Part shown: positions 1-64,000 of the stretch, in pieces
Layout of the letters: each line of letters opens with the position of its first letter
How positions within the stretch are numbered: the first letter of the stretch is position 1
DNA from: Microthrixaceae bacterium
Lineage (GTDB): Bacteria > Actinomycetota > Acidimicrobiia > Acidimicrobiales > Microtrichaceae
NCBI GenBank assembly: GCA_033813615.1
Contig: JAPXRJ010000001.1
Location: forward strand, 8,515 to 72,514
Reading direction: 5' to 3'
DNA length: 64,000 nt
Made by a program: the position numbers and the translations under genes
Notes under the pieces: generated by a model
What the model was told of the DNA's origin: nothing
Seen by the model: the letters and a program-made list of their open reading frames with translations, nothing else
Databases searched by the model: none

Positions 1-1
1 C

Positions 2-1174
2 GCCGATGGCGACGGAGACGGGGGCGTCGAGGTCCTGGCCGACGTGCCGGCCAAGTCGCTCGAGGAGGACGCTCCGCTCTACGACCGTCCCAGGCAGGAG
101 CCGGCGGATCTGGCCGCACGTCGGGCGGACTCGGCCAACGCGCTGCCGGCACCCGCCGACGTCGCTGCGGACCTGCTGGAGCTGCTGGCCGACACGTCGT
201 GGGTGTGGTCCCAGTACGACCACCAGCTGTTCCTCAACACCGTCATCGGTCCGGGTGGAGATGCTGCGGTGCTCCGCCTGAAGCACCCCACGACCGGCGT
301 CGACACCGGACGCGGGCTCGCGCTCACGACCGACGGCAACCACCTGTGGTGCGCGGTGGACCCGAAGCTCGGCTCCACGATGACCATCTGTGAGTCGGTG
401 ATGAACTTGGCCGTCGTCGGCGCCCGGCCGGTCGCGATGGTGAACTGCATGAACTTCGGGAACCCCGAGCACCCCGAGGTCATGTGGCAGCTGTCGGAGT
501 CGGTCGACGGCCTGTCCGACGCCCTGCGCGCGTTCGACGTCCCCTGCATCGGCGGCAACGTCAGCCTCTACAACGAGAGCCGGGGCGCCGACATCGACCC
601 GACGCCCATCGTCGGCGTGCTCGGCGTGCTCGACCGCCTCGACGCGGTGCCGCCCCGCCCCACGGTGGTCGACGGCGGGCGGTTGATCCTGGTCGGTGAC
701 ACCGTGCGCGAGCTGTCCGGATCCGAGTGGGCCGCCCGGCGCGGCCACCGTGGCCGCGGCGAGCTGCCGGCGGTCGACCTCGACGCGGTGTCGGGGGTTG
801 CGGGGGTGGTGCGCGAGCTGGTGTCGGCGCAGCTGGTCCAGGGCGCGCACGACGTGTCGGGCGGCGGGTTGGGCGTTGCGCTCGCCGAGATGGCGGTCGC
901 CTCCGGCGTCGGGCTGAACGTGGCCCGTCTCGCGGATCACGTCGACCTGTTCTCCGAGTCGGTCGGCCGGGCCGTGCTGTGCGTGGCGCCCGACCAGGTC
1001 CGGGCGGTGCTCGACGTGCTCGAGGCCCACGACGTGGCCCACTCGCGCATCGGAGCAGCGTCCGGTGACCGGATCGTGGTCAAGGACCTCCTCGACGTCG
1101 CCCTGGACGAGGTCACCACCGCGTGGCGGGATCGGATCCCGAACGCGATCGGCTCGGGGACGACCCAGGGCTGA
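2..1174 (+). CDS. purL: Phosphoribosylformylglycinamidine synthase PurL, 3' part (starts before window)
   Basis: Motifs WVWSQYDH, NCMNFGNPE, GGNVSLYNE, HDVSGGG; frame is open from base 2. Confidence 0.95.
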   Translation, partial: ADGDGDGGVEVLADVPAKSLEEDAPLYDRPRQEPADLAARRADSANALPAPADVAADLLELLADTSWVWSQYDHQLFLNTVIGPGGDAAVLRLKHPTTGVDTGRGLALTTDGNHLWCAVDPKLGSTMTICESVMNLAVVGARPVAMVNCMNFGNPEHPEVMWQLSESVDGLSDALRAFDVPCIGGNVSLYNESRGADIDPTPIVGVLGVLDRLDAVPPRPTVVDGGRLILVGDTVRELSGSEWAARRGHRGRGELPAVDLDAVSGVAGVVRELVSAQLVQGAHDVSGGGLGVALAEMAVASGVGLNVARLADHVDLFSESVGRAVLCVAPDQVRAVLDVLEAHDVAHSRIGAASGDRIVVKDLLDVALDEVTTAWRDRIPNAIGSGTTQG

Positions 1175-1295
1175 GCGCCCGGGAGCGGAAGGGCAGGGCT
1201 GAGCGCCCGGGAGCGGAAGGGCAGGGCTGAGCGCCCGGGAGCGGAAGGGCAGGGCTGAGCGCCCGGGAGCGGAAGGGCAGGGCTGAGCGCCCGGG
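1166..1295 (+). repeat. 28-bp tandem repeat CAGGGCTGAGCGCCCGGGAGCGGAAGGG, 4 full copies plus an 18-bp partial, starting at the purL stop
   Basis: Copies start at 1166, 1194, 1222, 1250, 1278; no spacers. Confidence 0.95.
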
Positions 1296-1329
1296 TCCCC
1301 CGACCACTCGCGTGGCCGGGGGACCCGGG
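1290..1329. terminator. GC-rich hairpin between convergent genes
   Basis: CCCGGGTCCCCCGACCAC-TCGC-GTGGCCGGGGGACCCGGG, 18-bp stem with one mismatch. Confidence 0.7.
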
Positions 1330-1333
1330 TCGA

Positions 1334-3127
1334 TCAGGCGAGGCCGCTACGGCGCCGGCGCTGCCAGCTGACGGCGGTGAGGGTGCCGCCGGCCAGCAGC
1401 AGCACGATGCCCAGGGCCAGCATCGGCGTGGCGCTCCCGCCGGTGAAGGCGAGCACCCCCGAGTTGCTGGCGGTGGCGTCGTCGGGCGTCACCACGGTCC
1501 GGATGGCCACGTCGTCCGCGACCGCCGACGGCACCGACGACGAGGTCGACCCCGCGATCGTCGAGCTGGTGGACGAGGTGGACGACGTCGGAGCGGTGCT
1601 GCTCGTCGGCGCGGCCGACGTGGTCGGCGCGACCGTGGTGGTGGGCGCCTCGGTCGTGGTCGTCGTGGAGGACGTGGTCGAGGAGCTGGTGGTCGTGGAG
1701 GAGCTCGTCGTCGTGGAAGAGCTCGTGGAGGAGCTCGTGGTGGAGGATCGATCGTTGGTGTAGGTGCAGGTCACCGCGTCGCCCGGCGCGAGGTTGGCGA
1801 CGAAGGACGACCCCTCGATCGTCGGCGTGCGACCGCTCGTCGGGGTGGTGCAGGCCAGATCCTTCAACGTCCAGCCGGTCGGGACCTCCTCGGCCACGGT
1901 CCATGTGACGTCTGCTGAGCGCACGAAGCTGATCTCGGCGGACCCGCCGGTGCCCTCGGGCCTCAGGCTGAAGGTGCCGCCCGGGATGAACGACGTGTCA
2001 CCGGTGAAGTTGAAGGTGGTGCCGCCGGGTGAGCGCTCGGTGAGCTGCTTGCGCACGGTGATGGTCACCGGCTCCGGTGGCTGGGCCACGTAGTAGGCGA
2101 AGCAGTACGCGTGACGAGCGTTGGTGGGGTAACGGACGTACTCGACGTTGTCGCCGTTGTAGTTGTCGGTGGCGCAGCGCAGCGCCCCGAACGACAGCGT
2201 GCCGTCGCCCAGCGGCTGGGCCTTGGTGCCGCCCTGGATCCACAGCGACCCACGGCCGGCCTGGTTGACCTGGTCCGAGGTGAGCTCGTAGGTCACCGCG
2301 CCCTTGATCGTCCGGCCGGTGTCGTTGCCGGCGGAGTCGAGCTCGGGCACCGACGCCACCGTGGTGGCGATGGCGTTCGCCCCCGTCACCGTCGACAGGT
2401 TGGCGGTGGCCGGGGACTTCCCGGTGATGCCCGTGCCCCACTGGAAGTCCCAACCCGTCAGCGGCGAGCAGTTGCTCTGCGGCGCCTCGGCCTCCTTGGC
2501 CGGGTTGACCACCTGGCCGTCTGCGTAGTTCGTGTCGGGTCCCAGGTCCTGCAGGCTCTCCTGGATGTTGTTGCGGTTCCGGTTGGCGAAGATGTCGGTG
2601 TAGGTGGGGCAGGTGCGGGCCGCCAGCGTCACCGTCCACGGGCGCGCCTTGCTGGATGCCTGGGAGCCGGCCAGGGAGGAGGCCAGGCCGGTCGAGGCGC
2701 AGAACTGCACGTTGGAGATCTGGGGGACCATCCCGCCCACGGGGTCCAATCGCTCGTTGGAGAAGGAGCCGGCCATCTGGCTGGGGTCGATGGTCGTCGT
2801 GGCCGACCCGGGTCCGCCCTTGACCACCACGGCGCCGACGAGCCGGGTGGACGCCCACGAGCCGCCGGTGCCGGTGCCGTCGGTGATCGTGACCGCCGAG
2901 GGGTCCCCGCCGGTGCCACGGAACACCCCGTCGACGAGGTCGTAGTGGGCCAGCAGCGTCGTGCCCTCCGGGCAGGTCGGCTGGTCCGACGACGACGTGG
3001 TGCTGACCAAGCCGACCGCCACGAGGACCGCGCCGATCAACAGGGTGACGATGCCGGCCCGGAACGCTCCTGCGGCTCGCCCGCCGGAGGTTCGGTCGGA
3101 TGTGGTGGGGCTGGGGGAGTCGGTCAT
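1334..3127 (-). CDS. Secreted, probably sortase-anchored surface protein with a SpaA/prealbumin-like domain and Ser/Thr-rich stalk
   Basis: N-terminal hydrophobic segment; V-x-E-x-x-P-x-GW...C...CTYTN pilin-type module; S/T linker; C-terminal LAFTG + TM + RRRR; ATGA overlap with upstream gene. Confidence 0.75.
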   Translation of the reverse strand: MTDSPSPTTSDRTSGGRAAGAFRAGIVTLLIGAVLVAVGLVSTTSSSDQPTCPEGTTLLAHYDLVDGVFRGTGGDPSAVTITDGTGTGGSWASTRLVGAVVVKGGPGSATTTIDPSQMAGSFSNERLDPVGGMVPQISNVQFCASTGLASSLAGSQASSKARPWTVTLAARTCPTYTDIFANRNRNNIQESLQDLGPDTNYADGQVVNPAKEAEAPQSNCSPLTGWDFQWGTGITGKSPATANLSTVTGANAIATTVASVPELDSAGNDTGRTIKGAVTYELTSDQVNQAGRGSLWIQGGTKAQPLGDGTLSFGALRCATDNYNGDNVEYVRYPTNARHAYCFAYYVAQPPEPVTITVRKQLTERSPGGTTFNFTGDTSFIPGGTFSLRPEGTGGSAEISFVRSADVTWTVAEEVPTGWTLKDLACTTPTSGRTPTIEGSSFVANLAPGDAVTCTYTNDRSSTTSSSTSSSTTTSSSTTTSSSTTSSTTTTTEAPTTTVAPTTSAAPTSSTAPTSSTSSTSSTIAGSTSSSVPSAVADDVAIRTVVTPDDATASNSGVLAFTGGSATPMLALGIVLLLAGGTLTAVSWQRRRRSGLA

Positions 3128-5517
3128 GGTCGGTCCCTGGTCGTGTCGATGGGGTCGCGCTGCGGGGCGCGGCGAGCGTTCGCTCCAGTTGTCGTCGGCA
3201 CCTCGTCGTCCACCTTGAGGGGTCGCGGCGTCGCGTCCGGCCGGTGCCGGCGGGGGCGGAGCACGAACAGCACGAGCCCGACGACCAGCGTGCCGACGGC
3301 GACAGCCCAGCCGAGGGAGGTCCGCACCAGCGTCAGCGGTCGACCGATGGCGGGGATCGACGCCGTCACCACGCCGACCGGCGTCGACGCGGGGACCGTC
3401 CAGAACTCGCTGCCGTCGTTGGCGTCGCCACGGGTCTCGACGGCGACGTCGTCGCCGCGTCGCTCCACCGAACGCACGCGGTGGGTCAGGCTGTCCATGG
3501 CCTGGGGGGCGCCGAAGCGGGTCACCACCTGGCCGGGTCGCAGGTCGCCCGCCGTCCGCTCGGACACCAGCACCACGTCGCCGATGGAGTAGGTCGGCTC
3601 CATCGAGCCGCTGCGGACGACCAACGGTCGGAAGCCGGCCAGCACCAGCATCAGCAGGCCGGCGACGGCCACCGAGACCACGACGACCAGGCCGATCGTG
3701 AGCCGGTCGGCCCACCGCTGGGGGCCCGCGTGAGGCTCCGGCCGTTGACCGACAGCGGTCCGCGGCGCCACCTCCCGGTGCTCCACCGCTGCCGACACCA
3801 GCAGCGAGTCCCAGCGACCGGCGTCGGGGCGCACAGCGCGGAGCTCGACTCCGAGGAGCTCGGTGCTGTGGGAGGTCCGGCGGCGGTCGGCGACGGTCCC
3901 GTCGAGCACGATCGGCGGGCCGGGAGGCGCGTCCACCCGGACGGTCAGCTCGTCCCCGGGGGCCAATCCGCTCCGCGGACCGGCCAGGGCGAACCCGCCG
4001 GGCGAGCCGTCGAGAAGTCGACGACCGGCCGCTGCCGCGCCGTCGTCTGCGTCGCTGTCCGCCCCGTCGTCTGCGCTGTCGTCTGCCCCGTCGAGGGTCG
4101 CCGGCAGGTCGAGCGGGATGCGGAACCCCACGCGGGACCACGTCCGCTCCACCAGCGATCGGACGGTGAGCACCCACAGCAGCACCAGCAGCACCGCGGC
4201 GGCCGCGGAGGCGACGCGACCGGTCTGGTCCCCGGGCGTCGAGCCCAGCGCGGCGGTACCGGCAGCAGCGGTGGCAACCAGACCCAACCAGACCAGCGGT
4301 CGGGTGGGCACCCGCCGGTGACCGGATCGGGGTCGTCGGGTGACGGCCGACGCGGTCGCGGTCAGGGACCCCGGCACGGCGTAGAGCGCCCCGACGGCAT
4401 CGGCCACGGGCGCCGGCCGGGTTCGGGTGGACCACCTCAGCGCGCACCAGCGCAGCAACGTCGACGCCAGCACGAGCCCGGCGACGACCCTGTCGCCGCC
4501 CTGCAGCGGCGAGCCGCCCGCCAGCATCGCCAGGACCGCCAGCCACCACAGCACCGACCAGCCGAACAGCGCCCGGACGGCCAGGCCCGCGACGATCATG
4601 CGGGAGCGCAGCGGGACGCGGCGACCGAGCGTGGCGTCGGCCAGGTCCGCCGCGGCGGCGCACTGCCGCGCCGTCGTGTCGGGCCAGTAGCCGGTGGCCG
4701 ACACGGGTGCCGCCCGGACCGCCAGGCATCGACCGATCGTGGCGCCCCGATGGCCCTCCGGCACTCGGGCGCGCAGCCAGCTCCCCAGGGGCCGGCCGTC
4801 GGGGAGCGGGTGGTCGCGCAGCAACGACGAGGTCACGACGGTGGCGTCGGGCTCCCAGAGGGCGACACCGGCCGCTCCGGCCAGGTGGCGCAGCCGGGCG
4901 TCGAGCCGGTCCCGTCGAGCGGGGCCGAACCGGTCCGGGTTGAGCGTCTCGGCGGTGCCCACCACCCATGACGCCCCGCCGGCCAGCTCGGCGGCAGCGG
5001 CACGGCACCCGTCCGGGTCGGGCACGGCGCGGGCGGAGCAGACCAGGACGGCGTCGCAGCGGCCAGCGAGGTCGGCCGCTGCCCTGTCGACCGCCGATCC
5101 CGCTTCGACGCCACGGTGGACCAGAACCCGGGGGTCCAGACCGGGTGGGGCGTCCCGGCCCGGCGGCACCACCAGCGCGACCGGCCCCGTGGTGGCAGCA
5201 GCGGAGGTCATCGTCCTGGCCACCACGTCCGGGACGTCGCCCAGGTGGACCAACGTGCCCAACACCGGGGGCTGGTCATCGTCGAGCGGTGTCGGCGCCG
5301 GTCGGCGCGTCGGGGCCAGCGCCACGGCCACGGCGCCGCCGAGCCCCCACAGGATGGCCGCCACCAGCACGACGACCAGCGCCCAGCGGTCCGCGGTGGC
5401 CCACGCGACGGTGACTGCGGCCGCCGCACCGCCGGTGAGCACCGCGACGGCGGCGCAGGCGCGACCGGCCAGGGCTGCTGCACGGGTACGCCGCTGGTCG
5501 TGGTCCTCGGCGTGCAC
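3124..5517 (-). CDS. Fusion protein: degenerate cellulose-synthase-like GT2 membrane domain + PilZ + SipW-type signal peptidase I
   Basis: GTG start with GGGAGG RBS; C-terminal SGSMEP...THRV...RGDAN; PilZ RVGFR...DGSPGG; N-terminal half follows BcsA layout without catalytic motifs. Confidence 0.75.
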   Translation of the reverse strand: MHAEDHDQRRTRAAALAGRACAAVAVLTGGAAAAVTVAWATADRWALVVVLVAAILWGLGGAVAVALAPTRRPAPTPLDDDQPPVLGTLVHLGDVPDVVARTMTSAAATTGPVALVVPPGRDAPPGLDPRVLVHRGVEAGSAVDRAAADLAGRCDAVLVCSARAVPDPDGCRAAAAELAGGASWVVGTAETLNPDRFGPARRDRLDARLRHLAGAAGVALWEPDATVVTSSLLRDHPLPDGRPLGSWLRARVPEGHRGATIGRCLAVRAAPVSATGYWPDTTARQCAAAADLADATLGRRVPLRSRMIVAGLAVRALFGWSVLWWLAVLAMLAGGSPLQGGDRVVAGLVLASTLLRWCALRWSTRTRPAPVADAVGALYAVPGSLTATASAVTRRPRSGHRRVPTRPLVWLGLVATAAAGTAALGSTPGDQTGRVASAAAAVLLVLLWVLTVRSLVERTWSRVGFRIPLDLPATLDGADDSADDGADSDADDGAAAAGRRLLDGSPGGFALAGPRSGLAPGDELTVRVDAPPGPPIVLDGTVADRRRTSHSTELLGVELRAVRPDAGRWDSLLVSAAVEHREVAPRTAVGQRPEPHAGPQRWADRLTIGLVVVVSVAVAGLLMLVLAGFRPLVVRSGSMEPTYSIGDVVLVSERTAGDLRPGQVVTRFGAPQAMDSLTHRVRSVERRGDDVAVETRGDANDGSEFWTVPASTPVGVVTASIPAIGRPLTLVRTSLGWAVAVGTLVVGLVLFVLRPRRHRPDATPRPLKVDDEVPTTTGANARRAPQRDPIDTTRDRP

Positions 5518-5676
5518 ACCCTCCCGTCGGGTCGACGGGCTCTGACCTGAGCAAAGCGCATGCGAACGGCAGCCAAGGGCGCTGATCCCGGAATCGGGGC
5601 GTCCGCCGGTACCGTTGCGGGTTCGGACGAGCGACCGGGGGCGGGTCGACGGAGCGGAGAGGTCGGAGTCGAGCCG

Positions 5677-7851
5677 ATGCGTGGAGTGCTCAGAGCGGGT
5701 TGGCCCGCGGTGTTGCTGGTGGCCTTCGGAGTCGTCGTGCTCACCGGTTGCCTGGGGCCCGACGAGCCGGATCCGACCGGAACCGCGCCGTTCGGCCACC
5801 TCGACGCGGTGGTGGCGGTCCCCGGCGGGTTCCGTGCCGTCGGCTGGGTCGTCGACCCCGACACCGCCGCCCCGATCGAGGTGACGGTCTCCTCCGAGCA
5901 GCGCACGGTCAAGGGCGTCGCCGACGGCGACAGGCCCGACCTGGTGTTCGCCACCCGCGGTCTCGGCACCCGTCACGGCTTCGACGTCCGCTTCGGGGGG
6001 CTCGGCCCCGGACCGCACCAGGTGTGCGTGTGGGCCGACAACGTCGGTCGCGGCAGCCGGGCACGGGCGTTGGGTTGCACGTACGTCACTGTTCCGGAGC
6101 CCAGCCCGTTCGGCAGCCTGGAGCTCGTCGCTCCGGCCGGTGACCGGCGGGTGCACCTCTCCGGTTGGGCGATCGATCCGGACACCTCGGCACCGATCGG
6201 TGTGGGCGTCCTGCTCGACGGCAAGCCCGTCCTGAACGCGGTGGCCTCGCAGGCTCGGCCGGATGTGGCCGGTCTCGGGTTCGGCACGGCGCACGGGTTC
6301 TCCTTCGACGTCCCGGCGGAGCCGGGTCCGCACCAGCTGTGCGTGATCGCCGAGAACGTGGGGCCGGGCGCGCACTCGTGGCTGGGCTGTCGTGTCGTCG
6401 CCGTGCCGGAGCCTCGGCCCGACCGTCGGCCGGTCGGTTCGGTGACCGCGGTGGAGCCGCAGCCGGGCGCCGGCGCGGTCGCCGTCAGAGGCACCGCGAG
6501 CGATCCCGACACCACCGCTGCGCTGCAGGTGCGGATCGCCGTCGACGGCGTGACGACCACGGTCTCGACGAGCGGCGGAAGCTACTCGACGGTGATCTCG
6601 GGTCTGTCGGCCGGAACCCATCGCGTCTGCGTCACCGCCGTCGACGCTCCGTACCGCGGAGCCGGTGCGGTCATCACCGGGGACCGATCGTGGCCGTGCG
6701 GGACCGTGATCCTCGGCGACGTGTCGGTGGGGAGCTCCGGGGCCCCCGGCGGCCCGACGGTGCCGGTCGGACCGTCGGCCGCGAGCCCGATCGCCACCGT
6801 GGACCGCGACGCCGGCATCAGCGTGCAGCTCAACGACGGGTCGGTGCTGTGGCTGTTCGGCGACTCGAGCCAGCTCGACTGGGCAGGTCGGCTCCAGTAC
6901 TTCGTCAACAACACCGCGGCGTGGGCGCCCGCCGGCAGCCCGACCGTCACCCGCGACGCCGTCCAGGGCGGCGCGCCGGTGCAGTTCGTGACGCCGGCCG
7001 GGTCGTCGTGGACGTGTCCGGCCGACCACCCGAACAAGGCCATGTGGCCGGCGTCGGCGGTTCGCACCGACGGCAACGACGGCGCCGGAGGTCGGGACCT
7101 GGTGACCGCGTTCTTCTCCAACGTGTGCCTGGGCGACGAGTTCCTCGAGATCGTCGCCAAGGGCATCTCGGTCGTGCAGTGGACCTACGACCCGGCCAAC
7201 AAGCCGAACGGCACGCCGATCCAGGGCACGGTGGTCAACCACGAGCTGTGGCCCACCCAGGAGTACGGCCAGGCGGCCACCACCCGGACCGTGTCGGGGA
7301 CCACCTACGTCTACGGCTACAAGTGCGTCACTCCGCCCCAGGGCACACCTCTGTGGCCGAACGTGCTCGGCCCCTGCCACGTCGGTCGTGTCCCGGTCGG
7401 CTCCGTGACGACGGCGTCCTCGTGGCGCTACTGGAACGGCTCGGGCTGGGTGACCGACCCGGCGCAGGCCGCTGCGGTCATCCCCGGTCCGGCTCCGGGC
7501 GTGGCCGACACCCGCGCTCCCGTCGCAGGCGCCACGGTGTCCTTCGACGCCACCCACGGCGTGTACGTGATGGGCTACAGCCCGTGGCCCGGCTTCAGCG
7601 ACCGGGTCTTCGTCCGCGTCGCCACCGCGCCGGAAGGCCCGTGGAGCGACGTCGTCGAGGTCGCGCTCCCCGGATGCGACGACCGCGTCGGCTCGTCGGA
7701 GTTCTACTGCTACGCCGGCACGGTCCAACCGGCGCTGAGCGAGCCGGGCCTGCTCGGCGTGGGCTACTACGACCAGTTGGTCGCGGTCGGGCCGAACAGA
7801 GGTCAGTACCTGACGGTGAAGGTGCCGTTCCACGTCGTGATCACGGGTTGA
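5677..7851 (+). CDS. Lipoprotein with three GW..DPD/RPD/HGF repeat modules and a DUF4185-like C-terminal domain
   Basis: Lipobox LTGC; repeats G-x-x-D...GW-x-x-DPD...RPD...HGF...VC; DAGISV..DG..LWLFGDS motif. Confidence 0.7.
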   Translation: MRGVLRAGWPAVLLVAFGVVVLTGCLGPDEPDPTGTAPFGHLDAVVAVPGGFRAVGWVVDPDTAAPIEVTVSSEQRTVKGVADGDRPDLVFATRGLGTRHGFDVRFGGLGPGPHQVCVWADNVGRGSRARALGCTYVTVPEPSPFGSLELVAPAGDRRVHLSGWAIDPDTSAPIGVGVLLDGKPVLNAVASQARPDVAGLGFGTAHGFSFDVPAEPGPHQLCVIAENVGPGAHSWLGCRVVAVPEPRPDRRPVGSVTAVEPQPGAGAVAVRGTASDPDTTAALQVRIAVDGVTTTVSTSGGSYSTVISGLSAGTHRVCVTAVDAPYRGAGAVITGDRSWPCGTVILGDVSVGSSGAPGGPTVPVGPSAASPIATVDRDAGISVQLNDGSVLWLFGDSSQLDWAGRLQYFVNNTAAWAPAGSPTVTRDAVQGGAPVQFVTPAGSSWTCPADHPNKAMWPASAVRTDGNDGAGGRDLVTAFFSNVCLGDEFLEIVAKGISVVQWTYDPANKPNGTPIQGTVVNHELWPTQEYGQAATTRTVSGTTYVYGYKCVTPPQGTPLWPNVLGPCHVGRVPVGSVTTASSWRYWNGSGWVTDPAQAAAVIPGPAPGVADTRAPVAGATVSFDATHGVYVMGYSPWPGFSDRVFVRVATAPEGPWSDVVEVALPGCDDRVGSSEFYCYAGTVQPALSEPGLLGVGYYDQLVAVGPNRGQYLTVKVPFHVVITG

Positions 7852-7860
7852 GGCGCGCCG

Positions 7861-8823
7861 TTGTCGAGGCCGTCGCCACCGACCGGCCGCTTCGCTCCGA
7901 GCCCGTCGGCGTCGCTGCACCTCGGCAACCTGCGGACCGCGCTGCTCGCCTGGGCTGCGGCGCGCAGCGTCGGAGGTCGGTTCCTGGTGCGCGTCGAGGA
8001 CCTGACGACCGGGTTCGACGGTCGGGTCGCCGCCGAGGTGGCCGCAGGTCAGCTGGCCGATCTCGACGCCCTCGGACTGACCCACGACGGCGACGTCGTT
8101 CGCCAGTCCGAACGTCGCGACCTCTACGACGACGCCATCGCTCGGTTGGTCGATGCCGGGCGCACCTACCCCTGCTTCTGCACGCGTCGCGAGATCCGCG
8201 AGGCGTCGTCCGCGCCCCACGGCCCGCACCCCGACGGGGCCTATCCAGGGACGTGCTCGACGTTGAGCAGATCCCGCGTCCGTGAGCTGCAGCGGGAGGG
8301 TCGTCGCCCGGCCCTGCGCTTGCGCGCCGACCGCGTCGAGGTGACGGCGACCGACGTGCTCGCCGGTCCGATGATCGCCGAGGTCGACGACCTGGTGCTG
8401 CGGCGGGCGGACGGGCAGGTGGCCTACAACCTGGCCGTCGTCGTCGACGACGCCGAACAGGGCGTGGGCCAGGTGGTCCGGGGCGACGACCTGTGGGAGA
8501 CCACTCCGCGTCACGTGCGGTTGCAGCAGCTGCTCGGGCTGGCGACTCCCGAGTACTTGCACGTGGCGCTCGTCGTCGGTCCCGACGGGAGCCGACTGGC
8601 CAAGCGCGACGGAGCGGTGACCCTCGGGGACCGGCTCGCCATGGGGGAGGACGCGGCGACGGTGATCGGGATGCTCGCGCACTCTGCCGGGTTGGCCGAG
8701 CGCGGCGAACGGCTCACCGCGGACGACGTGGCATCACGCTTCGACGTCGGGCGGTTGCGGCGCGAGCCGTGGGTGTTCGACGGTGGGCCGATGCGCGAGA
8801 CTCGTGGGCGTGACCCCCGCTGA
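7861..8823 (+). CDS. gluQ: tRNA glutamyl-Q(34) synthetase GluQRS
   Basis: RFAPSPS-LHLGN, CFCTR...YPGTC, RGDDL, RLAKRDG; no anticodon-binding domain. Confidence 0.85.
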   Translation: MSRPSPPTGRFAPSPSASLHLGNLRTALLAWAAARSVGGRFLVRVEDLTTGFDGRVAAEVAAGQLADLDALGLTHDGDVVRQSERRDLYDDAIARLVDAGRTYPCFCTRREIREASSAPHGPHPDGAYPGTCSTLSRSRVRELQREGRRPALRLRADRVEVTATDVLAGPMIAEVDDLVLRRADGQVAYNLAVVVDDAEQGVGQVVRGDDLWETTPRHVRLQQLLGLATPEYLHVALVVGPDGSRLAKRDGAVTLGDRLAMGEDAATVIGMLAHSAGLAERGERLTADDVASRFDVGRLRREPWVFDGGPMRETRGRDPR

Positions 8824-10384
8824 TCCCGCCGGTGCGGATCCCGTCGGATCCGACCTCGACGGTGATCTGGTGGACCCCGACGGCAAGCCGCGTGAGGCGT
8901 GCGGTGTGTTCGGGGTGTACGCGCCGGGGTCCCCGGTCGCCCACCTGGCCTACCTGGGCATCTACGCGTTGCAGCACCGCGGCCAGGAGTCGGCCGGCAT
9001 CGCCAGCTCCGACGGCGACCACCTGACGGTGGTCAAGGACATGGGCCTGGTGTCGAACGTGTTCGACGACCGCACCCTCGTCGCGCTCGAGGGCGACCTG
9101 GCGATCGGCCACACCCGCTACTCGACCACGGGGTCGAGCCTGTGGAAGAACTCCCAGCCCCTGTTCCGCGACGTCGGTCACGTGCAGTTCGCGCTCGCGC
9201 ACAACGGCAACCTGGTGAACACCGCCGAGCTGGTCGACGACGCCGGCATGCTCCCCGGCACCGTCTCGTCGGACACCGACGCGATGGCCGAGGTGATCGC
9301 GATGGAGTGCGAGCGGATCGGTCCCGGGACCGACACCCTGGAGCGGGCGCTGCTCGCCGTGCTGCCGACGTTCACCGGTGCGTTCTCGCTGTGCTTGATG
9401 GACCGCGAGCGCGTGATCGGGCTGCGCGACCCGCACGGCTTCCGGCCGCTGTGCCTGGGCAAGCTGGACTCCGGGTGGGTGCTGGCGTCGGAGACGCCCG
9501 CGCTCGACATCGTCGGTGCGCACTTCGTCCGGGAGCTCGACCCGGGGGAGATGGTCGTGATCGACGGCGACGGCGTCCGGTCCCTGCGACCCTTCGACGC
9601 TGGTCAGGTGGACCCCAAGCTCTGCCTCTTCGAGTTCGTGTACTTCGCCCGACCCGACTCGCAGCTCTATGACCGCAACGTCCACCAGGCCCGCGTCCGG
9701 ATGGGCGAGCAGCTGGCCGAGCACGCGCCGGTCGACGCCGACATGGTCATGGGCGTCCCGGAGTCCGGCATCCCTGCGGCGGAGGGCTACGCCCGCCGTT
9801 CCGGCATCCCCTTCGGTCACGGCCTCGTCAAGAACCGCTACATCGGCCGCACGTTCATCGCTCCCAGCCAGGAGATGCGTGCGCTCGGCGTGCGCATGAA
9901 GCTCAACCCCCTGCGGGAGAACATCGAAGGGCGGCGGCTGGTCGTCGTCGACGACTCGATCGTCCGGGGAACGACCACCAAGGCGATGGTGTCGATGCTG
10001 CGGGAGGCCGGCGCCAAGGAGGTGCACCTGCGGGTGAGCTCGCCGCCGTACCGCTGGCCGTGCTTCTACGGCATGGACACCGGCACTCGCGGAGAGCTGC
10101 TCGCCGCCAACCTGGAGGTGGAGGAGATCCGCCGGTACCTCAACGTCGACACCCTGTCGTACCTCAGCCTCGACCGACTGGTCGCCGCCATCGGTGCGCC
10201 CGGAGCTGGGTTCTGCGACGCGTGCCTGACCGGCACCTACCCCGTGGAGATCCCCGTCGAGGTGGGCAAGGGCGTCCTCGACGTCGATGCCGCAGTCCCC
10301 CAGGAGGGCGTGTCGGAGATGGGCTCGGTGCTGTTCGCCGACGCGGGTCGGCTGCCGTCGGACGAGGCAGCGTCCGATGGGTGA
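8810..10384 (+). CDS. purF: Amidophosphoribosyltransferase (start approximate)
   Basis: EACGVFG propeptide site, LQHRGQE, HTRYST, VDDSIVRGTT, CFYG, CDAC. Confidence 0.97.
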   Translation: MTPADPAGADPVGSDLDGDLVDPDGKPREACGVFGVYAPGSPVAHLAYLGIYALQHRGQESAGIASSDGDHLTVVKDMGLVSNVFDDRTLVALEGDLAIGHTRYSTTGSSLWKNSQPLFRDVGHVQFALAHNGNLVNTAELVDDAGMLPGTVSSDTDAMAEVIAMECERIGPGTDTLERALLAVLPTFTGAFSLCLMDRERVIGLRDPHGFRPLCLGKLDSGWVLASETPALDIVGAHFVRELDPGEMVVIDGDGVRSLRPFDAGQVDPKLCLFEFVYFARPDSQLYDRNVHQARVRMGEQLAEHAPVDADMVMGVPESGIPAAEGYARRSGIPFGHGLVKNRYIGRTFIAPSQEMRALGVRMKLNPLRENIEGRRLVVVDDSIVRGTTTKAMVSMLREAGAKEVHLRVSSPPYRWPCFYGMDTGTRGELLAANLEVEEIRRYLNVDTLSYLSLDRLVAAIGAPGAGFCDACLTGTYPVEIPVEVGKGVLDVDAAVPQEGVSEMGSVLFADAGRLPSDEAASDG

Positions 10385-11414
10385 GACCTACGCCGGTGCC
10401 GGCGTGTCGATCGACGCAGGCGAGGACGCGGTCGATCGCATCAAGGGCCACGTCGCCTCCACCCGGCGCCCCGAGGTCCTGGGCGGCATCGGGGGGTTCG
10501 GCGGCCTGTTCTCCTTCGACACGTCGGGATACGACCAGCCGGTGCTCGTCTCGACCACCGACGGGGTGGGCACCAAGGCGCTGATCGCCACCGCGACCGG
10601 CCGCTATGACACGATCGGGCTGGACCTCGTCGCCATGTGCGTCGACGACCTGGTGTGCCAGGGCGCCGAGCCGCTGTTCTTCCTGGACTACATCTCGATC
10701 GGCAAGGTCGACCCCGACGTGATCGACCAGCTCGTCGCCGGCGTGGCCGAGGGCTGCCGCCAGGCCGGCTGCGCGCTCGTCGGCGGTGAGATGGCCGAGC
10801 ACGCCGGCGTCATGGAACCCGGCGAGTTCGACCTGGTCGGCTTCGCCGTCGGTGCCGTCGAGCGCTCCCGGATGCTCACCGGAGAGGCCGTGACCCCTGG
10901 CGACGTGCTGGTCGCGCTGCCGTCCCCCGGGCTGCGCTCCAACGGCTACACCCTGGCCCGCCGCCTGATGTTCGACGTGGCGGGTCGCTCGCTCGACGAT
11001 CCGGCGTGGGACGGACCCGACGCCCCGAGCGTCGCCGACGAGCTCCTCCGGCCGTCGGTGATCTACGCCCCAGCCGTCCGGGCGCTGCTCGCCGCGGTCC
11101 CGGTGCACGCCGTCGCCCACATCACCGGTGGCGGCCTGCCCGGAAACCTCAACCGGGTGATCGGCGACGCCGCCGACGCGGTGGTCGAGCCCTCGTCGTG
11201 GGAGCCGCCGCGGATCTTCGACGAGCTCCAGCGCATCGGCGACGTCGAGCGCGACGAGATGCGCCGCGTGTTCAACCTGGGTGTGGGAATGGTGGCCGCC
11301 GTGCCTGCGGATGCCGCGTCCACTGCGCTCGACGTGCTCGCCGGCGAGGGGTTGGCGGCCCGGATCATCGGCGAGGTGGTCCCCGGCGACGGCCAGGTGC
11401 GCTTCACCGATTGA
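10377..11414 (+). CDS. purM: Phosphoribosylformylglycinamidine cyclo-ligase
   Basis: YAGAGV, GGFGGLF, DGVGTK, GGEMAEH, HITGGG. Confidence 0.97.
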   Translation: MGETYAGAGVSIDAGEDAVDRIKGHVASTRRPEVLGGIGGFGGLFSFDTSGYDQPVLVSTTDGVGTKALIATATGRYDTIGLDLVAMCVDDLVCQGAEPLFFLDYISIGKVDPDVIDQLVAGVAEGCRQAGCALVGGEMAEHAGVMEPGEFDLVGFAVGAVERSRMLTGEAVTPGDVLVALPSPGLRSNGYTLARRLMFDVAGRSLDDPAWDGPDAPSVADELLRPSVIYAPAVRALLAAVPVHAVAHITGGGLPGNLNRVIGDAADAVVEPSSWEPPRIFDELQRIGDVERDEMRRVFNLGVGMVAAVPADAASTALDVLAGEGLAARIIGEVVPGDGQVRFTD

Positions 11415-11444
11415 GCCGCCGGGCCCTGCGGTACCGTCGGAGCG

Positions 11445-12590
11445 ATGACGGAGTTCACCCAGCCGGCGGCCCACGGAACGCTCTCGTCGTGGGACGACTA
11501 CCCGGTCCACCAGGCAGCCGAGACGGTCCGCCACGTGACGACGGGGGACCGGAACTTCTACGACCGCTACTACTTCAACTGCCATGCCAACGACGGATCC
11601 GCGTTCATGGTCTTCGGGCTCGGTCAGTACCCGAACCTGGCGGTGCAGGACGCGTTCGCGTGCGTGGTGAGCGGCGAGGACCACCGGGTGCTGCGGGCGT
11701 CGCGGGAGCTCGACGACCGGATGGACACCTCCGTCGGGCCGCTGCGGGTCGAGGTGATCCGGCCGCTGCACGAGCTGCGGATCGTGTGCGACCCCAACGA
11801 CCGGAGCGACCTGTCGCTGGACCTGCGCTGGGTGGGGTCCATGCCCGCGTTCGAGGAGCCGCGCCAGTACGTGCGTCGCCACGGCCGGACGCTGTTCGAC
11901 TCCATGCGCCTCGCTCAGACCGGCCGCTGGAGCGGGACGATCACCAGCGGCACCACGACCTTCGACGTCACCCCCGACTCGTGGTGGGGGACCCGCGACC
12001 GCAGCTGGGGCATCCGTCCCGTCGGTGAGGAGGAGCCCATGGGCATCCGCACCGAGGGCCAGATGCAGGGCATGTGGAACTACGCGCCGATGCAGTTCGA
12101 GGACCACTCGATCCTCTACATCTGCAACGAGCACGACGACGGCAGGCGCGAGCTCGAAGAGGCGGTGCGCATCTGGCACGACCCCGGACGGGCGCCCGAC
12201 TGGCTCGGCCGTCCCGAACACGACGCCGTGATCACCCCCGGCACCCGCCGCATCGAGTCCTCCACGCTGTCGTTCCCCGACGCACCGGGCGGTGCGATCG
12301 ACATCGCGGTCGCCCCGCTCATGGATTGCTGGTTGATGCTCGGCACGGGCTACGGCATCGAGGCCGACTGGCGCCACGGCATGTACCAGGGGCCGCTGGT
12401 GGTCCAGGGGGTGGAGATCGACTACCGGCGCGACTCGGACCGACTGTTCGGCCTGGTCGACCAGGTGGCCCGCTTCACGCAGTCGGGCGGGTCCGGCGAC
12501 GGGGCGGTCGGCTTCGGCCTGCACGAGTTCTTCTTCATCGGCGACTTCAGCCGCTACGGCCTCGTCGGCTGGGACCCGCTCCCGGCCTGA
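11445..12590 (+). CDS. Conserved actinobacterial hypothetical protein (DDYPVHQ...YDRYYF...RDRSWG family)
   Basis: Typical codon usage; probably leaderless (TACCGT 7 nt before ATG); function not assignable. Confidence 0.75.
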   Translation: MTEFTQPAAHGTLSSWDDYPVHQAAETVRHVTTGDRNFYDRYYFNCHANDGSAFMVFGLGQYPNLAVQDAFACVVSGEDHRVLRASRELDDRMDTSVGPLRVEVIRPLHELRIVCDPNDRSDLSLDLRWVGSMPAFEEPRQYVRRHGRTLFDSMRLAQTGRWSGTITSGTTTFDVTPDSWWGTRDRSWGIRPVGEEEPMGIRTEGQMQGMWNYAPMQFEDHSILYICNEHDDGRRELEEAVRIWHDPGRAPDWLGRPEHDAVITPGTRRIESSTLSFPDAPGGAIDIAVAPLMDCWLMLGTGYGIEADWRHGMYQGPLVVQGVEIDYRRDSDRLFGLVDQVARFTQSGGSGDGAVGFGLHEFFFIGDFSRYGLVGWDPLPA

Positions 12591-12643
12591 TCGATCGGTC
12601 CAGAACGTCGGCCGAACGGATCTCGTTGGGTAGGTTCGGCGCC

Positions 12644-13210
12644 ATGTCCGACCCTGCGCCCACCGCGAGCCCCGAGCTCGTCGCCCACCTGCTCGAGCAC
12701 TCCGTCAAGGAGGGTGACTTCACGCTGAAGTCGGGCCGCAAGAGCAGCTGGTTCATCGACTCCAAGCAGACCGCGTGCGACCCCGACGGCGTGCTGCTGA
12801 TGGCCCGGGCCGCCGCGGCGGTCATCGGCGATGACGCCACCGCCATCGGCGGGCTGACCGTCGGTGCCGATCCGGTCGCCTACGGAGTGGCCGCGGTGCT
12901 GGCGACGCAGGGCCGTCGGCTGCGCAGCTTCACGATCCGCAAGGAGGCCAAGGACCACGGCGTGACCGGCCGCCTCGCCGGGCCGCTGCGGGCCGGCGAC
13001 AGGGTCGTCATCACCGAGGACACCGTCACCCGGGGGACGTCGCTGTTCGAGGCGGTCGAGGTGGTGCGCGAGCTCGGAGCGGAGCCCGTGCTGATCATGC
13101 CGCTGGTCGACCGAGGCGGAACCTGCGCCGCCATGGCCGCAGAGGCCGGCATCGCGTATCGGCCGCTCGTGACCGCCCTCGACCTGGGCTTCGCCTACGA
13201 AGGACCCTGA
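12644..13210 (+). CDS. pyrE: Orotate phosphoribosyltransferase
   Basis: GDFTLKSG, RKEAKDHG, VITEDTVTRG PRPP loop. Confidence 0.92.
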   Translation: MSDPAPTASPELVAHLLEHSVKEGDFTLKSGRKSSWFIDSKQTACDPDGVLLMARAAAAVIGDDATAIGGLTVGADPVAYGVAAVLATQGRRLRSFTIRKEAKDHGVTGRLAGPLRAGDRVVITEDTVTRGTSLFEAVEVVRELGAEPVLIMPLVDRGGTCAAMAAEAGIAYRPLVTALDLGFAYEGP

Positions 13211-13263
13211 CCGGCCGACCCTTTCGGTGCACGTCGCGCACCAGCGGTAGCGTCGTGGGCCGT

Positions 13264-14664
<1,401 letters not shown>

Positions 14665-14745
14665 GGTAGCAAGAACGCTGTCCGCTGCGGTCGGGACCGA
14701 CATCGATCTCGTCTCGCTGCTCCGACGTGGCGTCACACGATCCGG

Positions 14746-14779
14746 AGAAGCAAGAAACCCCTGCAGAGCAGGGGCTTCT
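14746..14779 (-). terminator. Intrinsic terminator after tRNA cluster
   Basis: Minus strand AGAAGCCCCTGC-TCT-GCAGGGGTTTCT followed by TGCTTCT. Confidence 0.75.
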
Positions 14780-14783
14780 CGAG

Positions 14784-14856
14784 TGGTCGGGACCGGCGTC
14801 GATCCGGTGACCTACCGCTTTTCAGGCGGTCGCTCTGCCAACTGAGCTACCCGACC
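14784..14856 (-). tRNA. tRNA-Phe (GAA); CCA not encoded
   Basis: GGTCGGGTAGCTCAGTTGGCAGAGCG..., anticodon arm ACCGC-CTGAAAA-GCGGT. Confidence 0.95.
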
Positions 14857-14898
14857 GTTCCTCCGCCGACCACCCGGATGGACCGGGCAGCGGCGAAG

Positions 14899-14976
14899 TG
14901 GCGGTCCCGACGGGATTTGAACCCGCGACCTCCGGCTTGACAGGCCGGCGTGCACTCCAAACTGCACCACGGGACC
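14899..14976 (-). tRNA. tRNA-Asp (GTC); CCA encoded
   Basis: GGTCCCGTGGTGCAG...CCGGC-CTGTCAA-GCCGG...GGTTCAAATCC...GCCA. Confidence 0.96.
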
Positions 14977-15020
14977 ACGAACTTCGACTGCAACACCTGC
15001 AACTGCAACACCTGCGACTG

Positions 15021-15093
15021 CACCCCCAACGGGATTCGAACCCGTGTTACCTCCTTGAAAGGGAGGCGTCCTAGGCCACTGGACGATGGGGGC
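15021..15093 (-). tRNA. tRNA-Glu (TTC)
   Basis: GCCCCCATCGTCCAGTGGCCTAGGACG...CCTCC-CTTTCAA-GGAGG...GGTTCGAATCC. Confidence 0.96.
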
Positions 15094-15207
15094 TCCCCAT
15101 CCCCGTGGAGGGGTCGGGTCAACATAGCAGCAGCCGCGAGGGCCGCCAAAGGCGGATCCTCGGGTGGTGCGCTGCTCGGGTGGCTCGGCGCTCGGACGGC
15201 GCGCTGC

Positions 15208-16293
15208 TCAGGCGCCCGTCGACAGCCTGTCGACCTCGGTGGCTCCCAACGGTGTCGCGGCGCCGGGCGGGGCGAACGCCACCCAGCTCCGTCCGGCCGG
15301 TATCGCCAGGGGCGTGCCGTCGGTGGTGGTGAACGTGAACGGCTCTGCGGCCGCGGCTCGAGTCCAGCGCACCGCGGTGACCTGCCCGTCCCAGAGGACC
15401 AGCCCGTCGCCGCCGCCGACCGAGACGAGCTCGGGCTGGCGAACATCCCACGGTGCGTGTCGGTAGAGCGAGTCGACGACGAGGACCACATCGACGCCGA
15501 GCTGGCGGTCCGCGTCGTCGACGTGCGCTCGGCCGTGCGCCCGTCGGAGCCACTCGCCGCGCTCGTCGTCCCAGGTGAAGAGGACCTCCGTCGACGCCGA
15601 GAACCGGATGTGCACGCCCGCGACCGGGAGCCCGGGCGGTGTCACGTCGCTGGGACCGGCGTGTGCGAACGGCGTCCGCGCCGATCCCGAGCCGGTGGCG
15701 TGCTCGCGCACGCCGACGGTCGTCAGGAACAGGTTGTGCGGTGCCCGCAGGGCTCGGTCGCGGCGGAACACCTCCGATCCCCCGCTCGAGTCGGGCGTGT
15801 AGGTGACGAACGGCTCCTGGCTCGCCGCTTCCAGCGTGTGTCGGTTGGCGCCGGAGAAGGCGATGATCGGTTCGCCCAGGCTGGCGGCGAGGTCGAAGTC
15901 GGAGCTCCTCAACGAGCGCACCGGTCCGACTCGCTCGGCGTCCTGTGACTGGAACAGCGCCAGGCAGCGGGTGATGCCGCCCTCGACCAGCTCCTCGTAG
16001 ACGATGTCGGCGCGCTCGATCCCGCTGAAGGTCGTGATCCCGGGGTGCTGGTCGACCTTGACGCCGAGCACGGAGCGATCGTCGGCGGCGTCGACGGGGA
16101 GGCCGGTGAGCGGTGCGGTCGCCCCGGATGGCGCCGGGACGGTGCTGGACGTCGTGGTCGACGTCGTGGTCGTCGTGGCGGGTGGGTCATCCGATCGCCC
16201 GACCGCCCACACGGCCACGGCGCCCGCCGCGAGCGCCGCGAGCACGGCGAGCGCACCGGCGACTCGGGCCAGGCGTCGGTCCCGTGGTGTCAC
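15208..16293 (-). CDS. DUF3048 (YerB-like) membrane-anchored protein
   Basis: PLTGL, VKVD, ADIVYEELVEGGITR, GPVRS, RAPHNL. Confidence 0.85.
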   Translation of the reverse strand: MTPRDRRLARVAGALAVLAALAAGAVAVWAVGRSDDPPATTTTTSTTTSSTVPAPSGATAPLTGLPVDAADDRSVLGVKVDQHPGITTFSGIERADIVYEELVEGGITRCLALFQSQDAERVGPVRSLRSSDFDLAASLGEPIIAFSGANRHTLEAASQEPFVTYTPDSSGGSEVFRRDRALRAPHNLFLTTVGVREHATGSGSARTPFAHAGPSDVTPPGLPVAGVHIRFSASTEVLFTWDDERGEWLRRAHGRAHVDDADRQLGVDVVLVVDSLYRHAPWDVRQPELVSVGGGDGLVLWDGQVTAVRWTRAAAAEPFTFTTTDGTPLAIPAGRSWVAFAPPGAATPLGATEVDRLSTGA

Positions 16294-16324
16294 CGGGCGC
16301 CCTGCGTCGGTCCCGGGTCGGGTG

Positions 16325-16795
16325 TCACAGTCGCGACGAGCGGGCGGAGACGACGGCGTCGAGCAGGAAGCCGAGCACCTCGTAGGCCTGGTAGGTCGCT
16401 GCGTTGGTGTCGTCGACGGCGACCTCGTCGGCATCGTCGTCGATGTCGAGCACGGTGCCGAGCACGAGCCGCACGTCGTTGATCGACCGCATCCACGCGC
16501 CGATCTGGTCCTCGTCGAGGGTGGTTGCCTGGGAGGAGGCGATGAGGGCGTCGAGGCTGCTCAGCCGGTGCTCGATCAGCTCGGGCCGGGCGAGCGCGGT
16601 CCACCCCTCGTTGCGCTCGGTGTCGTCGCCGTAGGGCGGCGGGAACAGCCGCCGCAGGGCGGGGCTGTCGGTCTCCAGCAGCAGACCCTTGAGCTGCTCG
16701 CCCACGGATCGCAGCAGCTCGCGCTCGTTCGGTCCGAGGTCGACCACGTAGGAGCCGTCGGCGGCGGCACTGACGGGAGATCGGAACCGTGGCAT
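16325..16795 (-). CDS. DUF2017 family protein
   Basis: PALRRLFPP, AWMRSINDVRLVLG; usual neighbour of clpS in actinobacteria. Confidence 0.85.
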   Translation of the reverse strand: MPRFRSPVSAAADGSYVVDLGPNERELLRSVGEQLKGLLLETDSPALRRLFPPPYGDDTERNEGWTALARPELIEHRLSSLDALIASSQATTLDEDQIGAWMRSINDVRLVLGTVLDIDDDADEVAVDDTNAATYQAYEVLGFLLDAVVSARSSRL

Positions 16796-16799
16796 CCGC

Positions 16800-17090
16800 T
16801 CAGTCCTGCTGCATCGTGGCCCAGAGGCCGTGCTCGTGGAGTCGGAACACGTCGCGCTCGGCCTCGGAGCGGGGGCCGCTCGACACCACGGCCCTGCCCT
16901 CGTGGTGGACCTGCAGCATCAGGGTGGTCGCCTCGTCCTTGGAGTAGCCGAACAGCTTCTGGAGCACGAAGGTCACGTAGCTCATGAGGTTGATCGGGTC
17001 GTTCCAGACCAACACGACCCAGGGCGTGTCGATGTCGACGACGTCGGACAGGTCGGGTTCGACGACGCCGATCGGCGCGGGACTGGACAC
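16800..17090 (-). CDS. clpS: Clp protease adaptor ClpS
   Basis: [23 protein letters not shown]. Confidence 0.95.
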
Positions 17091-17099
17091 CCCCTGAGG

Positions 17100-18086
17100 C
17101 TACGCGTGCGAGCCGACACCGGCGGTCAGCCCTCCGGCGCCCGCTTCGCCAGGGCGCGTCGGGGGGAGGTCGCCGGGTGCGGAGAGGCCCAGGTGGAACC
17201 AGATCGTCGTGCCCAGCACGGCGGTGGCGCCTGCGATGTGGAGCGCGACGAGCCACGCAGGGATGCCGAGCTCGTACTGCGTGTAGCCGATCGCCCCCTG
17301 GGCCACGATCACCGCCAGCAGCGCGTACCCGCGGCGGGTCACGCCGACCGGGGCGCCACCCCGGGCCAGGCGGTACATCAGCACCACGACGACGGCCAGG
17401 AACAACCACATGTTGACGCTGTGGACCCGCACCACGTCGGGGAGGAACCAGTCGAAGCGCCGCGCCGCTGCGTCGCCGGCGTGGGGCCCCGATCCGGTCA
17501 CCGCGGGGCCGGTCGCCATCAGGCAGCACATCAGCACCACCGCAGCGCGGGACAGGACGAGGTCCGTGCGGGCGACGACCGGGCGTCGGGGGCCCTCGGG
17601 CTGACCGGCGCGCCACACGAGCACGACGGCGTCCGCGACCAGCAGCATCGACAGCACGAAGTGCCCCGCCACGGCCAGCGGGTGCAGGTCGACCAGGACG
17701 GTGATGCCGCCCAGGACGATCTGGCCGATCACGCCGGCGACGAGCCCCCACGACAACCACACGAGGTCGCTGCGGTAGGGCCGACGGCGCAGCGAACCGA
17801 GCACCGCGGCGACGACCGCGATCGACACCAGCCCGGTGAACAGGCGGTTCACCTGCTCGATCGTCTGGTTGGTGTCGCCGAACTCCAGGACCTTGTCCTC
17901 CGAGCAGTTGGGCCAGTCCTCGCAACCGAGACCGGAGCCCGAGAGGCGGACCGCGGCGCCGGTCACGACGATCGTGCACAGCAGCACCAGTGCCACCACG
18001 GCGATCGAGCGGTAGGTCCGCGGCGCGAACGTCAAGCGCTCCCGCTCCGGTGCGGCGGAGGACACGGGGGCATCTGGGTCGACCAC
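17100..18086 (-). CDS. ctaA: Haem A synthase (COX15/CtaA)
   Basis: GAAVRLSGSGLGCEDWPNC, IEQVNR, conserved His in TM helices. Confidence 0.92.
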   Translation of the reverse strand: MVDPDAPVSSAAPERERLTFAPRTYRSIAVVALVLLCTIVVTGAAVRLSGSGLGCEDWPNCSEDKVLEFGDTNQTIEQVNRLFTGLVSIAVVAAVLGSLRRRPYRSDLVWLSWGLVAGVIGQIVLGGITVLVDLHPLAVAGHFVLSMLLVADAVVLVWRAGQPEGPRRPVVARTDLVLSRAAVVLMCCLMATGPAVTGSGPHAGDAAARRFDWFLPDVVRVHSVNMWLFLAVVVVLMYRLARGGAPVGVTRRGYALLAVIVAQGAIGYTQYELGIPAWLVALHIAGATAVLGTTIWFHLGLSAPGDLPPTRPGEAGAGGLTAGVGSHA

Positions 18087-18223
18087 GAAGGGTCAGGGTA
18101 GGCGTCGTCGCCGTCGGCTCGGGAGTCGCCACCGGGCGCCGGCTCGTCCGGCGGCGAGCGTTGCGGACACACCGGCGCCGGGCTGGCGGTGGGGTTCGCC
18201 CCCGCCGTAGCGTTGGCGGCGTC

Positions 18224-19141
18224 ATGGTCGCGCCGGCGCTCACCCCTCCGACCTCGGTCGGTGCCAAGTTGGGCTCCAAGGTGGCCGCCTACGTGGCGCT
18301 GACCAAGCCGCGGATCATCGAGCTGCTGCTCGTGACGACCGTGCCCACCATGATCGTCGCCGAGCAGGGCGTCCCGTCGCTGTGGCTGATGGCGGCCACG
18401 GTGATCGGCGGCACGCTCGCCGCCGGTGGCGCCAACGCCATCAACATGTACGTCGACCGCGACATCGATGCCGTGATGGAGCGCACCCAGGACCGTCCGC
18501 TGGTCACCGGTGCGGTCTCGCCCCGCAGCGCCCTGGTCTTCGCCGTGTCGATCGAGGTGCTGGCCTTCTTCTTCCTCTGGCAGGTCGTCAACCTGCTGTC
18601 GGCCGTCCTGGCGGTCAGCGCCTGCCTGTTCTACGTGTTCGTGTACACCCTGTGGCTCAAGCGGAGCTCCAGCCAGAACATCGTCATCGGCGGCGCCGCC
18701 GGTGCCGTTCCGGTCCTGGTGGGCTGGTCGGCGGTCACGAACAGCCTGTCGGTGTCTGCATTCGTGCTCTTCGGGGTCATCTTCTTCTGGACGCCGCCGC
18801 ACTTCTGGGCGCTCGCCATCAAGTACAAGGACGACTACGCCCGAGCGGAGGTGCCGATGCTGCCCTCGGTGGCCTCGCACCGCTCCACGGCGAACCAGAT
18901 CCTGGCCTACACGGTCGTCGTGTGGGCGCTCACCCTCGTCTTCGGCGCCACCGCCGGGCTGGGCCTCCTCTACTGGGCTGCTGCGGTCGTGCTCGGTGCC
19001 GTGTTCACGTGGATGACCGTGGAGCTTCGTCGCACCGAGTCGGCAGCCAACGCCATTCGCACGTTCACGTTCTCGATCACCTACATCACCCTGCTCTTCG
19101 GAGCGATGGCGGTCGACGTGATCGTGCGGAACGGCTGGTGA
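18224..19141 (+). CDS. ctaB: Protohaem IX farnesyltransferase (haem O synthase)
   Basis: LTKPRIIELLL, DRDIDAVMERT..RP, WTPPHFWAL. Confidence 0.96.
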   Translation: MVAPALTPPTSVGAKLGSKVAAYVALTKPRIIELLLVTTVPTMIVAEQGVPSLWLMAATVIGGTLAAGGANAINMYVDRDIDAVMERTQDRPLVTGAVSPRSALVFAVSIEVLAFFFLWQVVNLLSAVLAVSACLFYVFVYTLWLKRSSSQNIVIGGAAGAVPVLVGWSAVTNSLSVSAFVLFGVIFFWTPPHFWALAIKYKDDYARAEVPMLPSVASHRSTANQILAYTVVVWALTLVFGATAGLGLLYWAAAVVLGAVFTWMTVELRRTESAANAIRTFTFSITYITLLFGAMAVDVIVRNGW

Positions 19142-19242
19142 CGGTCCGGTCCTGACGCTTTTCTCAGTGCCTGTCCGGTCGCGGTAGTGTCCGCGCTGAA
19201 CGGCCCGGAGTCGAACGCGGCACCGGTAGGGGTCGGCCACCG

Positions 19243-19312
19243 CAGCAGCCAGAGCCAGCAGCCAGAGCAAGAGCCAGCAGCCAGAGCAAGAGCCAGCCAG
19301 AGACAGCAGGGA
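19243..19312 (+). repeat. T-free purine/C-rich imperfect repeats (AGCAGCCAGAGC...) in the oxidase operon leader
   Basis: AGCAGCCAGAGC occurs three times, with AAGAGCC links. Confidence 0.7.
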
Positions 19313-19335
19313 CGAGGCAGAGGGCAGAACGACGC

Positions 19336-20892
19336 ATGGCACTCACTGAGACCAGGCCCGACGCGGAGGATGTGGCCGCGGGCGACGCCGCCCGACCGGA
19401 CCCAGGCTCCGCCGAACGCCTGCTGGGCACCGGTGACCACGTCGCCATCGGGCGCCTGTACATCGGCTTCTCCTTGGCGCTGTCCGCCGTGGCGCTCACC
19501 CTCTGGGCCGTCGCCGGGCTCGACGCGCTGACCGACAACGGCTTCCTCGGCGCTCGTACCGCCCAGCTCGCCGCCAGCGCCCAGACCGCGCTGCTGTTCC
19601 TCGGCGTGGTGCCGTTGCTCCTGGGCATCGCCATCGCCGTCGTGCCGCTGCAGCTGGCGTCGCCGGCCATCGCCTTCCCCCGCGCTGCGGCCCTGTCGTT
19701 CTGGACCTGGCTCGTCAGCGCCGGGATCTTCGTGACGAGCATCGCCATCGACGGCGGTGTGCTGGGCGCCGACACGACCGCCGCCCAGCTCGGCAACGTG
19801 TCGCTCGGCGCGGTGCTGGTGTCGCTCGGCCTCGGCGCCGTCTGCGTGGCCACCACCGTGGTCGTGCACCGACCGCTCGGCATGCGCCTGGCCTGGGTGC
19901 CGGGTCTGTCGTGGGCGTCGCTCGTGGGCGCTGCACTCTGGATCGTCACCCTCGGTGCGGTGTGCGCGCACATCCTCCTCGGCGAGGTGGCCGGCTCGGA
20001 AGCCGGAGCGCTGGCCACCGCCTTCCTCGAGGGCCTCGTCTGGGTCTTCCGGGGTCCGGCGGTCTTCGCGTTCGCCATCCCGGTGCTCGGCATCGCCGTC
20101 GACGTCGTGGCTGCTGCCACGGGCCGCCGCTTCGCCAACACCGACGCGCTGCAGCTGATCATCGGTCTCTACGCCATCCTGGCCTTCGGTGCGTGGGCGC
20201 AGCTGCCGAGCTCGCTCAACACCGCGATGTGGACGCTGTTCGCCGCGGCGATCACCGTCCCCGTGCTCGGACTCCTCGGTGCGCTCGGCGACGCCTTCCG
20301 CCGCGGCTCGGTCAGCACCGGCCCCGCGCTGATCCTGTCGGTGCTGTCGGTCCTGTTGCTCGTCGGTGCGGTCATCACGGGTTGGGTCCAAGCCCTGTCG
20401 CTCGCAGGTCAGGGCACCCTGTTCGGCGCCTCGCCCGCCACGCTCGCTTCGGCCCAGACCGCCTTCGTGGCCGGTGCCGCCCTCGCCGGAGGGATCGCCG
20501 CGTCGCTGCACTGGTCGCCACTGCTGTGGGGCGGGCCGGGCAACTCGGTCGAGTCCCGTCTGACCGTGCCGCTCGTCGTCCTCGGTGGCGGGTTGCTCGG
20601 CACGGCCGTGCTGGTCCAGGCCGTCGTGCAGCTCGATGGTGAGACCACGGCGTTCCAGCTCTTCGGTCTTCTGACCGCCGTCGGCGCCGGACTGCTGGCG
20701 CTCGGGGCGCTCAGCGCCCTCATCGCTGCGGTGCGCAGCAGCGGCCAGGAGCCCGACCCGGTCGAGGGCCTCACCCTCGAGTGGGCATCGTCCACGCCGG
20801 CGACCGGAGGGGTCGTGCGCGACGACCTCGCCCGGGTGATCTCGCCGTACCCGCTGCTCGACGCCCGTGAGGGCACGGAGGAGAGCGACTGA
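19336..20892 (+). CDS. Degenerate cytochrome c oxidase subunit I paralogue lacking metal ligands
   Basis: Colinear with the COX1 at 23600 (DH..IG.LY, AFPR..ALSFW, LEW..S.P) with ligand His residues replaced. Confidence 0.82.
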   Translation: MALTETRPDAEDVAAGDAARPDPGSAERLLGTGDHVAIGRLYIGFSLALSAVALTLWAVAGLDALTDNGFLGARTAQLAASAQTALLFLGVVPLLLGIAIAVVPLQLASPAIAFPRAAALSFWTWLVSAGIFVTSIAIDGGVLGADTTAAQLGNVSLGAVLVSLGLGAVCVATTVVVHRPLGMRLAWVPGLSWASLVGAALWIVTLGAVCAHILLGEVAGSEAGALATAFLEGLVWVFRGPAVFAFAIPVLGIAVDVVAAATGRRFANTDALQLIIGLYAILAFGAWAQLPSSLNTAMWTLFAAAITVPVLGLLGALGDAFRRGSVSTGPALILSVLSVLLLVGAVITGWVQALSLAGQGTLFGASPATLASAQTAFVAGAALAGGIAASLHWSPLLWGGPGNSVESRLTVPLVVLGGGLLGTAVLVQAVVQLDGETTAFQLFGLLTAVGAGLLALGALSALIAAVRSSGQEPDPVEGLTLEWASSTPATGGVVRDDLARVISPYPLLDAREGTEESD

Positions 20893-21461
20893 TGGTTGCC
20901 GCCCTGCCCGCACCGAGCCAGCCCCGTCGTCGGGAGCTGCTGTTCGGCACGGCGTTCGCCACCGCCGGGGTCGTCGCCCTCATGGCGACGCTGATCGGCT
21001 ACTACCTCGCCGCCCGCAACGCCGGCGGCGTCGACTGGTTGGCCGACAACACGATCCCGCTCACGCAGCCGAACATGCAGGCGCTGACGCTGGGCATGTC
21101 GATGGTGACCATGCAGTGGGCCGTGCACTCGATCGCCCGCGACGACCGTCCCCACACCTACCTGGCGCTCGGCGTCACGCTGCTGCTCGGCATGGCGTTC
21201 GTGAACCAGTCGATCTTCCTGTACAAGCAGGCCGGCGTGGTCCTCGACCAGGCCGAGGCCCCGCTCTTCTACGCCGTGACCGGCGGCAGCCTCGCCATGG
21301 TGGTCGCCGGGATCATCTACCTGCTGGTGATGGGCTTCAGGGTCCTCGGCGGTCAGTTCTCCAGTCGTCAGCCGGACGGGATCGCCGCGGCCGCAGTGCT
21401 CTGGTACGCCAGCTGCGCTGTGTACGCCGTGGTCTGGGTCGCCGTCTACATCATGAAGTGA
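20892..21461 (+). CDS. Degenerate cytochrome c oxidase subunit III paralogue
   Basis: S.VTMQWAV, FYAVTG, LWY align with COX3 S.LTMVLAV, FYTLTGFH, YWH. Confidence 0.8.
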   Translation: MVAALPAPSQPRRRELLFGTAFATAGVVALMATLIGYYLAARNAGGVDWLADNTIPLTQPNMQALTLGMSMVTMQWAVHSIARDDRPHTYLALGVTLLLGMAFVNQSIFLYKQAGVVLDQAEAPLFYAVTGGSLAMVVAGIIYLLVMGFRVLGGQFSSRQPDGIAAAAVLWYASCAVYAVVWVAVYIMK

Positions 21462-21468
21462 GCACTTG

Positions 21469-22368
21469 ATGATCACTCGGGGTTCCAAGTTCTTCTATGC
21501 CGCTGCGGTCGTCGGCTTCGTGTCGGCGATCGTGTACGGGTTCCTCTCGGGAGCGGCCGCGCACAGCGGCGTGCTCGGTGTGTTCTCCGACGGCGACGTG
21601 GTCAACTCCATCGTCGGTCCGCTGACCTTCGGATGGAAGGGCTGGGTCGGCGACCACGTCGGCTACAGCGTCCTCATGGGCTTCGCCGCGGTGATGGCGG
21701 CGCTCGGCGGGTTCACCACGGCGTTCCGCGACGGAAGCCCCGACGTGCTCGTCGAGATGGAGGGCGGTGACCCGGAGACGGCGGCCAACCCGTCGGTCCT
21801 CAGCCCGGTCGGTCTCAGCTACTGGCCGTTGATCGGCGCCTTCGGCGTCGGGATCGCGACGGTCGGCCTGGCGGTGGACACCGTCCTGTTCTGGGTCGGG
21901 ATCGTCCTGCTGGCCATCGTGGTCGTCTCCTGGACGGTGCGGGCCTGGGCGGAGAGCGCCACCGGCGACCAGGGCGTCAACCGTGGCCTGCGCCACGACC
22001 TGATGGACCCGCTCGAGGTCCCGGTGCTGGCCGTGCTCACGCTGGCCGTCATCGTCCTGTGCGTGTCGCGCCTGCTGCTCGCTCTGCCGCAGTCGGCGTC
22101 GGTGTACGTGATCATCGGTGCCGCGATCGTGGTGTTCGCCCTGGCGTTCGTGCTGGCCGGGCGTCCCGAGCTCAAGCGCTCGCTGGTGGTCGCGGTCCTG
22201 CTCGTGGGCGGCGTCGTGATCATCGGTGCCGGCATCGTCGGCGGCATCGCCGGCGAGCAGCACGGCGGCGAGGAAGAGCACGGTGCGGGCGCCAGCCCGA
22301 CCGTCGTGGTCGATTCGGCACCCGGTCCGGCAGCGGTGGATACTCTCACCGTGCCGACCGGTGAGTGA
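21469..22368 (+). CDS. Oxidase-associated membrane protein, CtaF-like (actinobacterial subunit 4) N-terminal half
   Basis: Multi-TM; SYWPL motif resembling CtaF and the COX1 C-terminal extension. Confidence 0.55.
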   Translation: MITRGSKFFYAAAVVGFVSAIVYGFLSGAAAHSGVLGVFSDGDVVNSIVGPLTFGWKGWVGDHVGYSVLMGFAAVMAALGGFTTAFRDGSPDVLVEMEGGDPETAANPSVLSPVGLSYWPLIGAFGVGIATVGLAVDTVLFWVGIVLLAIVVVSWTVRAWAESATGDQGVNRGLRHDLMDPLEVPVLAVLTLAVIVLCVSRLLLALPQSASVYVIIGAAIVVFALAFVLAGRPELKRSLVVAVLLVGGVVIIGAGIVGGIAGEQHGGEEEHGAGASPTVVVDSAPGPAAVDTLTVPTGE

Positions 22369-22378
22369 GAGGTTGGGA

Positions 22379-23566
22379 ATGCGGAACAAGCGCAATGCGG
22401 CGATCGCAGGGGTCGTCTCGTTCGTCCTCATGGCGGTGATGCTCTGGCTGATCATCCGCAACATCGGTGATGCTGAGGGGTACCCGCTCAACACCCTCGC
22501 TCCCGCCGGTCGCCAGAACTGGGAGATCTTCGGCCTGGTCAAGCCGGTGTTCGCCGTCGCCGGCATCGTGTTCCTGGTGGTCGAGGCCGGTCTCATCTGG
22601 ATGGCCGTCCGCTTCAAGCGGAACAAGTCCGACGTCGACGGCGTCGACGAGCCCACGCAGACCCACGGCAACACGCCGCTCGAGATCGGCTGGACCGTGC
22701 TGCCGGCGCTGATGCTCGCCGTGCTCGCCGTGTTCAACGTCCAGACCCTGCTGCGCATCGAGGAGAAGACCGATCCGATCGAGGTTCGCGTCATCGGACA
22801 GCAGTGGTGGTGGGAGTACCGCTACGACGTCGACCGCGACGGCACCGTCGACATCATCACCGCCACGCAGATCGTCGTGCCCGTCGGCCGTGACGTGGAG
22901 GTGAAGATCCAGTCCAACGACGTCATCCACTCGTTCTGGATCCCGGCGATCAACGGCAAGAAGGACGCGGTGCCGGGCCGCACGCACTCGCTGATCATGA
23001 CCGCCGACAAGCCCGGCATCTACCAGGGCCAGTGCACCGAGTTCTGCGGTCTGTCCCACGGCGTGATGCGCATGGAGCTGAAGGCGCTGCCGGAGGCGGA
23101 GTACGACGAGTGGGTCGCGGCGATGACCAAGCCGCCGGAGCAGCCGACCGACCCCAAGGCGCTCGCCGGCCAGGAGCTGTTCGTCAGCCAGTGCGCCCGC
23201 TGCCACCAGATCAACGGGCTGCGACCCGACTCCACCGCGCCGTTCAGCTACGCCGCCCAGCCGGACCCGGAATACGGAGAGTCGGTGGACTCCACGCTGT
23301 CGTCCAAGAACGCGCCGAACCTGACGCACCTGATGATGCGCCAGACCTTCGCCGGGTCGTTGCTGCCCCTCTACGAGGGCAAGGCCGCGGAGTCCGTCTC
23401 CGTCGTACCCGACGGCGTGCCCGCCACCTCCGACCTCAAGGACTGGTTGCGTGATCCGGAGGCGATCAAGCCGATGGACCCCGACAACAACCAGGGGATG
23501 CCGAACCTCCAGCTCACGGAGGACCAGATCGATCAGCTCGTCGCCTACCTGGTGACGTTGAAGTAG
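22379..23566 (+). CDS. ctaC: Cytochrome c oxidase subunit II with fused cytochrome c (caa3 type)
   Basis: QWWWEYRY, DVIHSFW, CuA CTEFCGLSHGVM, haem c CARCH...MP. Confidence 0.96.
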   Translation: MRNKRNAAIAGVVSFVLMAVMLWLIIRNIGDAEGYPLNTLAPAGRQNWEIFGLVKPVFAVAGIVFLVVEAGLIWMAVRFKRNKSDVDGVDEPTQTHGNTPLEIGWTVLPALMLAVLAVFNVQTLLRIEEKTDPIEVRVIGQQWWWEYRYDVDRDGTVDIITATQIVVPVGRDVEVKIQSNDVIHSFWIPAINGKKDAVPGRTHSLIMTADKPGIYQGQCTEFCGLSHGVMRMELKALPEAEYDEWVAAMTKPPEQPTDPKALAGQELFVSQCARCHQINGLRPDSTAPFSYAAQPDPEYGESVDSTLSSKNAPNLTHLMMRQTFAGSLLPLYEGKAAESVSVVPDGVPATSDLKDWLRDPEAIKPMDPDNNQGMPNLQLTEDQIDQLVAYLVTLK

Positions 23567-23599
23567 ACCGGCCGGAGAAGGACGAGAAGGACCCAACAG

Positions 23600-25690
23600 A
23601 TGGCACTTGTCGAAGAACACGCGCCGCTCGAGCTCGACGCCGGAGCAGCGACGGTGACCAAGCCGCTGGGCGTGTTCTCGCGGCCGACGTCCACGCACGG
23701 CTGGACCTCGTGGCTGACCACCGTCGATCACAAGAAGATCGGCATCATGTACGGCGCCGCGTCGTTCTTCTTCCTGCTCGTCGGCGGGTTCGAAGCGCTG
23801 CTGATCCGCACCCAGCTCGCCGTCCCCGGCTCGAAGTTCCTCTCTGCGGACCTCTACAACCAGGTCTTCACGATGCACGGCGTCACCATGGTGTTCCTGG
23901 TGGTCATGCCGATGGCCTCCGCGTTCGCCAACTACCTGCTGCCGCTGCAGATCGGGGCGAGGGACGTCTCGTTCCCCCGCATGAACGCCCTGTCGTTGTG
24001 GGTCTGGCTCTCCGGCGCGATCTTCTTCAACACCTCGTGGTTGCTCGGTGGCGGCGCCAACGGCGGTTGGTTCATGTACGCGCCGAACTCGGGCGTGACG
24101 TTCTCGCCCGGGCACGGCATCGACTTCTACGCCGTCGGCCTGATCATCATGGGCATCGGCTCGACCGTGTCGGCCATCAACCTGACCGTCACCGTGCTCA
24201 ACATGCGGGCGCCGGGCATGACCCTCATGAAGATGCCGGTCTTCACCTGGATGACCTTCGTGGTGCAGGTGCTGCTCGTGTTCGCCCTGCCGGTCATCAC
24301 CGTGGCGCTGTTCCTGCTGATGTTCGATCGGCTCTTCGGGGCGACGTTCTTCGACGCGTCGAAGGGCGGTGACCCGTTCCTGTGGGAGAACCTGTTCTGG
24401 ATCTTCGGGCACCCCGAGGTGTACATCATGATCCTGCCGAGCTTCGGCATCGCGTCGGAGGTGATCCCGACGTTCTCCCGCAAGCCGATCTTCGGCTATC
24501 CGTTCATGATCGGCTCCGGCATCGCCATCGGGTTCATGGGCTGGGGCGTCTGGGCGCACCACATGTTCGCATCGGGCATCGGCACGCTGTCGGTGCTGGC
24601 GTTCTCCCTGGCCACGATGTTCATCGCCGTGCCGACCGGCGTGAAGATCCTCAACTGGCTGGCGACGATGTACGGCGGCCGGCTGCGGTTCACGACCGCC
24701 ATGCTGTTCGCGATCGGCCTCGTCGGCATGTTCACCATCGGCGGTCTGTCGGGCGTGACCCACGCCTTCGCCCCCGCCGACACGCAGCAGACCGACACGT
24801 ACTACATCGTTGCGCACTTCCACTACGTGCTCTTCGGCGGTGCCCTGCTGGGGCTCTTCTCCGGCATGTACTTCTGGTGGCCGAAGATCTTCGGCTTCTT
24901 CCTGGGCGAGAAGATGGGCAAGTGGAACTTCTGGGTGATGCTCGTCGGCTTCAACCTGACGTTCGGGCCCATGCACATCCTGGGCATGCAGGGGATGATG
25001 CGTCGCACCTACACCTACACCGAGGGTCAGGGCTTCAACCTCTGGAACATGGTGGCCACCATCGGTGCGTTCACGATCGCCGTGTCGCTGATCCTCTTCA
25101 TGGTCAACATCGCTCTGAGCTACCGGAAGCACAAGCGCAACCCGGTCGACCCCGGACCGGACCCCTGGGACGCTCGGTCGCTCGAGTGGATGATCCCGTC
25201 GCCCGCCCCGGAGCACAACTTCGACGAGCTGCCGCTGGTCGAGGAGACCGACGAGTTCTGGCACCGCAAGTACGGCCACGACGACGACGGCCGGCTCGTG
25301 CGCATCGCGGCCACCGAGGACGTCGTCCAGAAGGGTGACGCCACCGACGTGCACCTGCCGTCGCCGTCGTACTGGCCGCTCGTCATGGCGGCCGGGTTCC
25401 CGCTCGTCGGCTACGGCCTGATCTTCAACTACTGGTGGCTGGTGCCCGGCGCGCTGCTGATCGTGCTCGGCATCTTCGGCTGGGTCTTCGAGCCGTCGAC
25501 CGACCCGGACGGCGGCCACCACCACGACGACGACCAGCCTTCCGACGACCGTCCCGATGCCGCCGAGGCGACGGCCGGCGAGTCGACCGACGCGGACGAC
25601 GACGCATCGTCGCTCGGCTCGGACGAGGTCGCGGATGCACCCACCCCCGAGCCGGCCATGGCCAGCACCGAGGAGACGACCGTTGGCTGA
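23600..25690 (+). CDS. ctaD: Cytochrome c oxidase subunit I (A1 type)
   Basis: FTMHG, GHPEVY, WAHH, HFHY, MMRR all intact. Confidence 0.98.
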   Translation: MALVEEHAPLELDAGAATVTKPLGVFSRPTSTHGWTSWLTTVDHKKIGIMYGAASFFFLLVGGFEALLIRTQLAVPGSKFLSADLYNQVFTMHGVTMVFLVVMPMASAFANYLLPLQIGARDVSFPRMNALSLWVWLSGAIFFNTSWLLGGGANGGWFMYAPNSGVTFSPGHGIDFYAVGLIIMGIGSTVSAINLTVTVLNMRAPGMTLMKMPVFTWMTFVVQVLLVFALPVITVALFLLMFDRLFGATFFDASKGGDPFLWENLFWIFGHPEVYIMILPSFGIASEVIPTFSRKPIFGYPFMIGSGIAIGFMGWGVWAHHMFASGIGTLSVLAFSLATMFIAVPTGVKILNWLATMYGGRLRFTTAMLFAIGLVGMFTIGGLSGVTHAFAPADTQQTDTYYIVAHFHYVLFGGALLGLFSGMYFWWPKIFGFFLGEKMGKWNFWVMLVGFNLTFGPMHILGMQGMMRRTYTYTEGQGFNLWNMVATIGAFTIAVSLILFMVNIALSYRKHKRNPVDPGPDPWDARSLEWMIPSPAPEHNFDELPLVEETDEFWHRKYGHDDDGRLVRIAATEDVVQKGDATDVHLPSPSYWPLVMAAGFPLVGYGLIFNYWWLVPGALLIVLGIFGWVFEPSTDPDGGHHHDDDQPSDDRPDAAEATAGESTDADDDASSLGSDEVADAPTPEPAMASTEETTVG

Positions 25691-26312
25691 CATCTCCCTC
25701 GAACCGGTCGAGGACATCGAGTTCCCCGACGACATCCACCAGACGTCCACCGGCGTCTCCAACGCCAAGTTGGCGATGTGGACCTACCTCGCGTCGGACT
25801 GCCTGCTCTTCGGCGGCCTGATCTCCACCTACCTGCTCTACAAGAACCGACCCGGCAGCATCCCGGGTCTGGCCGGGTCGCCGCTCAAGGCCTCGGAGCT
25901 GTTCAACATCCCGTTCACATCGATGACGAGCTTCATCCTGCTGATGAGCTCGCTGACGATGGTGCTGGCCGTGAACTCGATCATGAGCGGCGACCACAAG
26001 CGCATGCGGCTCTGGCTGACGAGCACCTGCATCCTCGGCGGGCTGTTCCTCGCCGGCCAGATCTACGAGTTCACCGAGTTCGTCCGCGAAGGCCTCGGCT
26101 ACACCTCGAACGTGTCTGCCTCCGCGTTCTACACCCTGACCGGGTTCCACGGTGCGCACGTCGCCATCGGCATCATCATGTTGTTGAGCGCCGTCGGCTA
26201 TTCCATGCGCAAGCAGATGCACGCCGAGGCCGTCGAGGTCCTGGGTCTGTACTGGCACTTCGTCGACATCGTCTGGGTCGTGATCTTCGCGATCGTCTAC
26301 CTGATCCCCTGA
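25683..26312 (+). CDS. ctaE: Cytochrome c oxidase subunit III
   Basis: TTG start; FYTLTGFHGAHV, YWHFVDIVW. Confidence 0.95.
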   Translation: MADISLEPVEDIEFPDDIHQTSTGVSNAKLAMWTYLASDCLLFGGLISTYLLYKNRPGSIPGLAGSPLKASELFNIPFTSMTSFILLMSSLTMVLAVNSIMSGDHKRMRLWLTSTCILGGLFLAGQIYEFTEFVREGLGYTSNVSASAFYTLTGFHGAHVAIGIIMLLSAVGYSMRKQMHAEAVEVLGLYWHFVDIVWVVIFAIVYLIP

Positions 26313-26338
26313 TCTGAAGAGAGCTTGAGGAGCAACGC

Positions 26339-26761
26339 GTGAGCACCACGGTGCAGGAACTCGACGACGACTCCCCGGCGCACCCGGGCGAGCACCACGA
26401 CCACGGCCCGAGCAACGGGACGTACTACACGATCTTCTGGATCCTCGTCGCCATCACCGCGCTCGAGGTCTCCACGTACTTCTGGTCGTCGTGGTTCGGC
26501 GACGGCTCGCACTACCCGGCGGTCGTGCTGCTGGTGGTCATGATGGTGGTCAAGTTCATCCTGATCGCCTCCTTCTTCATGCACCTGCGCTTCGACTCGA
26601 AGTTGCTGGGGCGGATCTTCTACTTCGGCCTGGCCGTCGCCATCATCGTGTACATGGCCGCCCTCGCCACGATGAACATCTTCACCGACAACGGCAACCC
26701 GTGGTTCAACGATCCGCCGCCGGCGGTGACGACTACCACGGTCGCCGCGGCCGGCGGCTGA
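26339..26761 (+). CDS. Cytochrome c oxidase subunit IV (caa3/COX4_pro type)
   Basis: ITALEV, KF.LIA.FFMHLRFD. Confidence 0.88.
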   Translation: MSTTVQELDDDSPAHPGEHHDHGPSNGTYYTIFWILVAITALEVSTYFWSSWFGDGSHYPAVVLLVVMMVVKFILIASFFMHLRFDSKLLGRIFYFGLAVAIIVYMAALATMNIFTDNGNPWFNDPPPAVTTTTVAAAGG

Positions 26762-26830
26762 CGACCGGATTCTGACGAGAAGTCAGCACCGGAACGGTCG
26801 TCGATCTCCCGGAGAATCGACCGATCCGAC

Positions 26831-27556
26831 TCACTCCCAGCGGAACGTGAGCGCCGCGGCGATCGGGGCGACCACCGCCCACGCGGTGAGCGACACCCAC
26901 GCCCAGGTCGCCACGCCGCCGCCGCCGAGCGATCCGGTCAGGATCTCGGCGAGGGGCGCAGCCGGCAGCACCTTGGCCACGTCGGCGAGGCCGCTCGGCA
27001 GCTCCGACAGCGGGATCACCATGCCGCCGGTCAGCAGCAGCACCAGGTAGAGGCCGTTCGCCACCGCCAGGGTGCCCACGCCGGGCAGCGTGCCGGCGAG
27101 CAGCAGGCCGATGCCGCCGAACGCCGCAGTTCCCAAGAGGGCGCCGAGCACTGCGGCCGCCCAGCCCGATGCCGGGGGCGACCAGCCGAGCAGCAGCGAG
27201 ACGCCGATCAGCACCACCCACTGCGCCACCTCGGTGACGAGGACGGTCGTGATCTTGGCCGCCACCCACCGGCCCCGTCCGAGCGGCGATGCGCCGAGTC
27301 GCTTCAGGACGCCGTAGTGGCGTTCGAACCCGCTGCCGATGCCGAGCGACACCATCGCGGTCGACATCACCGCCAACGCCAGCACCGCGGGAGCCAGGAA
27401 GTCGATCGGCTCGTCCACCTCGCCGGAGGGAAGGATGTGGACGGTGGAGAAGAAGACCAGGATCAGCAGGGGGATGCCGAGGCTGACCAGCAGCTGCTCG
27501 CCTTGACGTGACGCGAGCGCCAGCTCGATCCGCAGCTGCGACAGGAACGGCTTCAT
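26831..27556 (-). CDS. ABC-2 type transporter permease
   Basis: GEQLL, FERHYGVLKRLGASP; about six TM segments. Confidence 0.9.
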   Translation of the reverse strand: MKPFLSQLRIELALASRQGEQLLVSLGIPLLILVFFSTVHILPSGEVDEPIDFLAPAVLALAVMSTAMVSLGIGSGFERHYGVLKRLGASPLGRGRWVAAKITTVLVTEVAQWVVLIGVSLLLGWSPPASGWAAAVLGALLGTAAFGGIGLLLAGTLPGVGTLAVANGLYLVLLLTGGMVIPLSELPSGLADVAKVLPAAPLAEILTGSLGGGGVATWAWVSLTAWAVVAPIAAALTFRWE

Positions 27557-28581
27557 CGGCGCTCCCGGCCCCGGCCGCTGCGAGTGCGCCGTCCTCGGCG
27601 ACCGACGGTCGCCGCCTCCGGTTCGTCGTCGTGGGCGGTCAGCCGGCGGAACACGTCGTCGAGGCGCTGACGCCCCGCCCGGAGGTCCTGGAGCGGGAGG
27701 TCTCGCTCGGCCAGCCACGCGGTCACCGCGGCGACGTTCGCCGGCGTCGGTGCCAGATCGGCGCGGTACTCGCCAGGGGTCACCTGGGTCACCGTCGCAC
27801 GGATCCGATCGCCCAGCTCATCGACGGCCAGACCGACCGGCGCGCCGAACAGGATGTGGTCGTTGTCGCTGGGACGCACCAGGTCGGCCGGGGAGCCGGC
27901 CGCGACCACGGCGCCGCGGTCGACGATCACCACGTGGTCCGAGCCACGCTCGGCCTCGTCGAGGTCGTGGGTGGTCATCACCACGCACACGCCGTCGTCT
28001 CGCAGACGGGCGACCACGTCGCGCACAGCGTCGCGGCCGTCCAGGTCGATGCCGGCGGTGGGCTCGTCGAGGAACACCACGTCGGGGCGGCCGATGATCG
28101 CCAGTGCCAGCGACAGCCTGCGCTGCTCGCCACCTGACAACCGCCGGAACGGGGTGCCCTCCCGATGGGCGAGCCCCACCCTGCGCAGCAGCGCATGGGG
28201 ATCGAGGGGACGGTCGAAGAAGCCTGCGTACTGGCGCAGCAGCTCGCCCGGACGGATCGCGGTCGGGATGCCGCCGTCCTGCAGCATCACGCCGACGCGC
28301 CGGGTGAGGGCGCGATGGTCGCGCGACGGGTCGTGGCCGAGCACCCGTGCTCGGCCGCCGGCGCGCGGTCGATACCCCTCGAGGTGCTCCACGGTGGAGG
28401 TCTTGCCGGCACCGTTCGGACCGAGGATCGTGGTCACCGCTCCGGCGTGGGCGGCGAACGACACGCCGTCGACCGCGGTCGTCTCGCCGTAGCGGAGCAC
28501 CAGGTCCTCGACGACGACGGCGGCGTCCCCGTCGGGCTCGCCGGGGGAAGGCGCGGGTGCGGGGGTCGCTCCGCTCGTCAC
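27553..28581 (-). CDS. ABC transporter ATP-binding protein
   Basis: GPNGAGKT, LSGGE, VFLDEPT, TTH. Confidence 0.93.
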   Translation of the reverse strand: MTSGATPAPAPSPGEPDGDAAVVVEDLVLRYGETTAVDGVSFAAHAGAVTTILGPNGAGKTSTVEHLEGYRPRAGGRARVLGHDPSRDHRALTRRVGVMLQDGGIPTAIRPGELLRQYAGFFDRPLDPHALLRRVGLAHREGTPFRRLSGGEQRRLSLALAIIGRPDVVFLDEPTAGIDLDGRDAVRDVVARLRDDGVCVVMTTHDLDEAERGSDHVVIVDRGAVVAAGSPADLVRPSDNDHILFGAPVGLAVDELGDRIRATVTQVTPGEYRADLAPTPANVAAVTAWLAERDLPLQDLRAGRQRLDDVFRRLTAHDDEPEAATVGRRGRRTRSGRGRERR

Positions 28582-28592
28582 GTGGCGTGACG

Positions 28593-29234
28593 CTACCGGC
28601 GCGCCAGCAGGGCGGGCACGTCGACGGGCCGCTCGGCCACCGCCCACGCACCGGCATCGACGAGCTCGATGCGGCCGCCGAAGCCCCACGCCGCGCCGAT
28701 GCAGTCGATCCCGTGCGCGGCCGCCCCTGCCACGTCGAGGTCCCGGTCGCCGACGAGCACGCACTCGGCTGGCTCGGGGTGGTCGAGTCCGTCCAGCGTC
28801 CGGGCCAGCACCTCGGACTTGGTCGTGGCGGTGCCGTCCATCGTCGCGGCACCGACCACGGCGAAGCGATCGGCGAGGCCGAAGTGCTCCAGCATGGTCC
28901 GAGTGGGGACCTCGCCCTTGGACGTGGCGGTCGCGAGCACGTGGCCGTCGCCGGTGATGCCGTCGAGGAGCCCGATCACGCCGTCGTAGAGCGACGCCTC
29001 GTACACGCCGGCGCTGAGGTAGCGGTCTCGGTAGTGGCGCACGCCGTCGTCGAGCAGCGGCTCGGGGACCCCGACCTCCGCGAGCATCGATCGCAGGGGC
29101 GGGCCGATGTGGGAGCGGAGCACCGCCTCGGTCGGTACCTCCAGGGCGAGCTGGTCGAGGGCGTGGACCATGCACGCCAGGATGCCCGGCTCGGAGTTCC
29201 AGACGGTCCCGTCGAGGTCGAAGATCACGATCAC
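28593..29234 (-). CDS. HAD-family hydrolase (phosphoglycolate phosphatase-like)
   Basis: DLDGT, ATSK, VGDR..D. Confidence 0.9.
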   Translation of the reverse strand: MIVIFDLDGTVWNSEPGILACMVHALDQLALEVPTEAVLRSHIGPPLRSMLAEVGVPEPLLDDGVRHYRDRYLSAGVYEASLYDGVIGLLDGITGDGHVLATATSKGEVPTRTMLEHFGLADRFAVVGAATMDGTATTKSEVLARTLDGLDHPEPAECVLVGDRDLDVAGAAAHGIDCIGAAWGFGGRIELVDAGAWAVAERPVDVPALLARR

Positions 29235-29338
29235 CGGGCCAGGATCCCACGAGCGGCGACCTCCGTCGGACGGTCCACGGCGCTCGTGGGGAGATTCGGG
29301 TTCGGGCGCCGACGCGGAGCGCCGCTACCGTTCCCGCC

Positions 29339-30619
29339 ATGCTCGACGTTCGCCTGTTCCGCAACGACCCCGACGCGGTCGAGGCCGGTCTGTCCCGGCG
29401 CGGAGAGGACCTCGCTGCGGTCGACGACGTGGTCCGACTCGACGCCGAGTTGCGCAACCTGATGGCCCGGCGCGACAGCTTGCGGGCAGAGATCCGTGCC
29501 CTGTCGAACGAGGTCGGGACGCTGTTCCGCGAGCAGCGCCAGGACGAGGCCAAGGAGCTGCAGGAGCAGAGCCGGATCCTGGGCGCCGAAGAGAAGGCGC
29601 TCGACGTCGGCGCGGAGGAGATGGCCGTCGAGCTGCGGGAGAAGCTGCTGCGCATCCCCAACCTGCCGTCACCCGACGCGCCCGACGGGCAGGGTGAGCA
29701 GGACAACGTGGTGCTGCGTGTCGAGCAGTTCGACGCCGACTCCTACGCCACCCACCAGCGCGTCCCGCACTGGGAGATCGGCGAGGAGCTGCACATCCTC
29801 GACGTGGAGCGCGCCGTCAAGCTGTCGGGGTCGATGTTCGTCATGTACCGGGGTGCCGGCGCTGCGCTGGTCCGGGCACTGTGCCAGCTGGCGATCGACC
29901 GCAACGTGGACCTCTACGAGGAGATCCGCCCTCCCACGCTCGTGCGGACCGACACCATGGTCTCCACCGGTCATCTTCCGAAGTTCGAAGAGGAGGCCTA
30001 CCGCATGGAGCGCGACGACCTCTGGGCCATCCCGACCGCAGAGGTGCCGCTGACGTCGCTCGGTCGCGACGAGATCGTCGACGAGGCCGGCCTCCCTCGG
30101 CGCTTCTGCGCGCACACGAGCTGCTTCCGCCGCGAGGCCGGCTCGGCCGGCAAGGACACCCGTGGGCTGCTGCGTGTCCACGAGTTCGACAAGGTGGAGA
30201 TCCTGGCGTACTCGACGCCGGAGCAGGCCGCCGGGCTGCACGCGGAGATCCTGGACCGGGCCGAATCGCTCATCGCCGACCTCGGCCTGGCGTACCGGAT
30301 CCTCGACCTGTGTGCCGCCGACCTGGGGGCGTCTGCCATGCGCACCTTCGACATCGAGGTCTACGCCCCGGGGGCGGATCGGTGGTTGGAGGTCAGCTCC
30401 GTGTCGTGGTTCGGCGACTACCAGGCCCGTCGCGCCAACCTGCGCTACCGCCCGTCGGCGGGCAAGGGGACCGAGATCCTCCACACGCTCAACGGCTCCG
30501 CGCTCGCGGTGCCACGGGTGTGGGCCGCGATCGTCGAGACGTATCGCCAGCCCGACGGCACGGTCGCCGTGCCCGAACCGCTGCAGCCGTACATGCGTGG
30601 CCGCACCGTGATCTCCTGA
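29339..30619 (+). CDS. serS: Serine--tRNA ligase
   Basis: IPTAEVP, FRREAG...RGLLRVHEFDKVE, EVSS, HTLNGS. Confidence 0.98.
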   Translation: MLDVRLFRNDPDAVEAGLSRRGEDLAAVDDVVRLDAELRNLMARRDSLRAEIRALSNEVGTLFREQRQDEAKELQEQSRILGAEEKALDVGAEEMAVELREKLLRIPNLPSPDAPDGQGEQDNVVLRVEQFDADSYATHQRVPHWEIGEELHILDVERAVKLSGSMFVMYRGAGAALVRALCQLAIDRNVDLYEEIRPPTLVRTDTMVSTGHLPKFEEEAYRMERDDLWAIPTAEVPLTSLGRDEIVDEAGLPRRFCAHTSCFRREAGSAGKDTRGLLRVHEFDKVEILAYSTPEQAAGLHAEILDRAESLIADLGLAYRILDLCAADLGASAMRTFDIEVYAPGADRWLEVSSVSWFGDYQARRANLRYRPSAGKGTEILHTLNGSALAVPRVWAAIVETYRQPDGTVAVPEPLQPYMRGRTVIS

Positions 30620-30663
30620 TCCGACCGTCGCCCGGGTGCTCACCACGACGGGATGGAGGTGAC

Positions 30664-32013
30664 ATGACCGACGAACCCGACCACGAGCCCGATGGGAACG
30701 GGTCCCCCGCCAGCGCTGATGCTGCCGCCGCCGATGCACGGCGCGGTGGCGGCTCGGCGGTGCTGCGATCGCAGGTGGCGTTCGGTCTCGACCTGCTTCG
30801 ATGGATCCTGCTCGCCACGTTGGTCGGCCTGCTCGCTGGTGGCGCGGCAGCGGCGTTCCTGATCTCGCTGCGCTGGGCGACCGACGCGTTCGACACCCAC
30901 GGGGCGCTGCTCTGGTTCCTGCCGCTCGCCGGACTGGCGATCGGGCTGGTGTACCACCACGGCGGCGGACGGGCGGCGCAGGGCAACGACCTGATCATCG
31001 ATGAGATCCACGATCCCACCGACTGGGTGCCGCGCCGCATGGCGCCGATGATCTTCGTGGGGACCGTGGTCACGCACCTGTTCGGTGGATCCGCAGGCCG
31101 CGAGGGCACGGCGATCCAGATGAGCGGCAGCCTGACCGACCTGGCGTCGAGGGTCATGAGGCTGGGTCGCGACGACCGTCGGATCATGCTGATCACAGCG
31201 ATCGCCGGCGGGTTCGGCGCGGTGTTCGGCGTCCCCCTGGCCGGTGCCGTGTTCGCCCTGGAGGTCCAGTCGATCGGTCGTCTCCGCTATGAGGCGCTCG
31301 TCCCGTGTCTGGTGGCGTCGGTGACCGGCGACCTGGTGGTACGGGGTCTCGGGGTGCAGCACACGCTCACGCCGCACCTGGGTGACGTCCACCTGTCGGT
31401 CGGGCTGCTGCTCAAGGTCGCGCTCGCCGGGGTGTGCTTCGGCCTGGTGAGCGTGGCCTTCAGCCTGAGCGACCACTGGATCCGCCGAGTGTTCCGTCGC
31501 TGGGTGGCGTGGCCGCCGGCCCGGCCGCTGATCGGTGGCGTCGCGGTGATCGTCATGACCTTGGCCGTGGGGAACCGGCTCTACAACGGGCTGTCGGAGG
31601 GGTTGGTCGAGGTCAGCCTGCTCGGCGGGCACGTTCCCACGTGGGCGTTCGCGCTGAAGCTCGCGTTCACCGTCGTCACGCTCGGATCGGGCTTCGTCGG
31701 CGGCGAGGTGACGCCGCTGTTCGTCATCGGTGCCACGCTCGGCGCCACGTTGGCGGCACCGCTCGGCATCCCCCCGGACCTGCTGGCCGCCCTCGGGTTC
31801 GTGGCGGTGTTCGCCGGGGCGTCCAACACGCCGCTCGCCTGCACGATCATGGGCGTGGAGCTCTTCGGCGCGGGAGCGGTGCCGTACTTCGCGGTGGCGT
31901 GCGTGGTGAGCTACGTGTTCTCCGCGCACCAGGGCATCTACGGAGCGCAGCGCTCGGACGGCCCGAAGGTGCCGGCGCTGGTGTGGCGCCGGCGCCGCAT
32001 CGCCGACACATGA
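30664..32013 (+). CDS. CLC-family channel/antiporter, fluoride-exporter (CLC-F) subtype
   Basis: GNDLI, GREGT, GEVTP signatures. Confidence 0.85.
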   Translation: MTDEPDHEPDGNGSPASADAAAADARRGGGSAVLRSQVAFGLDLLRWILLATLVGLLAGGAAAAFLISLRWATDAFDTHGALLWFLPLAGLAIGLVYHHGGGRAAQGNDLIIDEIHDPTDWVPRRMAPMIFVGTVVTHLFGGSAGREGTAIQMSGSLTDLASRVMRLGRDDRRIMLITAIAGGFGAVFGVPLAGAVFALEVQSIGRLRYEALVPCLVASVTGDLVVRGLGVQHTLTPHLGDVHLSVGLLLKVALAGVCFGLVSVAFSLSDHWIRRVFRRWVAWPPARPLIGGVAVIVMTLAVGNRLYNGLSEGLVEVSLLGGHVPTWAFALKLAFTVVTLGSGFVGGEVTPLFVIGATLGATLAAPLGIPPDLLAALGFVAVFAGASNTPLACTIMGVELFGAGAVPYFAVACVVSYVFSAHQGIYGAQRSDGPKVPALVWRRRRIADT

Positions 32014-32097
32014 GCCGAGCGGGGTGCTGACTCCGTCGCCGACCGGCCGAGCGGCTGACCGGCCGAACCCGCGGTGCCCCGGCGGTACGCTCGTCCG

Positions 32098-32733
32098 ATG
32101 CCGCTCGAGCACCGGACGGACTACGACTGGGGGACTCTGACCGAGGCCGACGCCCCGTCGGGGCCCTACGAGCTGTTCGAGCGATGGCTCGCCGATGCCG
32201 AGGAGGCGGGCGAGGCGGAGTTCAACGCCATGGCGCTCGCGACCGTGTCGAACGGCCGGCCCACGATCCGCAACGTGCTGCTGCGCGGCCTCGACGACGA
32301 CGGGCGACTTCAGTTCTTCACCAACTACGACAGCCGCAAGGGCTTGGAGCTCGCGACTGACCCCTTCGTCGGACTGCTGTTCAGCTGGCTCGGCATCCAC
32401 CGCCAGGTGCGCATCGACGGCGTCGCCGAGCCCGTCCCGTCCGCGGTCAGCGACGAGTACTTCGCATCTCGGCCCCGCGCCAGCCGCATCGGCGCGTGGG
32501 CGAGCGAGCAGTCCAGCGTGCTGGCCGACCGCGCCGAGCTGGAAGAGCGCGTCGTGTCGGTCGTCGAGCGCTTCGGCGACGGCGAGGTGCCCCGCCCGTC
32601 GAACTGGGGTGGCTACTCGGTGACGCCCGAGGTGTTCGAGTTCTGGCAGGGACGACCGAGCCGCCTCCACGATCGGTTGCGCTATCGCCGAACCGCTGAG
32701 GGCACCTGGACCCGCGAGCGCCTCTCGCCCTGA
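32098..32733 (+). CDS. pdxH: Pyridoxamine 5'-phosphate oxidase
   Basis: FFTNYDSRKG, RQVRI, EFWQGRPSRLHDR. Confidence 0.96.
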   Translation: MPLEHRTDYDWGTLTEADAPSGPYELFERWLADAEEAGEAEFNAMALATVSNGRPTIRNVLLRGLDDDGRLQFFTNYDSRKGLELATDPFVGLLFSWLGIHRQVRIDGVAEPVPSAVSDEYFASRPRASRIGAWASEQSSVLADRAELEERVVSVVERFGDGEVPRPSNWGGYSVTPEVFEFWQGRPSRLHDRLRYRRTAEGTWTRERLSP

Positions 32734-32838
32734 CCGCTGATCCGCCCGATCGCCTCACGTCCCCGGCGGCCAGGGGGCCAGCGGTCAGAGCGGTCAGCGC
32801 GGCGAGCGGTCAGAGCGGCGAGCGGCCAGAAGGATCGG

Positions 32839-33561
32839 TCAGAGGGTGAGCGGGATGCGGACGCCGTCGGCGCCCTTGACCGACGCGCCGATCGGCCACA
32901 CGTGGTCGGATCGCTCGGGCACGTGGATCTGCACGCCGCCGAGGACGGCGACGTCCATCTCTCTCCACGCATCGAGGGCGTCGAGCTCCGCCCACATCTC
33001 CTCCTCCACGGCCAGCGCGGCGCGGTGGGTGAGCTCGATCAGCTCCATCGGAACCGCTCCGGTCTCGTCCTGGACGAATCGGAGGAGCCGCTGGGCCTCG
33101 TGGTCGTCGAGCCCGGGAGGCAGCGAACCCACGTCGCCGGTGCGGACCACGTCGAGCAGCGACACCATCGCACCGCAGGTCGCGGTCGGCTTGCCCTGGT
33201 TCCGGCGCAGCGTCTGGCCGACGGTGCCGTCGCGGTCGATGCCGAGGTGCGGCATCCCGAACACCAGCAGCCGGCCACGGCCATCGGTGTCGGGGACGTG
33301 GGACAGGCAGGCGCGCCACCCGGTGCGACCGAGCGACGGCATCGCACCCAACCCACCGACGGCGAACGGTCGGTGCCAGCGCTGTGCCACCTGCTCGATC
33401 AGCTGCTGGGTCAGCTCGTCGCGACAGATCGACACCGCGGCGAACGTGGCGTCGGGTCGGAAGTCGAACGGGTCGAGCGCTGTCGCGACCCGGTCGAGGT
33501 AGGTCCCGACCGGGACCGCGTCGGGGAATCGGTTGCGGAGGGTGTCGAGCATGGAGTCCAC
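32839..33561 (-). CDS. LCIB/LCIC-like (theta-type) carbonic anhydrase family protein
   Basis: ICRDE, PHLGI..G.VG...R, TCGA putative Zn ligands; start at GTG 33561 or ATG 33552. Confidence 0.7.
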   Translation of the reverse strand: MDSMLDTLRNRFPDAVPVGTYLDRVATALDPFDFRPDATFAAVSICRDELTQQLIEQVAQRWHRPFAVGGLGAMPSLGRTGWRACLSHVPDTDGRGRLLVFGMPHLGIDRDGTVGQTLRRNQGKPTATCGAMVSLLDVVRTGDVGSLPPGLDDHEAQRLLRFVQDETGAVPMELIELTHRAALAVEEEMWAELDALDAWREMDVAVLGGVQIHVPERSDHVWPIGASVKGADGVRIPLTL

Positions 33562-33562
33562 G

Positions 33563-34621
33563 CTATTCGGGCTGTGACGCGGTGGCGTCACCCGGGCGGG
33601 CATCGGTGTGCCCTGTTCCATCGATCGCGCCTGTTCCGTCGATCGCGGCTGGCCCATCTGTTGCTGGTGCAGCGGGTGCGTCCGCAGGGTCCGATTCCGG
33701 CCCCGCACCCTGGCGCTTGGCCGGACCGTTGCGCAACACGGCGATCGCCACCGCGGCGGCGATGACCACGGCGGCCGCCGCGGCCAGTCGGGCACCGCCG
33801 ATGCCCTCGACGTGGTTCTGCAGCCAGCTCTGGGCGTCGCGGGTCCAGTCGACGACGGGCGACGACGCCCCGGAGCCCAGCTCCTGGATCTCCACCCATG
33901 CGTAGTAGCCGACGAACAGCCCTGCGAGGATCAGCAGGACGCCGGAGATCGCCTGCATGTGGGGGAGGATCCGTCGGAACGCGGTGACCACGCCGGAGCG
34001 GGCGAGCGCCACGGCGATCGTCAGGATGGCGAGCGTGGTTCCCATGCCCAGGCCGTACGCGACGAACGCGGCGAGGCTCTGGCCGAAGCTGCCGTCGAGG
34101 GTGACCGACACCAACGAGATGAACACCGGGATCGTGCAGCTCAACGACGCGACGGCATAGGAGATGCCGTAGAGGAACATCGTGACGAGCTCCCGGCCGC
34201 TGCGGTTCAGGTCCAGGTGGGGGATCCGGATCGTGGGCTCGAAGCCGCGGGTCACCGCGATGCCGAGCAGCACCAGGGCGATGCCGATCACCAGCGTGAA
34301 CCACGGCAGTCGCCGACCGACGATCGAGCTCACCGAGGACCACGCGACGCCCATGATCCCGAAGACCACGAGGAAGCCGGCGGTGACGGCGACCGAGACG
34401 ACGACGGCGCGCAGCACCGGGCTGCCCGAAGGTCCCCGCAGGCCGGATCGCCCGACGGCGCTCTGGGGCGAGTCGCCGTCGCCCGTCGCAGCGCCGACGG
34501 TGGCGGAGCTCTGGTCCAGGCCCAGGAAGTACGACAGGTAGGCGGGGAGGAGCGCGAACCCGCACGGGTTCACCGTCGCCACCATCCCGGCGGAGAACGC
34601 CAGCGCCAGCCGAGCGCCCAC
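33563..34621 (-). CDS. ccdA: Cytochrome c biogenesis protein CcdA
   Basis: VNPCGFALLPAYL, SLSCTIP, YGLGMG. Confidence 0.9.
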   Translation of the reverse strand: MGARLALAFSAGMVATVNPCGFALLPAYLSYFLGLDQSSATVGAATGDGDSPQSAVGRSGLRGPSGSPVLRAVVVSVAVTAGFLVVFGIMGVAWSSVSSIVGRRLPWFTLVIGIALVLLGIAVTRGFEPTIRIPHLDLNRSGRELVTMFLYGISYAVASLSCTIPVFISLVSVTLDGSFGQSLAAFVAYGLGMGTTLAILTIAVALARSGVVTAFRRILPHMQAISGVLLILAGLFVGYYAWVEIQELGSGASSPVVDWTRDAQSWLQNHVEGIGGARLAAAAAVVIAAAVAIAVLRNGPAKRQGAGPESDPADAPAAPATDGPAAIDGTGAIDGTGHTDARPGDATASQPE

Positions 34622-34646
34622 GGAGCTGTTGCCGTCCCCGACCGGC

Positions 34647-35369
34647 TCAGCCGGCCAGGCCGTGGTCGCGCAGCACGTCGTCGACCTCGTCGCTGGTCAG
34701 GGCGCCGTTGTGCACGTCGACCACGGTGCCGTCGGCATCGATGAACACGGTCCGGGGCAGCGCGGTGCCGCCGAAGGCGGCGAGGATCTCGGCACTCGGA
34801 TCGCGACCGTTCGGATAGGTCACCCCGGTCGTGGCGACCATCTCCTTGCCGGCGGCCTCCGTGTCGGTGACGTTCACGCCGACCAACGCCACCTTCCCGC
34901 CGTGGTCGTTCCAGACCCGTTCGAGGTCCGGCATCTCCTTCAGGCACGGGATGCAGGTGGAGGACCAGAAGTTGAGGACCACCGGGCGACCGCGGAACGC
35001 CGACAACGTGGTGCTGGTGCCGTCGAGCAGGTCGAGGGTGACGTCCGGTGCGGCGTCGCCGACGCCGACGGAGTCGGTGCCGTCGGGGACGAGCGACGAC
35101 CCTTCCATGCCGTCGAGGGCATCGGTGACCTTGACGGCGTCGCTGCTCGGTCGTGTTCCCAGCCAGACGACGACGCCGGCCGCGCACAGGGCGATCGCGG
35201 TGATCAGGAAGAGCCCGAGCGGTCCGATCGACAGCCGCGTGCGTCGCTGACCGCTGCGCCGGCCGGTGCCGGTGCTGTCTGTGCTGTCGGTGTTGTCGGT
35301 GTTGTCTGTGCCGGCATTGCCGTCACCGTCGGGGGGCTGCTCGGAGGTGGTCTCGTCGATCCGGGACAT
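34647..35369 (-). CDS. Membrane-anchored TlpA/ResA-family thiol-disulfide oxidoreductase
   Basis: VVLNFWSSTCIPCLKEMP, LPRTVFID. Confidence 0.9.
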   Translation of the reverse strand: MSRIDETTSEQPPDGDGNAGTDNTDNTDSTDSTGTGRRSGQRRTRLSIGPLGLFLITAIALCAAGVVVWLGTRPSSDAVKVTDALDGMEGSSLVPDGTDSVGVGDAAPDVTLDLLDGTSTTLSAFRGRPVVLNFWSSTCIPCLKEMPDLERVWNDHGGKVALVGVNVTDTEAAGKEMVATTGVTYPNGRDPSAEILAAFGGTALPRTVFIDADGTVVDVHNGALTSDEVDDVLRDHGLAG

Positions 35370-35446
35370 CGGGGGGTCCTGTGGGAGGCCGGGATCCTGG
35401 CGATGTGCGAGGCCCCGGGGAGGGGTTGTGCGGTCGCGGGAACCCG

Positions 35447-35476
35447 GTGGAGGGGCCCCCGGAGGGCCCCCTCCAC
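35447..35476 (-). terminator. GC-rich hairpin downstream of whiB7
   Basis: GTGGAGGGGCCC...GGGCCCCCTCCAC. Confidence 0.55.
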
Positions 35477-35606
35477 TGTAGTGATCCGGTCCGTCGGCGG
35501 TCAGCTCGCGAGCTCGTGCGTCACCATCCCGCCGATCATGTCGGACCAGAGCCGGACCGGAGCCTGGGCCGGACCGGGCGGTACCCGGTCCGGCCTCGGA
35601 TCCGTG

Positions 35607-36032
35607 TCAGCGGCCACCGCCGGACGCGCCGGCGGTCGCCGCTGCGTCGCCGGCGATCCCTGCAGCCACGAGGCGCCGGTAGGCGTCGGGGACGTCCACC
35701 TCCGGGAAGCGGTCCCCCGGCCTGGGATCCTTGGGCGGACGTCCTCTCCGCCGCTTGTGCAGGACGATCCTGCCGGCGACGAAGAGGTGGCCTCCCCAGA
35801 TCCCGAACTGCTCGCCGCGTTCGACCGCGGCGTCCAGACATCGGGTCCGAACCGGACAGGCCAGGCAGATCTGCTTGGCATGGCTGATCTCGTCGACGTC
35901 GTCGGTGAAGAACAACGCGGTGTCGAGGTCGCGGCACGCCGCCTCGGTCTCCCACGCGGCACGCTCGACCAGTGAGCCGATCGCGAGGTCGGCGATGACA
36001 TCACCGCGGGGGTGGGTGTCGACGATGGTCAT
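35607..36032 (-). CDS. whiB7: WhiB7/WblC-type Fe-S transcription factor with AT-hook
   Basis: C...CLAC...C, GIWGG, RRRGRPPK; GAAGGAG RBS. Confidence 0.88.
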   Translation of the reverse strand: MTIVDTHPRGDVIADLAIGSLVERAAWETEAACRDLDTALFFTDDVDEISHAKQICLACPVRTRCLDAAVERGEQFGIWGGHLFVAGRIVLHKRRRGRPPKDPRPGDRFPEVDVPDAYRRLVAAGIAGDAAATAGASGGGR

Positions 36033-36237
36033 GTAGGTGCTCCTTCTGCGGGGCGGCGCTGACGGCGGCGGGCTGTGGCGTCCAGCGGTGCTGCCGTCGG
36101 CGGTGCCGGGCGGTGTTGGCTCTCTTGTCGGGAGATCTGGGTGGTCATCTGGCGGGTTGGTGAGCTGGCGGGCTGGCGGGCTGGTGAACGAACGACGTCG
36201 TGACGGGTGGGTTCGTGCCGCACGGGTCGAACGGGCC

Positions 36238-36282
36238 GAAAAGCGAAGGAGCCGCCGGGTGGAGATCCACCCGACGGCTCCT
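36238..36282 (-). terminator. Attenuator terminator in whiB7 leader
   Basis: Minus strand AGGAGCCGTCGGGTGGA-TC-TCCACCCGGCGGCTCCT-TCGCTTTT. Confidence 0.85.
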
Positions 36283-36310
36283 GGAGCCTTCCTGCGCTCG
36301 ACCTGTGCGG

Positions 36311-36484
36311 TCAGTGCGGAGGTGCCCCCCGTCGGGTGGTGGTGGCGGCGGTGGCGCCCGGCTTGGTGCCGTACACGTTGGCGATCCCGAAGGCGTTCAC
36401 CGCCGAGCAGAGATGCAGACGCGTGCGCGCGACGCCGGATCGCCACATGGCGGTCCGGGTCGTGGGTGCGCTGAGGTCGTTCAT
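36311..36484 (-). CDS. whiB7 leader peptide (uORF, 57 aa, ends RRGAPPH)
   Basis: ATG-initiated ORF stopping about 28 nt before the terminator. Confidence 0.7.
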   Translation of the reverse strand: MNDLSAPTTRTAMWRSGVARTRLHLCSAVNAFGIANVYGTKPGATAATTTRRGAPPH

Positions 36485-36589
36485 CGATCTGCTCGTGTGT
36501 CGGTGGGGTCGCTCTGGGTGCTCGCGACGTGCGGTTCGTCCGTTCGCCGGACAGGCCCGCAGCACGGGCCCGCACCGGCGGGTCCGTGG

Positions 36590-36626
36590 AGCGAACCACG
36601 CTGTGCAGACGCAGTCAAGCGAATAA
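36590..36626 (-). promoter_or_regulatory. Putative WhiB7-dependent promoter
   Basis: TTATT-3 nt-TTGACT-17 nt-TTCGCT on the minus strand. Confidence 0.65.
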
Positions 36627-36693
36627 CCGGCGAACTTCCGGCGAGCTCCGGAGAGGTCCGCGTCGAGTCCACTCGGTCCGAGCGGCAACCTCG

Positions 36694-37848
36694 TCACACG
36701 GGGACGGGTCGATAGCGAAGCAGCCCGTCGTCGTCGGTGCGTGTCGCCATGAGCCCCTGCTCGCGGAGGTGCTCGAGGTGCGCGTACGTCTCCGATTCGG
36801 CCATCGGCCCCCACGAGCGCTCCTGGAAGAGCCGCCGCGAGTACGCCCGGACCGTTGCGTCGCCGAGCTCCACGCCGAGTCGCTCGATCTCTGCCAGGCG
36901 CTCGACGTGGTGGCCGATGATGTCGTCGACCCGGCCACTGAGGTCGGTGAATGCCAGGCCGTGCGCCGGGAGCACGTTCGTCACCCCTGGCAGCATCGAC
37001 ACGCGCTGCAGGGCCCCGACGAACTCGGCGAGGGAGTCGTCGCTGCCGGTCATGCCGGAGATGTGCGGCGTGATGGTGGGCAGCACGTGGTCACCGGACA
37101 GGAACGTGCCGTCCGACGGGTCGAAGAGGCAGATGTGGTCGCCGGTGTGACCCGGCGTGTGGATGACCTGCCACTCGCGTCGACCGAGCCGGATCACCTG
37201 CAGGTCCACGACGCGCGTGGTCGGATCCAGCTGCAGCAGCCCCTGCTTGGACAGGTCGTCCCACGCCCGCATCGCCTCCAGCTCGCCGGGCCCGGGCCGG
37301 AACCCGTCCTCGCCCCACGGGGTCGGTTCGGGTGCCACGTCGGGGAGGTCGCCCTGACCGAAGAGGATCTCGGCCAGACGTTCGTTGCGACGCTCCGGCG
37401 TTGGAGCGTCGCCGGCATCGGGGTCCAGGTCGTCCGGCGCGCTGGCATCGCTGATCAGGTCGCTGGCCGCCTCGAGCTCGGCCAGGTCGTCGTGGTGCGC
37501 CCGGTCGAAGGGGGTCCGGAAGCTGCGGTGGGCGACGACCTCGGCGCCGTGCTCCACCTTGAGCCGCCCGGCGCCGCCGAAGTGGTCGGGATGCGAGTGG
37601 GTCACGAGCACCGTGTGCACGCGCTCGGGCGCGACGCCGATCGAGCGGAGTCGCTCCACCAGCACCTTGTTGGTGGTCGGGTCGGGCATGCCGGGGTCGA
37701 TCAGCGCGACCCCGCGCTCGTCCTCGAGCACGTAGCAGTTCACGTGGCCGAGACCGGGGATCATGATCGGCAGCTGGATCCGGCCGATGCCCGGAGCGAC
37801 CTCGTCGACGGTCTCACGAGCGGCGAGGCGCTCCTGTCGTTCGACCAT
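36694..37848 (-). CDS. MBL-fold metallo-hydrolase
   Basis: [28 protein letters not shown]. Confidence 0.92.
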
Positions 37849-38573
37849 CAGGACGGAGCGTTCCCCGTGACCCCGGCGTTGCCGGCGACCTCGGGGAGCG
37901 CATCGTCGCGCTCGCCGACCGGGGAGGTGGCCACGGTCGTGCTGTCGGTGGCGATGCTGTCGGTGGCGATGCTGTCGGTGGTCGTGCTGTCGGTGGAGGG
38001 GGCGTCGACAGCGCCTGCACCGTCGGGAGCGACGGACGAAGCGGGGACGAAGACCCTGCCGCGCCAGTAGACGAGCTCGGCGACGGACTCCTTGATGTCG
38101 TCCATCGCCCGGTGAGCGGACGCCTTCTTGGTCAACCCGTCGAGCGAGCCCGGGTACCAGCGACGGGCCAGCTCCTTGATCGTCGACACGTCGATCGACC
38201 GGTAGTGGAGGTACTCCTCGATGTACGGAAGGTGCACGGAGAGGAACCGCCGGTCCATTCCGATCGAGTTGCCGCACAGGGGCACGGTGCGCGGCTGGCG
38301 GACGTGCTCGGCGATGAACGCCATCGTCGCCAACCCCGCCTCTTCGAGGGTCACCTCCGACTTGCGGATCTCGTCGAGCAGGCCGCTGCGGGTGTGCATC
38401 TCGACGACGACGTCGTCCATCTTGGCGAGGTCCTCTTCGCTCGCGTGGACGACCAGGTCGGGTCCCTCGGCCACCACGTTGAGGTCGTCGTCGGTCACGA
38501 GCGTGGCGATCTCGACGATCACGTTCGTCGCCGGGTCGAGGCCGGTCATCTCGAGGTCCATCCAGACGAGCAC
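37848..38573 (-). CDS. orn: Oligoribonuclease with low-complexity C-terminal tail
   Basis: [36 protein letters not shown]. Confidence 0.96.
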
Positions 38574-38651
38574 CGGCCCACCCTACGGGGCGCTCCGTTC
38601 CGGCACCCACACGGACCCCGCCCCAGTGCAGCTGCCGGTATGGTCGCTGTC

Positions 38652-39089
38652 GTGCTGGAGGTCCCCGTCGTCCGTCTCGATCCGGAGCTCGACCTGCCCC
38701 GCTACGCCCGCTCGGGCGATGCCGGGGTGGACCTGGTGGCGGCCGAGGACATGGCGCTGGCCCCCGGCGGCGGGCGCGGACTGGTGCCGACCGGCATCGC
38801 CGTGGCGATCCCCCGAGGCTTCGCCGGCTTCATCCAGCCCCGCAGCGGCCTGGCGCTCCAGCACGGCGTGACCGTGCTGAACACTCCGGGGCTGATCGAC
38901 GCGGACTACCGCGGCGAGCTCAAGGTGCTGCTCGTCAACACAGATCCGACCGAGCCGTTCGTGGTCACCCGCGGTGAGCGGATCGCCCAGCTGGTGGTCC
39001 AGGCCGTGGAGCACGTGCGGTTCCGGGAGGTCGACGAGCTCGACGACACCGACCGCGGCGACGGCGGGTTCGGCCACACCGGCCGCTGA
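38652..39089 (+). CDS. dut: dUTP diphosphatase
   Basis: [37 protein letters not shown]; GTG lies 7 nt after TATGGT. Confidence 0.96.
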
Positions 39090-39184
39090 CCCGTTCGACC
39101 CGGCCGGCTCTCGCCGCACGCCGATTCTCGGGTCGGATTCGGGCCGTGGAGCCCGCGTTCTGACCCGAGTCGCGTGGGTTCCGG

Positions 39185-40930
39185 TCAGCCGCGCTTCTTG
39201 GAACGTGACGCGCTGCGCGGGTTCTGCTCGTGGTTGCGGCGATGCCGCCGCTGGCGCGGCGAGTCGGGCGAACCGGTGCGCTCGCGCTCGCCGGAGCGGC
39301 GCCCACGGCGCTCACCCTCGCTCGACGACGCCGACCGGACCACGTCGCGGGTGGCGCCGTCTCGCTTGGCGCCGTTGCGCTTGGCGCCGTTGCGTGACGG
39401 CTGGTCGCTGCGCGTCGCGCGACCGTCGGGCCGGTCGTCGCGGACGGAGCCCTTGGTGCCGGAACGGCCGCGGTCGCCGCGACCCTCGGTGCGATCCCGG
39501 GCGTCCGTCGAAGCTGCTGAGGACCGCTTCGATGGCCAGGAGCTGCGCTCGTCCCGGACGTTGCGCCCGGAGTCGCTTTGCCCAGAGTCCGTGTTGCGGT
39601 CCGACCTGTTGCGATCCGACCTGTTGCGATCCGACCTGTTGCGATCTGACCCGTTGGGCTGCGAGCTGCTGTCGCGACGTCGTTGAGCCTTGCCCTTCCC
39701 GGCCGGACGCTCGTCGGCGCGGCGCTCATCTCGGGCAGCGCTTCGCGCCTCGGTGCGCGAGCGGCGGTTCGATGGCGGCGCGGTGCGGACGGGCGCCGCA
39801 GCGGGCTCGCCGAGGGACCCGAGGTCGACGTCGGTCAGCCCCTTGGGGAGGTCGAGGTCCTTCTGCAGGCCCTTGACCAGCGACGCCTTCTCCGGGATCA
39901 CCAGGCTGACCACCACGCCGCGGGCGCCGGCGCGGGCGGTGCGGCCCGATCGGTGGACGTAGTCCTTGGGGTCCTCCGGCGGGTCGAAGTGGATGACGGC
40001 GGCCACGTCGTCGACGTGGATGCCTCGGGCGGCGACGTCGGTGGCCACCAGCGCCTGGGCCCGCCCGGCCCGGAAGTCCTCGAGCGCCCGGTCGCGCTGG
40101 TTCTGGGAGCGGTCGCCGTGGATCGCCGCTGCGGTCACGCCGGCGTTGCTCATCTGCTTGGCGACGCGCTCGGCGCCGCGCTTGGTGCGACAGAACACCA
40201 CGGTCGGGCCCATGCGGTCGACGATCCGGGCGGCGGTGGCCACGCGCTCGGTGCGGTCGATCGACCAGAAGTGGTGCTCCAGGTCCGGCAGCTCCTCCTC
40301 GGGCACGTCGAGCTCGTGCAGCACCGGGTCGTGCTGGTAGTTGCGCACGAGCACGTCGATGTCGCCGTCCAGCGTGGCGGAGAACAGCACCGTCTGGCGG
40401 TCCGAGCTGCACTGGTCGAGCAGCTTGCGGACCTGCGGCAGGAAGCCCATGTCGGCCATGCGGTCCGCCTCGTCGAGCACCACCACGTCGACGTCGTCCA
40501 GTCGCACGAGCCGCTGGTTGATGAGGTCGGCCAGACGACCGGGGCAGGCAACGGCGATGTCGACGCCACGTTCGAGCGCCTTCGCGTTGCGGGGGATCGG
40601 CACGCCGCCGAAGAACGCCGCGACGCGGGGGCCCTGAGGGCCGGCGAGCTGGCTCAGCTCGTCTGCGACCTGGGTGGCGAGCTCGCGAGTGGGGACGAGC
40701 ACGAGCCGGCGGGGCCTGCGCCGCTCGGCGGACGGGCAGTCGACGACGAGCGGGATGCCGAACGCCAGCGTCTTGCCGGAACCGGTCGGAGCCTTGCCCG
40801 ACACGTCGCGGCCGGCGAGCGTGTCGGCGAGGGTCAGGGACTGGATGGGGAAGGGGGCGGTGATGCCGCGATCGGCCAGGGAGGCGACGATCGGCGCGGG
40901 AACGCCGAGATCGGCGAATGAGGTGTTCAC
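39185..40930 (-). CDS. DEAD-box RNA helicase with basic disordered tail
   Basis: PTGSGKT, PTRELA, DEAD, SAT, ARGIH, HRSGRTAR. Confidence 0.96.
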   Translation of the reverse strand: MNTSFADLGVPAPIVASLADRGITAPFPIQSLTLADTLAGRDVSGKAPTGSGKTLAFGIPLVVDCPSAERRRPRRLVLVPTRELATQVADELSQLAGPQGPRVAAFFGGVPIPRNAKALERGVDIAVACPGRLADLINQRLVRLDDVDVVVLDEADRMADMGFLPQVRKLLDQCSSDRQTVLFSATLDGDIDVLVRNYQHDPVLHELDVPEEELPDLEHHFWSIDRTERVATAARIVDRMGPTVVFCRTKRGAERVAKQMSNAGVTAAAIHGDRSQNQRDRALEDFRAGRAQALVATDVAARGIHVDDVAAVIHFDPPEDPKDYVHRSGRTARAGARGVVVSLVIPEKASLVKGLQKDLDLPKGLTDVDLGSLGEPAAAPVRTAPPSNRRSRTEARSAARDERRADERPAGKGKAQRRRDSSSQPNGSDRNRSDRNRSDRNRSDRNTDSGQSDSGRNVRDERSSWPSKRSSAASTDARDRTEGRGDRGRSGTKGSVRDDRPDGRATRSDQPSRNGAKRNGAKRDGATRDVVRSASSSEGERRGRRSGERERTGSPDSPRQRRHRRNHEQNPRSASRSKKRG

Positions 40931-41284
40931 GTTCTTCGTCCTGTTCTTGATGCCCGCGTGACGTGCGGGCTCATGGGTGCACGCGCCACAGCGAAGGGCG
41001 GTCGTGCATCGGGGGGAGTCTCAGATGGTGGATTCGCCGGAGAGCAGTTGGCGTCACGACACCTGCGACTGGCGAACGCCCACCGACCCGGAAGGCCCCC
41101 TCGATCGCTGGACCGGATCGGATGACCGGCCCGACACGAGGGTCGGCACCCGCGCGGTGTGGCGGGGCCTGAGGTGTGGCGTGACTGCAACGGTAGCAGC
41201 TCGCCCGGTGGTCGAGCCGTTCCGTGGCCGGGGCGGTCCCGCTCAGCCCGACGCGCTTGGCAGGACGCGCTCGGCCCGACGCGC

Positions 41285-42403
41285 TCAGCCCGACGCGCTG
41301 AGAGGGTGCAGCACGTCGATGTACATGCTGGTCGCCCCGATCGCCAGCAGGACCACGATCACGACCGCCGCGGCGATCCGGAAGCGGTTCGGGTCCAGGC
41401 GGTAGCGGGGTCGCCGTCGAGCCCGGGCGATCGCCCCCTCGACCACGATGATCGCGGCGTGGCCCCCGTCGAGGGGCAGCAGCGGGAGCAGGTTGAACAC
41501 GGCCAGGCTCGTGGAGAACAGGCCCGCGAGCAGCAGCAGGCGTGAAGGGTGCTGCTCGAGCAGGCCGTCGGTGAGCTGGGCACCGCCGACGGCGGAGACC
41601 ATCCGCTGCTCGGGCACCTCGCCGTCGACGACGGACCGGCTGTAGTCGGCGGCGCCGGTGACGAGCTCGCCCAGGCTCACCACGGTGTCGCGGGACACGT
41701 CCCACATGAGCGACGTCGAACCGGTGGCCGCTCGGACCGGACCCACGTCGATCTCGGGCGACCACATCGCGTACGTCCAGAACAGCGCCAGCGCCACGAC
41801 GAAGTTCACCCCGACGCCGGCCAGGATCACCGCCATCCGGCGCGGCCGGGTCGCGGCGCGGTAGGTCATCGGTTCGAGCGACGCCTCCACCTCCTCGCTC
41901 GGACCCATGCCCGGGATCTTGACGTAGCCGCCGAGCACGACGGCCTTGACCCCGTAGCGGAGTCCCGAACGGGACGTACGGCTCCAGACCGTGGGACCGA
42001 AGCCCAGGAAGTACTCGGTGGGCCCCATGCCGCAGCGGCGGGCGACGACGAGGTGACCGACCTCGTGGACCAGGATCAGCGCGATCAGGATGGCCAGGAA
42101 CACCGCGGCGCCGGGCAGCAGCCACGTGATCGCCACGACGATCGCGGTGAGGACGGTGGCCCGCACGGGGTGCCACTCGCTGCGGGCGCCCTCGGATCTG
42201 CCGGCCCGTCGCCATCGCAGGAGGAGTCGATGGGGGAGCGGGTCCGCTCTGATGACCTCGACTCCGAGTGCCGCGACCTCGGGCCGCGCGGGGGCATCGG
42301 CATCCGCAGTCTGCTCCGACGCACCGACCGTCACGGTCGGTGCGTCCGGCTCAAGACCGGGTTCGGCGGATCCGTCCGCCCGATGTTCGCGCCCCAGCTG
42401 CAT
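41285..42403 (-). CDS. M50-family (RseP/Rip1-like) membrane metalloprotease without PDZ
   Basis: HEVGH, GFGP, GGYV, NLLPLLPLDGG; start uncertain. Confidence 0.88.
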   Translation of the reverse strand: MQLGREHRADGSAEPGLEPDAPTVTVGASEQTADADAPARPEVAALGVEVIRADPLPHRLLLRWRRAGRSEGARSEWHPVRATVLTAIVVAITWLLPGAAVFLAILIALILVHEVGHLVVARRCGMGPTEYFLGFGPTVWSRTSRSGLRYGVKAVVLGGYVKIPGMGPSEEVEASLEPMTYRAATRPRRMAVILAGVGVNFVVALALFWTYAMWSPEIDVGPVRAATGSTSLMWDVSRDTVVSLGELVTGAADYSRSVVDGEVPEQRMVSAVGGAQLTDGLLEQHPSRLLLLAGLFSTSLAVFNLLPLLPLDGGHAAIIVVEGAIARARRRPRYRLDPNRFRIAAAVVIVVLLAIGATSMYIDVLHPLSASG

Positions 42404-42457
42404 CGTCGAGGCTCAACATACCCATTTGCCGAACGTCGTGTCGGGCGACCATGCCGC

Positions 42458-43984
42458 TCACGTTCGATCGCGGACCGCCAGGCGAGCGCCGTCGGCGACG
42501 AGCTCGACGCGGCGGGGTCCCCCCGGCTCGTCGCACCAGATGACCAGCCGAGGCTCGCGGTGCTCCGGGTCCCACTCGATGAGGCTGACCGCTCCCTCGA
42601 GGAGCCCGGTGCCGGAGTTGGCGTAGCGCACCGGTGCGCCGCCGGCGTCCAGCGGACGCAGCATCGGGATGTGGGTGTGGCCGAACACCAGCCACGGCAT
42701 CGGGTCGACGAGCCCAGCAGAGCCGAGGCGCGCGAACAGCCGCTCCTCGTCGAGCGAGTCGAACCGACGGTTGCCGCCGAAGCGGGGATCGAGGGTGATC
42801 AGGCGGTTGCGTCCCCGTCCGGTGAGGAGCCGTCCGAGGTCGGCCTCTTCGGTGGCACCGTTGACCGCGCCGCCCAGTCCCGGGAAGTCGTCGAACGCGG
42901 TGGCCATCCATGTGATGACCTGGCCGAGGAAGGCCGATCCCGGCCCGTTCCACGCGTCGGTCAGGTGTCCGTGGGCGATGAAGGCGTCGACGCCGCCGAG
43001 TCCTGCGGCATCGGGACCGGTCGCTGCGGCCAACGCGTCGGGTCGGGTGAGCACGACGGTGTCGACGACGTCGACGCCCGGCAGGTGCCGGCCCAGGTGC
43101 TCGACCAGCGCGGTGTCGACGAACACGTCGTCGTGGTTGCCCATCGTCCGGTGGTAGCGGCCATCGGCGCAGAACCCGTCGCGCAGCAGGCGGTAGGTGG
43201 CGGCGTTGTTGTCGACGATCCGGTCGAGGTGCTCGGTCAGGAGCCGACGGCGGGCGCCGTCGGCCGCGCTGCGGCCCAGGCCGCCGCCGATTCGGGCGAC
43301 GTCGTAGACCGTGCCCCACGTGGAGCCGCCCACGAGCCAGAAGTCCTCGATGTCGCCGTTCTCGACGAGGTCCCAGCCCTGCTCCGCGTAGGCGGCGAGG
43401 ACCCTCAGCGACAGGTCCTTGGTCCGCTGCCGCAGCGGCCAGTCGAGCCGTCCCGGCACGCAGCGGTGGAGGTCGGAGGTGACGACCACCCTCCGGTCCG
43501 ACGCCAGCCGTCGACGGCGCTGCGCCGGCAGAGGGCTCTCTCCGCCCTCCGCCAGCGCCTGCAGGTGACGGTCGAACGCGTCGATGCGCGCCAGCGCGAC
43601 CTGCTGGGCCCGTCGGCCCGCCAACGCCATCGTCGGGAGGCTCACCGGTGCGCCGAAGACGGTGGCCGACGCCTTCAGCACGGCCCACGTCGCCGCGGTG
43701 ATCCCCGCCCTCGGAGCAAGGTCGCCGACCGCAGGGCCGGCGTCGATGACGTCGGTCGGCATCCCCGAGAGGGCGTCGGTCGCCGAGTCCACCGCGGTGA
43801 GGCGATCGGCCTCGTCGGCCCAGCGGCCCGCCCACGACAGCGCGACGTCCCAGCCCGGCAGGAGCGCAGGACGTGAGCGCCCGGGACCTGGGCGCTCGGG
43901 ACGTGGGCGCCCGGGGCGTGGGAGAGACAGCCGCAAGCGATCAGCCTGCCACCGGCAGGCTCCGTTTCCGCACTCCGGTGCCAT
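42458..43984 (-). CDS. Calcineurin-like metallophosphoesterase (start uncertain)
   Basis: SDLH, NGDIED, GNHD, HGH, GHTH, NSG. Confidence 0.8.
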   Translation of the reverse strand: MAPECGNGACRWQADRLRLSLPRPGRPRPERPGPGRSRPALLPGWDVALSWAGRWADEADRLTAVDSATDALSGMPTDVIDAGPAVGDLAPRAGITAATWAVLKASATVFGAPVSLPTMALAGRRAQQVALARIDAFDRHLQALAEGGESPLPAQRRRRLASDRRVVVTSDLHRCVPGRLDWPLRQRTKDLSLRVLAAYAEQGWDLVENGDIEDFWLVGGSTWGTVYDVARIGGGLGRSAADGARRRLLTEHLDRIVDNNAATYRLLRDGFCADGRYHRTMGNHDDVFVDTALVEHLGRHLPGVDVVDTVVLTRPDALAAATGPDAAGLGGVDAFIAHGHLTDAWNGPGSAFLGQVITWMATAFDDFPGLGGAVNGATEEADLGRLLTGRGRNRLITLDPRFGGNRRFDSLDEERLFARLGSAGLVDPMPWLVFGHTHIPMLRPLDAGGAPVRYANSGTGLLEGAVSLIEWDPEHREPRLVIWCDEPGGPRRVELVADGARLAVRDRT

Positions 43985-44149
43985 CTCATCGGGCCATCGC
44001 ATCGGGCCATCACATCGGGCCATCACATCGGTCAGGGCACGGGGCCACGACGGGCGATCAGCCTGGCGGCGCTCAGGTGCAGCAGCGCCGTTCGACGCGC
44101 TCGACGTTCGACCTACGCTGCTGCCTGCAGGCGTCGACGGGGGGACCAC

Positions 44150-44914
44150 ATGACGACCAACGAACGGGCGCCCGACGGGGACCGGTCCTACGCGGCGATC
44201 GCGGATCGCCTCGACATGTCGCTCGTCGAGGCGATGCAGACCCAACGCGCGGTCCGGAGGGTCCTGCCCGACCCGGTCGACGACGACGTCGTGCTTCGCT
44301 GCATCGAGCTGGCGCTCAAGGCGCCCACCGGATCGAACGGCCAGAACTGGCAGTTCGTCGTGATCAAGGACCGGGAGGTGCTCGGGACCTTCGCCCGCCG
44401 CTACCGCCAGGCGTGGGCGCTCTACGGGGGCCTCGGCGAGCGGGTCGTCGGCGATGACCCGTCGATGCGTCGGGTCCTCGGCGCCGTCAAGTGGCAGGTC
44501 GACCACTTCGAGGAGATCCCCGTGGTGGTCGTGCCGTGCCTGGAGGGGGTGCAGCGCTTCGCCCCGGTGCCCGCGATCGCGGCCAGCAGCCACTACGGCT
44601 CGATCTACCCGAGCGTCCAGAACCTGCTGCTCGCCGCCCGGGCGATGGGGCTCGGCGCATCGCTGATCACGTTGCCGCTGTGGAGCGTCACGATGTCGCG
44701 CCGGACCCTCGGCCTGCCCCTCACCGTGCAGCCGGTGTGCATGGTGCCGCTCGGCTGGCCACGCGGTCGCTACGGACCGACCACCCGCAAGGCCGTCGGC
44801 GACGTCGTCCACCTCGACCGCTTCGGCACCCGGCCCTGGCGAGGCCGCAGCATCGGAGCACCCGACGATCAGGCGGCCGCACCGTCGGCCGCAGGATCGG
44901 AGGGAGGATCGTGA
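44150..44914 (+). CDS. Nitroreductase family protein
   Basis: TQRAVRR, APTGSNGQNW, QNLLLAARAMGLG. Confidence 0.92.
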   Translation: MTTNERAPDGDRSYAAIADRLDMSLVEAMQTQRAVRRVLPDPVDDDVVLRCIELALKAPTGSNGQNWQFVVIKDREVLGTFARRYRQAWALYGGLGERVVGDDPSMRRVLGAVKWQVDHFEEIPVVVVPCLEGVQRFAPVPAIAASSHYGSIYPSVQNLLLAARAMGLGASLITLPLWSVTMSRRTLGLPLTVQPVCMVPLGWPRGRYGPTTRKAVGDVVHLDRFGTRPWRGRSIGAPDDQAAAPSAAGSEGGS

Positions 44915-46341
44915 CCGGCCTGGCCGGCCGGCCGATGCCATCGGCGATCGAGGCCGCGACCGCGATCCGCGAAGGTCGCCAGTCCTCCGTCGAGCTGGTG
45001 GAGGAGTGCATCGCCCGCATCGAAGCCCACGACGAGGCGCTCAACGCGTTCGTCCACCTCGACGCGGACGGTGCCCGTCGGGCTGCAGAAGCGGTCGACG
45101 CACGCGTGTCCGCCGGCGAGGCCGACCTGCTCGGTCCGCTCGCCGGCGTGCCCTTCGGGGTGAAGGACCTGGAGGACTGCGCGGGGATGCCCACAAGCCA
45201 CGGGTCGCTGCTCTACAAGGGCGGCCCGGTGGCCACCGCCGACTCCGAGCACGTCGCCCGCCTGCGCGCCGCCGGCGCGATCCCGCTGGGCAAGACCGCG
45301 GCACCCGAGTTCGGCACGCTGCAGTACACCTACACCAAGGCGTGGGGCGCGACCCGCAACGCATGGAACACCGACCGGACGCCGGGCGGCTCCAGCGGCG
45401 GCACCGCATCGGCGGTCGCCGCGGGACTGATCCCGTTCGGCACGGCCTCCGACGGCGGCGGCTCCACCCGCATCCCGGCCGGGTTCTCCGGACTGGTGGG
45501 CCTCAAGCCCAGCCACGGCCGGATCCCGCACCCCGACGTCGACCCGTCGGAGACCGCCTGCTACGGCGCGCTGGCCACCACCGTGGCCGACAGCGCCCGG
45601 CACCTCGACATCACGGCCGGCCCTCACGACACCGACCGTCTGTCGCTGCCGCCGCCGGCCGTCCGCTACGAGGAGGCGATCGAGGTCCTCGACGTGTCGC
45701 GCCTGCGGATGGGATGGTCCGCCACGCTCGGATTCGCGCCCGTCGATCCCGAGGTCGCCGAGCTCGCGCACGCCGCCGCCCTCGACACCGCTCGCGCCGC
45801 GGGCGTGGAGCTGATCGACGTCGACGTGCACCTGACGGACCCGGTCGCCACGTGGCTGTCGGCCGGAGCGATGAGCCTGTGGTTGTCCATCGAGCAGCAC
45901 GAGCACTGGCCCGACCGAGCCGACGACCTCACCCCGTACGTGAAGGCGACGCTCGAGGCCACGTTCGATCGGCCGCTGCGGACGTTGGTCAACGGCTACC
46001 GCCGTCGGCTGCAGCTCCAGGCTGACATGGCCACGCTGTTCGGCGACCTCGACGTGCTGCTGACGCCGACGACGGCGGTGCCGGCGTTCGCCGCCAAGGG
46101 CCCGTCGCCGTCGGTGATCGGCGGGGTGGAGGTGCAGCCGGCGATGAGCGTGCCGTTCACGATGCTGGCCAACCTGTGCTGGAACCCGGCGGTGTCGGTG
46201 CCCGCCGGGTTGAGTGCCGAGGGCCTGCCGATCGGCCTGCAGATCATCGGGCGGCGCCACCACGACGAGGTGCCGCTGCGCCTGGCCCGCCTGCTCGAGA
46301 TCGAGCGTCCATGGCCGCTGCATGCACCCGGCTACCTGTGA
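44911..46341 (+). CDS. Amidase signature family enzyme
   Basis: GVKD, GGSSGG, SDGGGSTRIPA. Confidence 0.93.
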   Translation: MTGLAGRPMPSAIEAATAIREGRQSSVELVEECIARIEAHDEALNAFVHLDADGARRAAEAVDARVSAGEADLLGPLAGVPFGVKDLEDCAGMPTSHGSLLYKGGPVATADSEHVARLRAAGAIPLGKTAAPEFGTLQYTYTKAWGATRNAWNTDRTPGGSSGGTASAVAAGLIPFGTASDGGGSTRIPAGFSGLVGLKPSHGRIPHPDVDPSETACYGALATTVADSARHLDITAGPHDTDRLSLPPPAVRYEEAIEVLDVSRLRMGWSATLGFAPVDPEVAELAHAAALDTARAAGVELIDVDVHLTDPVATWLSAGAMSLWLSIEQHEHWPDRADDLTPYVKATLEATFDRPLRTLVNGYRRRLQLQADMATLFGDLDVLLTPTTAVPAFAAKGPSPSVIGGVEVQPAMSVPFTMLANLCWNPAVSVPAGLSAEGLPIGLQIIGRRHHDEVPLRLARLLEIERPWPLHAPGYL

Positions 46342-46377
46342 GCCGCACGCGACCGGTGCGCTGCGACGCGAACCCGT

Positions 46378-47091
46378 TCAGGGCACGTCGATGGTGACCT
46401 TGGCGTTCGCGCTGTCTTCCTGCTCGCCCGGGAGCGACGGCGGGCAGCCGTCGCCGATCCCTGTGACGCCGGTGATCTCGGCCACGTAGGTGCCGCTGGC
46501 CAGGTCGGCCGGCAGCGTGAACCGGAACGAGCGGTGCAGCGGGCCGGTCGCAGCCGGTATCGGAGCAGCGTCCTCGGGCCGCAGCACGGCGACGGCACAG
46601 CCGACCTCGACCCCGTTGGCCGGCACCAGCGACGATTCGGTGGCCGCGTCGCCGTCGATCGAAGACCAGCAGGCCGATCCCACCGCGACCGGGAGCTGAC
46701 CGGCGCCTTCGGGCTGCACGCGCACGTGGACGCAGGCGAGCGTGGCATCGCTCGATGGGACCGAGCCGTCGTCGATGTCCACCGACAGGGCACCGTCCTC
46801 GACCAGGGCGGTCGTGACGAGCCCGTCGGTCACCTGCGCCACTGTGGGCGTCGTGGTCGTGGTCGTGGTCGTCGTGGTGTCCGGCGCCACGGGGTCCGCA
46901 TCGGTCGTCCCGCCTCCGCGGGCGGCGAGCACACCGATGCCGATCGCCAGCACGGCGACCGCGGCGACGCCGGTGGTGGCGAGCGCACGACGGGTCCGGT
47001 CGCGACGGCGGAGCCGCTCACCTCGCGCCACGACGGCGTCGTAGCGCTGCTCGGGACGAGACGGCGGTGGGAAGTGCTCGGTGCTCGGCAT
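46378..47091 (-). CDS. Single-pass membrane protein, putative anti-sigma factor
   Basis: Coupled to ECF sigma; RG.RLRRR + TM + Thr linker + Cys-containing extracellular domain. Confidence 0.65.
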   Translation of the reverse strand: MPSTEHFPPPSRPEQRYDAVVARGERLRRRDRTRRALATTGVAAVAVLAIGIGVLAARGGGTTDADPVAPDTTTTTTTTTTPTVAQVTDGLVTTALVEDGALSVDIDDGSVPSSDATLACVHVRVQPEGAGQLPVAVGSACWSSIDGDAATESSLVPANGVEVGCAVAVLRPEDAAPIPAATGPLHRSFRFTLPADLASGTYVAEITGVTGIGDGCPPSLPGEQEDSANAKVTIDVP

Positions 47092-47606
47092 CAGTCGGCC
47101 CTCGCCGCGATCTCGTCGAGCTCGCCCAAGTGGTCGCGGAGGCGTCCGCTCGCTCGGGAGAGGTGGGTCTTGACCGAGCCGGTGGACATGCCGAGCGACG
47201 CGGCGGTGTCCTCTTCGCTCAGGTCGATCAGGTAGCGCATCACGACGACCTCCTGCTGGCGGTGCGACAGGCGGTGCACGGCCCGGGCGAGGTCGACCCG
47301 GAGCGCGGCGTCGTCGTCGGGGCGGTCCGCGGCTGCGGTCTCGGCGAGCGGCGCCGGGTCCCGTCGCCGCTCCTTTCGCACGTGGTCGATCGCCAGGTTG
47401 CCGACGACCCGCAGGAGCCAGGCGTCGGGGTTCGGGTGGGACCGCACCTGGTGCCAGCGGGCGAAGGCACGAGCGAGGCTCTCCGCAGCGACGTCCTCGG
47501 CCAGGGTGGCGTTCCCGAGCAACCGGCGAGCCGTGCGCAGAGCGCGGTCGTGCATGCGCTCGTAGAACGCACGGAACTCCTCCTCACGCACCGGATCCGG
47601 CAACAC
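47091..47606 (-). CDS. ECF sigma-70 factor (SigE-like)
   Basis: AEDVAAE, AWLLRV..NLAID, LS.RQ.EVVVMRY, GSVKTHLSR; AGGAGG RBS. Confidence 0.92.
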   Translation of the reverse strand: MLPDPVREEEFRAFYERMHDRALRTARRLLGNATLAEDVAAESLARAFARWHQVRSHPNPDAWLLRVVGNLAIDHVRKERRRDPAPLAETAAADRPDDDAALRVDLARAVHRLSHRQQEVVVMRYLIDLSEEDTAASLGMSTGSVKTHLSRASGRLRDHLGELDEIAARAD

Positions 47607-47616
47607 ACCCTCCTGC

Positions 47617-47640
47617 AACGTGTGAACGTACCGAACGGTT
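47617..47640 (-). promoter_or_regulatory. Putative ECF-type autoregulatory promoter
   Basis: AACC-16 nt-CGTT just upstream of the sigma RBS. Confidence 0.55.
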
Positions 47641-47764
47641 GACACCTTGGTGGGGAACCACGCCGATGCAGGGAGAACGACCCAGCCGGGAGGATGACCC
47701 AGCAGGACAGGACGACCCGGGGGATCGGACTCCGTTCCGGATCGGGCCGATTAGCCTCATTGGG

Positions 47765-48349
47765 GTGAGCGCAGTGGATGCCCTCTTCTGGGTCGTCTGC
47801 CTGGTGCTGGTGGTGGCGGGCTCTTCGAAGCTGGTCGCGCCGGAGCAGGTGGCTTCGACGCTGGTCGCCCTCGGTGGACCTCGTCGCTCGTCGCGGTCGG
47901 CTTCGTCGGTTTCCGGCGTCCTGGCGGCCAGGGTCGTCGGCGCGTTCGAGGTGGTGCTCGGCATCGCCGGCCTGGCCGTCGGCGGCACGGTGATCGCGCT
48001 CGGCGTGTCGGCGGTGTACGTCGGGTTCGCTGTCGTCGTCGTCGTGGCCCGTCGGCGGGGTCTGAGCGGCTGCGGTTGCTTCGGCGCCACGAGCGCGCCG
48101 CCGAGCTGGGTCCATGTGGCGGTCAACGTCGGATCGGCCCTCGTCGCCGCGGTGGCCGCGGCGACGAGCGGCGGACCGGCTCCGGCGGCGGACGGCCTCG
48201 GCGCCGTCTCGTCGAGCACCGCGATGGCGGTGGCGGCCTTGGTGTTGCTGGCCACGGCGCTGGTGGTCGCGCTCGACACCGTCGTGGCCGACGTCGTCGA
48301 GGCGACCAGGGCGCTGCGGGACCAGGACCGGGGTGTGGAGACAGCGTGA
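47765..48349 (+). CDS. MauE/DoxX-family membrane protein
   Basis: AG.SKL, E..LG, GCGCFG; multiple TM segments. Confidence 0.85.
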   Translation: MSAVDALFWVVCLVLVVAGSSKLVAPEQVASTLVALGGPRRSSRSASSVSGVLAARVVGAFEVVLGIAGLAVGGTVIALGVSAVYVGFAVVVVVARRRGLSGCGCFGATSAPPSWVHVAVNVGSALVAAVAAATSGGPAPAADGLGAVSSSTAMAVAALVLLATALVVALDTVVADVVEATRALRDQDRGVETA

Positions 48350-50304
48350 CCGCCACCGAGGTTCCCCCGACGAAGGACCCCATGCGCGTCCTCGACCGCG
48401 TCGGCACCGGTGCCCCCGACGCCGATGCGCAAGTTGTCGGCGCTGCGCTGGGCGCGACCGGCGTGGAGCGTGCGCCCCGTCGGCGTCGCAACCTGGCCGA
48501 GCGGATCGCGTCGTTCATGGAGCGCCGAGTCGACCGGCGCGGCGTGCTGCGCAAGGGAGCGATGGCCGGCACCGCGCTGGCGGTCGCTCCGGCGACGTTC
48601 GCGCTGCGACCAGGGAGCGCGTATGCGGCGGTGTGCGCACGCAACGCGCTCTGCAACGACGGCTACACCGAGTTCTGCTGCACGATCACCGGCGCCAACC
48701 AGTGCCCACCCGGCACGGCGCTCGGCGGGTGGTGGAAGGTCGACGGGTCCAACTTCTGCGGAGGCGGCCCTCGCTACTACATGGACTGCAACGCCGGCTG
48801 CGGCGGCTGCGGCTGCGGTGCCAACGGGATCTGCCCCGGCGGCTGTTCGGGCACCCCGTGCGGTTGCGCCAACGGTGACTGCAACAACCGCAAGGCCGGC
48901 TGCACCGGGTTCCGCTACGGCCAGTGCAACCAGGGCATCGCCTGCTTGGGCCCGATCGTCTGCCGCGTCGTCACCTGCACCGAGCCGTGGCGCCTCGACG
49001 GGACCTGCACCACCGCGGCGCGGACCGACAACGCGACCCGCTACCACTCGCGTCCGTGCCTCGAGGTCGATGCCATGGGCAACGTCGACTCGCTCACCGT
49101 GGTGCCGGGGGGTGTGCGCGTGACCGGATGGGCCATCGACCCGACCGCCGTCGGCGTGCCGATCAGCGTCAACGTCTACGACTGCCTGCGCCCGCAGGCC
49201 ACGGTCGTGGCGAACGTGTGGCGCGACGACATCGCCCGGAGCTTCCCCGGCCAGGGCCCAGCACACGGCTTCGACGTCTTCTACCGCTTGTGCCCCGGCG
49301 ACCGGCTGGTCTCGGTCGCCGCCAACGACACCTCCGGCAGGGGCTCGAACTGGATCTTCCACCGGATGGCGCGGATCGACCCGAACCCCAGCGGTCACTT
49401 CGACCAGGTGGATGGCGGCGTCGGCACCATCCGTGCCACCGGGTTCGTCATCGGCGCCGACGGCGGCCAGCTCCCGGTGGACATCTTCGAGGACGGCCGG
49501 CTGGTCACCCGCGTCGTCGCCGGTCTGAGTCGACCCGACATCGCCGCGGCCTATCCGCACCTCCACGGTCACTACGGCTTCGACGTCAGCTGGGCTGCGG
49601 GGCCGGGGTCCCACCACGTCTGCGTGGTCGCCCGGGGCCCCGGTGGTCGCGACGTCGACCTCGGCTGTCGATGGGCGGCCGTCGCCGCCGACCCTCAGGG
49701 CGTGGTCGAATCGGTCACGTCGCCTGGCTCCGGCTCGGTCCGCGTCGTCGGGTGGGCAACGGACGCGGACGTCGCGGCGCCGATCCGAGTCAGCGTCACC
49801 GTCGACGGAGCCGACCGGGGGACCTACCTGGCCGATCGCACCCGAGGCGACCAGTGGAACGGCCGAGGGTTCGACGTGACGTTGACCGGGATCGCTCCCG
49901 GTGCCCGATCGGTCTGCGTGACCGCGCTCAACGCCGATCGCGGGCGTGACGTGGTGCTGGGCTGCAGCACCACCGGCGTCGCCGCCGTCCAGGCCGGCCA
50001 GGTCACGGCGTTGGAGGCGACCGGCGACGGCGTGCGCGTGGCCACGACGGAGGTCACCCGGACCGACGACTCCACCGCCTCGGTCCGCGTGCTCGTCGAC
50101 GGCCAGTTCCGTGCGTCGCTGCGGGCCGGTCCGGGCGGCATCGACGAGTCGCTCCCGTTGACGCCTGGTGAGCACGAGGTGGTGGTGACCACCACCTCCG
50201 ACGGCCCGCGGACCATCCCGATCGTCCTCGCCAGTGCGGCGATCTCGGTCCCGGACCCGGCCGCATCCGACGCGTCGCCGGCATCGGGGAAGGCAACCGG
50301 ATGA
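48346..50304 (+). CDS. Tat-exported Cys-rich protein (MauA/TTQ small-subunit-like domain) fused to GW..DP/HGF repeats
   Basis: DRRGVL Tat motif, AYA cleavage site; 22 Cys in 48634-49059; CPPGT..GGWW and YYMDC. Confidence 0.75.
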   Translation: MTATEVPPTKDPMRVLDRVGTGAPDADAQVVGAALGATGVERAPRRRRNLAERIASFMERRVDRRGVLRKGAMAGTALAVAPATFALRPGSAYAAVCARNALCNDGYTEFCCTITGANQCPPGTALGGWWKVDGSNFCGGGPRYYMDCNAGCGGCGCGANGICPGGCSGTPCGCANGDCNNRKAGCTGFRYGQCNQGIACLGPIVCRVVTCTEPWRLDGTCTTAARTDNATRYHSRPCLEVDAMGNVDSLTVVPGGVRVTGWAIDPTAVGVPISVNVYDCLRPQATVVANVWRDDIARSFPGQGPAHGFDVFYRLCPGDRLVSVAANDTSGRGSNWIFHRMARIDPNPSGHFDQVDGGVGTIRATGFVIGADGGQLPVDIFEDGRLVTRVVAGLSRPDIAAAYPHLHGHYGFDVSWAAGPGSHHVCVVARGPGGRDVDLGCRWAAVAADPQGVVESVTSPGSGSVRVVGWATDADVAAPIRVSVTVDGADRGTYLADRTRGDQWNGRGFDVTLTGIAPGARSVCVTALNADRGRDVVLGCSTTGVAAVQAGQVTALEATGDGVRVATTEVTRTDDSTASVRVLVDGQFRASLRAGPGGIDESLPLTPGEHEVVVTTTSDGPRTIPIVLASAAISVPDPAASDASPASGKATG

Positions 50305-51203
50305 CCGTCGCGGTGGTGCTCCTCGGTGTGGTCGTCGCGCTGCTCGCGGTCCTGGTGATCAGCCTGCTGCGCAGCCACGCGGAGATCCTCCGCGCGCTGC
50401 ACGACCTGGGCGTCGACCTCGATCCCGATCAGCCGGCGGACGCGGCGCGAGCCGCCCGCGCCGCCCGCGCCGCCCAGGGCGACCTGCTCACCTCGGAAGG
50501 TGCCGCGGCGGAGGCCGGCCGGTCGGCACCGTCGTCGAGCACGGCAGGGTTCACGACCGCGGACGGCGTGGCCGAGCCCGGCGACCTGCTCGGCATGGGT
50601 GCCTTCGACCTGGTGGGCGCCGACCCGTCGGGTGACGCGGTGGCGATCGGCGTGCTGGGCGGATCGCACCGCACGCTCCTCGCGTTCCTGACGACGGGCT
50701 GCACCACCTGCCACGGGTTCTGGTCGGCGTTCGCCGAGGGCGTCGAGCTTCCGGCTCCCGACATCCGCCTCGTCGTCGTGACCCAGGGCGAGGAAGCCGA
50801 ATCGCCGGCGCGGGTGGCCGAGCTCGCGCCGAGCGACATCGACGTGGTCATGTCGAGCGACGCCTGGGAGGACTACGGCGTGCCGGTCGCCCCGTACTTC
50901 GCGCTCGTCGAGCGCGACCAGGTCGTGGGCGAAGGCGCGGCGGCCACGTGGACCCAGGTCGTCGACCTGCTCGGGCGGTCGCTCGCGGACGCCGGAAGGT
51001 CGCTCTCGACCCCCGGGTCCGTCGCTGCGTCGCGGCGAGCGTTCCTGACGGGCCGGGACCGCGCCGATCGCATCGACGCCGAGCTCGCGGCCGCCGGCAT
51101 CGTCCCCGGCGACCCCCGCCTGTACGGGCCGGTGGCGGAGCCCGACGATCCGCAGGGCTCCGACGACCCGGCGCGCTCCGAAGGAACGGGGCAGCGCTCG
51201 TGA
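50301..51203 (+). CDS. MauD-like membrane-anchored thioredoxin-fold protein
   Basis: N-terminal TM followed by LLRSHAEIL; FLTTGCTTC; V...PYF cis-Pro loop. Confidence 0.78.
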   Translation: MTVAVVLLGVVVALLAVLVISLLRSHAEILRALHDLGVDLDPDQPADAARAARAARAAQGDLLTSEGAAAEAGRSAPSSSTAGFTTADGVAEPGDLLGMGAFDLVGADPSGDAVAIGVLGGSHRTLLAFLTTGCTTCHGFWSAFAEGVELPAPDIRLVVVTQGEEAESPARVAELAPSDIDVVMSSDAWEDYGVPVAPYFALVERDQVVGEGAAATWTQVVDLLGRSLADAGRSLSTPGSVAASRRAFLTGRDRADRIDAELAAAGIVPGDPRLYGPVAEPDDPQGSDDPARSEGTGQRS

Positions 51204-51709
51204 CGGTGGCTCGGGTGGCTGCGGCGCGCACGCTTCGGGCCCATGGACTGAAGGTGCTGGTGCCGGCCGGGTGGGACGGCTCGATCCGCCGCGCCGCCGG
51301 CGACGCCTCCGACACCGACCGGGACGACGTCGGCGCACTCGGCACGACCAACCCGGTCCTGCACGTGGCGAGCTTCCCGCTCCCTGCGGTGCGCGGCGAC
51401 TACGGCGGCGGCGCGGTCGAGCGCATGCGGCCGAGCGACGTGCTGGTCGCGCTCGTCGAGTTCGATCCCGAGGCGGTGGCCACGCCGCTGTTCTCGGCCG
51501 CCGGCCTCCGACGACCGCTTCGCACGTCGGACTTCTCCCGCTCGACCATGCACCGACCGCTCGTCGGCGCGAGCGGGCACCAGCAGTTCTTCCACACAGG
51601 GGGGCGGGCGTTCGCCCTGTACGTGGCGCTCGGAGCGCATCGACTCCGCTCCCGTTCGGTTCCGCGCGTGGACCGGGTGCTGTCCACCCTGGTGATCGAT
51701 CCTCGATGA
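51200..51709 (+). CDS. Hypothetical protein coupled to the Mau-like operon
   Basis: GTGA overlap upstream and ATGA overlap downstream; P.GWDG, LHVASF.LP..RGDYG. Confidence 0.7.
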   Translation: MTVARVAAARTLRAHGLKVLVPAGWDGSIRRAAGDASDTDRDDVGALGTTNPVLHVASFPLPAVRGDYGGGAVERMRPSDVLVALVEFDPEAVATPLFSAAGLRRPLRTSDFSRSTMHRPLVGASGHQQFFHTGGRAFALYVALGAHRLRSRSVPRVDRVLSTLVIDPR

Positions 51710-53832
51710 ACCCGCCGGTTGGCGGGACGGACGCTCCCGACGTGGTCCACACCGTGCTGGTGGTGTCGAAGTCGCACCTCGACGTCGGCTTCACCGGCCT
51801 GGCGGGCGAGGTCCGCGAGCGCTGGCTGCGCTCGCACCTGCCGACCGCCGTGGCGACGGCCAGAGAGCTGCGCGACGCAGGCGATGGGCCGACGCTGCGC
51901 TGGACGACCGGCTCGTGGATCCTCAACGAGGCGCTCGAGGAACCGGATCGGGAGTTGCGGCTGCTGGTGGAGCACGCGATCGAGGACGGCGACCTGGCAT
52001 GGCACGCCATGCCCTTCACCACCCACACCGAGCTGGCCGACCGGTCGCTCCTGGCCCACGGCCTGTCTATCTCGTCGCGGCTGGACCAGTGGTTCGAGCG
52101 GCGGACCCGGGCCGCCAAGCTGACCGACGTGCCGGGCCACACCCGCTCGCTCGTGTCGCTGCTCGCTGACTCGGGCGTCGACCTGCTGCACATCGGGATC
52201 AACCCCGCAGCGGCGGCGCCCGACGTGCCGCCGCTGTTCCGCTGGAACGATCCGGCGGGCGGTGAGCCGCCGCCCGAGGTGACCGTCGTGCACCAGCCCG
52301 GCGGCTACGGCTCGCTGCAGCGACTGGGCGACACCGGCGTCGTCGTCGACGTGTGGATGACCGGCGACAACGACGGACCGCCGTCGGCAGAGGATGTGCG
52401 CAAGCGCTGGACGCAGCTGGTCGCGCAGTTCCCGCAGGCCCGCGTCGTCGCCGCCACCTTCGACGACGTGGCCGACGTGGTGCGCCCGGTGGCGAACGGA
52501 CTCCCGGTCGTCACCTCCGAGATCGGCGACACGTGGATCCACGGCGTGGCGTCGGACCCCGCCAAGACCGCCGCGTTCCGGGAGACCTGTCGTCGTCGTC
52601 GCGGCTGGATCGACGGCGGCCGCGTCGCCGAGGACGACCCGGCGCTGTGGCGGGCGTCGACCGAGCTGCTGCTGGTGGCGGAGCACACCTGGGGCCTGGA
52701 TCAGAAGGCCGCGTGGCCCGACACCGAGCACTGGTCCGAGGTGGAGCTGGCCTCCGTGCGACCCCGGCCATCCACGCGTCGCTTCGAGTGGAGCTGGAGC
52801 GAGCAGCGGACCTACCTCGACCGCTTCCGGGAGGTGCTCGAGCGCGCCGGCCGCCACGACCTCGCCGAGGACGCCCGGGCCGGGATGGCGCTGTGCGGCT
52901 CGGCGCCCGTCGACGTCGAGGGGCTCGACGCGCTCGGCCGTCCCGCTGACGGCGGACCGATCCCGGTGCGCCTCGGCCCGCTGGAGCTGTCGATCGACCC
53001 GCACGACGGAGCGCTCGTCGGCGTGGTTCTGAGCGACGCGCCCGGTGGACCGAGGGAGCTCGTCGGCGGGGGTCGATCCCTCGGCCGGCTCGGTCACCGC
53101 ACGTTCGACGCGGCGGACTACGAGCGGTGGTTCTCGACCTACAACGGCGCAACCGAGGCGGAGGACCTGGACTGGGCCCGCTGGGACAACACGAAGCCGG
53201 GTCTGGAGCACACCGCCGCACGATCGGCCTGGTGCGCGCCGGACCTGGTGGGCGTGTGGGCGGGTCGGCGACCGGCATCGACCGCAGCAGTCGCCGCCGT
53301 CGACCCCTCGGCCGGACCGGACGCCGGCGAGATCGGCGCGGAGGTGCTGCTGCTGGAGCTGTCGTTCCCCGAGGAGGTCCGCTCGTTCAGCGCCGCGCCG
53401 CACTGGGTCGTGGTCGGCTACGAGCTCGTCGACGGCCGCCCCGACGAGCTGTCGTGCTGGTTGCAGTGGGTCGCCAAGCCGGCCGCACGGTGGCCGGAGT
53501 CGACCTGGTGGTCGTTCGCTCCCACGGTGTCGGATCCCGCTGGCTGGACGATGAGCAAGCTCGGCGAGGTCATCTCGCCGCTCGACGTGGTGGCCCGCGG
53601 GGCGCGCAACCTGCACGCGGTCGAGTCGCTGCAGCACCCCGACGGCCTGCGCCTCTCGCTGCCCGACGCGCCGCTCGTCGCGCCGGGGGCACCGGCGCTG
53701 CTGCGCTTCGACGACCGCCTCCCCGACCTGGCGGGCGGCTGGCACGTCTGCCTGTACGACAACGTGTGGGGCACGAACTTCCCGATGTGGTGTCCGGGTG
53801 ACGCCCGCTTCCGAGTCACGCTGGCCTGGTGA
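51706..53832 (+). CDS. DUF5054 / GH38-like glycoside hydrolase
   Basis: KSHLDVGFT, WHAMPFTTHTE, TDVPGHT, EIGDTWIHG, EHTWG, NVWGTNFPMW. Confidence 0.8.
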   Translation: MNPPVGGTDAPDVVHTVLVVSKSHLDVGFTGLAGEVRERWLRSHLPTAVATARELRDAGDGPTLRWTTGSWILNEALEEPDRELRLLVEHAIEDGDLAWHAMPFTTHTELADRSLLAHGLSISSRLDQWFERRTRAAKLTDVPGHTRSLVSLLADSGVDLLHIGINPAAAAPDVPPLFRWNDPAGGEPPPEVTVVHQPGGYGSLQRLGDTGVVVDVWMTGDNDGPPSAEDVRKRWTQLVAQFPQARVVAATFDDVADVVRPVANGLPVVTSEIGDTWIHGVASDPAKTAAFRETCRRRRGWIDGGRVAEDDPALWRASTELLLVAEHTWGLDQKAAWPDTEHWSEVELASVRPRPSTRRFEWSWSEQRTYLDRFREVLERAGRHDLAEDARAGMALCGSAPVDVEGLDALGRPADGGPIPVRLGPLELSIDPHDGALVGVVLSDAPGGPRELVGGGRSLGRLGHRTFDAADYERWFSTYNGATEAEDLDWARWDNTKPGLEHTAARSAWCAPDLVGVWAGRRPASTAAVAAVDPSAGPDAGEIGAEVLLLELSFPEEVRSFSAAPHWVVVGYELVDGRPDELSCWLQWVAKPAARWPESTWWSFAPTVSDPAGWTMSKLGEVISPLDVVARGARNLHAVESLQHPDGLRLSLPDAPLVAPGAPALLRFDDRLPDLAGGWHVCLYDNVWGTNFPMWCPGDARFRVTLAW

Positions 53833-53839
53833 GGCTCCG

Positions 53840-54631
53840 ATGTCGGTAGCGTCTCGAGCGCCAGTCGTCCGCACCGCCGGGCTCGTTGCGGTCCGCCGGC
53901 TGGCCGCCGCTCCGCGGGCCGCGGTGCTGTTGGTGGTGGCGGTGCTGTTGGTCGGGGTGCCGCTCGTGGCAACCGCGTGCGGCGGGAGCGCCCGACCGAG
54001 CACCGATGGCGGCCTCGGCGAGCACAAGGTCACCGTCGCCGGTGACTCGATCTCGGTGGGACTCGGTGCTCAGCTGCGCGATGTCGTCGCCGCCGCGACC
54101 GGTGACGACGCGGTCGTCAAGGTCATCGGCATGCCGGGCACCGGTCTGGCCCGGCCCGACTCCTTCGACTGGCCGACCCGGATCCGAGAGCTCGCGGCGG
54201 ACCACCCGCCGGACGTGCTGGTGTTCTCGGTCGGATCGAACGACGCCCAGGACCTGACCGACGTCGACGGCGACGTGGTGGTGACGATGTCCGACGACGA
54301 CGAGTGGGACGCCGAGTACTCCCGCCGGCTGGCCGAGGTCTTCGACGCGTTCGCTCCCACCGACGGCGAGGACGCGGGCACCAAGGTCGTGTGGGTGGGC
54401 CACGTCCGCACGGTCAAGGACTCGGTCGCGGACACCAACCGGCGAGTCCATCGGCTGGCGACCGAGGTGGCGCAGGACCGTCCGTGGGTGGAGGTGCGCG
54501 ACCTCGACGAGCTGCTCGGGCTGGGGGGAGCGACCGCCACGCGGTGTCTGCTCCCCGATGGGGTGCACCTTCGCACCGACTGCCTCACCGAGGCCGACGA
54601 GGCGCTCCTTCCGGACCTCGTTCCCCGCTGA
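53840..54631 (+). CDS. SGNH/GDSL (DUF459-like) esterase, probable lipoprotein
   Basis: GDS, G.ND, DGVH; ATAC lipobox-like. Confidence 0.85.
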   Translation: MSVASRAPVVRTAGLVAVRRLAAAPRAAVLLVVAVLLVGVPLVATACGGSARPSTDGGLGEHKVTVAGDSISVGLGAQLRDVVAAATGDDAVVKVIGMPGTGLARPDSFDWPTRIRELAADHPPDVLVFSVGSNDAQDLTDVDGDVVVTMSDDDEWDAEYSRRLAEVFDAFAPTDGEDAGTKVVWVGHVRTVKDSVADTNRRVHRLATEVAQDRPWVEVRDLDELLGLGGATATRCLLPDGVHLRTDCLTEADEALLPDLVPR

Positions 54632-54686
54632 GTCGAACTCCCCCAACCCGGGAACATCTGGCGACGGGCGGTCGTTGGGAGTCCCG

Positions 54687-55331
54687 ATGACGAGCAACAT
54701 CGAGTTCTTCTTCGACCCCGTGTGTCCGTTCGCCTGGCTGACCAGCCGCTGGGCCGTCGAGGTGTCCGAGCACTCCGACCTCGACGTGGAGTGGCGCTTC
54801 ATCTCGCTGCTGTACGTCAACGAGGACCACGACATGCCCGAGCACTACCGCGCCGGACACCGCATCGGCCTGCGCCTCCTGCGCATCGCCGCTGCGGTGC
54901 GCGAGGACCACGGCAACGCCGGGGTGGCAGCCCTCTACACGGCCTTCGGCACCAAGATCCACACCGAGGGGATCAGCCGCGAGCTGTTCAGCGCAGATGG
55001 CGACGCCGACACGTCGTTCGTCGTGGAGGCGCTCGCCGTGGCCGGGATGGCGGCCTCGTACGCCGATGCCGCCGCCGACGACGCCCGGGACGGGTTGATC
55101 CGCAGCGAGACCGAGCTCGCGCTGTCACGCACCGGGCCAGGTGTCGGCACGCCGATCATCACCTACAACCTGGAGCGACCGGCGACCTCGACCTTCTTCG
55201 GTCCGGTGATCAACCGGATCCCTCGCGGCGAGGAGGCGCTCGAGCTGTGGGACGCGCTCGTGACCCTGGCACGCATCCCTGGCGTCTCGGAGCTCAAGCG
55301 CTCCCTTCGCGGCGACCTCGACTTCAGCTGA
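54687..55331 (+). CDS. DsbA-like oxidoreductase, Rv2466c family
   Basis: FDPVCPFAWLTSRW, VGTP, FFGPV, ELKR. Confidence 0.88.
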   Translation: MTSNIEFFFDPVCPFAWLTSRWAVEVSEHSDLDVEWRFISLLYVNEDHDMPEHYRAGHRIGLRLLRIAAAVREDHGNAGVAALYTAFGTKIHTEGISRELFSADGDADTSFVVEALAVAGMAASYADAAADDARDGLIRSETELALSRTGPGVGTPIITYNLERPATSTFFGPVINRIPRGEEALELWDALVTLARIPGVSELKRSLRGDLDFS

Positions 55332-55361
55332 TCGCGTCTGATCGGCCAGCTCAGGCGCCGA

Positions 55362-55730
55362 TCAGACCTGTCGATCGTCGGTGCTGCTCGCGGCGCCGTC
55401 TGCTCCGGGGGCGACGTCGTCGCGCCGGGACCCCTGGATCTTCGTGGCCAGGTCGTCGAGCGACGCTCCGAGCGCCTCGATCAGCCCGCCGGCGGCCGAC
55501 GTGGCCGCGTGGTGGACCTCGGGATCGTTCACGGTGCGGGTGATCGCATCCGCCAACCCGTCGAGCGACGAGTTCACCCGGTCGAGCGCCGAGCGGACCT
55601 CCTCCGACGCCTCGTCGCGGGCCTTCCCCGCTGCCGACTGCGCCTGGTCCGCGCTCGCGCTCCACCTTCCCTGCAGCGTGCGTCCGAGCGAACCGAACCG
55701 CTCGCCGACCTCGTTCCAGTCCGTCGCCAT
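55362..55730 (-). CDS. Helical hypothetical protein
   Basis: GGAGG RBS; amphipathic, Ala-rich. Confidence 0.7.
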   Translation of the reverse strand: MATDWNEVGERFGSLGRTLQGRWSASADQAQSAAGKARDEASEEVRSALDRVNSSLDGLADAITRTVNDPEVHHAATSAAGGLIEALGASLDDLATKIQGSRRDDVAPGADGAASSTDDRQV

Positions 55731-55854
55731 GTGACCTCCGCAGTCCTCGACGGCGAACCTACCCCTGGGGGCGCGCTGCCGCCGGTCGACCCGACCTCCA
55801 CACCTTCCGTGTCGGAATCGCTCACATCACGGCTCGCCGCGCCGATGGGGCCGA

Positions 55855-56382
55855 GTGAGTCGACGAGGCAACAGGGGCCGTCCCGCGGCTCGGCCCGCGC
55901 ACCGGATCCGACGAGCGCGTGCCGGGAGCGCCGGACAGTCCGGCGTCACGTTGATCGAGGTCCTCGTGGGCATCGTCGTGATGGCGCCGCTGACGCTGGC
56001 CTCCGTGAGCGGCCTGCTGCTCCAGATGAAGGTCTCGACCGGGACGCAGGACGCGCAGCGCCTCGAGGTGTCGTTGACCGAAGCCGGCGAGGACCTCATG
56101 GCGGTCCCGTACGTGTCCTGCGGCGATCCGGGGCAGTACCAGGAGCTGCTCGACGGGTGGAGCGCCGCGCTCGACCCGAAGCTGGTGTCGACGTCGCAGG
56201 CGCCCGCCGCGAAGGTCGTCGCCGTCGAGTACTGGAACAGCGCCAAGGGCGTCTTCCTGCCCGAGTGCGTGGGCGACGACGGAGCGCAGCGCGTGACGAT
56301 GGTGACCGTGGCCGCCGACCGCAGCGCTCGCGGCACGGTCGTCAAGCGCAACCCGGCGACGCGTGCCGCGGGGACCGGATGA
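55855..56382 (+). CDS. Type IV pilin-like protein (PilV-like)
   Basis: Class III signal QSG/VTLIEVLV. Confidence 0.8.
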   Translation: MSRRGNRGRPAARPAHRIRRARAGSAGQSGVTLIEVLVGIVVMAPLTLASVSGLLLQMKVSTGTQDAQRLEVSLTEAGEDLMAVPYVSCGDPGQYQELLDGWSAALDPKLVSTSQAPAAKVVAVEYWNSAKGVFLPECVGDDGAQRVTMVTVAADRSARGTVVKRNPATRAAGTG

Positions 56383-58142
56383 GCAGCGCGGTGCGCCGTT
56401 GGTCGCGACGTCGGTTGGCGCGCCGCGGCCAGTCGGGCATGACCCTCCTGGAGACGCTGCTCGCGCTGATGATGAGCGCGCTGATGGTGCTGCCGGTGTT
56501 CGGTTGGACGTCGCTGGCCATGCGTGAGCAGCGTGACGTGTCGCAGCGGAACCTGTCGGGAGCATCGCTCGGCGTGCTGCGCACGGTGTTCACCCGCGAC
56601 GTCGTCAACTCGGACCGGGCATGGGTCGACGGCGAGCACCTCGAGGACTGCGTGCTGAGCACCAAGGGCGCCCGTCCCCTCGTCGCCCTCGTGTCCGGCA
56701 ACCGCCACACCGTGTACGCCACGACGCCTGATCACGGCGAGGGCGACTCGCAGCTCGTGAGAGCGCAGTGCGCCTCGTCCGGTGGGCCGGCAGCGGTCGA
56801 GCGGGAGCTGGTGGGCGACGTCATCGATGCCGGGACCGATGCCACCTGTGCGACGGTGTCGCAGCTCGCGGAGCTCGAGGCGGCGCGGTCGCCGAAGTTC
56901 GAGAAGGACGCAGGGTTCGAGGCCCGGTTGGCCGACCAGGAGTGCTCGCGCGTCACGCTGCGCGTGACGACCGGCCAGCTGGATCAGATCGCATTGACCG
57001 CCACGCGCCGATCGTCGCCGAGCAGTACCGTCGACGCCGACGCCCCGATCGCCGTGGTCGCGGCGGACCCCACGACGGGTCTCGTTCCGTTGAAGGTCGC
57101 CTTCGACGGGTCGTCGTCGGTGGACCCGCGGGGCGAGGAGATCTCCTACAAGTGGGACTTCGGCGACGGGACCGGCGGCGAGGGTCCGTCGGTCGGCCAC
57201 GGGTACTCGAAGATCGGGACCTACACCGCGACGCTGACGGTGACGACGACGAAGACGGGCCGCAGCGCGACGGCCGCGGTGCTGATCACCGTCGGGAGCA
57301 ACGCCCCGGTCGCGGCGATCGCCGCACCTGCGAGCGGCACCACGGTGCACAGGGGTCAGAAGGTGTCGTTCTCCTCGAAGGGCTCCGGCGATCCGGCCGA
57401 CGAGCCGTACGGCGCCAAGCCGGTGTCGTACCTGTGGGACTTCGGTGACGGGACCGGCTCCGCCGAGGCCAACCCCACCAAGGTGTACTCGGCGCTCAGC
57501 GCGGCGTCCGGCTACGACGTGAAGTTGACCGTCACCGACGACACCGGACTGACCGCCTCGACGTCGATCAAGGTGGTCGTGGCCAACCGCATCCCGACGG
57601 TGGCCGTCACGGCCAACCCGTCGAGCGGCACCGCACCGCTGTCGGTGACGTTCACCGGAACCGTCGTCGACGAGCCCGACATGGCGAGCCCTCCCAAGCT
57701 GAAGTACGCGTGGGACTTCGGCAACGGCACCACGTCGAGCGCGGCGGCGCCGGGAGCGGTGACCTACTCGACCGCCGGCACCTACACCGCCAAGCTCACC
57801 GTCACCGACGACCAGGGCGAGTCGGCCTCCGGCTCCCAGACGGTCACCGTGACGGAGAAGCCGCTGGCCGCGCCGGTCAACCTCCGCAAGACCAAGAGCG
57901 GATCCGAGAAGGGCCTGCGGTACATCGACATGGCATGGGACCGACGTGACGGCGCCACCCGCTACGAGGTCGAGCTGGACTGCGTGTCCTGCAGCGAGGT
58001 CGCCACGAACCAGGCGTCGGGGACCACGCTGCGGATCAGCGGGCTGTCGAAGGGCGCCAAGCAGTACGACGCTCGGGTCCGGGCGCAGAGCCCCTCGGGC
58101 ACGTGGGGACCGTGGTCCGAGCCGCTGAGGGTGAAGTCGTGA
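56379..58142 (+). CDS. Type IV pilin-like protein (PilW-like) fused to three PKD domains and an FN3-like domain
   Basis: QSG/MTLLETLL; three WDFG(D/N)G...LTVT repeats; C-terminal VRA...GPWS. Confidence 0.85.
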   Translation: MSSAVRRWSRRRLARRGQSGMTLLETLLALMMSALMVLPVFGWTSLAMREQRDVSQRNLSGASLGVLRTVFTRDVVNSDRAWVDGEHLEDCVLSTKGARPLVALVSGNRHTVYATTPDHGEGDSQLVRAQCASSGGPAAVERELVGDVIDAGTDATCATVSQLAELEAARSPKFEKDAGFEARLADQECSRVTLRVTTGQLDQIALTATRRSSPSSTVDADAPIAVVAADPTTGLVPLKVAFDGSSSVDPRGEEISYKWDFGDGTGGEGPSVGHGYSKIGTYTATLTVTTTKTGRSATAAVLITVGSNAPVAAIAAPASGTTVHRGQKVSFSSKGSGDPADEPYGAKPVSYLWDFGDGTGSAEANPTKVYSALSAASGYDVKLTVTDDTGLTASTSIKVVVANRIPTVAVTANPSSGTAPLSVTFTGTVVDEPDMASPPKLKYAWDFGNGTTSSAAAPGAVTYSTAGTYTAKLTVTDDQGESASGSQTVTVTEKPLAAPVNLRKTKSGSEKGLRYIDMAWDRRDGATRYEVELDCVSCSEVATNQASGTTLRISGLSKGAKQYDARVRAQSPSGTWGPWSEPLRVKS

Positions 58143-59143
58143 GCCGGCTCCATCCGCACCAGCGTCCCGGCGACGGCCGGTCCGACGAGCGCGCCGCGGG
58201 GCGGTTCGTCGCGAGGTTGCGCCGACGGATCGCCCGAGGTCGCGGCGAGCAGGGCGCCGTCGTGATGGCCGGCATCGCCATGTGGATGCTGGTCGGCGGC
58301 GTCGCGATGACGACGTTGATGTCGATGAGCCTGTCTGTCGCGCAGCAGGCCAGCATGCAGGCCAAGGCGTCGGAGGCGGCCCGTGAGATCGACGGGGCGC
58401 TGCAGGTCGGGGTCGTCCAGATCCAGATCGACGACAGCGGCACCAAGGGCGTCCCGATCGGCAAGGCCGAGGGCGGCTGCGCCTCCGGCCTCGGCCCCGG
58501 CGGCGCGGTGCTCGCCGTCGACGGCGACGGCGACGCTCCCGTCGTCGTCACCTCGAACTGCTTCGGCTCGACGGATCCGAGGCAGGTGCACCGCGTGGTG
58601 CTCACCGCGGCGGTGAAGGGCGCGTCGGTGACGGGCTCCGCAGCGCTGCAGGTCGTGGCCGCGCCCGGCGGCGGCAACGACGTCGTGGTCGACAGCTGGA
58701 CCGTCGGCGACCCGACGCTCGTCACGACCACCACGAGCACCTCCACGACGTCCACGACCACCTCCCCCTCGACGACGGTTCCGGTGACGACGGTCCCGAC
58801 GACCACCACGACGGTCCCGACCACGACCACCTCTACGACGACCTCGACGACCACCACGGTCAAGCCGACGACGACCACCACGACGACGGCGGACGGGGTC
58901 ACGTGGGTGGTCAAGGTGCAGTCGGACTGGGGCATCGGGTACTGCGCGGACGTGACGGTGTCGAACCCCACGCCCAAGCCGATCGACTGGAAGATCAGCT
59001 TCCCGATCGAGGGCCGGCCGTACACGGTGTGGAACGCCGTCTGGTCCCAGAGCGGCACCACGATGACGGCATCGGGCGCCGACTGGAACAGGACCGTGCA
59101 GCCCGGCGGCACCCAGCCCTGGGGATTCTGCGCCAACCGCTGA
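58139..59143 (+). CDS. PilX-like pilin with Thr-rich linker and C-terminal CBM2
   Basis: EQG/AVVM without Glu5; poly-Thr; SDWG.GYCADVTV.N...W...WNA...WN...GFC. Confidence 0.8.
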   Translation: MSRLHPHQRPGDGRSDERAAGRFVARLRRRIARGRGEQGAVVMAGIAMWMLVGGVAMTTLMSMSLSVAQQASMQAKASEAAREIDGALQVGVVQIQIDDSGTKGVPIGKAEGGCASGLGPGGAVLAVDGDGDAPVVVTSNCFGSTDPRQVHRVVLTAAVKGASVTGSAALQVVAAPGGGNDVVVDSWTVGDPTLVTTTTSTSTTSTTTSPSTTVPVTTVPTTTTTVPTTTTSTTTSTTTTVKPTTTTTTTADGVTWVVKVQSDWGIGYCADVTVSNPTPKPIDWKISFPIEGRPYTVWNAVWSQSGTTMTASGADWNRTVQPGGTQPWGFCANR

Positions 59144-59395
59144 GTCCGAAGTCGAACGTTCGCTCGTCACCGCCGTCTCGAAGCGGCCCGACGTCGAGAT
59201 CGTCGACCGGCCACCGCCGGGCACGATCTCAAGGCCGCCGACACCCCGACACGACAGTCAGAGCACTGGCGGGTCGTGCCGCGGAAGAAGGTGCTTGCGA
59301 GCGTACCGAGAAGAGACAGTCCGGCGGAGAGCCGTCGTCGGGCCGTACAGTCGTCGCTGCGGTTCGGAGTTGCCGAATCGACGGGGGGAGATCCG

Positions 59396-59779
59396 ATGAA
59401 GATTCGACCGATCATCGCCGCCGCGTTCGGCGTGGCACTGCTCGCGGGCCTGACGGCGTGCGCACCCGAGCCGCCTGGGCCGGAGCCCGACCCGTGGGCG
59501 GATGCCGTCGGGCAGTGCTGGGGTCCGATCAGGCAGATGGTCCCCGACCTGAAGTACCTGGGCCCGAAGAACACGCTCGGCAATGGGCTGGTGTTCTACG
59601 GCACCATGAACGGAACCTGTGGTTACGACGGCGGCGTCAGCGTCGCGATCGTGCAGGCCGCCGACTTCGGTGCGGCCACGACGCTCTGCAACTCGTTGGG
59701 AGCATACGAAGCGGGACGCGCATCCCTGACCTGGGGCTGGAGCGGGGCGTCGATGCCCGCGGACGGCTGGGTCTGCTGA
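59396..59779 (+). CDS. Small Cys-containing lipoprotein
   Basis: GGGGGAG RBS; lipobox LTAC. Confidence 0.75.
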   Translation: MKIRPIIAAAFGVALLAGLTACAPEPPGPEPDPWADAVGQCWGPIRQMVPDLKYLGPKNTLGNGLVFYGTMNGTCGYDGGVSVAIVQAADFGAATTLCNSLGAYEAGRASLTWGWSGASMPADGWVC

Positions 59780-59868
59780 GCGGACCCGCGGCCCACACCA
59801 CCGGCCCGATCCTGGGCCGGCGGTGTGGCGCACCCGCATTGTCGTGTGTGCTCGTCGATCCACCGCGG

Positions 59869-60387
59869 CGTCGTCGTACCCGTCGATGTGGGTCATCGAT
59901 CGAGTTCGAGGGTGGCGAGGACGTAGGAGTGGTCGCTGCCAGCCGATACGGCGTCCTCGTAGTTGTGCTCGACGTGGTGCACGTTCAGTCTGGTCGAGGC
60001 CATGATCGCGTCGAAGCGGTCGGCGACCTTGCGGATGGTGCCCCGGACGAAGGTGACTGCGAGCGGTCCAGCAGGTCGCCGTCGTTGCACGGCTTCGAGC
60101 CGGTCCAGGAGCGCGAGCTTGGTGGCATCGCGGTTGGCGGTCCACACGCACCAGTTCCACGACAACATCCCGAACGGGCGCTGCTCATCGACCGACCCGA
60201 TCGCGGGCGGCGGCGAACACGGCGGCGACGCCGGGCTTCATCGCGTATGAGGTGGGGCGTTCCTTCCAGCAGTAGAAGGGGTAGCGGCGGCCGCTCGCGG
60301 TGGTGGCCTTCGCGAGTCCCTTGATCGATCCGGCGATCGCGTAGTCGCTGTCGAAGACGTCCGGTGCGAGCCGGCGGATCTGAACCG
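59869..60387 (-). pseudogene. Degenerate, internally deleted copy of the cassette at 61216-62323
   Basis: Near-identical flanks; 588-bp deletion at TCGAG; 1-nt deletion after the nuclease start; both flanking genes truncated. Confidence 0.88.
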
Positions 60388-60418
60388 GGTGTCCCTTCGT
60401 CGGTTGGGACACACCCAG

Positions 60419-60463
60419 CAAGAAGGGTTGCTTCGTTGCCGATGCATGCCATCGCCACACGCA
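60419..60463 (+). repeat. Left copy of an imperfect inverted repeat of about 45 bp (partner 62667-62712)
   Basis: CAAGAAGGGTTGC-TTCGTTGCCGATGCATGCCATCGCCACACGCA versus reverse complement CAAGAAGGGTTGCTTTCGTTGTCGATGCGTGTCATCGTCACGCGTA. Confidence 0.8.
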
Positions 60464-60658
60464 CCGTATAGCGGTGACGAGGTGCGCATCAGGCTCGACG
60501 ACCTGACTGTGAAGACCGGCCAACTCGGGCCTGCCAGGCAACGCCTGTTGCTTGCGTGGGCGGCTATCCACAAGGACGAACTCATGCGAATCTGGGACCT
60601 GGCCCGACAGGGACTGCCGCATGAGGCGATCGCCCCGACCATCGAGGAGGAAGCCTGA
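60459..60658 (+). pseudogene. DUF4160-family toxin-like gene, apparently 5'-truncated
   Basis: HA.Y...I..DDL...G.L......L.AWA.IH.DEL...W.LA; the usual N-terminus with H.PPH is missing. Confidence 0.65.
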
Positions 60659-60939
60659 TGGCGCACGACATAGTGAACATCACCACCGTCGAAGTCCTCG
60701 GCGGGCATCGCGTCGCTATGACTTTCGATGACGGCGCGCGCCGCGAGCGTGACCTGTCGCCACTGCTGACGGGTCCGGTGTTCGACGAGATCCGATCGAA
60801 CCCGGACCGATTCGCCGAGGTGGGCATCGACCCCGAGCTGGGGGTTCTCTGCTGGCCGAGTGGCGTCGACGTCGACGCTGAACTGCTCCGCTACGACGAC
60901 CTCTGGGATGAGGCAGTCAGGCTCACCTACAGCGCCTGA
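60658..60939 (+). CDS. DUF2442-family antitoxin-like protein
   Basis: V.VL.....TFDDG....DL..L..GPVF...F....G.L.WP.GVD. Confidence 0.85.
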   Translation: MAHDIVNITTVEVLGGHRVAMTFDDGARRERDLSPLLTGPVFDEIRSNPDRFAEVGIDPELGVLCWPSGVDVDAELLRYDDLWDEAVRLTYSA

Positions 60940-61000
60940 CCCGCTCCGACGCACGGACGCAGTCGTCGCTACGACCAGCCTCGTTCACGCTTCGGTCCGA

Positions 61001-61243
61001 TCACTCGGCGACATCGGCCGGCACCGCGACCCGGGGGCCAGCAAACCAGCAGCGCTGTGGGAGAATCAGCCACCGGAGTTCGAGTTGGTCGAGCAGGTGG
61101 GCGTCGTCGGGTCCGAGGATGTCGACGAGGGTGGACTCGTCGGTGATGAGCAGGTAGTTGGTGCCGTCGGTCGCAGACAGGACCGTGCCGCATCCGAACC
61201 AGGCAAGGACGTTGACGTCGTCGTACCCGGCGATGTGGGTCAT
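61001..61243 (-). CDS. Small hypothetical protein
   Basis: ATGA-coupled to the nuclease gene; start retained in the duplicate copy. Confidence 0.5.
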   Translation of the reverse strand: MTHIAGYDDVNVLAWFGCGTVLSATDGTNYLLITDESTLVDILGPDDAHLLDQLELRWLILPQRCWFAGPRVAVPADVAE

Positions 61244-62124
61244 CGATCGAGTTGGAGGGTGGCGAGGACGTAGGAGTGGTCGCTGCCGGCTGAGACTGCG
61301 TCCTCATAGCTGTGTTCGACGTGGTGCACTCGCAGTCTGGTCGAGGCCATGATCGCGTCGAAGCGGTCGGCGCCCTTGCGGGTGGTGCCGCGGACGAATG
61401 TGACGGCGAGCGGCCCGACGGGGCGTCGTCGTTGCACGGCTTCGAGACGGGCTGGGTTTCGGGTGAGCCAGTCGCGGTAGACGTCTCGGAGGCCGTGTCG
61501 ACTTGGTCCGTCGTGGAAGAACCGTCCGATCTCCTGTTGCGGGTCGGGTCGCGTGGTCGGTGTGCCGTAGAGGTCGTCGACCCCGCCGTCGATCCAGGAG
61601 TTGCCGTCGAGTCCGATGACGATCGGTTCGGTTTGGTCGTGGAGCCAGGTCTCGAGCGCTCGGTAGGTGCGCACCTTGCGTTCGACCCGACGGTGGCGGT
61701 CGTCGCCTCTGCCGGCGGCGTGCGGCGGGTGTGCGGAGACGGCGAGGACCTCGGTCCCATCGGCCATCCGGACGCGTGCCCACAGCACCGACTCGGGCAA
61801 GGGTTCCGACCCGGGCAGTCGTCCAGGCGTGGTGTGGTCGAGGGGCACAAGGCCGGATCCGATGATGTGGGCCCCGTTGCGTGTGATGATCGAGCAGCCG
61901 TAGGACGGATCGACTCCGTGCTCGGTGGCCGCGAGGTCGCATCCGCTGGCGATGTCGACCTCACCGAGGTGCTCGGCGATGCGTCGGATCGACTCGGGTG
62001 CGGTCTCCTGCAGCGCCGCGATCGACCAGTCGAGCCGGTCCAGGAGAGCGAGCTTGTGGCGGTCGCGGTTGGCGGTCCACACGCACCAGTTCCACGACAA
62101 CATCCCGAACGGTGCGCTGCTCAT
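61240..62124 (-). CDS. Endonuclease/exonuclease/phosphatase (EEP) family protein
   Basis: SWN, LQE, GLDGN, RFDAI, SDH. Confidence 0.82.
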   Translation of the reverse strand: MSSAPFGMLSWNWCVWTANRDRHKLALLDRLDWSIAALQETAPESIRRIAEHLGEVDIASGCDLAATEHGVDPSYGCSIITRNGAHIIGSGLVPLDHTTPGRLPGSEPLPESVLWARVRMADGTEVLAVSAHPPHAAGRGDDRHRRVERKVRTYRALETWLHDQTEPIVIGLDGNSWIDGGVDDLYGTPTTRPDPQQEIGRFFHDGPSRHGLRDVYRDWLTRNPARLEAVQRRRPVGPLAVTFVRGTTRKGADRFDAIMASTRLRVHHVEHSYEDAVSAGSDHSYVLATLQLDR

Positions 62125-62630
62125 CGACCGACCCGATCGCGGGCGGCGGCGAACACGGCGGCGACCCCTGGCTTCATCGCGTATGACGTCGGCCGAGCCT
62201 TCCACCAGTAGAAGGGGTAGCGGCGGCCGCTCGCGGTGGTGGCCTTCGTGAGTCCCTTGATCGATCCGGCGATCGCGTAGTCGCTGTCGAAGACGTCCGG
62301 TGCGAGCCGGCGGATCTGCACCGTCGACAGTCGTCGACCGGGCTGGTCGATGAGCAGGTCGAGGAAGACCTTGGCCTTCCCGCGGACCTGCGCGTAGAAG
62401 GCCTCGGCCAGCTCACCGTCGTCGCTGTCCCACTCGGGCTCGGCGTAGTGGCCACCCCCACCACTGTGCGAGGCCCAGATCCGGTGATCGTCACCGAACC
62501 GATCGCGATCGCGTCCGTCGGTGCTGGTCGCCGAGAAGCCGGCGGCGCCGAGCTGCTCGGCGATCGACTGCGCAGTGGTGTCGTCGACGGTGACCGCTAT
62601 GTCGGACGTCAGGTTCAGGGTGACGGGCAT
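62121..62630 (-). CDS. DUF6416-like protein
   Basis: W..HSGG.GH...PEW, DLLID.PG, AG, R.PF.WW. Confidence 0.6.
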   Translation of the reverse strand: MPVTLNLTSDIAVTVDDTTAQSIAEQLGAAGFSATSTDGRDRDRFGDDHRIWASHSGGGGHYAEPEWDSDDGELAEAFYAQVRGKAKVFLDLLIDQPGRRLSTVQIRRLAPDVFDSDYAIAGSIKGLTKATTASGRRYPFYWWKARPTSYAMKPGVAAVFAAARDRVGR

Positions 62631-62649
62631 GGGTGCCTCGAAGAAAAGC

Positions 62650-62712
62650 GTTGCATTCGATGTCAGTACGCGTGACGATGACACGCATCGACAACGAAAG
62701 CAACCCTTCTTG
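62650..62712 (-). repeat. Right inverted-repeat copy overlapping a long imperfect palindrome upstream of the DUF6416-like gene
   Basis: GTTGCTTTCGTTGTCGATGCGTG...CACGCGTACTGACATCGAATGCAAC. Confidence 0.7.
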
Positions 62713-62926
62713 ATGATCGACCTGCTCAACGTCGGCGGGTGGGCCGACACGGTCGTCGTCGAACACCGGCACGGGACCGCCTACCTCGACCAGTACGCCG
62801 GGATGCTCCGCCGGTGGGGACACGTGACTACCGGGTGTGTCCCTGTTCGGGTGCGACCTGAGGCTTGGGTTCCGGTGTCATCGTGCGCACCTATGGTCGA
62901 AGCCTCAGAGTCGAAGGGAGCAACAG

Positions 62927-63412
62927 GTGTCGATAGTTCTGCGACCTGGCGACCAGGTCGACCCACGCGACGACATCGTTCTTCGGGCTGGGGGCGGGAA
63001 TGTCGACAGCCTCACATCGAAGGCCATCGAGAATGCTCCGCAGTACCGGGCGCTCGTTGAGGCGGGCGCTATCCGCAGCGCCTACAGCATCTCGGTGAAC
63101 ATTCCACGCGCCGGCGTCGCTGACGTCGACGACATCCTCGGGTCGCCCGGCTACGTGGTCTACAGGCCCTACCTACGAGCCGAAGCAGCGCAGCTCCTCG
63201 CGCTGGACTACATCGACATCGTCGCGACAACCGTGACAGAGGAAGGCGCGGCGCCCAGCTCTGTCGATCTCAGCCACTTCGACATTGTCGTCGTGGCCGC
63301 TGACGAGACCGAGTTGCGAGACCGCATCGAAGAGATCCGGGCCCGCTTCACGAAGCAACCCAACCCGAAGCGCCCAGGTACACTTGAACCTCGAGGTGAC
63401 TCTGATGCCTGA
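62927..63412 (+). CDS. Hypothetical protein
   Basis: GGGAG RBS + GTG; atypical, lower-GC codon usage. Confidence 0.65.
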   Translation: MSIVLRPGDQVDPRDDIVLRAGGGNVDSLTSKAIENAPQYRALVEAGAIRSAYSISVNIPRAGVADVDDILGSPGYVVYRPYLRAEAAQLLALDYIDIVATTVTEEGAAPSSVDLSHFDIVVVAADETELRDRIEEIRARFTKQPNPKRPGTLEPRGDSDA

Positions 63413-63617
63413 CACGACGATCCAGGTGGACTTCACCAGATTGACGAGTGCCGGATATGGCACGATCTACGGCCCCAAGACCGAAGGTCTCCACGTAGGG
63501 CAGCTCATCGCTATCACCGATGACGAGGCTGACACGATCGAGGCCGAAGTGCTCGAGGTCTGCGGCGACGCAGTCAAGATCCGGGCACACTGGGGCAAGG
63601 TGCTCCATACCGCCTGA
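63405..63617 (+). CDS. Small hypothetical protein (70 aa)
   Basis: GAGGTG RBS; overlaps upstream gene; followed by a hairpin. Confidence 0.65.
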   Translation: MPDTTIQVDFTRLTSAGYGTIYGPKTEGLHVGQLIAITDDEADTIEAEVLEVCGDAVKIRAHWGKVLHTA

Positions 63618-63638
63618 ACGGGTTCCAACGCTCTGACC

Positions 63639-63671
63639 GAACCGCCTTCCTCCGCAGGGGGAGGGCGGTTC
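63639..63671. terminator. Hairpin terminator
   Basis: GAACCGCCTTCCTCC-GCA-GGGGGAGGGCGGTTC. Confidence 0.7.
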
Positions 63672-64000
63672 TGCGTTCCAACGACAAGTCCGCCACGGTC
63701 CTCTGAGCGCGAGCCTCAGGCATGCGGCCTGAAGCCCGCTTGACGCTGACGCGGTCGTGGGCTCGTTGCTCTTCGCCAAACGGCGTGCCTGGCCAATGCG
63801 TCCGTGAGCGACTTCGACCCCGTCACGCAGACGGATCGGGCGGAACACCCAACGCCCGTCAACGTCGAGCTGGGGTTCATCCCAACCAACCCGCCGCACC
63901 TCGGCTTGCACGAAGGGCCGCCGCGGTGGGCTGCGCATTTCGGACTCCAGTAGCCGGGCAACTACATAGGCAGATTCCGGGAGCGGCCGGTCCGGCTGGC

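Follow-up and report, generated by a model that had tools for sequence, protein, structure and literature searches.

Type I signal peptidases are regarded as unregulated housekeeping enzymes or as transcriptionally controlled. In the window (the whole 64,000-nucleotide stretch of DNA analysed here), one gene joins such a peptidase to a PilZ domain and to what looks like a disabled cellulose synthase, and it overlaps the gene of a surface protein with a sortase motif. Could a second messenger control signal-peptide processing at this locus? A sequence-only reading had proposed a c-di-GMP-gated signal peptidase that controls release or assembly of an adhesin, using a repurposed synthase as membrane scaffold.

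The fusion gene is real

The two open reading frames of that reading are found on the minus strand at 3124-5517 (797 aa) and 1334-3127 (597 aa) with an ATGA overlap, and each motif it cited (SAR, LWEPDA, YWPDTTARQ, RVGFR, DGSPGG, SGSMEP, THR, RGDAN and LAFTG-TM-RRRR) is present in the translations. The frames are open past the assigned starts, to 8682 for the fusion and to 5008 for the partner; the starts are plausible though unproven, because the homologues start no more than about 30 residues away. The fusion protein is laid out as follows.

3124..5517, minus strand: fusion gene, pseudo-BcsA + PilZ + SipW-type signal peptidase (797 aa, GTG start)
5317..5463, minus strand: two membrane helices at the N-terminus, residues 19-67, which correspond to the helix pair ahead of the BcsA GT domain (hydropathy, model, alignment)
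4630..5268, minus strand: domain with a GT2 fold, residues 84-296, lacking the catalytic motifs (fold, alignment, conservation)
4144..4611, minus strand: bundle of membrane helices as in BcsA, residues 303-458, without the FxVTxK gating-loop motif (model, alignment)
3781..4134, minus strand: PilZ domain and hinge helix, residues 462-579, with R462-x3-R466 and D503-x-S505-x-x-G508 (profile, model, conservation)
3259..3723, minus strand: SipW/Sec11-type signal peptidase flanked by two membrane helices, residues 599-753, with S638, H679 and D698

It is hardly credible that the fusion arose from faulty assembly or a frame error, or that the gene is decaying. Frameshifts, due to error or decay, do occur in the gene at three of the first eight genome loci (L002, L003 and L008), but contigs of two other runs, X8 and X11, cross 1266-5800 with zero differences, which refutes an artefact for the window, and 88 homologues of the fusion protein have similar length and invariant functional residues. 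Moreover, all three parts occur together in 64 of 101 clusters (50% identity). In databases these proteins are labelled just ‘signal peptidase I’, because the dead synthase is invisible to sequence profiles. The literature searched, with subscription papers mostly outside its scope, held no description of an architecture of dead BcsA, PilZ and SipW, which supplements, e.g. that of a PilZ survey (10.1101/814665), could list. Contigs from RNA libraries, from two runs of one study, cover the fusion gene in part, which is not proof of transcription; a search for promoter and terminator consensus sequences found none.

The N-terminal half has the BcsA fold without its catalytic motifs

The BcsA layout was borne out by the structure model, of which residues 9-627 are BcsA-like, so this half is GT2-like by structure. 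The best Foldseek match was c-di-GMP-bound BcsA (E 6.1e-19; Z 18.7, rmsd 4.5, 557 residues aligned), and the GT2 domain, membrane bundle and PilZ fold follow the BcsA order over ∼560 residues. Kinship to BcsA is detectable solely via the family profile and via the fold; GT2 profiles gave zero matches to the fusion sequence. Among relatives with intact motifs, the nearest are GT2-PilZ proteins that resemble BcsA and come from the same class (hhalign probability 97.9), and hhalign against such proteins recovered the motif changes noted earlier, i.e. DxD to SAR, FxCGS to LWEPD, and loss of TED and QxxRW. Processive GT2 synthases require D,D,D (DDG, DxD and TED) and QxxRW, and the fusion lacks this set, with TED and QxxRW replaced and Asp at the DxD site in 0 of 86 aligned family members (conservation counts refer to an alignment of 88 members, with per-site denominators of 86-88).

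Alternatively, the GT domain might be changed rather than dead, binding a nucleotide-sugar or other ligand without metal or performing an unusual transfer under c-di-GMP control, with the peptidase as passenger or second output. Such a domain would be consistent with the tighter conservation of the GT region than of PilZ (43 of 212 versus 10 of 102 columns at least 90% conserved), with the replacement of acidic metal ligands by conserved Ser/Arg, and with the retention of R163, E222, D224, R268 and R284. The family-specific conserved pocket residues are S161, R163, N193, D195, W221, E222, D224, R268, W278 and R284; the last, one arginine within the QxxRW region, is invariant (88/88). Yet all elements of D,D,D,QxxRW are absent (for their roles, see the available text of PMC8892547), other dead groups fill the same motifs with different residues, and no recurrent export or modification genes were found in 13 neighbourhoods scanned with Pfam. 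We thus regard this alternative as improbable.

The means by which BcsA responds to its ligand are also gone. The position of the latch glutamate, part of the Arg-Glu latch, is Val, Ser, Ala or Thr in 88/88, and no FxVTxK gating loop remains; therefore the output path must be new.

PilZ motifs and peptidase residues are conserved

The PilZ profile matched with E 1.6e-4 and 22.4 bits (cut-off 22.5). As previously read, the signature is kept, as RVGFR and DGSPGG in the window; RxxxR is present in 88/88 members and [DN]xSxxG in 68/88, and distant clusters have them in 74/74 and 63/74, respectively. Within the second motif, Gly replaces the usual hydrophobic residue at position two in 76/88, and the Ser is missing in 18/88. 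The model contains the barrel strands and a helix at 566-579, as in canonical PilZ receptors, and from its motifs the domain is a putative c-di-GMP binder.

The peptidase was matched by the TIGR02228 signal peptidase I profile (E 1.4e-19, 70.5 bits, cut-off 51.85), gave Sec11 hits too, and has a membrane helix on either side, as expected for SipW-type S26B enzymes. The Ser/His site reported before is indeed intact, with S638 and H679 in 87/87 and D698 in 86/87 members, and the Ser-His-Asp spacing of 41 and 19 is matched by Ser47/His87/Asp106 of Bacillus subtilis SipW (available text of PMC8767453). A Ser in the first membrane helix of the peptidase is fusion-specific, being found in 93% of fused proteins versus 10% of 58 stand-alone SipWs. 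The topology would allow PilZ to lie inside the cell and the catalytic site of the peptidase outside it. With c-di-GMP included, a predicted complex between residues 8-585 and 596-757 scored 0.12, 0.31 and 0.09 (mark 0.32), counted neither way. A housekeeping signal peptidase is encoded separately in the same genome.

The fusion travels with a surface protein

Coupling to a sortase-motif protein proved general, as a same-strand LPxTG/LAxTG protein adjoins the fusion in 40 of 48 loci, and the eight loci without it all break off no more than 183 bases away on one side. Among 401 Acidimicrobiia genomes the fusion is present in nine, and the partner in 9/9 of those. A single-protein query of a phylum-wide sample of 401 genomes returned no further full match, only the own genome and one weak partial match. 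The own genome has one sortase and 14 GGDEF matches, and the other eight fusion genomes have 12-47 GGDEF matches each, as raw counts. Among the carriers are Microthrixaceae of sludge and wastewater, communities in which adhesion is important. The parts of the partner are as follows.

1334..3127, minus strand: sortase-signal surface protein, predicted substrate (597 aa)
2990..3061, minus strand: conserved signal sequence with R23, G25, G32, A33, G39, T43 and T44; cut predicted after S46, from register with T-x-A homologues
2699..2974, minus strand: unnamed 100-aa N-terminal domain with two bracketing cysteines and a VKGG motif, shared by every partner read
2072..2650, minus strand: middle domain of SpaA_4-bearing actinobacterial surface proteins, a lead only, missing from many partners
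1751..2062, minus strand: prealbumin-like SpaA_4 domain, residues 356-459 (profile, 7e-14)
1523..1750, minus strand: Ser/Thr-rich stalk (sequence)
1334..1453, minus strand: sorting signal LAFTG, membrane helix and basic tail (LAxTG-type models, below cut-offs)

With its LPxTG-like motif, membrane helix, basic tail and a sortase in the genome, the partner has the features of a sortase substrate, and TIGR01167 scored above cut-off in three of eight partner homologues. Signal sequence, 100-aa domain, stalk and sorting signal are constant across partners, and the SpaA-like domain is optional: many partners consist of tip domain, stalk and sorting signal and nothing more, and one has a choice-of-anchor A domain in its place. 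Assembly in the manner of a pilin, as first suggested, is thus unlikely, because the SpaA-like domain is absent from many partners while the other parts are constant. Compared with sortase-assembled SpaA-type pilins, the window's partner shares the SpaA_4 domain and sorting signal, whereas in those pilins every member has pilin domains and the locus encodes a pilus sortase, and no sortase gene was found among the scanned neighbours. The partner is a stalked surface protein and probably not a pilin. Release of the adhesin does not hold either, since the C-terminal sortase signal is retained and an N-terminal cut would free the tip only.

A further possibility is a TasA-like or pilus-like fibre, in which the cut would lay bare a strand at the N-terminus through which the partner polymerises. 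In the available text of PMC7395162, the SipW substrates TasA and BsaA form polymers once SipW has allowed their export. The partner in the window has the SpaA_4 domain, and structure comparison weakly links it to a pilin domain (TM 0.56). However, the residues following the predicted cut vary among partners, and a wall-sorting signal ends every partner read to its end, whereas BsaA has none; together with the minimal partners and the absence of a sortase gene among the scanned neighbours this makes a fibre very unlikely. Atlas structure look-ups with two partner domains gave only unnamed or sub-threshold leads, and a single-sequence model (pLDDT 38) was too low for use.

The partner signal is a conserved type other than the SipW-cognate signal TIGR04088, which had no match on nine partners and exceeded its cut-off in 0 of 5 fusion genomes. 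A profile of the partner signal found one ORF in the own genome (31 bits; next 11.5), no match beside stand-alone SipW or stand-alone pseudo-BcsA loci, and no match on related domains in nine fusion-less genomes, where ordinary signal peptides occur instead (mainly one close case, G040). We infer that the peptidase is dedicated to this unusual signal; the T-x-A/S site could also suit the housekeeping peptidase. At first the signal appeared unusually conserved (0.52, versus 0.48 for the domain), a claim dropped after a control without the four positions used for finding it (0.44, versus 0.45 for the C-terminal anchor helix and 0.48 for the domain).

A proposed model for gated signal-peptide processing

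Fold, catalytic loss, PilZ motifs, SipW residues, a real fusion and linkage all stand from the earlier interpretation; release does not, and pilin assembly is unlikely. We consider it slightly more probable than not that the fusion protein is a membrane c-di-GMP receptor gating signal-peptide processing of the adjacent sortase-anchored protein. In our model, c-di-GMP would bind PilZ and move it with the hinge helix; the movement would pass to the following helix, i.e. the first membrane helix of the peptidase, and alter peptidase activity or its membrane placement, and the peptidase would cut the signal sequence of the partner. An uncut partner would be held at both ends, by its signal anchor in the membrane and its LAFTG end on the wall, and after the cut the Ser/Thr stalk would carry the tip domain outwards. 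By analogy with the activation of BcsA by c-di-GMP, a high level of the messenger is modestly more likely to turn processing on than off. Just two genes are required for this hypothesis. If true, a signal peptidase wired to a second messenger would provide a new control point of surface display.

Comparison with known systems

Besides the fold, the fusion shares the RxxxR and DxSxxG motifs with BcsA. Apart from the lost catalytic, gating-loop and latch residues, it differs in having only two N-terminal helices, a C-terminal helix that runs into the peptidase, and no BcsB seen nearby.

In the SipW operons tapA-sipW-tasA of B. subtilis and sipW-bsaA of Clostridium perfringens, an ER/archaeal-type S26B Ser-His-Asp peptidase is likewise encoded beside a secreted protein, and a Thr stands three residues ahead of the predicted cut in the partner as in TasA (GGGTWA; available text of PMC10269814). 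Here, by contrast, the peptidase is attached to a 600-residue receptor-like module, and the partner has a sortase signal, a stalk and a signal without TIGR04088 match. Known SipWs are described as under transcriptional control in the available text of PMC7395162 and PMC8767453. If true, the hypothesis would extend the few known c-di-GMP effectors of actinobacteria by a receptor family.

LapD is a HAMP-GGDEF-EAL receptor and LapG a transglutaminase-like cysteine protease; profile searches found none of these domains in fusion or partner. The logic proposed for the fusion nevertheless resembles that of LapD/LapG/LapA. There, in the available text of PMC3032545, a degenerate enzyme has become a c-di-GMP receptor in the membrane, and it governs a protease outside the cytoplasm that cleaves a surface adhesin at its N-terminus. 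The fusion differs in sharing no domain, in holding receptor and protease in one chain and in belonging to a monoderm cell; moreover, the cut would display the adhesin rather than shed it, so the sign is probably opposite. If true, it is a monoderm counterpart of LapD/LapG from unrelated parts.

The wider family of dead BcsA-PilZ proteins

Stand-alone dead BcsA-PilZ proteins without attached output occur in five genomes of one survey and in 4 of 15 in another set, and two of their genes sit by pilin-like genes. They bear on another explanation, namely that the peptidase serves the partner constitutively, while the dead BcsA-PilZ binds c-di-GMP for positioning or for a third protein (e.g. type IV pilus machinery) and the fusion merely co-locates the two. 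Consistent with it, stand-alone forms exist without peptidase or partner, some fusion loci adjoin MshEN-PilB pilus clusters, and the BcsA latch and gating loop are gone. Against it, a quick tree puts the fused proteins together on one side of a branch with good support, the fusion has been kept over its 64 clusters, and the Ser of the first peptidase helix is specific to it; a second group moreover has a signal peptide in the same slot. We therefore judge constitutive processing unlikely, though worth keeping in mind, and prefer the gated peptidase.

In the second group, with one member in the own genome, PilZ is followed by an internal signal peptide and adhesin-like repeats, 108-118 residues past the PilZ Asp (9 of 10 measured), compared with 96-117 for the output in 15 SipW fusions. 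By its sequence, the same chassis is apparently also linked, here through the substrate, to the handling of signal peptides. For the dead synthase, the ‘scaffold’ of the earlier reading is too weak a term, and a receptor family describes it better because it is found alone and with a different output. Tentatively, and with somewhat less than even confidence, we propose that in Acidimicrobiia a cellulose synthase was turned into a transmembrane c-di-GMP receptor family by which surface proteins are gated at export or at the processing of their signal peptides, one branch holding the peptidase and another the adhesin's internal signal peptide in the same post-PilZ slot. On this proposal, no ligand-gated type I signal peptidase would precede the one described here, and protein secretion would gain a new checkpoint. 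If true, a polysaccharide synthase has taken on a second role as a signalling chassis whose outputs can be exchanged.

Stand-alone and second-group proteins have the same catalytic motifs replaced, by other residues than in the fusion. A free tree placed the two dead groups apart, from which two independent losses of catalysis were expected; however, one clade comprising all 34 dead proteins was not rejected (AU p 0.30), so catalysis may have been lost once or more than once. The family profile matches the second-group protein of the own genome at PilZ alone (probability 15).

Reality and distribution of the fusion gene

Both minus-strand ORFs of the sequence-only reading, with all the motifs that it quoted, are present in the translations:

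3124-5517, minus: fusion of a pseudo-BcsA, a PilZ domain and a SipW-type signal peptidase (797 aa)
1334-3127, minus: surface protein with a sortase signal (597 aa), the partner, overlapping the fusion gene by ATGA

The fusion does not come from an assembly error, since contigs of two other sequencing runs, one of which is not flagged as a possible source, span 1266-5800 with zero differences. Of the first 8 genome loci, 3 carry a frameshift in the fusion gene, which counts against a real intact gene. The same fusion was found elsewhere: 9 of 401 genomes of the class (Acidimicrobiia), spread over three families, have the full form, and 5 further genomes, all of a fourth family, have just the N-terminal part. 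A protein search with the fusion retrieved 88 proteins (E ≤ 0.001), the majority aligned over at least 80% of the query, and all organism-named ones were Microthrixaceae or Acidimicrobiia. Exhaustive searching with the N-terminal 586 residues gave 101 clusters at 50% identity; 64 contain all three parts, 3 the peptidase and one other part, and 34 lack the peptidase, these being mostly fragments or frame-shifted products, with at least four complete stand-alone proteins.

The pair is flanked by purL and an unrelated lipoprotein-like gene, neither with a counterpart in the 13 loci compared. The latter (5677-7851, plus; 724 aa, divergent), not kept beside the fusion at other loci, has a DUF4185 domain and repeated N-terminal domains with several paralogues within the genome. 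A perfect 28-bp tandem repeat (1166-1295, 4.6 copies) separates purL from the end of the partner gene, and contig C23 carries a related array.

A BcsA body with PilZ and peptidase

According to the structure model (85-sequence alignment, pLDDT 86, pTM 0.83), the N-terminal three quarters of the fusion are a BcsA without catalysis. The first structural match was c-di-GMP-bound BcsA (E 6.1e-19), with an alignment spanning residues 9-627 (Z 18.7, rmsd 4.5, 557 residues). Glycosyltransferase profiles did not match the fusion sequence. When four Acidimicrobiia BcsA-like proteins with all motifs intact were compared by profile, the probability was 97.9 and DADH mapped to SARA, LDDG to VVPP and FWCGS to LWEPD, with TED, QxxRW and FxVTxK lost (the roles of the catalytic and gating motifs are as in the sections consulted of PMC8892547). 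Fold match and profile mapping thus agree with the BcsA layout and lost catalytic motifs read earlier. In 88 aligned fusion-family sequences, none of the 86 covering the site has Asp at either DxD position. The former active-site region is constrained with residues of the family's own, 43 of its 212 columns reaching ≥90%. This constraint leaves room for a ligand-binding role and speaks for glycosyltransferase activity being altered rather than lost, a reading that we consider quite improbable.

The PilZ profile scored 22.4 bits, marginally below the 22.5 cut-off. RxxxR is kept in 88/88 aligned sequences and [DN]xSxxG in 68/88 (74/74 and 63/74 in distant clusters), so that the PilZ signature is conserved family-wide. 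None of the 88 sequences has the glutamate with which BcsA latches its first PilZ arginine, so any switch must differ from that of BcsA. An acidic low-complexity insert in this PilZ domain (4028-4093, residues about 476-497) is missing from most homologues. The peptidase scored 70.5 bits against the archaeal/ER-type signal peptidase model (cut-off 51.85), and the Ser/His site described as intact is invariant (S638 and H679 in 87/87; D698 in 86/87).

The partner surface protein

The partner carries a SpaA_4 domain, matched by profile, and a LAFTG sorting signal. In 40 of 48 loci a same-strand LPxTG/LAxTG protein lies directly upstream or downstream; the 48 remain after dropping repeats of the same genome and still include several near-copies. 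In each of the other 8 the sequence runs out within 183 bases to one side. All 9 fusion genomes have a partner, split over contig ends in two. Signal sequence, an unnamed 100-residue domain, Ser/Thr stalk and sorting signal are constant, and the middle varies. The partner's VKGG domain (2699-2974, minus) matches no Pfam family; folds like it on PEP-CTERM and Bacteroidota surface proteins are a lead only.

Positions -22, -15 and -8 of the signal are Gly, -4 and -3 are Thr, and -1 is Ala or Ser. The search pattern for the signal, matched by 25 of 27 partners, fixes four positions by construction. TasA likewise has Thr at -3 (PMC10269814, in the part consulted). The classical SipW-cognate signal model did not match partner signals. 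A profile built without the window's copy found the partner as sole match in this genome, and nothing at stand-alone SipW or stand-alone pseudo-BcsA loci, nor on related domains of 9 fusion-less genomes, of which one is a close relative; where visible, those domains have ordinary signal peptides. The genome also encodes a separate housekeeping signal peptidase and one sortase. Because conservation of the signal does not exceed that of the C-terminal anchor helix, the signal is suggestive, not proof, of the partner being a dedicated substrate.

Topology and proposed control

Hydropathy and model place PilZ and the glycosyltransferase domain on the same side of the membrane. After PilZ come the hinge helix (566-579) and, past a short linker, a membrane helix (599-626); the peptidase site follows, then the last membrane helix, ahead of a basic tail. 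In the model this order is that of Sec11/SipW and puts the sensor inside, the cutting site outside. Structural alignments to BcsA, judged by their range ends, extend into residues 608-627, which suggests that the first peptidase helix replaces the C-terminal helix of BcsA. In BcsA, the PilZ barrel swings around the hinge helix by about 20 degrees when ligand binds (PMC8892547, sections consulted), and by analogy such a turn may be transmitted to the peptidase.

In the proposed mechanism, c-di-GMP would bind the PilZ domain, the effect would pass through the following helix to the peptidase, and cutting of the partner's signal would come under ligand control; after the cut, the tip domain would be displayed on the stalk and the sortase end would remain on the wall. 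Taken step by step, with partly interdependent odds, the fusion is very probably dead as a synthase, nearly as probably binds c-di-GMP and probably cuts the partner, and this cutting rather likely depends on the ligand. We consider the complete route from PilZ through the helix to the cut the most likely reading, at slightly better than even odds. A constitutive peptidase, with the sensor serving placement, is unlikely.

Tested by its catalytic motifs, the fusion is not a BcsA; tested by its residues, the peptidase is a SipW. Known SipWs are small and stand-alone, with fibre proteins without sorting signals as substrates (PMC7395162, PMC8767453, in the parts consulted). A role of the fusion in fibre assembly is very improbable. 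LapD/LapG would share the working logic but has none of the parts (PMC3032545, in the part consulted). No description of the pseudo-BcsA, PilZ and SipW architecture was found in the literature at main-text level: the main text of a survey of PilZ architectures (10.1101/814665) does not contain the word peptidase, and PMC10746217, in the part consulted, only counts GGDEF proteins. Gating of the peptidase by c-di-GMP is a good hypothesis.

GGDEF matches number 14 in this genome and 12-47 in the other 8 fusion genomes, a comparison made among fusion genomes. Neighbourhoods were scanned through 84 ORFs from 13 loci and one pilin-like gene. Of 11 fusion neighbourhoods, 3 have a GGDEF gene inside the retrieved flanking sequence, and 2 of these also adjoin an MshEN-PilB pilus cluster. 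The pair at loci L004 and L055, and likewise at L008, is flanked by an MshEN-PilB/PilC/pilin/PilT cluster and a subtilase, then a PAS-GGDEF-EAL gene.

The wider family of dead BcsA-PilZ proteins

The genome of the window (G000) holds another such protein:

G000:C19:16159-20463 (= L156:3160-7464), minus: second dead BcsA-PilZ, 1434 aa

It continues into a signal-peptide-like segment, CarboxypepD_reg (carboxypeptidase-regulatory-like) repeats, a Pro/Thr stalk and a C-terminal membrane helix; relatives of up to about 3400 aa occur at L159, L160, L163, L165 (twice), L166, L168, L172 and L174. As query against 351 class genomes it found 45 matches, spread over 38 genomes. Among the 22 examined, a choice that favoured long frames, every catalytic motif is intact in 7, and 15 have lost them. 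All 15 retain RxxxR and Dx[ST]xxG, and 10 continue into a basic-hydrophobic-AxA segment, by eye an internal signal peptide, with CarboxypepD, SdrD-B or DUF11 repeats (Pfam) behind it in 8 of the 10; one of these 8 ends in LPRTG. The segment starts 108-118 residues past the PilZ Asp in 9 of 10 measured proteins, and the first peptidase helix of SipW fusions 96-117 residues past it (15 measured). Quick trees put the SipW fusions together on one side of a branch, with the stand-alone dead forms as their sister and this second group separate; a single common loss of catalysis was not rejected by the tree test. Whichever the loss history, the same chassis bears a signal peptidase in one group and a signal peptide in the other.

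The stand-alone dead proteins sister to the fusions (L023-L027, L049, L050) belong to family f30, and two of the f30 genes lie directly behind pilin-like genes, as does a BcsA-like gene with intact motifs at L048. Dead proteins at L162, L164, L169, L170 and L175 stop shortly after PilZ, with no surface-protein neighbour seen beside their genes; that at L175 adds a short two-helix tail. Two fusion-bearing genomes encode intact-motif GT2 synthases with, by eye, a C-terminal glycoside-hydrolase-like domain (L157, L158). At L053:1-5124 lies a class II ribonucleotide reductase with a LAGLIDADG intein.

Follow-up and report, generated by a model that had tools for sequence, protein, structure and literature searches.

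Three genes at the head of an intact caa3 oxidase operon, in the window analysed here (the whole 64,000-nucleotide stretch from a Microthrixaceae bacterium), encode a maintained and catalytically dead oxidase core, made up of a pseudo-COX1, a pseudo-COX3 and a CtaF-like fusion that we call gene 3. Judging from sequence, and with our confidence about evenly divided, we read the three as a structural adaptor that would be tied to the working caa3 oxidase, probably in a supercomplex that includes the cytochrome bc complex.

The subunit I of a haem-copper oxidase (HCO) is defined by six invariant histidines, and NO reductases and other catalytic HCO families use the same six for their binuclear center. 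Pseudo-COX1 (19336..20892, forward strand) is an uninterrupted frame of 518 aa with 12 TM helices; ligands for haem a, haem a3 and CuB are all absent, as are the D- and K-channel residues. Residue columns were read from an alignment with intact CtaD and orthologs, using what we take to be the bovine numbering. The six His ligands are replaced as H61>A, H240>G, H290>Q, H291>L, H376>Q and H378>A; the cross-linked Tyr is gone from its column (Y244>F); the propionate Arg pair R438/R439 reads G/E; and the channels have D91>A and E242>A on the D side and K319>L on the K side. The first-pass annotation had read all of these ligand losses, those of the six His, the Tyr and the MRR arginines, in an unbroken 518-aa frame, and the alignment agrees with it on every one. 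It had also raised the possibility that the His ligands might be recovered at shifted positions, but the whole protein has only 4 His (35, 178, 212 and 392), and since none of them falls in a ligand column, six ligands cannot be regained by shifting the alignment. Not one of the 70 unique family members or of the 130 scorable representatives has more than one CuB His; no member has the binuclear-site ligand set, so the family falls outside the NO reductases and other catalytic HCOs as well.

The fold is nevertheless that of subunit I. Pseudo-COX1 scores 48.1 bits against Pfam COX1 (PF00115), above the cut-off of 34.8, and 71 bits against NCBIfam CtaD, far below the cut-off of 671, with 24% identity to CtaD. 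The AF2 model has 12 long helices with pLDDT 90.2 and pTM 0.92, and it matches COX1 structures with a Foldseek TM of ~0.8 and a VIA Z of ~36. The distribution of conservation within the window's clade, clade B, differs from that of true COX1, in which helices VIII-X are among the best conserved: here helices I-VII, the IV-V loop and the C-tail score 0.37-0.55, and helices VIII-XII 0.27-0.31. With the helices assigned to the subunit III and subunit II faces as we presume them to be, this pattern fits a protein that has kept its subunit III face and lost its subunit II face.

The second gene, pseudo-COX3 (P0002; 20892..21461, forward strand, 189 aa), starts within the stop of the first (TGATG). 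The two His of FHGxH have become S and M, YWH reads LWY, and the acidic residue of helix I is V; intact CtaE has the FHGxH/YWH His in 49/49 and the helix-I acid in 48/49, which confirms the earlier observation that this gene too had shed its histidines. It scores 41.1 bits against the COX3 family PF00510 (cut-off 23.8). The pseudo-COX3 profile scores 131 bits on aa3-type CtaE versus at most 93 on caa3 CtaE, making the aa3 type its closest among the intact relatives scored.

Gene 3 (P0003; 21469..22368, forward strand, 299 aa, with the ATG at 21469 chosen by the starts of its homologs) joins an N-terminal half resembling full-length CtaF to a 3-TM domain, and ends in a short His/Glu stub in the place where the sister clade, clade A, has a type-1 blue-copper domain. 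A family scan of the single protein gives no Cyt_c_ox_IV hit, and a weak PF12270 match appears in 6 of 46 family members; the family profile aligns positions 4-131 to solved CtaF with E = 7 × 10−6, so that the original CtaF-like call stands, at the profile level only. In intact aa3 loci ctaF is a full-length gene of its own, and gene 3 matches it. For the 3-TM half the match (E = 10−24) is a TM-cupredoxin whose gene follows ctaG in caa3 operons of other orders. By these matches, gene 3 combines CtaF with a 3-helix domain found in the caa3 operons of those orders. The blue-copper domain is found in 20 of the 52 loci with a complete C-terminus, all in clade A; it has the His-Cys-His-Met ligand set of auracyanin and amicyanin, and is matched to blue-copper proteins both by sequence (E = 3.5 × 10−10) and by model.

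Downstream, as the first-pass annotation had stated, the caa3 operon continues intact on the forward strand, with ctaC (22379..23566; subunit II with the CuA motif and a fused cytochrome c, as in the caa3 type), ctaD (23600..25690; a subunit I of the A1 type that has every ligand and, fused at its C-terminus, a CtaF-like hairpin at 587-633), ctaE (25683..26312; subunit III) and caa3 subunit IV (COX4_pro, 26339..26761). No intact COX1 other than that ctaD was found in this genome, which is 90% complete. Directly upstream of pseudo-COX1 lies a ctaB-like haem O synthase gene (18224..19141, forward), and beyond it a divergently oriented ctaA-like haem A synthase gene (17100..18086, reverse), both named from their translations. 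The bc genes of this genome, which adjoin nuo genes on another contig, encode a split cytochrome b6-like pair where a single long QcrB might have been expected, along with a dihaem c and a Rieske protein. RNA-library contigs lie over parts of pseudo-COX1 in run X8 (four pieces with 0-1 differences at a depth of ~3-4), and a 356-nt contig in X6 lies over part of pseudo-COX3; as these are contigs only, from 4 of the 19 listed runs and with no silent control, we do not count them as expression evidence.

In trees, the cofactor-less group is a single clade (100) on long branches, placed with aa3-type CtaD (SH-aLRT 94, 98/95). This placement disfavors descent from the adjacent caa3 CtaD, though an AU test on 34 rows, with 11 of 45 left out, does not reject it (p = 0.09). 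The module's likely ancestor is a second, aa3-type ctaD-ctaE-ctaF operon, and not the neighboring caa3 genes. Clade A retains the low-spin haem His pair in 33 of 37 members and never the CuB site; clade B has lost nearly all cofactor ligands. Haem- and copper-ligand states agree in 48 of 52 loci after exclusion of 26 truncated or duplicate loci, but these reduce to 3 independent pairs and p = 1, so a correlated loss is not supported. In our reading of alignment A2, clade A does not have the Arg/Asp/His/Gln motif that we take to be the bo3-type quinol site. The history we would propose is that the caa3 operon gained at its head an aa3-type ctaB-ctaC-ctaD-ctaE-ctaF operon, which then lost ctaC and the CuB site and whose ctaF was fused with the 3-TM/blue-copper gene of the caa3 operon; the outcome in clade A would have been a haem and blue-copper module unable to reduce O2, from which clade B would later have shed the copper domain and the haem ligands as well.

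The first-pass annotation had taken the module to be maintained and catalytically dead, as opposed to a decaying pseudogene, and had pointed to conservation, synteny and dN/dS as the places to look; orthologs occur across the order, and the closest pair of pseudo-COX1 genes has an NG86 dN/dS of 0.006/0.085 (=0.07), far from neutral, next to 0.004/0.077 for CtaD and 0.008/0.100 for CtaC. The NG86 medians over 28 pairs are 0.29 for pseudo-COX1, 0.28 for CtaC and 0.20 for CtaD, and the YN00 median for pseudo-COX1 is 0.05 for the 7 of 28 pairs that are computable. Among 121 Acidimicrobiales genomes, gene 3 is found in 87 and caa3 CtaD in 85, every one of which has gene 3 (85/85, or 84/84 without the unpublished genome G291); 34 have neither. 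The three core subunits are retained together and in the same order across loci. Pseudo-COX1 and caa3 CtaD also diverge together over 47 loci (Spearman 0.81), but co-occurrence and co-divergence may reflect one vertically inherited operon, with kin being non-independent. The score range of pseudo-COX3 is reached by 0 of 106 genomes of the class's other orders (11 loci inspected); those orders have caa3 without the module, so it is not universally needed. Some carriers (L052, L056-L058) have an intact aa3-type oxidase elsewhere in addition to the module.

A ligand-less COX1 is also found in Solirubrobacterales, paired with a CuA-less COX2. A single origin with the Acidimicrobiales module is rejected (AU p = 0.012), and on that phylogenetic evidence this one arose separately. 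The two lineages are alike in having lost all CuB ligands, with His290>Gln in both, in their long open frames, in an intact oxidase elsewhere in the genome, and in a place next to ctaA/ctaB, the Solirubrobacterales pair lying immediately ahead of ctaA-ctaB in the single contig read throughout. They differ in that the Solirubrobacterales pair keeps a dead subunit II and in genome G585 lies outside the operon of the live oxidase. A second, independent case suggests that the bare scaffold itself is selectable.

Among known systems, one of the nearest to the module is the actinobacterial aa3 core CtaD-CtaE-CtaF in the III2IV2 supercomplexes of M. smegmatis and C. glutamicum: the best solved profile matches are 6hwh and 6adq (355-359 bits), the fold is the same, and there too subunit III is divided between CtaE and a CtaF that is separate and full-length. 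Unlike that core, the module has no haem a3/CuB site in any member and no subunit II of its own, its CtaF is fused to a 3-TM domain with or without blue copper, and it sits within the operon of another, intact oxidase. It shares the COX1 and COX3 folds with the caa3-type A1 oxidase (Thermus 2yev), and the two share an operon and co-occur strictly in the order; the caa3 CtaD, however, has all ligands and the fused hairpin, whereas the dead copy groups with the aa3 type. Membrane-tethered blue-copper carriers (auracyanin, amicyanin, plastocyanin) resemble the C-terminal domain of clade A gene 3, which differs in being fused to CtaF.

In the structural adaptor that we favor, pseudo-COX1, pseudo-COX3 and the CtaF half of gene 3 would still pack as a subunit I/III core, the 3-TM tail of gene 3 would tether this dead core to caa3, and the pseudo-COX3/CtaF face would contact the bc complex as mycobacterial CtaE and CtaF do. 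PMC8361435 gives CtaE, CtaF and QcrB as the main III-IV contacts in M. smegmatis. A role as structural partner had already been put forward in the first-pass annotation, and it is plausible; the aa3-type ancestry, the make-up of gene 3 and the ligands kept in clade A go beyond that annotation. The bc genes of this genome are of the split cytochrome b6-like type, which mycobacterial QcrB is not, so docking of the mycobacterial kind may not apply here. For the function, the closest analogy is ActF of alternative complex III, which PMC7439408 describes as a paralog of the catalytic membrane subunit that lacks the substrate pocket and is retained in a respiratory complex. ActF differs in having an unrelated fold and in being one subunit where the module is a three-subunit core, and a search of this genome for an alternative complex III as partner found no NrfD-family gene. 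A wider and more tentative proposal, which we regard as possible at best, is that Acidimicrobiales rebuilt a second oxidase, with one low-spin haem and a tethered blue copper and no O2 site, into an electron relay bridging bc to caa3, that this was stripped to a cofactor-free adaptor here, and that the same stripping in Solirubrobacterales would reflect a general non-catalytic scaffold job in Actinomycetota.

An alternative that we consider rather unlikely, and that still fares best among the rivals, is that the module serves caa3 as a dedicated, transient assembly factor, with the empty COX1 as a placeholder or as a station for handing over haem A or copper beside CtaB and CtaA. In the window, and in 6 of the 7 loci checked, the module immediately follows ctaB and ctaA, and in the one contig read throughout the Solirubrobacterales pair immediately precedes them; intact aa3 operons also adjoin ctaB (L078, L149), however, so this position may be inherited. 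Strict co-occurrence with caa3 in the order and the haem ligands and copper domain retained in clade A would suit such a role, and a cupredoxin-like fold can occur in copper chaperones, according to PMC9145763. Against this, the clade A copper site is a type-1 set of the auracyanin/amicyanin kind, and the haem and copper ligands that a hand-over would need are gone from the window's proteins. CtaG and Surf1 are both encoded in this genome, so we reject the module as a replacement for either; Surf1 is present in 4 of 5 carriers tested and was not found in 5 genomes without the Acidimicrobiales module, including the Solirubrobacterales carrier.

Improbable, in our estimation, is that the dead core makes up one half of an asymmetric oxidase dimer, entrenched for the stability of caa3 with no bc contact and no new function. 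In favor of it, a complete I/III/IV-like core is retained, and a spacer would be expected to diverge as pseudo-COX1 has done, at about twice the rate of CtaD (mean distance 0.65 vs 0.31) with a composition drifted toward Ala/Leu/Val/Gly; the 3-TM/cupredoxin fusion and the strongly conserved clade A ligands point instead to a selected function, at least ancestrally. The first-pass annotation had also offered an ion conduit, and a proton or ion path or regulated leak through the empty subunit I is very doubtful: the pore-bearing architecture is kept, small residues replace bulky ones, and the former H240 position or a neighboring one often holds an Arg (0.97 in clade A, 0.78 in the window's family), but D91, E242 and K319 are lost, 8 of the 12 helix cores have no D, E, K, R or H, and a comparison of conservation among clades finds no new membrane-embedded ionizable residue common to all. 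That the three genes are a decaying pseudogene cluster, as 24% identity and long branches might imply, is refuted by the absence of in-frame stops in any match, dN/dS well under 1, a GC3 of 0.94-0.96 like that of intact genes, at least 150 clusters at 50% identity with synteny across many families, and the order-wide co-occurrence.

The full-text literature searched, which lies largely outside subscription journals, contains no description of the ligand-less COX1 family or of the Solirubrobacterales pair; HCO classification tables may list the sequences. In databases the family goes under the names "cytochrome c oxidase subunit 1" or "cbb3-type cytochrome c oxidase subunit I", which can inflate oxidase counts and inferences of oxygen affinity for such genomes. 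What has come to light is a large conserved subunit I family without the six His, with living intermediates that have two haem sites left, one, or none. If the structural role is true, these bacteria would have a respiratory complex of an architecture not yet described, and the series of intermediates would be a natural experiment on the non-catalytic job of the oxidase scaffold.

In the window, genes resembling ctaA and ctaB precede three ORFs, which are followed by the intact caa3 operon ctaC-ctaD-ctaE-ctaIV. The first ORF, pseudo-COX1 (19336-20892), exceeds the cut-off of the Pfam COX1 family, shares 24% identity with the neighboring CtaD, and is predicted as a 12-helix COX1 (pLDDT 90) matching COX1 structures at TM about 0.8 and Z about 36. 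The first-pass annotation called it ligand-less from a motif list, and the list is correct. In the alignment all six His ligands are replaced, as are the Arg pair and, in bovine numbering, Tyr244, Asp91, Glu242 and Lys319. No His is recovered at a shifted position, the protein having four, all off the ligand columns. Pseudo-COX3 (20892-21461) is COX3-like and lacks the conserved COX3 histidines, as had also been claimed. Gene 3 (21469-22368) consists of a CtaF-like part and three C-terminal helices. Within the trio, the start of one gene overlaps the stop of the preceding one. The 194-bp gap from ctaB to the pseudo-COX1 gene contains a short purine-rich tandem repeat (8 AGCCAG units, 19243-19297). 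Elsewhere, at 14950-15100, between a malic-enzyme-like and a DUF-like gene, shadow translations pointed to candidate tRNA genes.

That the trio is both dead and maintained is nearly certain. Pseudo-COX1 is open in 31 of 31 loci cut at presumed orthologues and in 7 further loci of the order, a search of 41 genomes gave no match with internal stops, and the order pseudo-COX1, pseudo-COX3, gene 3, ctaC, ctaD is conserved wherever the contig permitted, with one or two additional ORFs ahead of ctaC at loci L041, L044 and L046. A thioredoxin-like gene (CxxC, ResA/TlpA-like by eye) lies between gene 3 and ctaC at L041:9726-10448 and L044:5228-5833, an insertion seen in two families. Among 28 pairs from eight genomes, median NG86 dN/dS is 0.29, 0.21 and 0.22 for pseudo-COX1, pseudo-COX3 and gene 3, well below 1 and like that of the intact neighbors CtaC (0.28) and CtaD (0.20), with NG86 dS underestimated because GC3 is near 0.95. 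The closest pair gives 0.07 for pseudo-COX1, and YN00 gives 0.04-0.05 for the trio in the computable pairs (7, 17 and 13 of 28). A profile search finds at least 150 clusters of the family at 50% identity, and none of the 130 scorable ones (20 were set aside for gaps) has more than one CuB His.

Named relatives are Acidimicrobiales. In a sample of 121 genomes of that order, gene 3 is found in 87, caa3 CtaD (E<=1e-200) in 85 and neither in 34; every genome with caa3 CtaD has gene 3 (85/85, or 84/84 without the unpublished G291). One of the two carriers beyond the 85, G035, has a ctaD split by a frameshift, and all five gene-3-free genomes examined lack caa3 CtaD and encode an intact oxidase of the aa3 type. 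In the class sample, the pseudo-COX3 score range is reached by 38 of the 45 genomes of the order and by none of the 106 from other orders. The top outside matches among 301 genomes sampled across the phylum are CtaE genes (up to 153 bits), and the four inspected retain YWH. Related genomes do not count as independent in any of these samples.

The gene 3 family profile spans the whole of the solved CtaF of Corynebacterium and Mycobacterium (E 7e-6), and its C-terminal helices match the TM-cupredoxin (E 1e-24) encoded behind ctaG in the caa3 operon of other orders. In one clade the C-terminus is a type-1 copper domain with His-Cys-His-Met; L043, L071, L075 and L076 have a cupredoxin-like tail without that set, and in the window the domain is reduced to a His/Glu stub. 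In other Acidimicrobiia orders, the operon ends with ctaG and the 3-TM/blue-copper gene (L061:9590-10453, L064:8779-9944, L068:8411-9588), plus a small cupredoxin lipoprotein-like gene in L064 and L068; these cupredoxins probably act either in tethered electron transfer or as copper chaperones. An ESM Atlas match to 21469-22368 leads to a 246-member cluster commonest in Chloroflexota (Cyt_c_ox_IV 23%, cupredoxin 72%; structural match weak, TM 0.32), possibly a parallel CtaF-cupredoxin fusion.

In trees, pseudo-COX1 groups with the aa3-type CtaD, the second CtaD found in Acidimicrobiia (SH-aLRT 94; 98 and 95), and not with the caa3 CtaD next to it, although the AU test does not reject descent from that neighbor (p=0.09). 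Two independent signs agree with the aa3 origin. The pseudo-COX3 profile scores 131 bits against aa3-type CtaE versus at most 93 against caa3 CtaE, and at intact aa3 loci ctaF is a full-length gene of its own (ctaB-ctaC-ctaD-ctaE-ctaF in L078), where caa3 CtaD has only a fused CtaF-like hairpin. The probable history is that an aa3 operon shed both ctaC and the O2 site and became joined, via ctaF, to a gene of the caa3 operon.

All pseudo-COX1s fall into one clade, which splits into two branches. Clade A has the motif FGRP[ED]xY, and among its 37 unique sequences the low-spin haem pair H61/H378 is kept in 33, H376 in 24 and CuB His in none. Its members (e.g., L039:1649-3289) share a new conserved Arg in the D91 column and another in the H240 column, many carry His in place of R439, and three His on the cytoplasmic side (0.76-0.91 conserved) might make up a new site. 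In clade B, which includes the window, the pair survives in 3 of 33, the earliest-branching members. Among the 52 loci whose gene 3 is complete, the haem pair and the copper site are both present in 19 and both missing in 29, and 4 have just one of them; with 3 independent pairs, this co-loss is not statistically significant. In clade B, conservation is higher in helices I-VII, the IV-V loop and the C-tail than in helices VIII-XII, true COX1 having VIII-X among its most conserved; given the helix contacts of known structures, this fits retained subunit III contacts and lost subunit II contacts.

Ligand loss also occurred in a family assigned to Solirubrobacterales by database names. Genome G585 encodes a 559-aa COX1 with zero ligands, preceded by a COX2 without CuA cysteines and followed by ctaA-ctaB (pair at L151/L152:6524-9216, G585:C32; further loci L153-L172). 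CuB His and CuA Cys are absent from all 20 best-scoring loci, one family, and the next 10 by score, from sister families, have the intact orthologue. The dead copies cluster with those intact loci (support 96), and the AU test rejects their sharing one origin with the Acidimicrobiales family (p=0.012). His290 has mostly become Gln in both lineages.

Since no cofactor can bind in the window's lineage, the role there must be non-redox. The joint retention of three core subunits, the start/stop overlap, the strict co-occurrence with caa3 and the fusion with a domain from the caa3 operon suggest that the unit is stable and tethered to caa3. CtaE, CtaF and QcrB carry the main III-IV contacts in M. 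smegmatis (PMC8361435), with the same CtaE/CtaF split in C. glutamicum (preprint 10.1101/2021.06.16.448340). Given those contacts and the trio's features, our best reading of the mechanism, to which we give an even chance, is a dead aa3 body retained as a putative docking adaptor, although the bc complex here is of the split cytochrome b6-like type and caa3 operates without the module in other orders. The bc genes of L081 (G000:C47, about 8200-17000) comprise a dihaem c, Rieske, a split cytochrome b6-like pair and a 2x[4Fe-4S] ferredoxin-like gene, with nuoA/B/C-like genes following directly. An assembly factor would suit the ctaA/ctaB adjacency seen in both ligand-less lineages, but CtaG and Surf1 are already present, and we think this role unlikely. 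An entrenched asymmetric dimer seems improbable, an ion conduit more doubtful still, and decay is hardly credible beside the open frames, the CtaC/CtaD-like dN/dS and the order-wide gene order.

A full-text literature search covering mainly open-access papers found no description of a ligand-less COX1 family, nor do the portions consulted of PMC8239418, PMC9145763, PMC13741234, PMC7719681 and PMC5040959 mention one; this oxidase core family is apparently undescribed. ActF of alternative complex III is similar in being a non-catalytic paralogue subunit (PMC7439408). The trio is real and conserved. Pseudo-COX1 shares the fold of the haem-copper oxidases but fails the ligand test that defines them, and is therefore not to be filed as an oxidase.

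Follow-up and report, generated by a model that had tools for sequence, protein, structure and literature searches.

Four genes follow one another within the window (the whole stretch of 64,000 nucleotides that was analysed), and, as the original prediction had described, each is joined to the next by a 4-nt stop/start overlap, reading GTGA, ATGA and GTGA in turn (Table 1). The motifs that it had listed (GCGCFG, LAERIASFMERRVDRRGVL...AYA, NQCPPGTALGGWW, YYMDCN, FRYGQC and FLTTGCTTC) can each be found in the sequence, and its count of 22 Cys in the first ~142 mature residues of the second gene product is correct (residues 97–238, 48634–49059). We refer to this Cys-rich domain as the head, and number it so that head residue 1 is residue 95 of the precursor.

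Table 1. Features of the four-gene operon, in window positions.
Feature	Position	Strand	Size	Basis
MauE-family membrane protein, CGCFG motif	47765–48349	+	194 aa	PF07291
Cys-rich Tat-signal protein	48346–50304	+	652 aa	
Tat leader of the Cys-rich protein, ends AYA	48346–48627	+		sequence, invariant RR
Head domain, 22 Cys	48628–49065	+	146 aa	AF2, fold searches, conservation
W35-W36 ... D53, matching MADH Trp57 (quinone-forming) and Asp76	48730–48786	+		hand alignment, P. denitrificans MauA
Repeat stalk, beta-rich repeats	49075–50265	+	four of ~100 aa	BLASTP
Membrane-anchored CxxC (CTTC) thioredoxin-fold protein, MauD-like	50301–51203	+	300 aa	profile searches
Signal-less protein, PsbP/Mog1-like fold	51200–51709	+	169 aa	AF2, fold searches

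The arrangement is not a product of chance, because relatives of the head number 427 at the level of 50%-identity representatives, because its pattern was confirmed in 590 of the 598 matches listed from GTDB genomes (thus in at least 590 genomes), and because its partner genes are kept across the best 80 head loci. At those loci tblastn places the thioredoxin gene beside the head 76 times, the 169-aa gene 74 times and MauE 65 times, as a proposed survey for conserved MauE/MauD-like neighbours had anticipated, and the four-gene operon is common to hundreds of actinobacterial genomes. A fifth gene, DUF5054 (51706–53832), overlaps the 169-aa gene by ATGA; we place it outside the system because it stands beside the head in just 5 of the 80 loci, and a divergent ECF sigma/anti-sigma pair (7 and 5 of 80) was rejected as well. 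Neither promoter-like nor terminator-like sites were found at the operon, and RNA-library contigs are uninformative about its expression, since they cover short stretches of the operon and of adjacent genes alike. Plasmid searches with the head and with the MauF relative discussed below returned no match. A literature search, for which most subscription journals and preprint supplements were beyond reach, found no paper on the operon, the head, the 169-aa protein or a selenocysteine-containing MauF.

MauE scores well above the Pfam threshold for PF07291 (E 5.7e-12; 46.5 bits versus a cut-off of 27), its family profile matches MauE of Paracoccus denitrificans (E 8.6e-15), and its CxC is retained in 58 of 59 aligned homologues. 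It is the sole MauE that we found in its own genome. Two apparent MauE-head ‘fusions’ were seen at the protein level (P0280 and P0325). MauE had been thought to be dedicated to MauA, a view that we have given up because the accessible part of a 2026 preprint (bioRxiv 10.64898/2026.03.05.709764) shows it to be a general DsbB-like oxidase, able to replace DsbB in E. coli provided that its CxC is present. The operon MauE is likely a DsbB-like disulfide generator, although it need not be the only oxidase, as the genome also encodes a DsbB; VKOR was not found there. The thioredoxin falls far below the cut-off of the MauD equivalog TIGR02661 (E 0.0065; 15.9 bits versus 188.6), but its family profile matches P. 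denitrificans MauD (E 2.9e-10) with the CxxC aligned, and it is present at 153 of 158 head loci. The pairing of a CGCFG-bearing MauE with a CxxC thioredoxin relay recalls both the oxidative folding pathway outlined in that preprint and the DsbB/DsbA and VKOR systems. Here, in contrast, the cassette is dedicated to one client and includes a MauF relative with probable selenocysteine use; in its accessible portion, the preprint does not describe the head as a client.

The leader of the Cys-rich protein carries an RR that is invariant across 120 relatives, the RR-x-hydrophobic motif occurs in 236 of the 241 relatives with enough upstream sequence, and the genome encodes tatC. Its true start may lie further downstream. 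The head was modelled by AF2 with a pLDDT of 92.7, and its invariant residues include N24, W35, W36, R49, D53, F95-R96-Y97-G98, R113 and H140. Its Cys number is even in 283 of 292 sequences, and Cys residues are gained or lost pairwise (76/91, r 0.90; 69/73, r 0.94; 18/144, r 0.77), a pattern across homologues suggesting that the 22 Cys likely form 11 disulfides. It is very improbable, in our view, that they instead bind metal, in a metallothionein-like manner or as an Fe-S or Cu site built in the cytoplasm: cytoplasmic assembly would explain export by Tat, whose substrates often carry cofactors, and CC, CxC and CxxC motifs are present in the head together with invariant H140 and D53, yet the operon encodes a DsbB-like oxidase and a thioredoxin, the Cys that come and go together are distant from one another, and AF2 folds the domain confidently without ligands.

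Three of the stalk repeats plainly resemble one another (BLASTP E 4e-9 to 7e-12 between neighbours) and a fourth is weaker (E 3e-4 versus repeat 2), in keeping with the three to four surface repeats initially described. They recur in other envelope proteins of the same genome. In relatives, the stalk is absent or replaced by SLH, CWB2, LGFP, DUF4214, FG-GAP or ricin modules, and these wall-tethering tails support the suggestion that the head is displayed at the surface. Selenocysteine in the head was considered on account of TGA stops inside head matches of family f6 and rejected, as all 7 that were checked are normal ends of stalk-less heads.

Whether the head has the fold of MauA, the methylamine dehydrogenase (MADH) small subunit, as the original prediction held, is answered in part. 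Amine dehydrogenase (MADH/AADH) small subunits are the best-ranked matches in all three fold searches of the head, yet the matches are weak: they fill ranks 1–12 in Foldseek at E 2.7 or worse and TM about 0.3, and they are two of the 3 chains among 48,161 that reach Z >= 2, the best having Z 2.8 and an rmsd of 2.9 over 72 residues (model residues 13..119 aligned to MADH 32..128). At the sequence level the head found no match in Pfam, NCBIfam or the PDB, the last searched with a single sequence and with an 83-row profile, and its family profile does not match MauA significantly. Thrombospondin-like leads from the ESM Atlas (sub-0.9) were put down to composition effects. A profile alignment to MauA with hhalign scored 23.4, compared with 13.0 +/- 2.4 (maximum 19.6) for 100 column shuffles, over 22 aligned columns, but a global alignment was no better than shuffles. 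The head resembles MauA and AauA, whose genes lie in clusters such as mauFBEDACJG (e.g. P. denitrificans PD1222 plasmid 1), in a three-strand core that is its best structural match, in a similar Tat leader (the family leaders align with a probability of 47%), in the motif order DG...C...CPPGT...W...DC...CxC...C-x11-C, and in the company of MauE, MauD and MauF homologues. It differs in having 22 Cys rather than 12, no Pfam match and a Gln at the Trp108 position; moreover, C18 covaries with C144, unlike the 38–86 pair of MauA. The system as a whole lacks MauB and MauG, has wall-binding stalks fused to the head, and has a PsbP-fold partner. We consider it likely that the head is distantly related to the small subunit of amine dehydrogenases.

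The 169-aa protein, initially listed as a mere hypothetical, was overlooked as a predicted binding partner of the head. Its AF2 model (pLDDT 90.4) gave best fold-search matches of Z 6.9, 6.8, 6.3, 6.3 and 6.2 over 107–115 residues (rmsd 3.4–4.0), all below the caution line of Z 8, and a best Foldseek E of 0.013; the top 15 rows are proteins that we take to have the Mog1/PsbP-like fold. Many proteins of this fold are protein-binding caps. The group includes BT_1490, Tsi3, TplEi, MTC28, LpqN, PsbP and DcrB (best Z 6.9, with an rmsd of 3.8 across 115 residues), from which the partner differs in its 8–15% identity, in having neither signal peptide nor lipobox, and in being no variable toxin but a partner that is strongly conserved. 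None of 68 family members matched Pfam, the ESM Atlas returned unnamed Actinomycetota clusters with no usable family, and the family has a Tat motif in 0 and a hydrophobic N-terminus in 1 of 68. In a class sample of 201 genomes, head and partner were each found in 68 and neither in 132; they occur together in 67 of the 69 genomes with either, and both exceptions are at contig ends. Among 301 phylum genomes, all 23 with a head have the partner, which was found in 24. Of 7,992 candidates for a longer form one emerged, in which MauF and partner are joined; it looks frameshifted, which argues weakly against real partner fusions.

Prediction of the head-partner complex scored 0.87, as opposed to 0.00 for the best of 3 controls; 116 of 157 solved pairs came up to the mark for this score, as did 2 of 215 mismatched ones, counts that are rough for own alignments. 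At least 91% of contacts agree between runs, the partner keeps a pLDDT of at least 90, and the 127–139 contacts involve a folded head. Because no close relative of either protein has been solved, the prediction is unlikely to reproduce a known complex. An invariant patch at or beside the predicted interface comprises head W36, F95-R96-Y97-G98-Q99 and T137 and partner D67, G69, F98, Q128 and F130, whereas D53, R49 and R113 of the head are invariant yet absent from the listed interface. Across 136 paired loci, the strongest covariation links position 132 of the head to positions 84 (z 10.4) and 86 (z 9.0) of the partner; the highest values in control pairings are 6.9, 6.4 and 7.5; partner F86 always occurs with A132 of the head (36/36) and never with R132 (0/72). 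A concatenated tree shows 11 and 13 single and 15 joint changes, with 7–9 independent contrasts, about 5–6 of them concordant and 0 opposite (median p 0.03–0.06); a thioredoxin-only tree has 3–5 supported contrasts (p 0.25–0.5). Partner residue 84 is outside the listed interface. Covarying pairs are enriched at the interface only modestly (5 of the top 25 versus 2.1 expected; 9 of the top 100 versus 8.4), and conservation there does not significantly exceed that of the other residues (p 0.10 for the head, 0.46 for the partner). As the model and the covariation use overlapping sequence families, they are not fully independent. A tight 1:1 complex of the head and the 169-aa protein is thus a prediction with covariation support.

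The suggestion that the head might be a quinoprotein is disfavoured, because we found no second Trp, no spare Cys and no maturase. By hand alignment to P. denitrificans MauA, W36 and D53, both 99% conserved, map to Trp57 and Asp76; a strand register sum of 87 is suggested by DSSP of the model and by D39-P48 covariation (z 7.1). The second Trp has been replaced, as had been noticed: the Trp108 position (head Q99), before the C100/C109 equivalent, is Gln in 94% and Asn in 5% of 365 rows. The Asp32 position (head D11) is Asp in just 66%, and an invariant Arg occupies that of Thr122. The even Cys counts and paired gains and losses also argue against a free, CTQ-type Cys, although these are counts and not direct pair assignments; together with the Trp-less Trp108 position, they fit disulfides rather than TTQ or CTQ.

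We regard it as quite improbable that head and partner constitute a new quinoprotein, in which D53-aided hydroxylation of W36 would yield an uncrosslinked or differently crosslinked tryptophylquinone and the PsbP-fold protein would replace the beta-propeller subunit. Besides the conserved W36 and D53, the location of D11, W36 and Q99 inside the predicted interface would suit such an enzyme, and the accessible text of a study of TTQ biogenesis (PMC7876137) presents the first hydroxylation as probably autocatalytic and involving a conserved Asp. However, all known tryptophylquinones depend on a maturase, as far as the accessible part of PMC11951088 goes, and neither MauG in this genome nor an oxidase, cytochrome or cupredoxin among the conserved neighbours (named families searched) was found. 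Correspondingly little credence goes to a sister lineage of TTQ amine dehydrogenases, a wall-tethered two-subunit enzyme that would use a Tat-hitchhiking PsbP-fold protein in place of the beta-propeller, convert the retained Trp/Asp pair into a novel cofactor made from the protein itself (hydroxy-Trp, or a quinone with no Trp-Trp crosslink) independently of MauG, and fold its head through a MauE/MauD/selenocysteine-MauF relay. An ordinary amine dehydrogenase with its large subunit and MauG encoded elsewhere is largely refuted and, to us, barely credible. MauE, MauD and MauF homologues do exist and the genome is just 89.9% complete, but a search for MauB (PF06433) hit 0 of the 201 class genomes while matching its positive control, PF02975 exceeds its cut-off in 0 of 301 phylum genomes, and MauG (PF03150) was not found in the genome itself (control matched in 4 of 14). 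The absence of MauB and MauG originally reported is thereby extended beyond the window.

A MauF relative, overlooked until now, belongs to the head system although it lies outside the window on another contig (G000:C11:9223-9990), unlinked to the operon. It matches MauF with a BLASTP E of 7e-8 and an identical STWSPCG motif, and is a Cys form in this genome. Among 109 loci, the Cys position is TGA in 83, Cys in 26 and TAA/TAG in 0, and two consensus hairpins lie downstream of the TGA forms only. The in-frame TGA occurs in 32 of 44 SelA-positive and 1 of 16 SelA-negative genomes, with one further SelA-negative case (G238). In most relatives this protein is probably a selenoprotein, judging from these sequence features.

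The best explanation, which we place just on the probable side, is that the Tat-signal 22-Cys head, likely a remote relative of MauA type, binds the co-exported, signal-less PsbP-fold protein, that MauE and the thioredoxin staple its 11 disulfides, and that the stalk holds the pair in the wall. The partner would bind the precursor in the cytoplasm, so that the still-reduced head is folded enough for Tat, would cross as a hitchhiker and would remain as a second subunit where the beta-propeller MauB sits in MADH; its export by Tat as a second subunit is likely. Hitchhiker export of signal-less subunits is established in the accessible parts of PMC4273604 and PMC10924467. PaoABC (PMC4273604) and FAD glucose dehydrogenase (PMC6719666), as accessible there, likewise pair a signal-bearing and a signal-less subunit in one operon, but in our case a cofactor-bearing subunit was not identified, the passenger is PsbP-like and co-export is a proposal. 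Homology and the accessible preprint text suggest that disulfides would come from quinone through MauE and the thioredoxin to the head, and the MauF relative may supply electrons to reshuffle wrong Cys pairs. The invariant patch at or beside the interface would be the working site, binding a ligand or doing chemistry with no TTQ cofactor.

Alternatively, though we think it unlikely, the 169-aa protein could be a dedicated cytoplasmic escort chaperone that binds the head and shields its reduced precursor up to export by Tat; the mature protein at the surface would then be the stapled head alone, acting as an adhesin or as a knot that binds a ligand. This reading draws on the same co-occurrence and complex results, the partner family has no signal peptide, and the proteins nearest to it in fold (Tsi3, TplEi, LpqN, PsbP, Mog1) are modules that bind protein; however, the predicted interface is large and formed with a fully folded head, and the exchange of Ala/Phe for Arg/small would seem to suit tight packing on a folded surface better than a passing escort of a reduced chain.

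In conclusion, new here is a 169-aa protein as predicted PsbP/Mog1-like binding partner of the head, and this pair gives structural and chemical studies a concrete target of two subunits. The mauE/mauD/mauF helpers acquire a second dedicated client, which roughly one in three of the sampled Acidimicrobiia-class genomes has, in a system that parts the maturation of disulfides from the making of TTQ. What MauF and MauD do, which is poorly known, becomes testable with natural selenocysteine, Cys and unlinked MauF variants, and the predicted partner provides a possible reason why a protein needing extracytoplasmic disulfides uses Tat. If homology with MauA holds, the complex would show what role the scaffold of TTQ enzymes can have without TTQ.

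The four open reading frames of the operon, their 4-nt overlaps and every motif quoted in the original prediction were confirmed in the sequence. Gene 2 was expected to encode a Tat leader, a 22-Cys domain and three to four repeats, and indeed carries the leader, a head of 146 aa that contains 22 Cys residues (head residue 1 being precursor residue 95) and four repeats, here called the stalk. The head was confirmed in at least 590 GTDB genome matches (590 of 598 pattern hits checked positive), and, among the matches listed, relatives with a named source are mostly Acidimicrobiia. It occurs in 68 of 201 Acidimicrobiia genomes (the class sample) and in 23 of the 301 genomes of a phylum sample, two sets that overlap. 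The cultured Salinilacustrithrix flava (locus L078) is among its carriers. The proposed association with neighbouring genes was borne out by the best 80 GTDB loci, selected by the head alone: by tblastn, 76 have the MauD-like thioredoxin of gene 3, 74 the gene for the 169-aa protein and 65 MauE. A profile search of 158 head-bearing loci, a set with a few duplicates and some truncated loci, many of them chosen since head and 169-aa partner were both already known there, recovered the thioredoxin in 153, the partner in 152, MauE in 139 and a MauF relative in 110; the gene set is kept across loci though its order changes. Two neighbours proved local: the DUF5054/GH38-N-like gene, which shares an ATGA overlap with the last operon gene, accompanies the operon in 5 of the 80 loci, and the divergent sigma and probable anti-sigma genes adjoin it in 7 and 5 of the 80 loci, all of them from close relatives.

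No sequence library recognised the head. AlphaFold models it with confidence (pLDDT 92.7), and a Foldseek search with this model placed AADH/MADH small subunits at all of ranks 1–12, though with E-values of 2.7 or worse. When 48,161 chains were searched without Foldseek, just three reached Z 2, headed by AADH (Z 2.8, rmsd 2.9, 72 residues) and then MADH (Z 2.6); residues 13..119 of the model aligned to MADH 32..128. A profile of 116 MauA cores matched the head over 22 columns, scoring 23.4 versus 13.0 ± 2.4 for 100 shuffles, and global profile alignment with the same cores fails. Mapped by hand onto P. denitrificans MauA, using residue roles that are partly assumed, the head pairs D11 with D32, C17 with C36, C26 with C46, W36 with W57, D53-C54 with D76-C77, C78-x-C80 with C86-x-C88, Q99-C100 with W108-C109 and C112-R113 with C121-T122. 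W36 and D53 are 99% conserved and D11 66%, while Gln or Asn stands at the Trp108 position in the head family, in keeping with the predicted replacement of the second-Trp region. Of 292 sequences, 283 have an even number of Cys residues, and Cys residues are gained or lost in pairs. The head is probably a remote homologue of MauA; by the criteria of the MauA small-subunit family, it is not a member.

The original prediction noted that MauB and MauG are absent from the window. MauB was found in none of the 201 class genomes (the positive control was hit), and MauG was not found in the genome under study, which is 89.9% complete. MauA was above cut-off in none of the 301 phylum genomes. An ordinary MADH is scarcely credible. 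TTQ formation requires two Trp residues and MauG (PMC11951088), and canonical TTQ is therefore excluded. A partial cofactor could still form, since the initial hydroxylation is believed to proceed autocatalytically, with an Asp close by (PMC7876137); a new Trp-derived cofactor in the head-partner complex is nevertheless unlikely, and metal binding by the head very unlikely. A weak amicyanin-like (cupredoxin) match (E 7e-4) in the same genome is not linked to the operon.

The gene 1 product is MauE. According to a 2026 preprint (10.64898/2026.03.05.709764), MauE substitutes for DsbB in E. coli, with its CxC required, and is found together with MauA in just 10.2% of species; we therefore read MauE as a sign of disulfide formation rather than of MADH, and its supposed dedication to MauA is not upheld. 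The gene 3 product is homologous to MauD (E 2.9e-10), yet falls far under the equivalog cut-off. In relatives, a fifth gene, homologous to MauF, often sits between the thioredoxin and partner genes; in most it lies inside the operon with TGA, probably read as selenocysteine, at a conserved Cys position, and Cys forms are found behind the partner gene, inverted, or elsewhere. Across 109 loci, counted without kinship correction, this position is TGA in 83, Cys in 26 and TAA or TAG in none, and two consensus hairpins downstream are confined to the TGA forms. The TGA form occurs in 32 of 44 SelA-positive genomes and in 1 of 16 that are SelA-negative; another SelA-negative genome with this form falls outside the tally. 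In one genome (G425), the selenocysteine machinery genes selC-selD-selA-selB adjoin the operon; all or part of this set lies next to it in a few genomes (also at loci L026, L070, L076, L172 and L173). The genome under study (G000) has a Cys-form MauF-like gene (TGC, in STWSPCG) on another contig, unlinked to the operon, and no selA, selD or tRNA-Sec was found there. It also has a separate housekeeping disulfide system, a DsbB gene beside a thioredoxin-like gene.

The 169-aa partner has a confident model that resembles BT_1490, Tsi3, TplEi, MTC28, LpqN and PsbP (Z up to 6.9), and no export signal was found in 68 family members. Among the 201 class genomes, 67 have both head and partner, 132 neither and 2 only one, both exceptions lying at contig ends; the partner is present in all 23 head-bearing phylum genomes. 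The predicted complex scored 0.87 versus 0.00 for the best control, against a mark, only roughly applicable here, that 116 of 157 solved pairs reach, as against 2 of 215 mismatched ones; contacts agree to at least 91%, with partner pLDDT of at least 90. The predicted interface includes head W36, F95–Q99 and T137 and partner D67, G69, F98, Q128 and F130. Over 136 paired loci, the strongest covariation joins head 132 to partner 84 (z 10.4) and 86 (z 9.0), versus z of at most 7.5 in control pairings. Head 132 and partner 86 both lie inside the predicted interface, F86 accompanying A132 in 36 of 36 cases and R132 in 0 of 72. With kinship taken into account the signal is borderline (p 0.25–0.5 on the thioredoxin tree; median p 0.03–0.06 on a concatenated tree of 121 of the 136 rows, with no opposite contrasts). 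Enrichment of covarying pairs at the interface is modest, and conservation there is not significantly above that of the rest of the proteins. We consider it very probable that head and partner bind physically, as predicted; that the partner is a cytoplasmic escort for the head seems rather unlikely.

Tails of 94 of the longer head representatives contain LGFP, SLH, CWB2, DUF4214, FG-GAP, tectonin and ricin modules, about half having no Pfam match, and some heads are tail-less. Since tails differ among relatives or are absent, we infer that the tail is a tether that can be swapped, attached to a head that stays constant. Stand-alone heads without a stalk occur in head family f6 (L085–L091). Besides the operon protein, two envelope-type proteins of G000 carry the stalk repeats, one of them together with a further domain that looks amidase-like by its motif. 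A pilin-like gene cluster was noted by eye in the ORF list of the window.

Features of the operon's surroundings, of the genome under study (G000; C, contig) and of one related locus
Feature	Location	Strand
Probable lipoprotein with the operon protein's stalk repeats	window about 5680-7851	+
Protein with the stalk repeats and a domain like N-acetylmuramoyl-L-alanine amidase	G000:C36:1627-4116	
SigE-family ECF sigma and membrane-anchored probable anti-sigma	window 46378-47645	-
DUF5054/GH38-N-like gene (708 aa)	window 51706-53832	
Pilin-like genes with PKD and cellulose-binding-like domains	window 55855-59143	
MauF-like gene, Cys form	G000:C11:9223-9990 (L082:7724-8491)	
DsbB gene beside thioredoxin-like gene	G000:C4:24706-25862	
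Amicyanin-like (cupredoxin) match	G000:C330:1621-1953	
sel genes next to operon (G425)	L116:5962-10710	

Starting from the observed genes, motifs and co-occurrence and from the predicted binding, the remaining steps can be sketched as follows. Head and partner would associate in the cytoplasm and the partner would be co-exported with the head by Tat; tatC is present in G000, and co-export of signal-less subunits has precedent (PMC4273604, PMC10924467). The head would be oxidised by MauE via the thioredoxin, MauF may help disulfide reshuffling, and the stalk would tether the complex to the wall. For the activity we propose a site for binding or catalysis that needs no cofactor and lies at the head-partner interface or next to it. 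A literature search found no description of this system, in our view a mau-type folding cassette that serves a client not described before and has gained a predicted new subunit.
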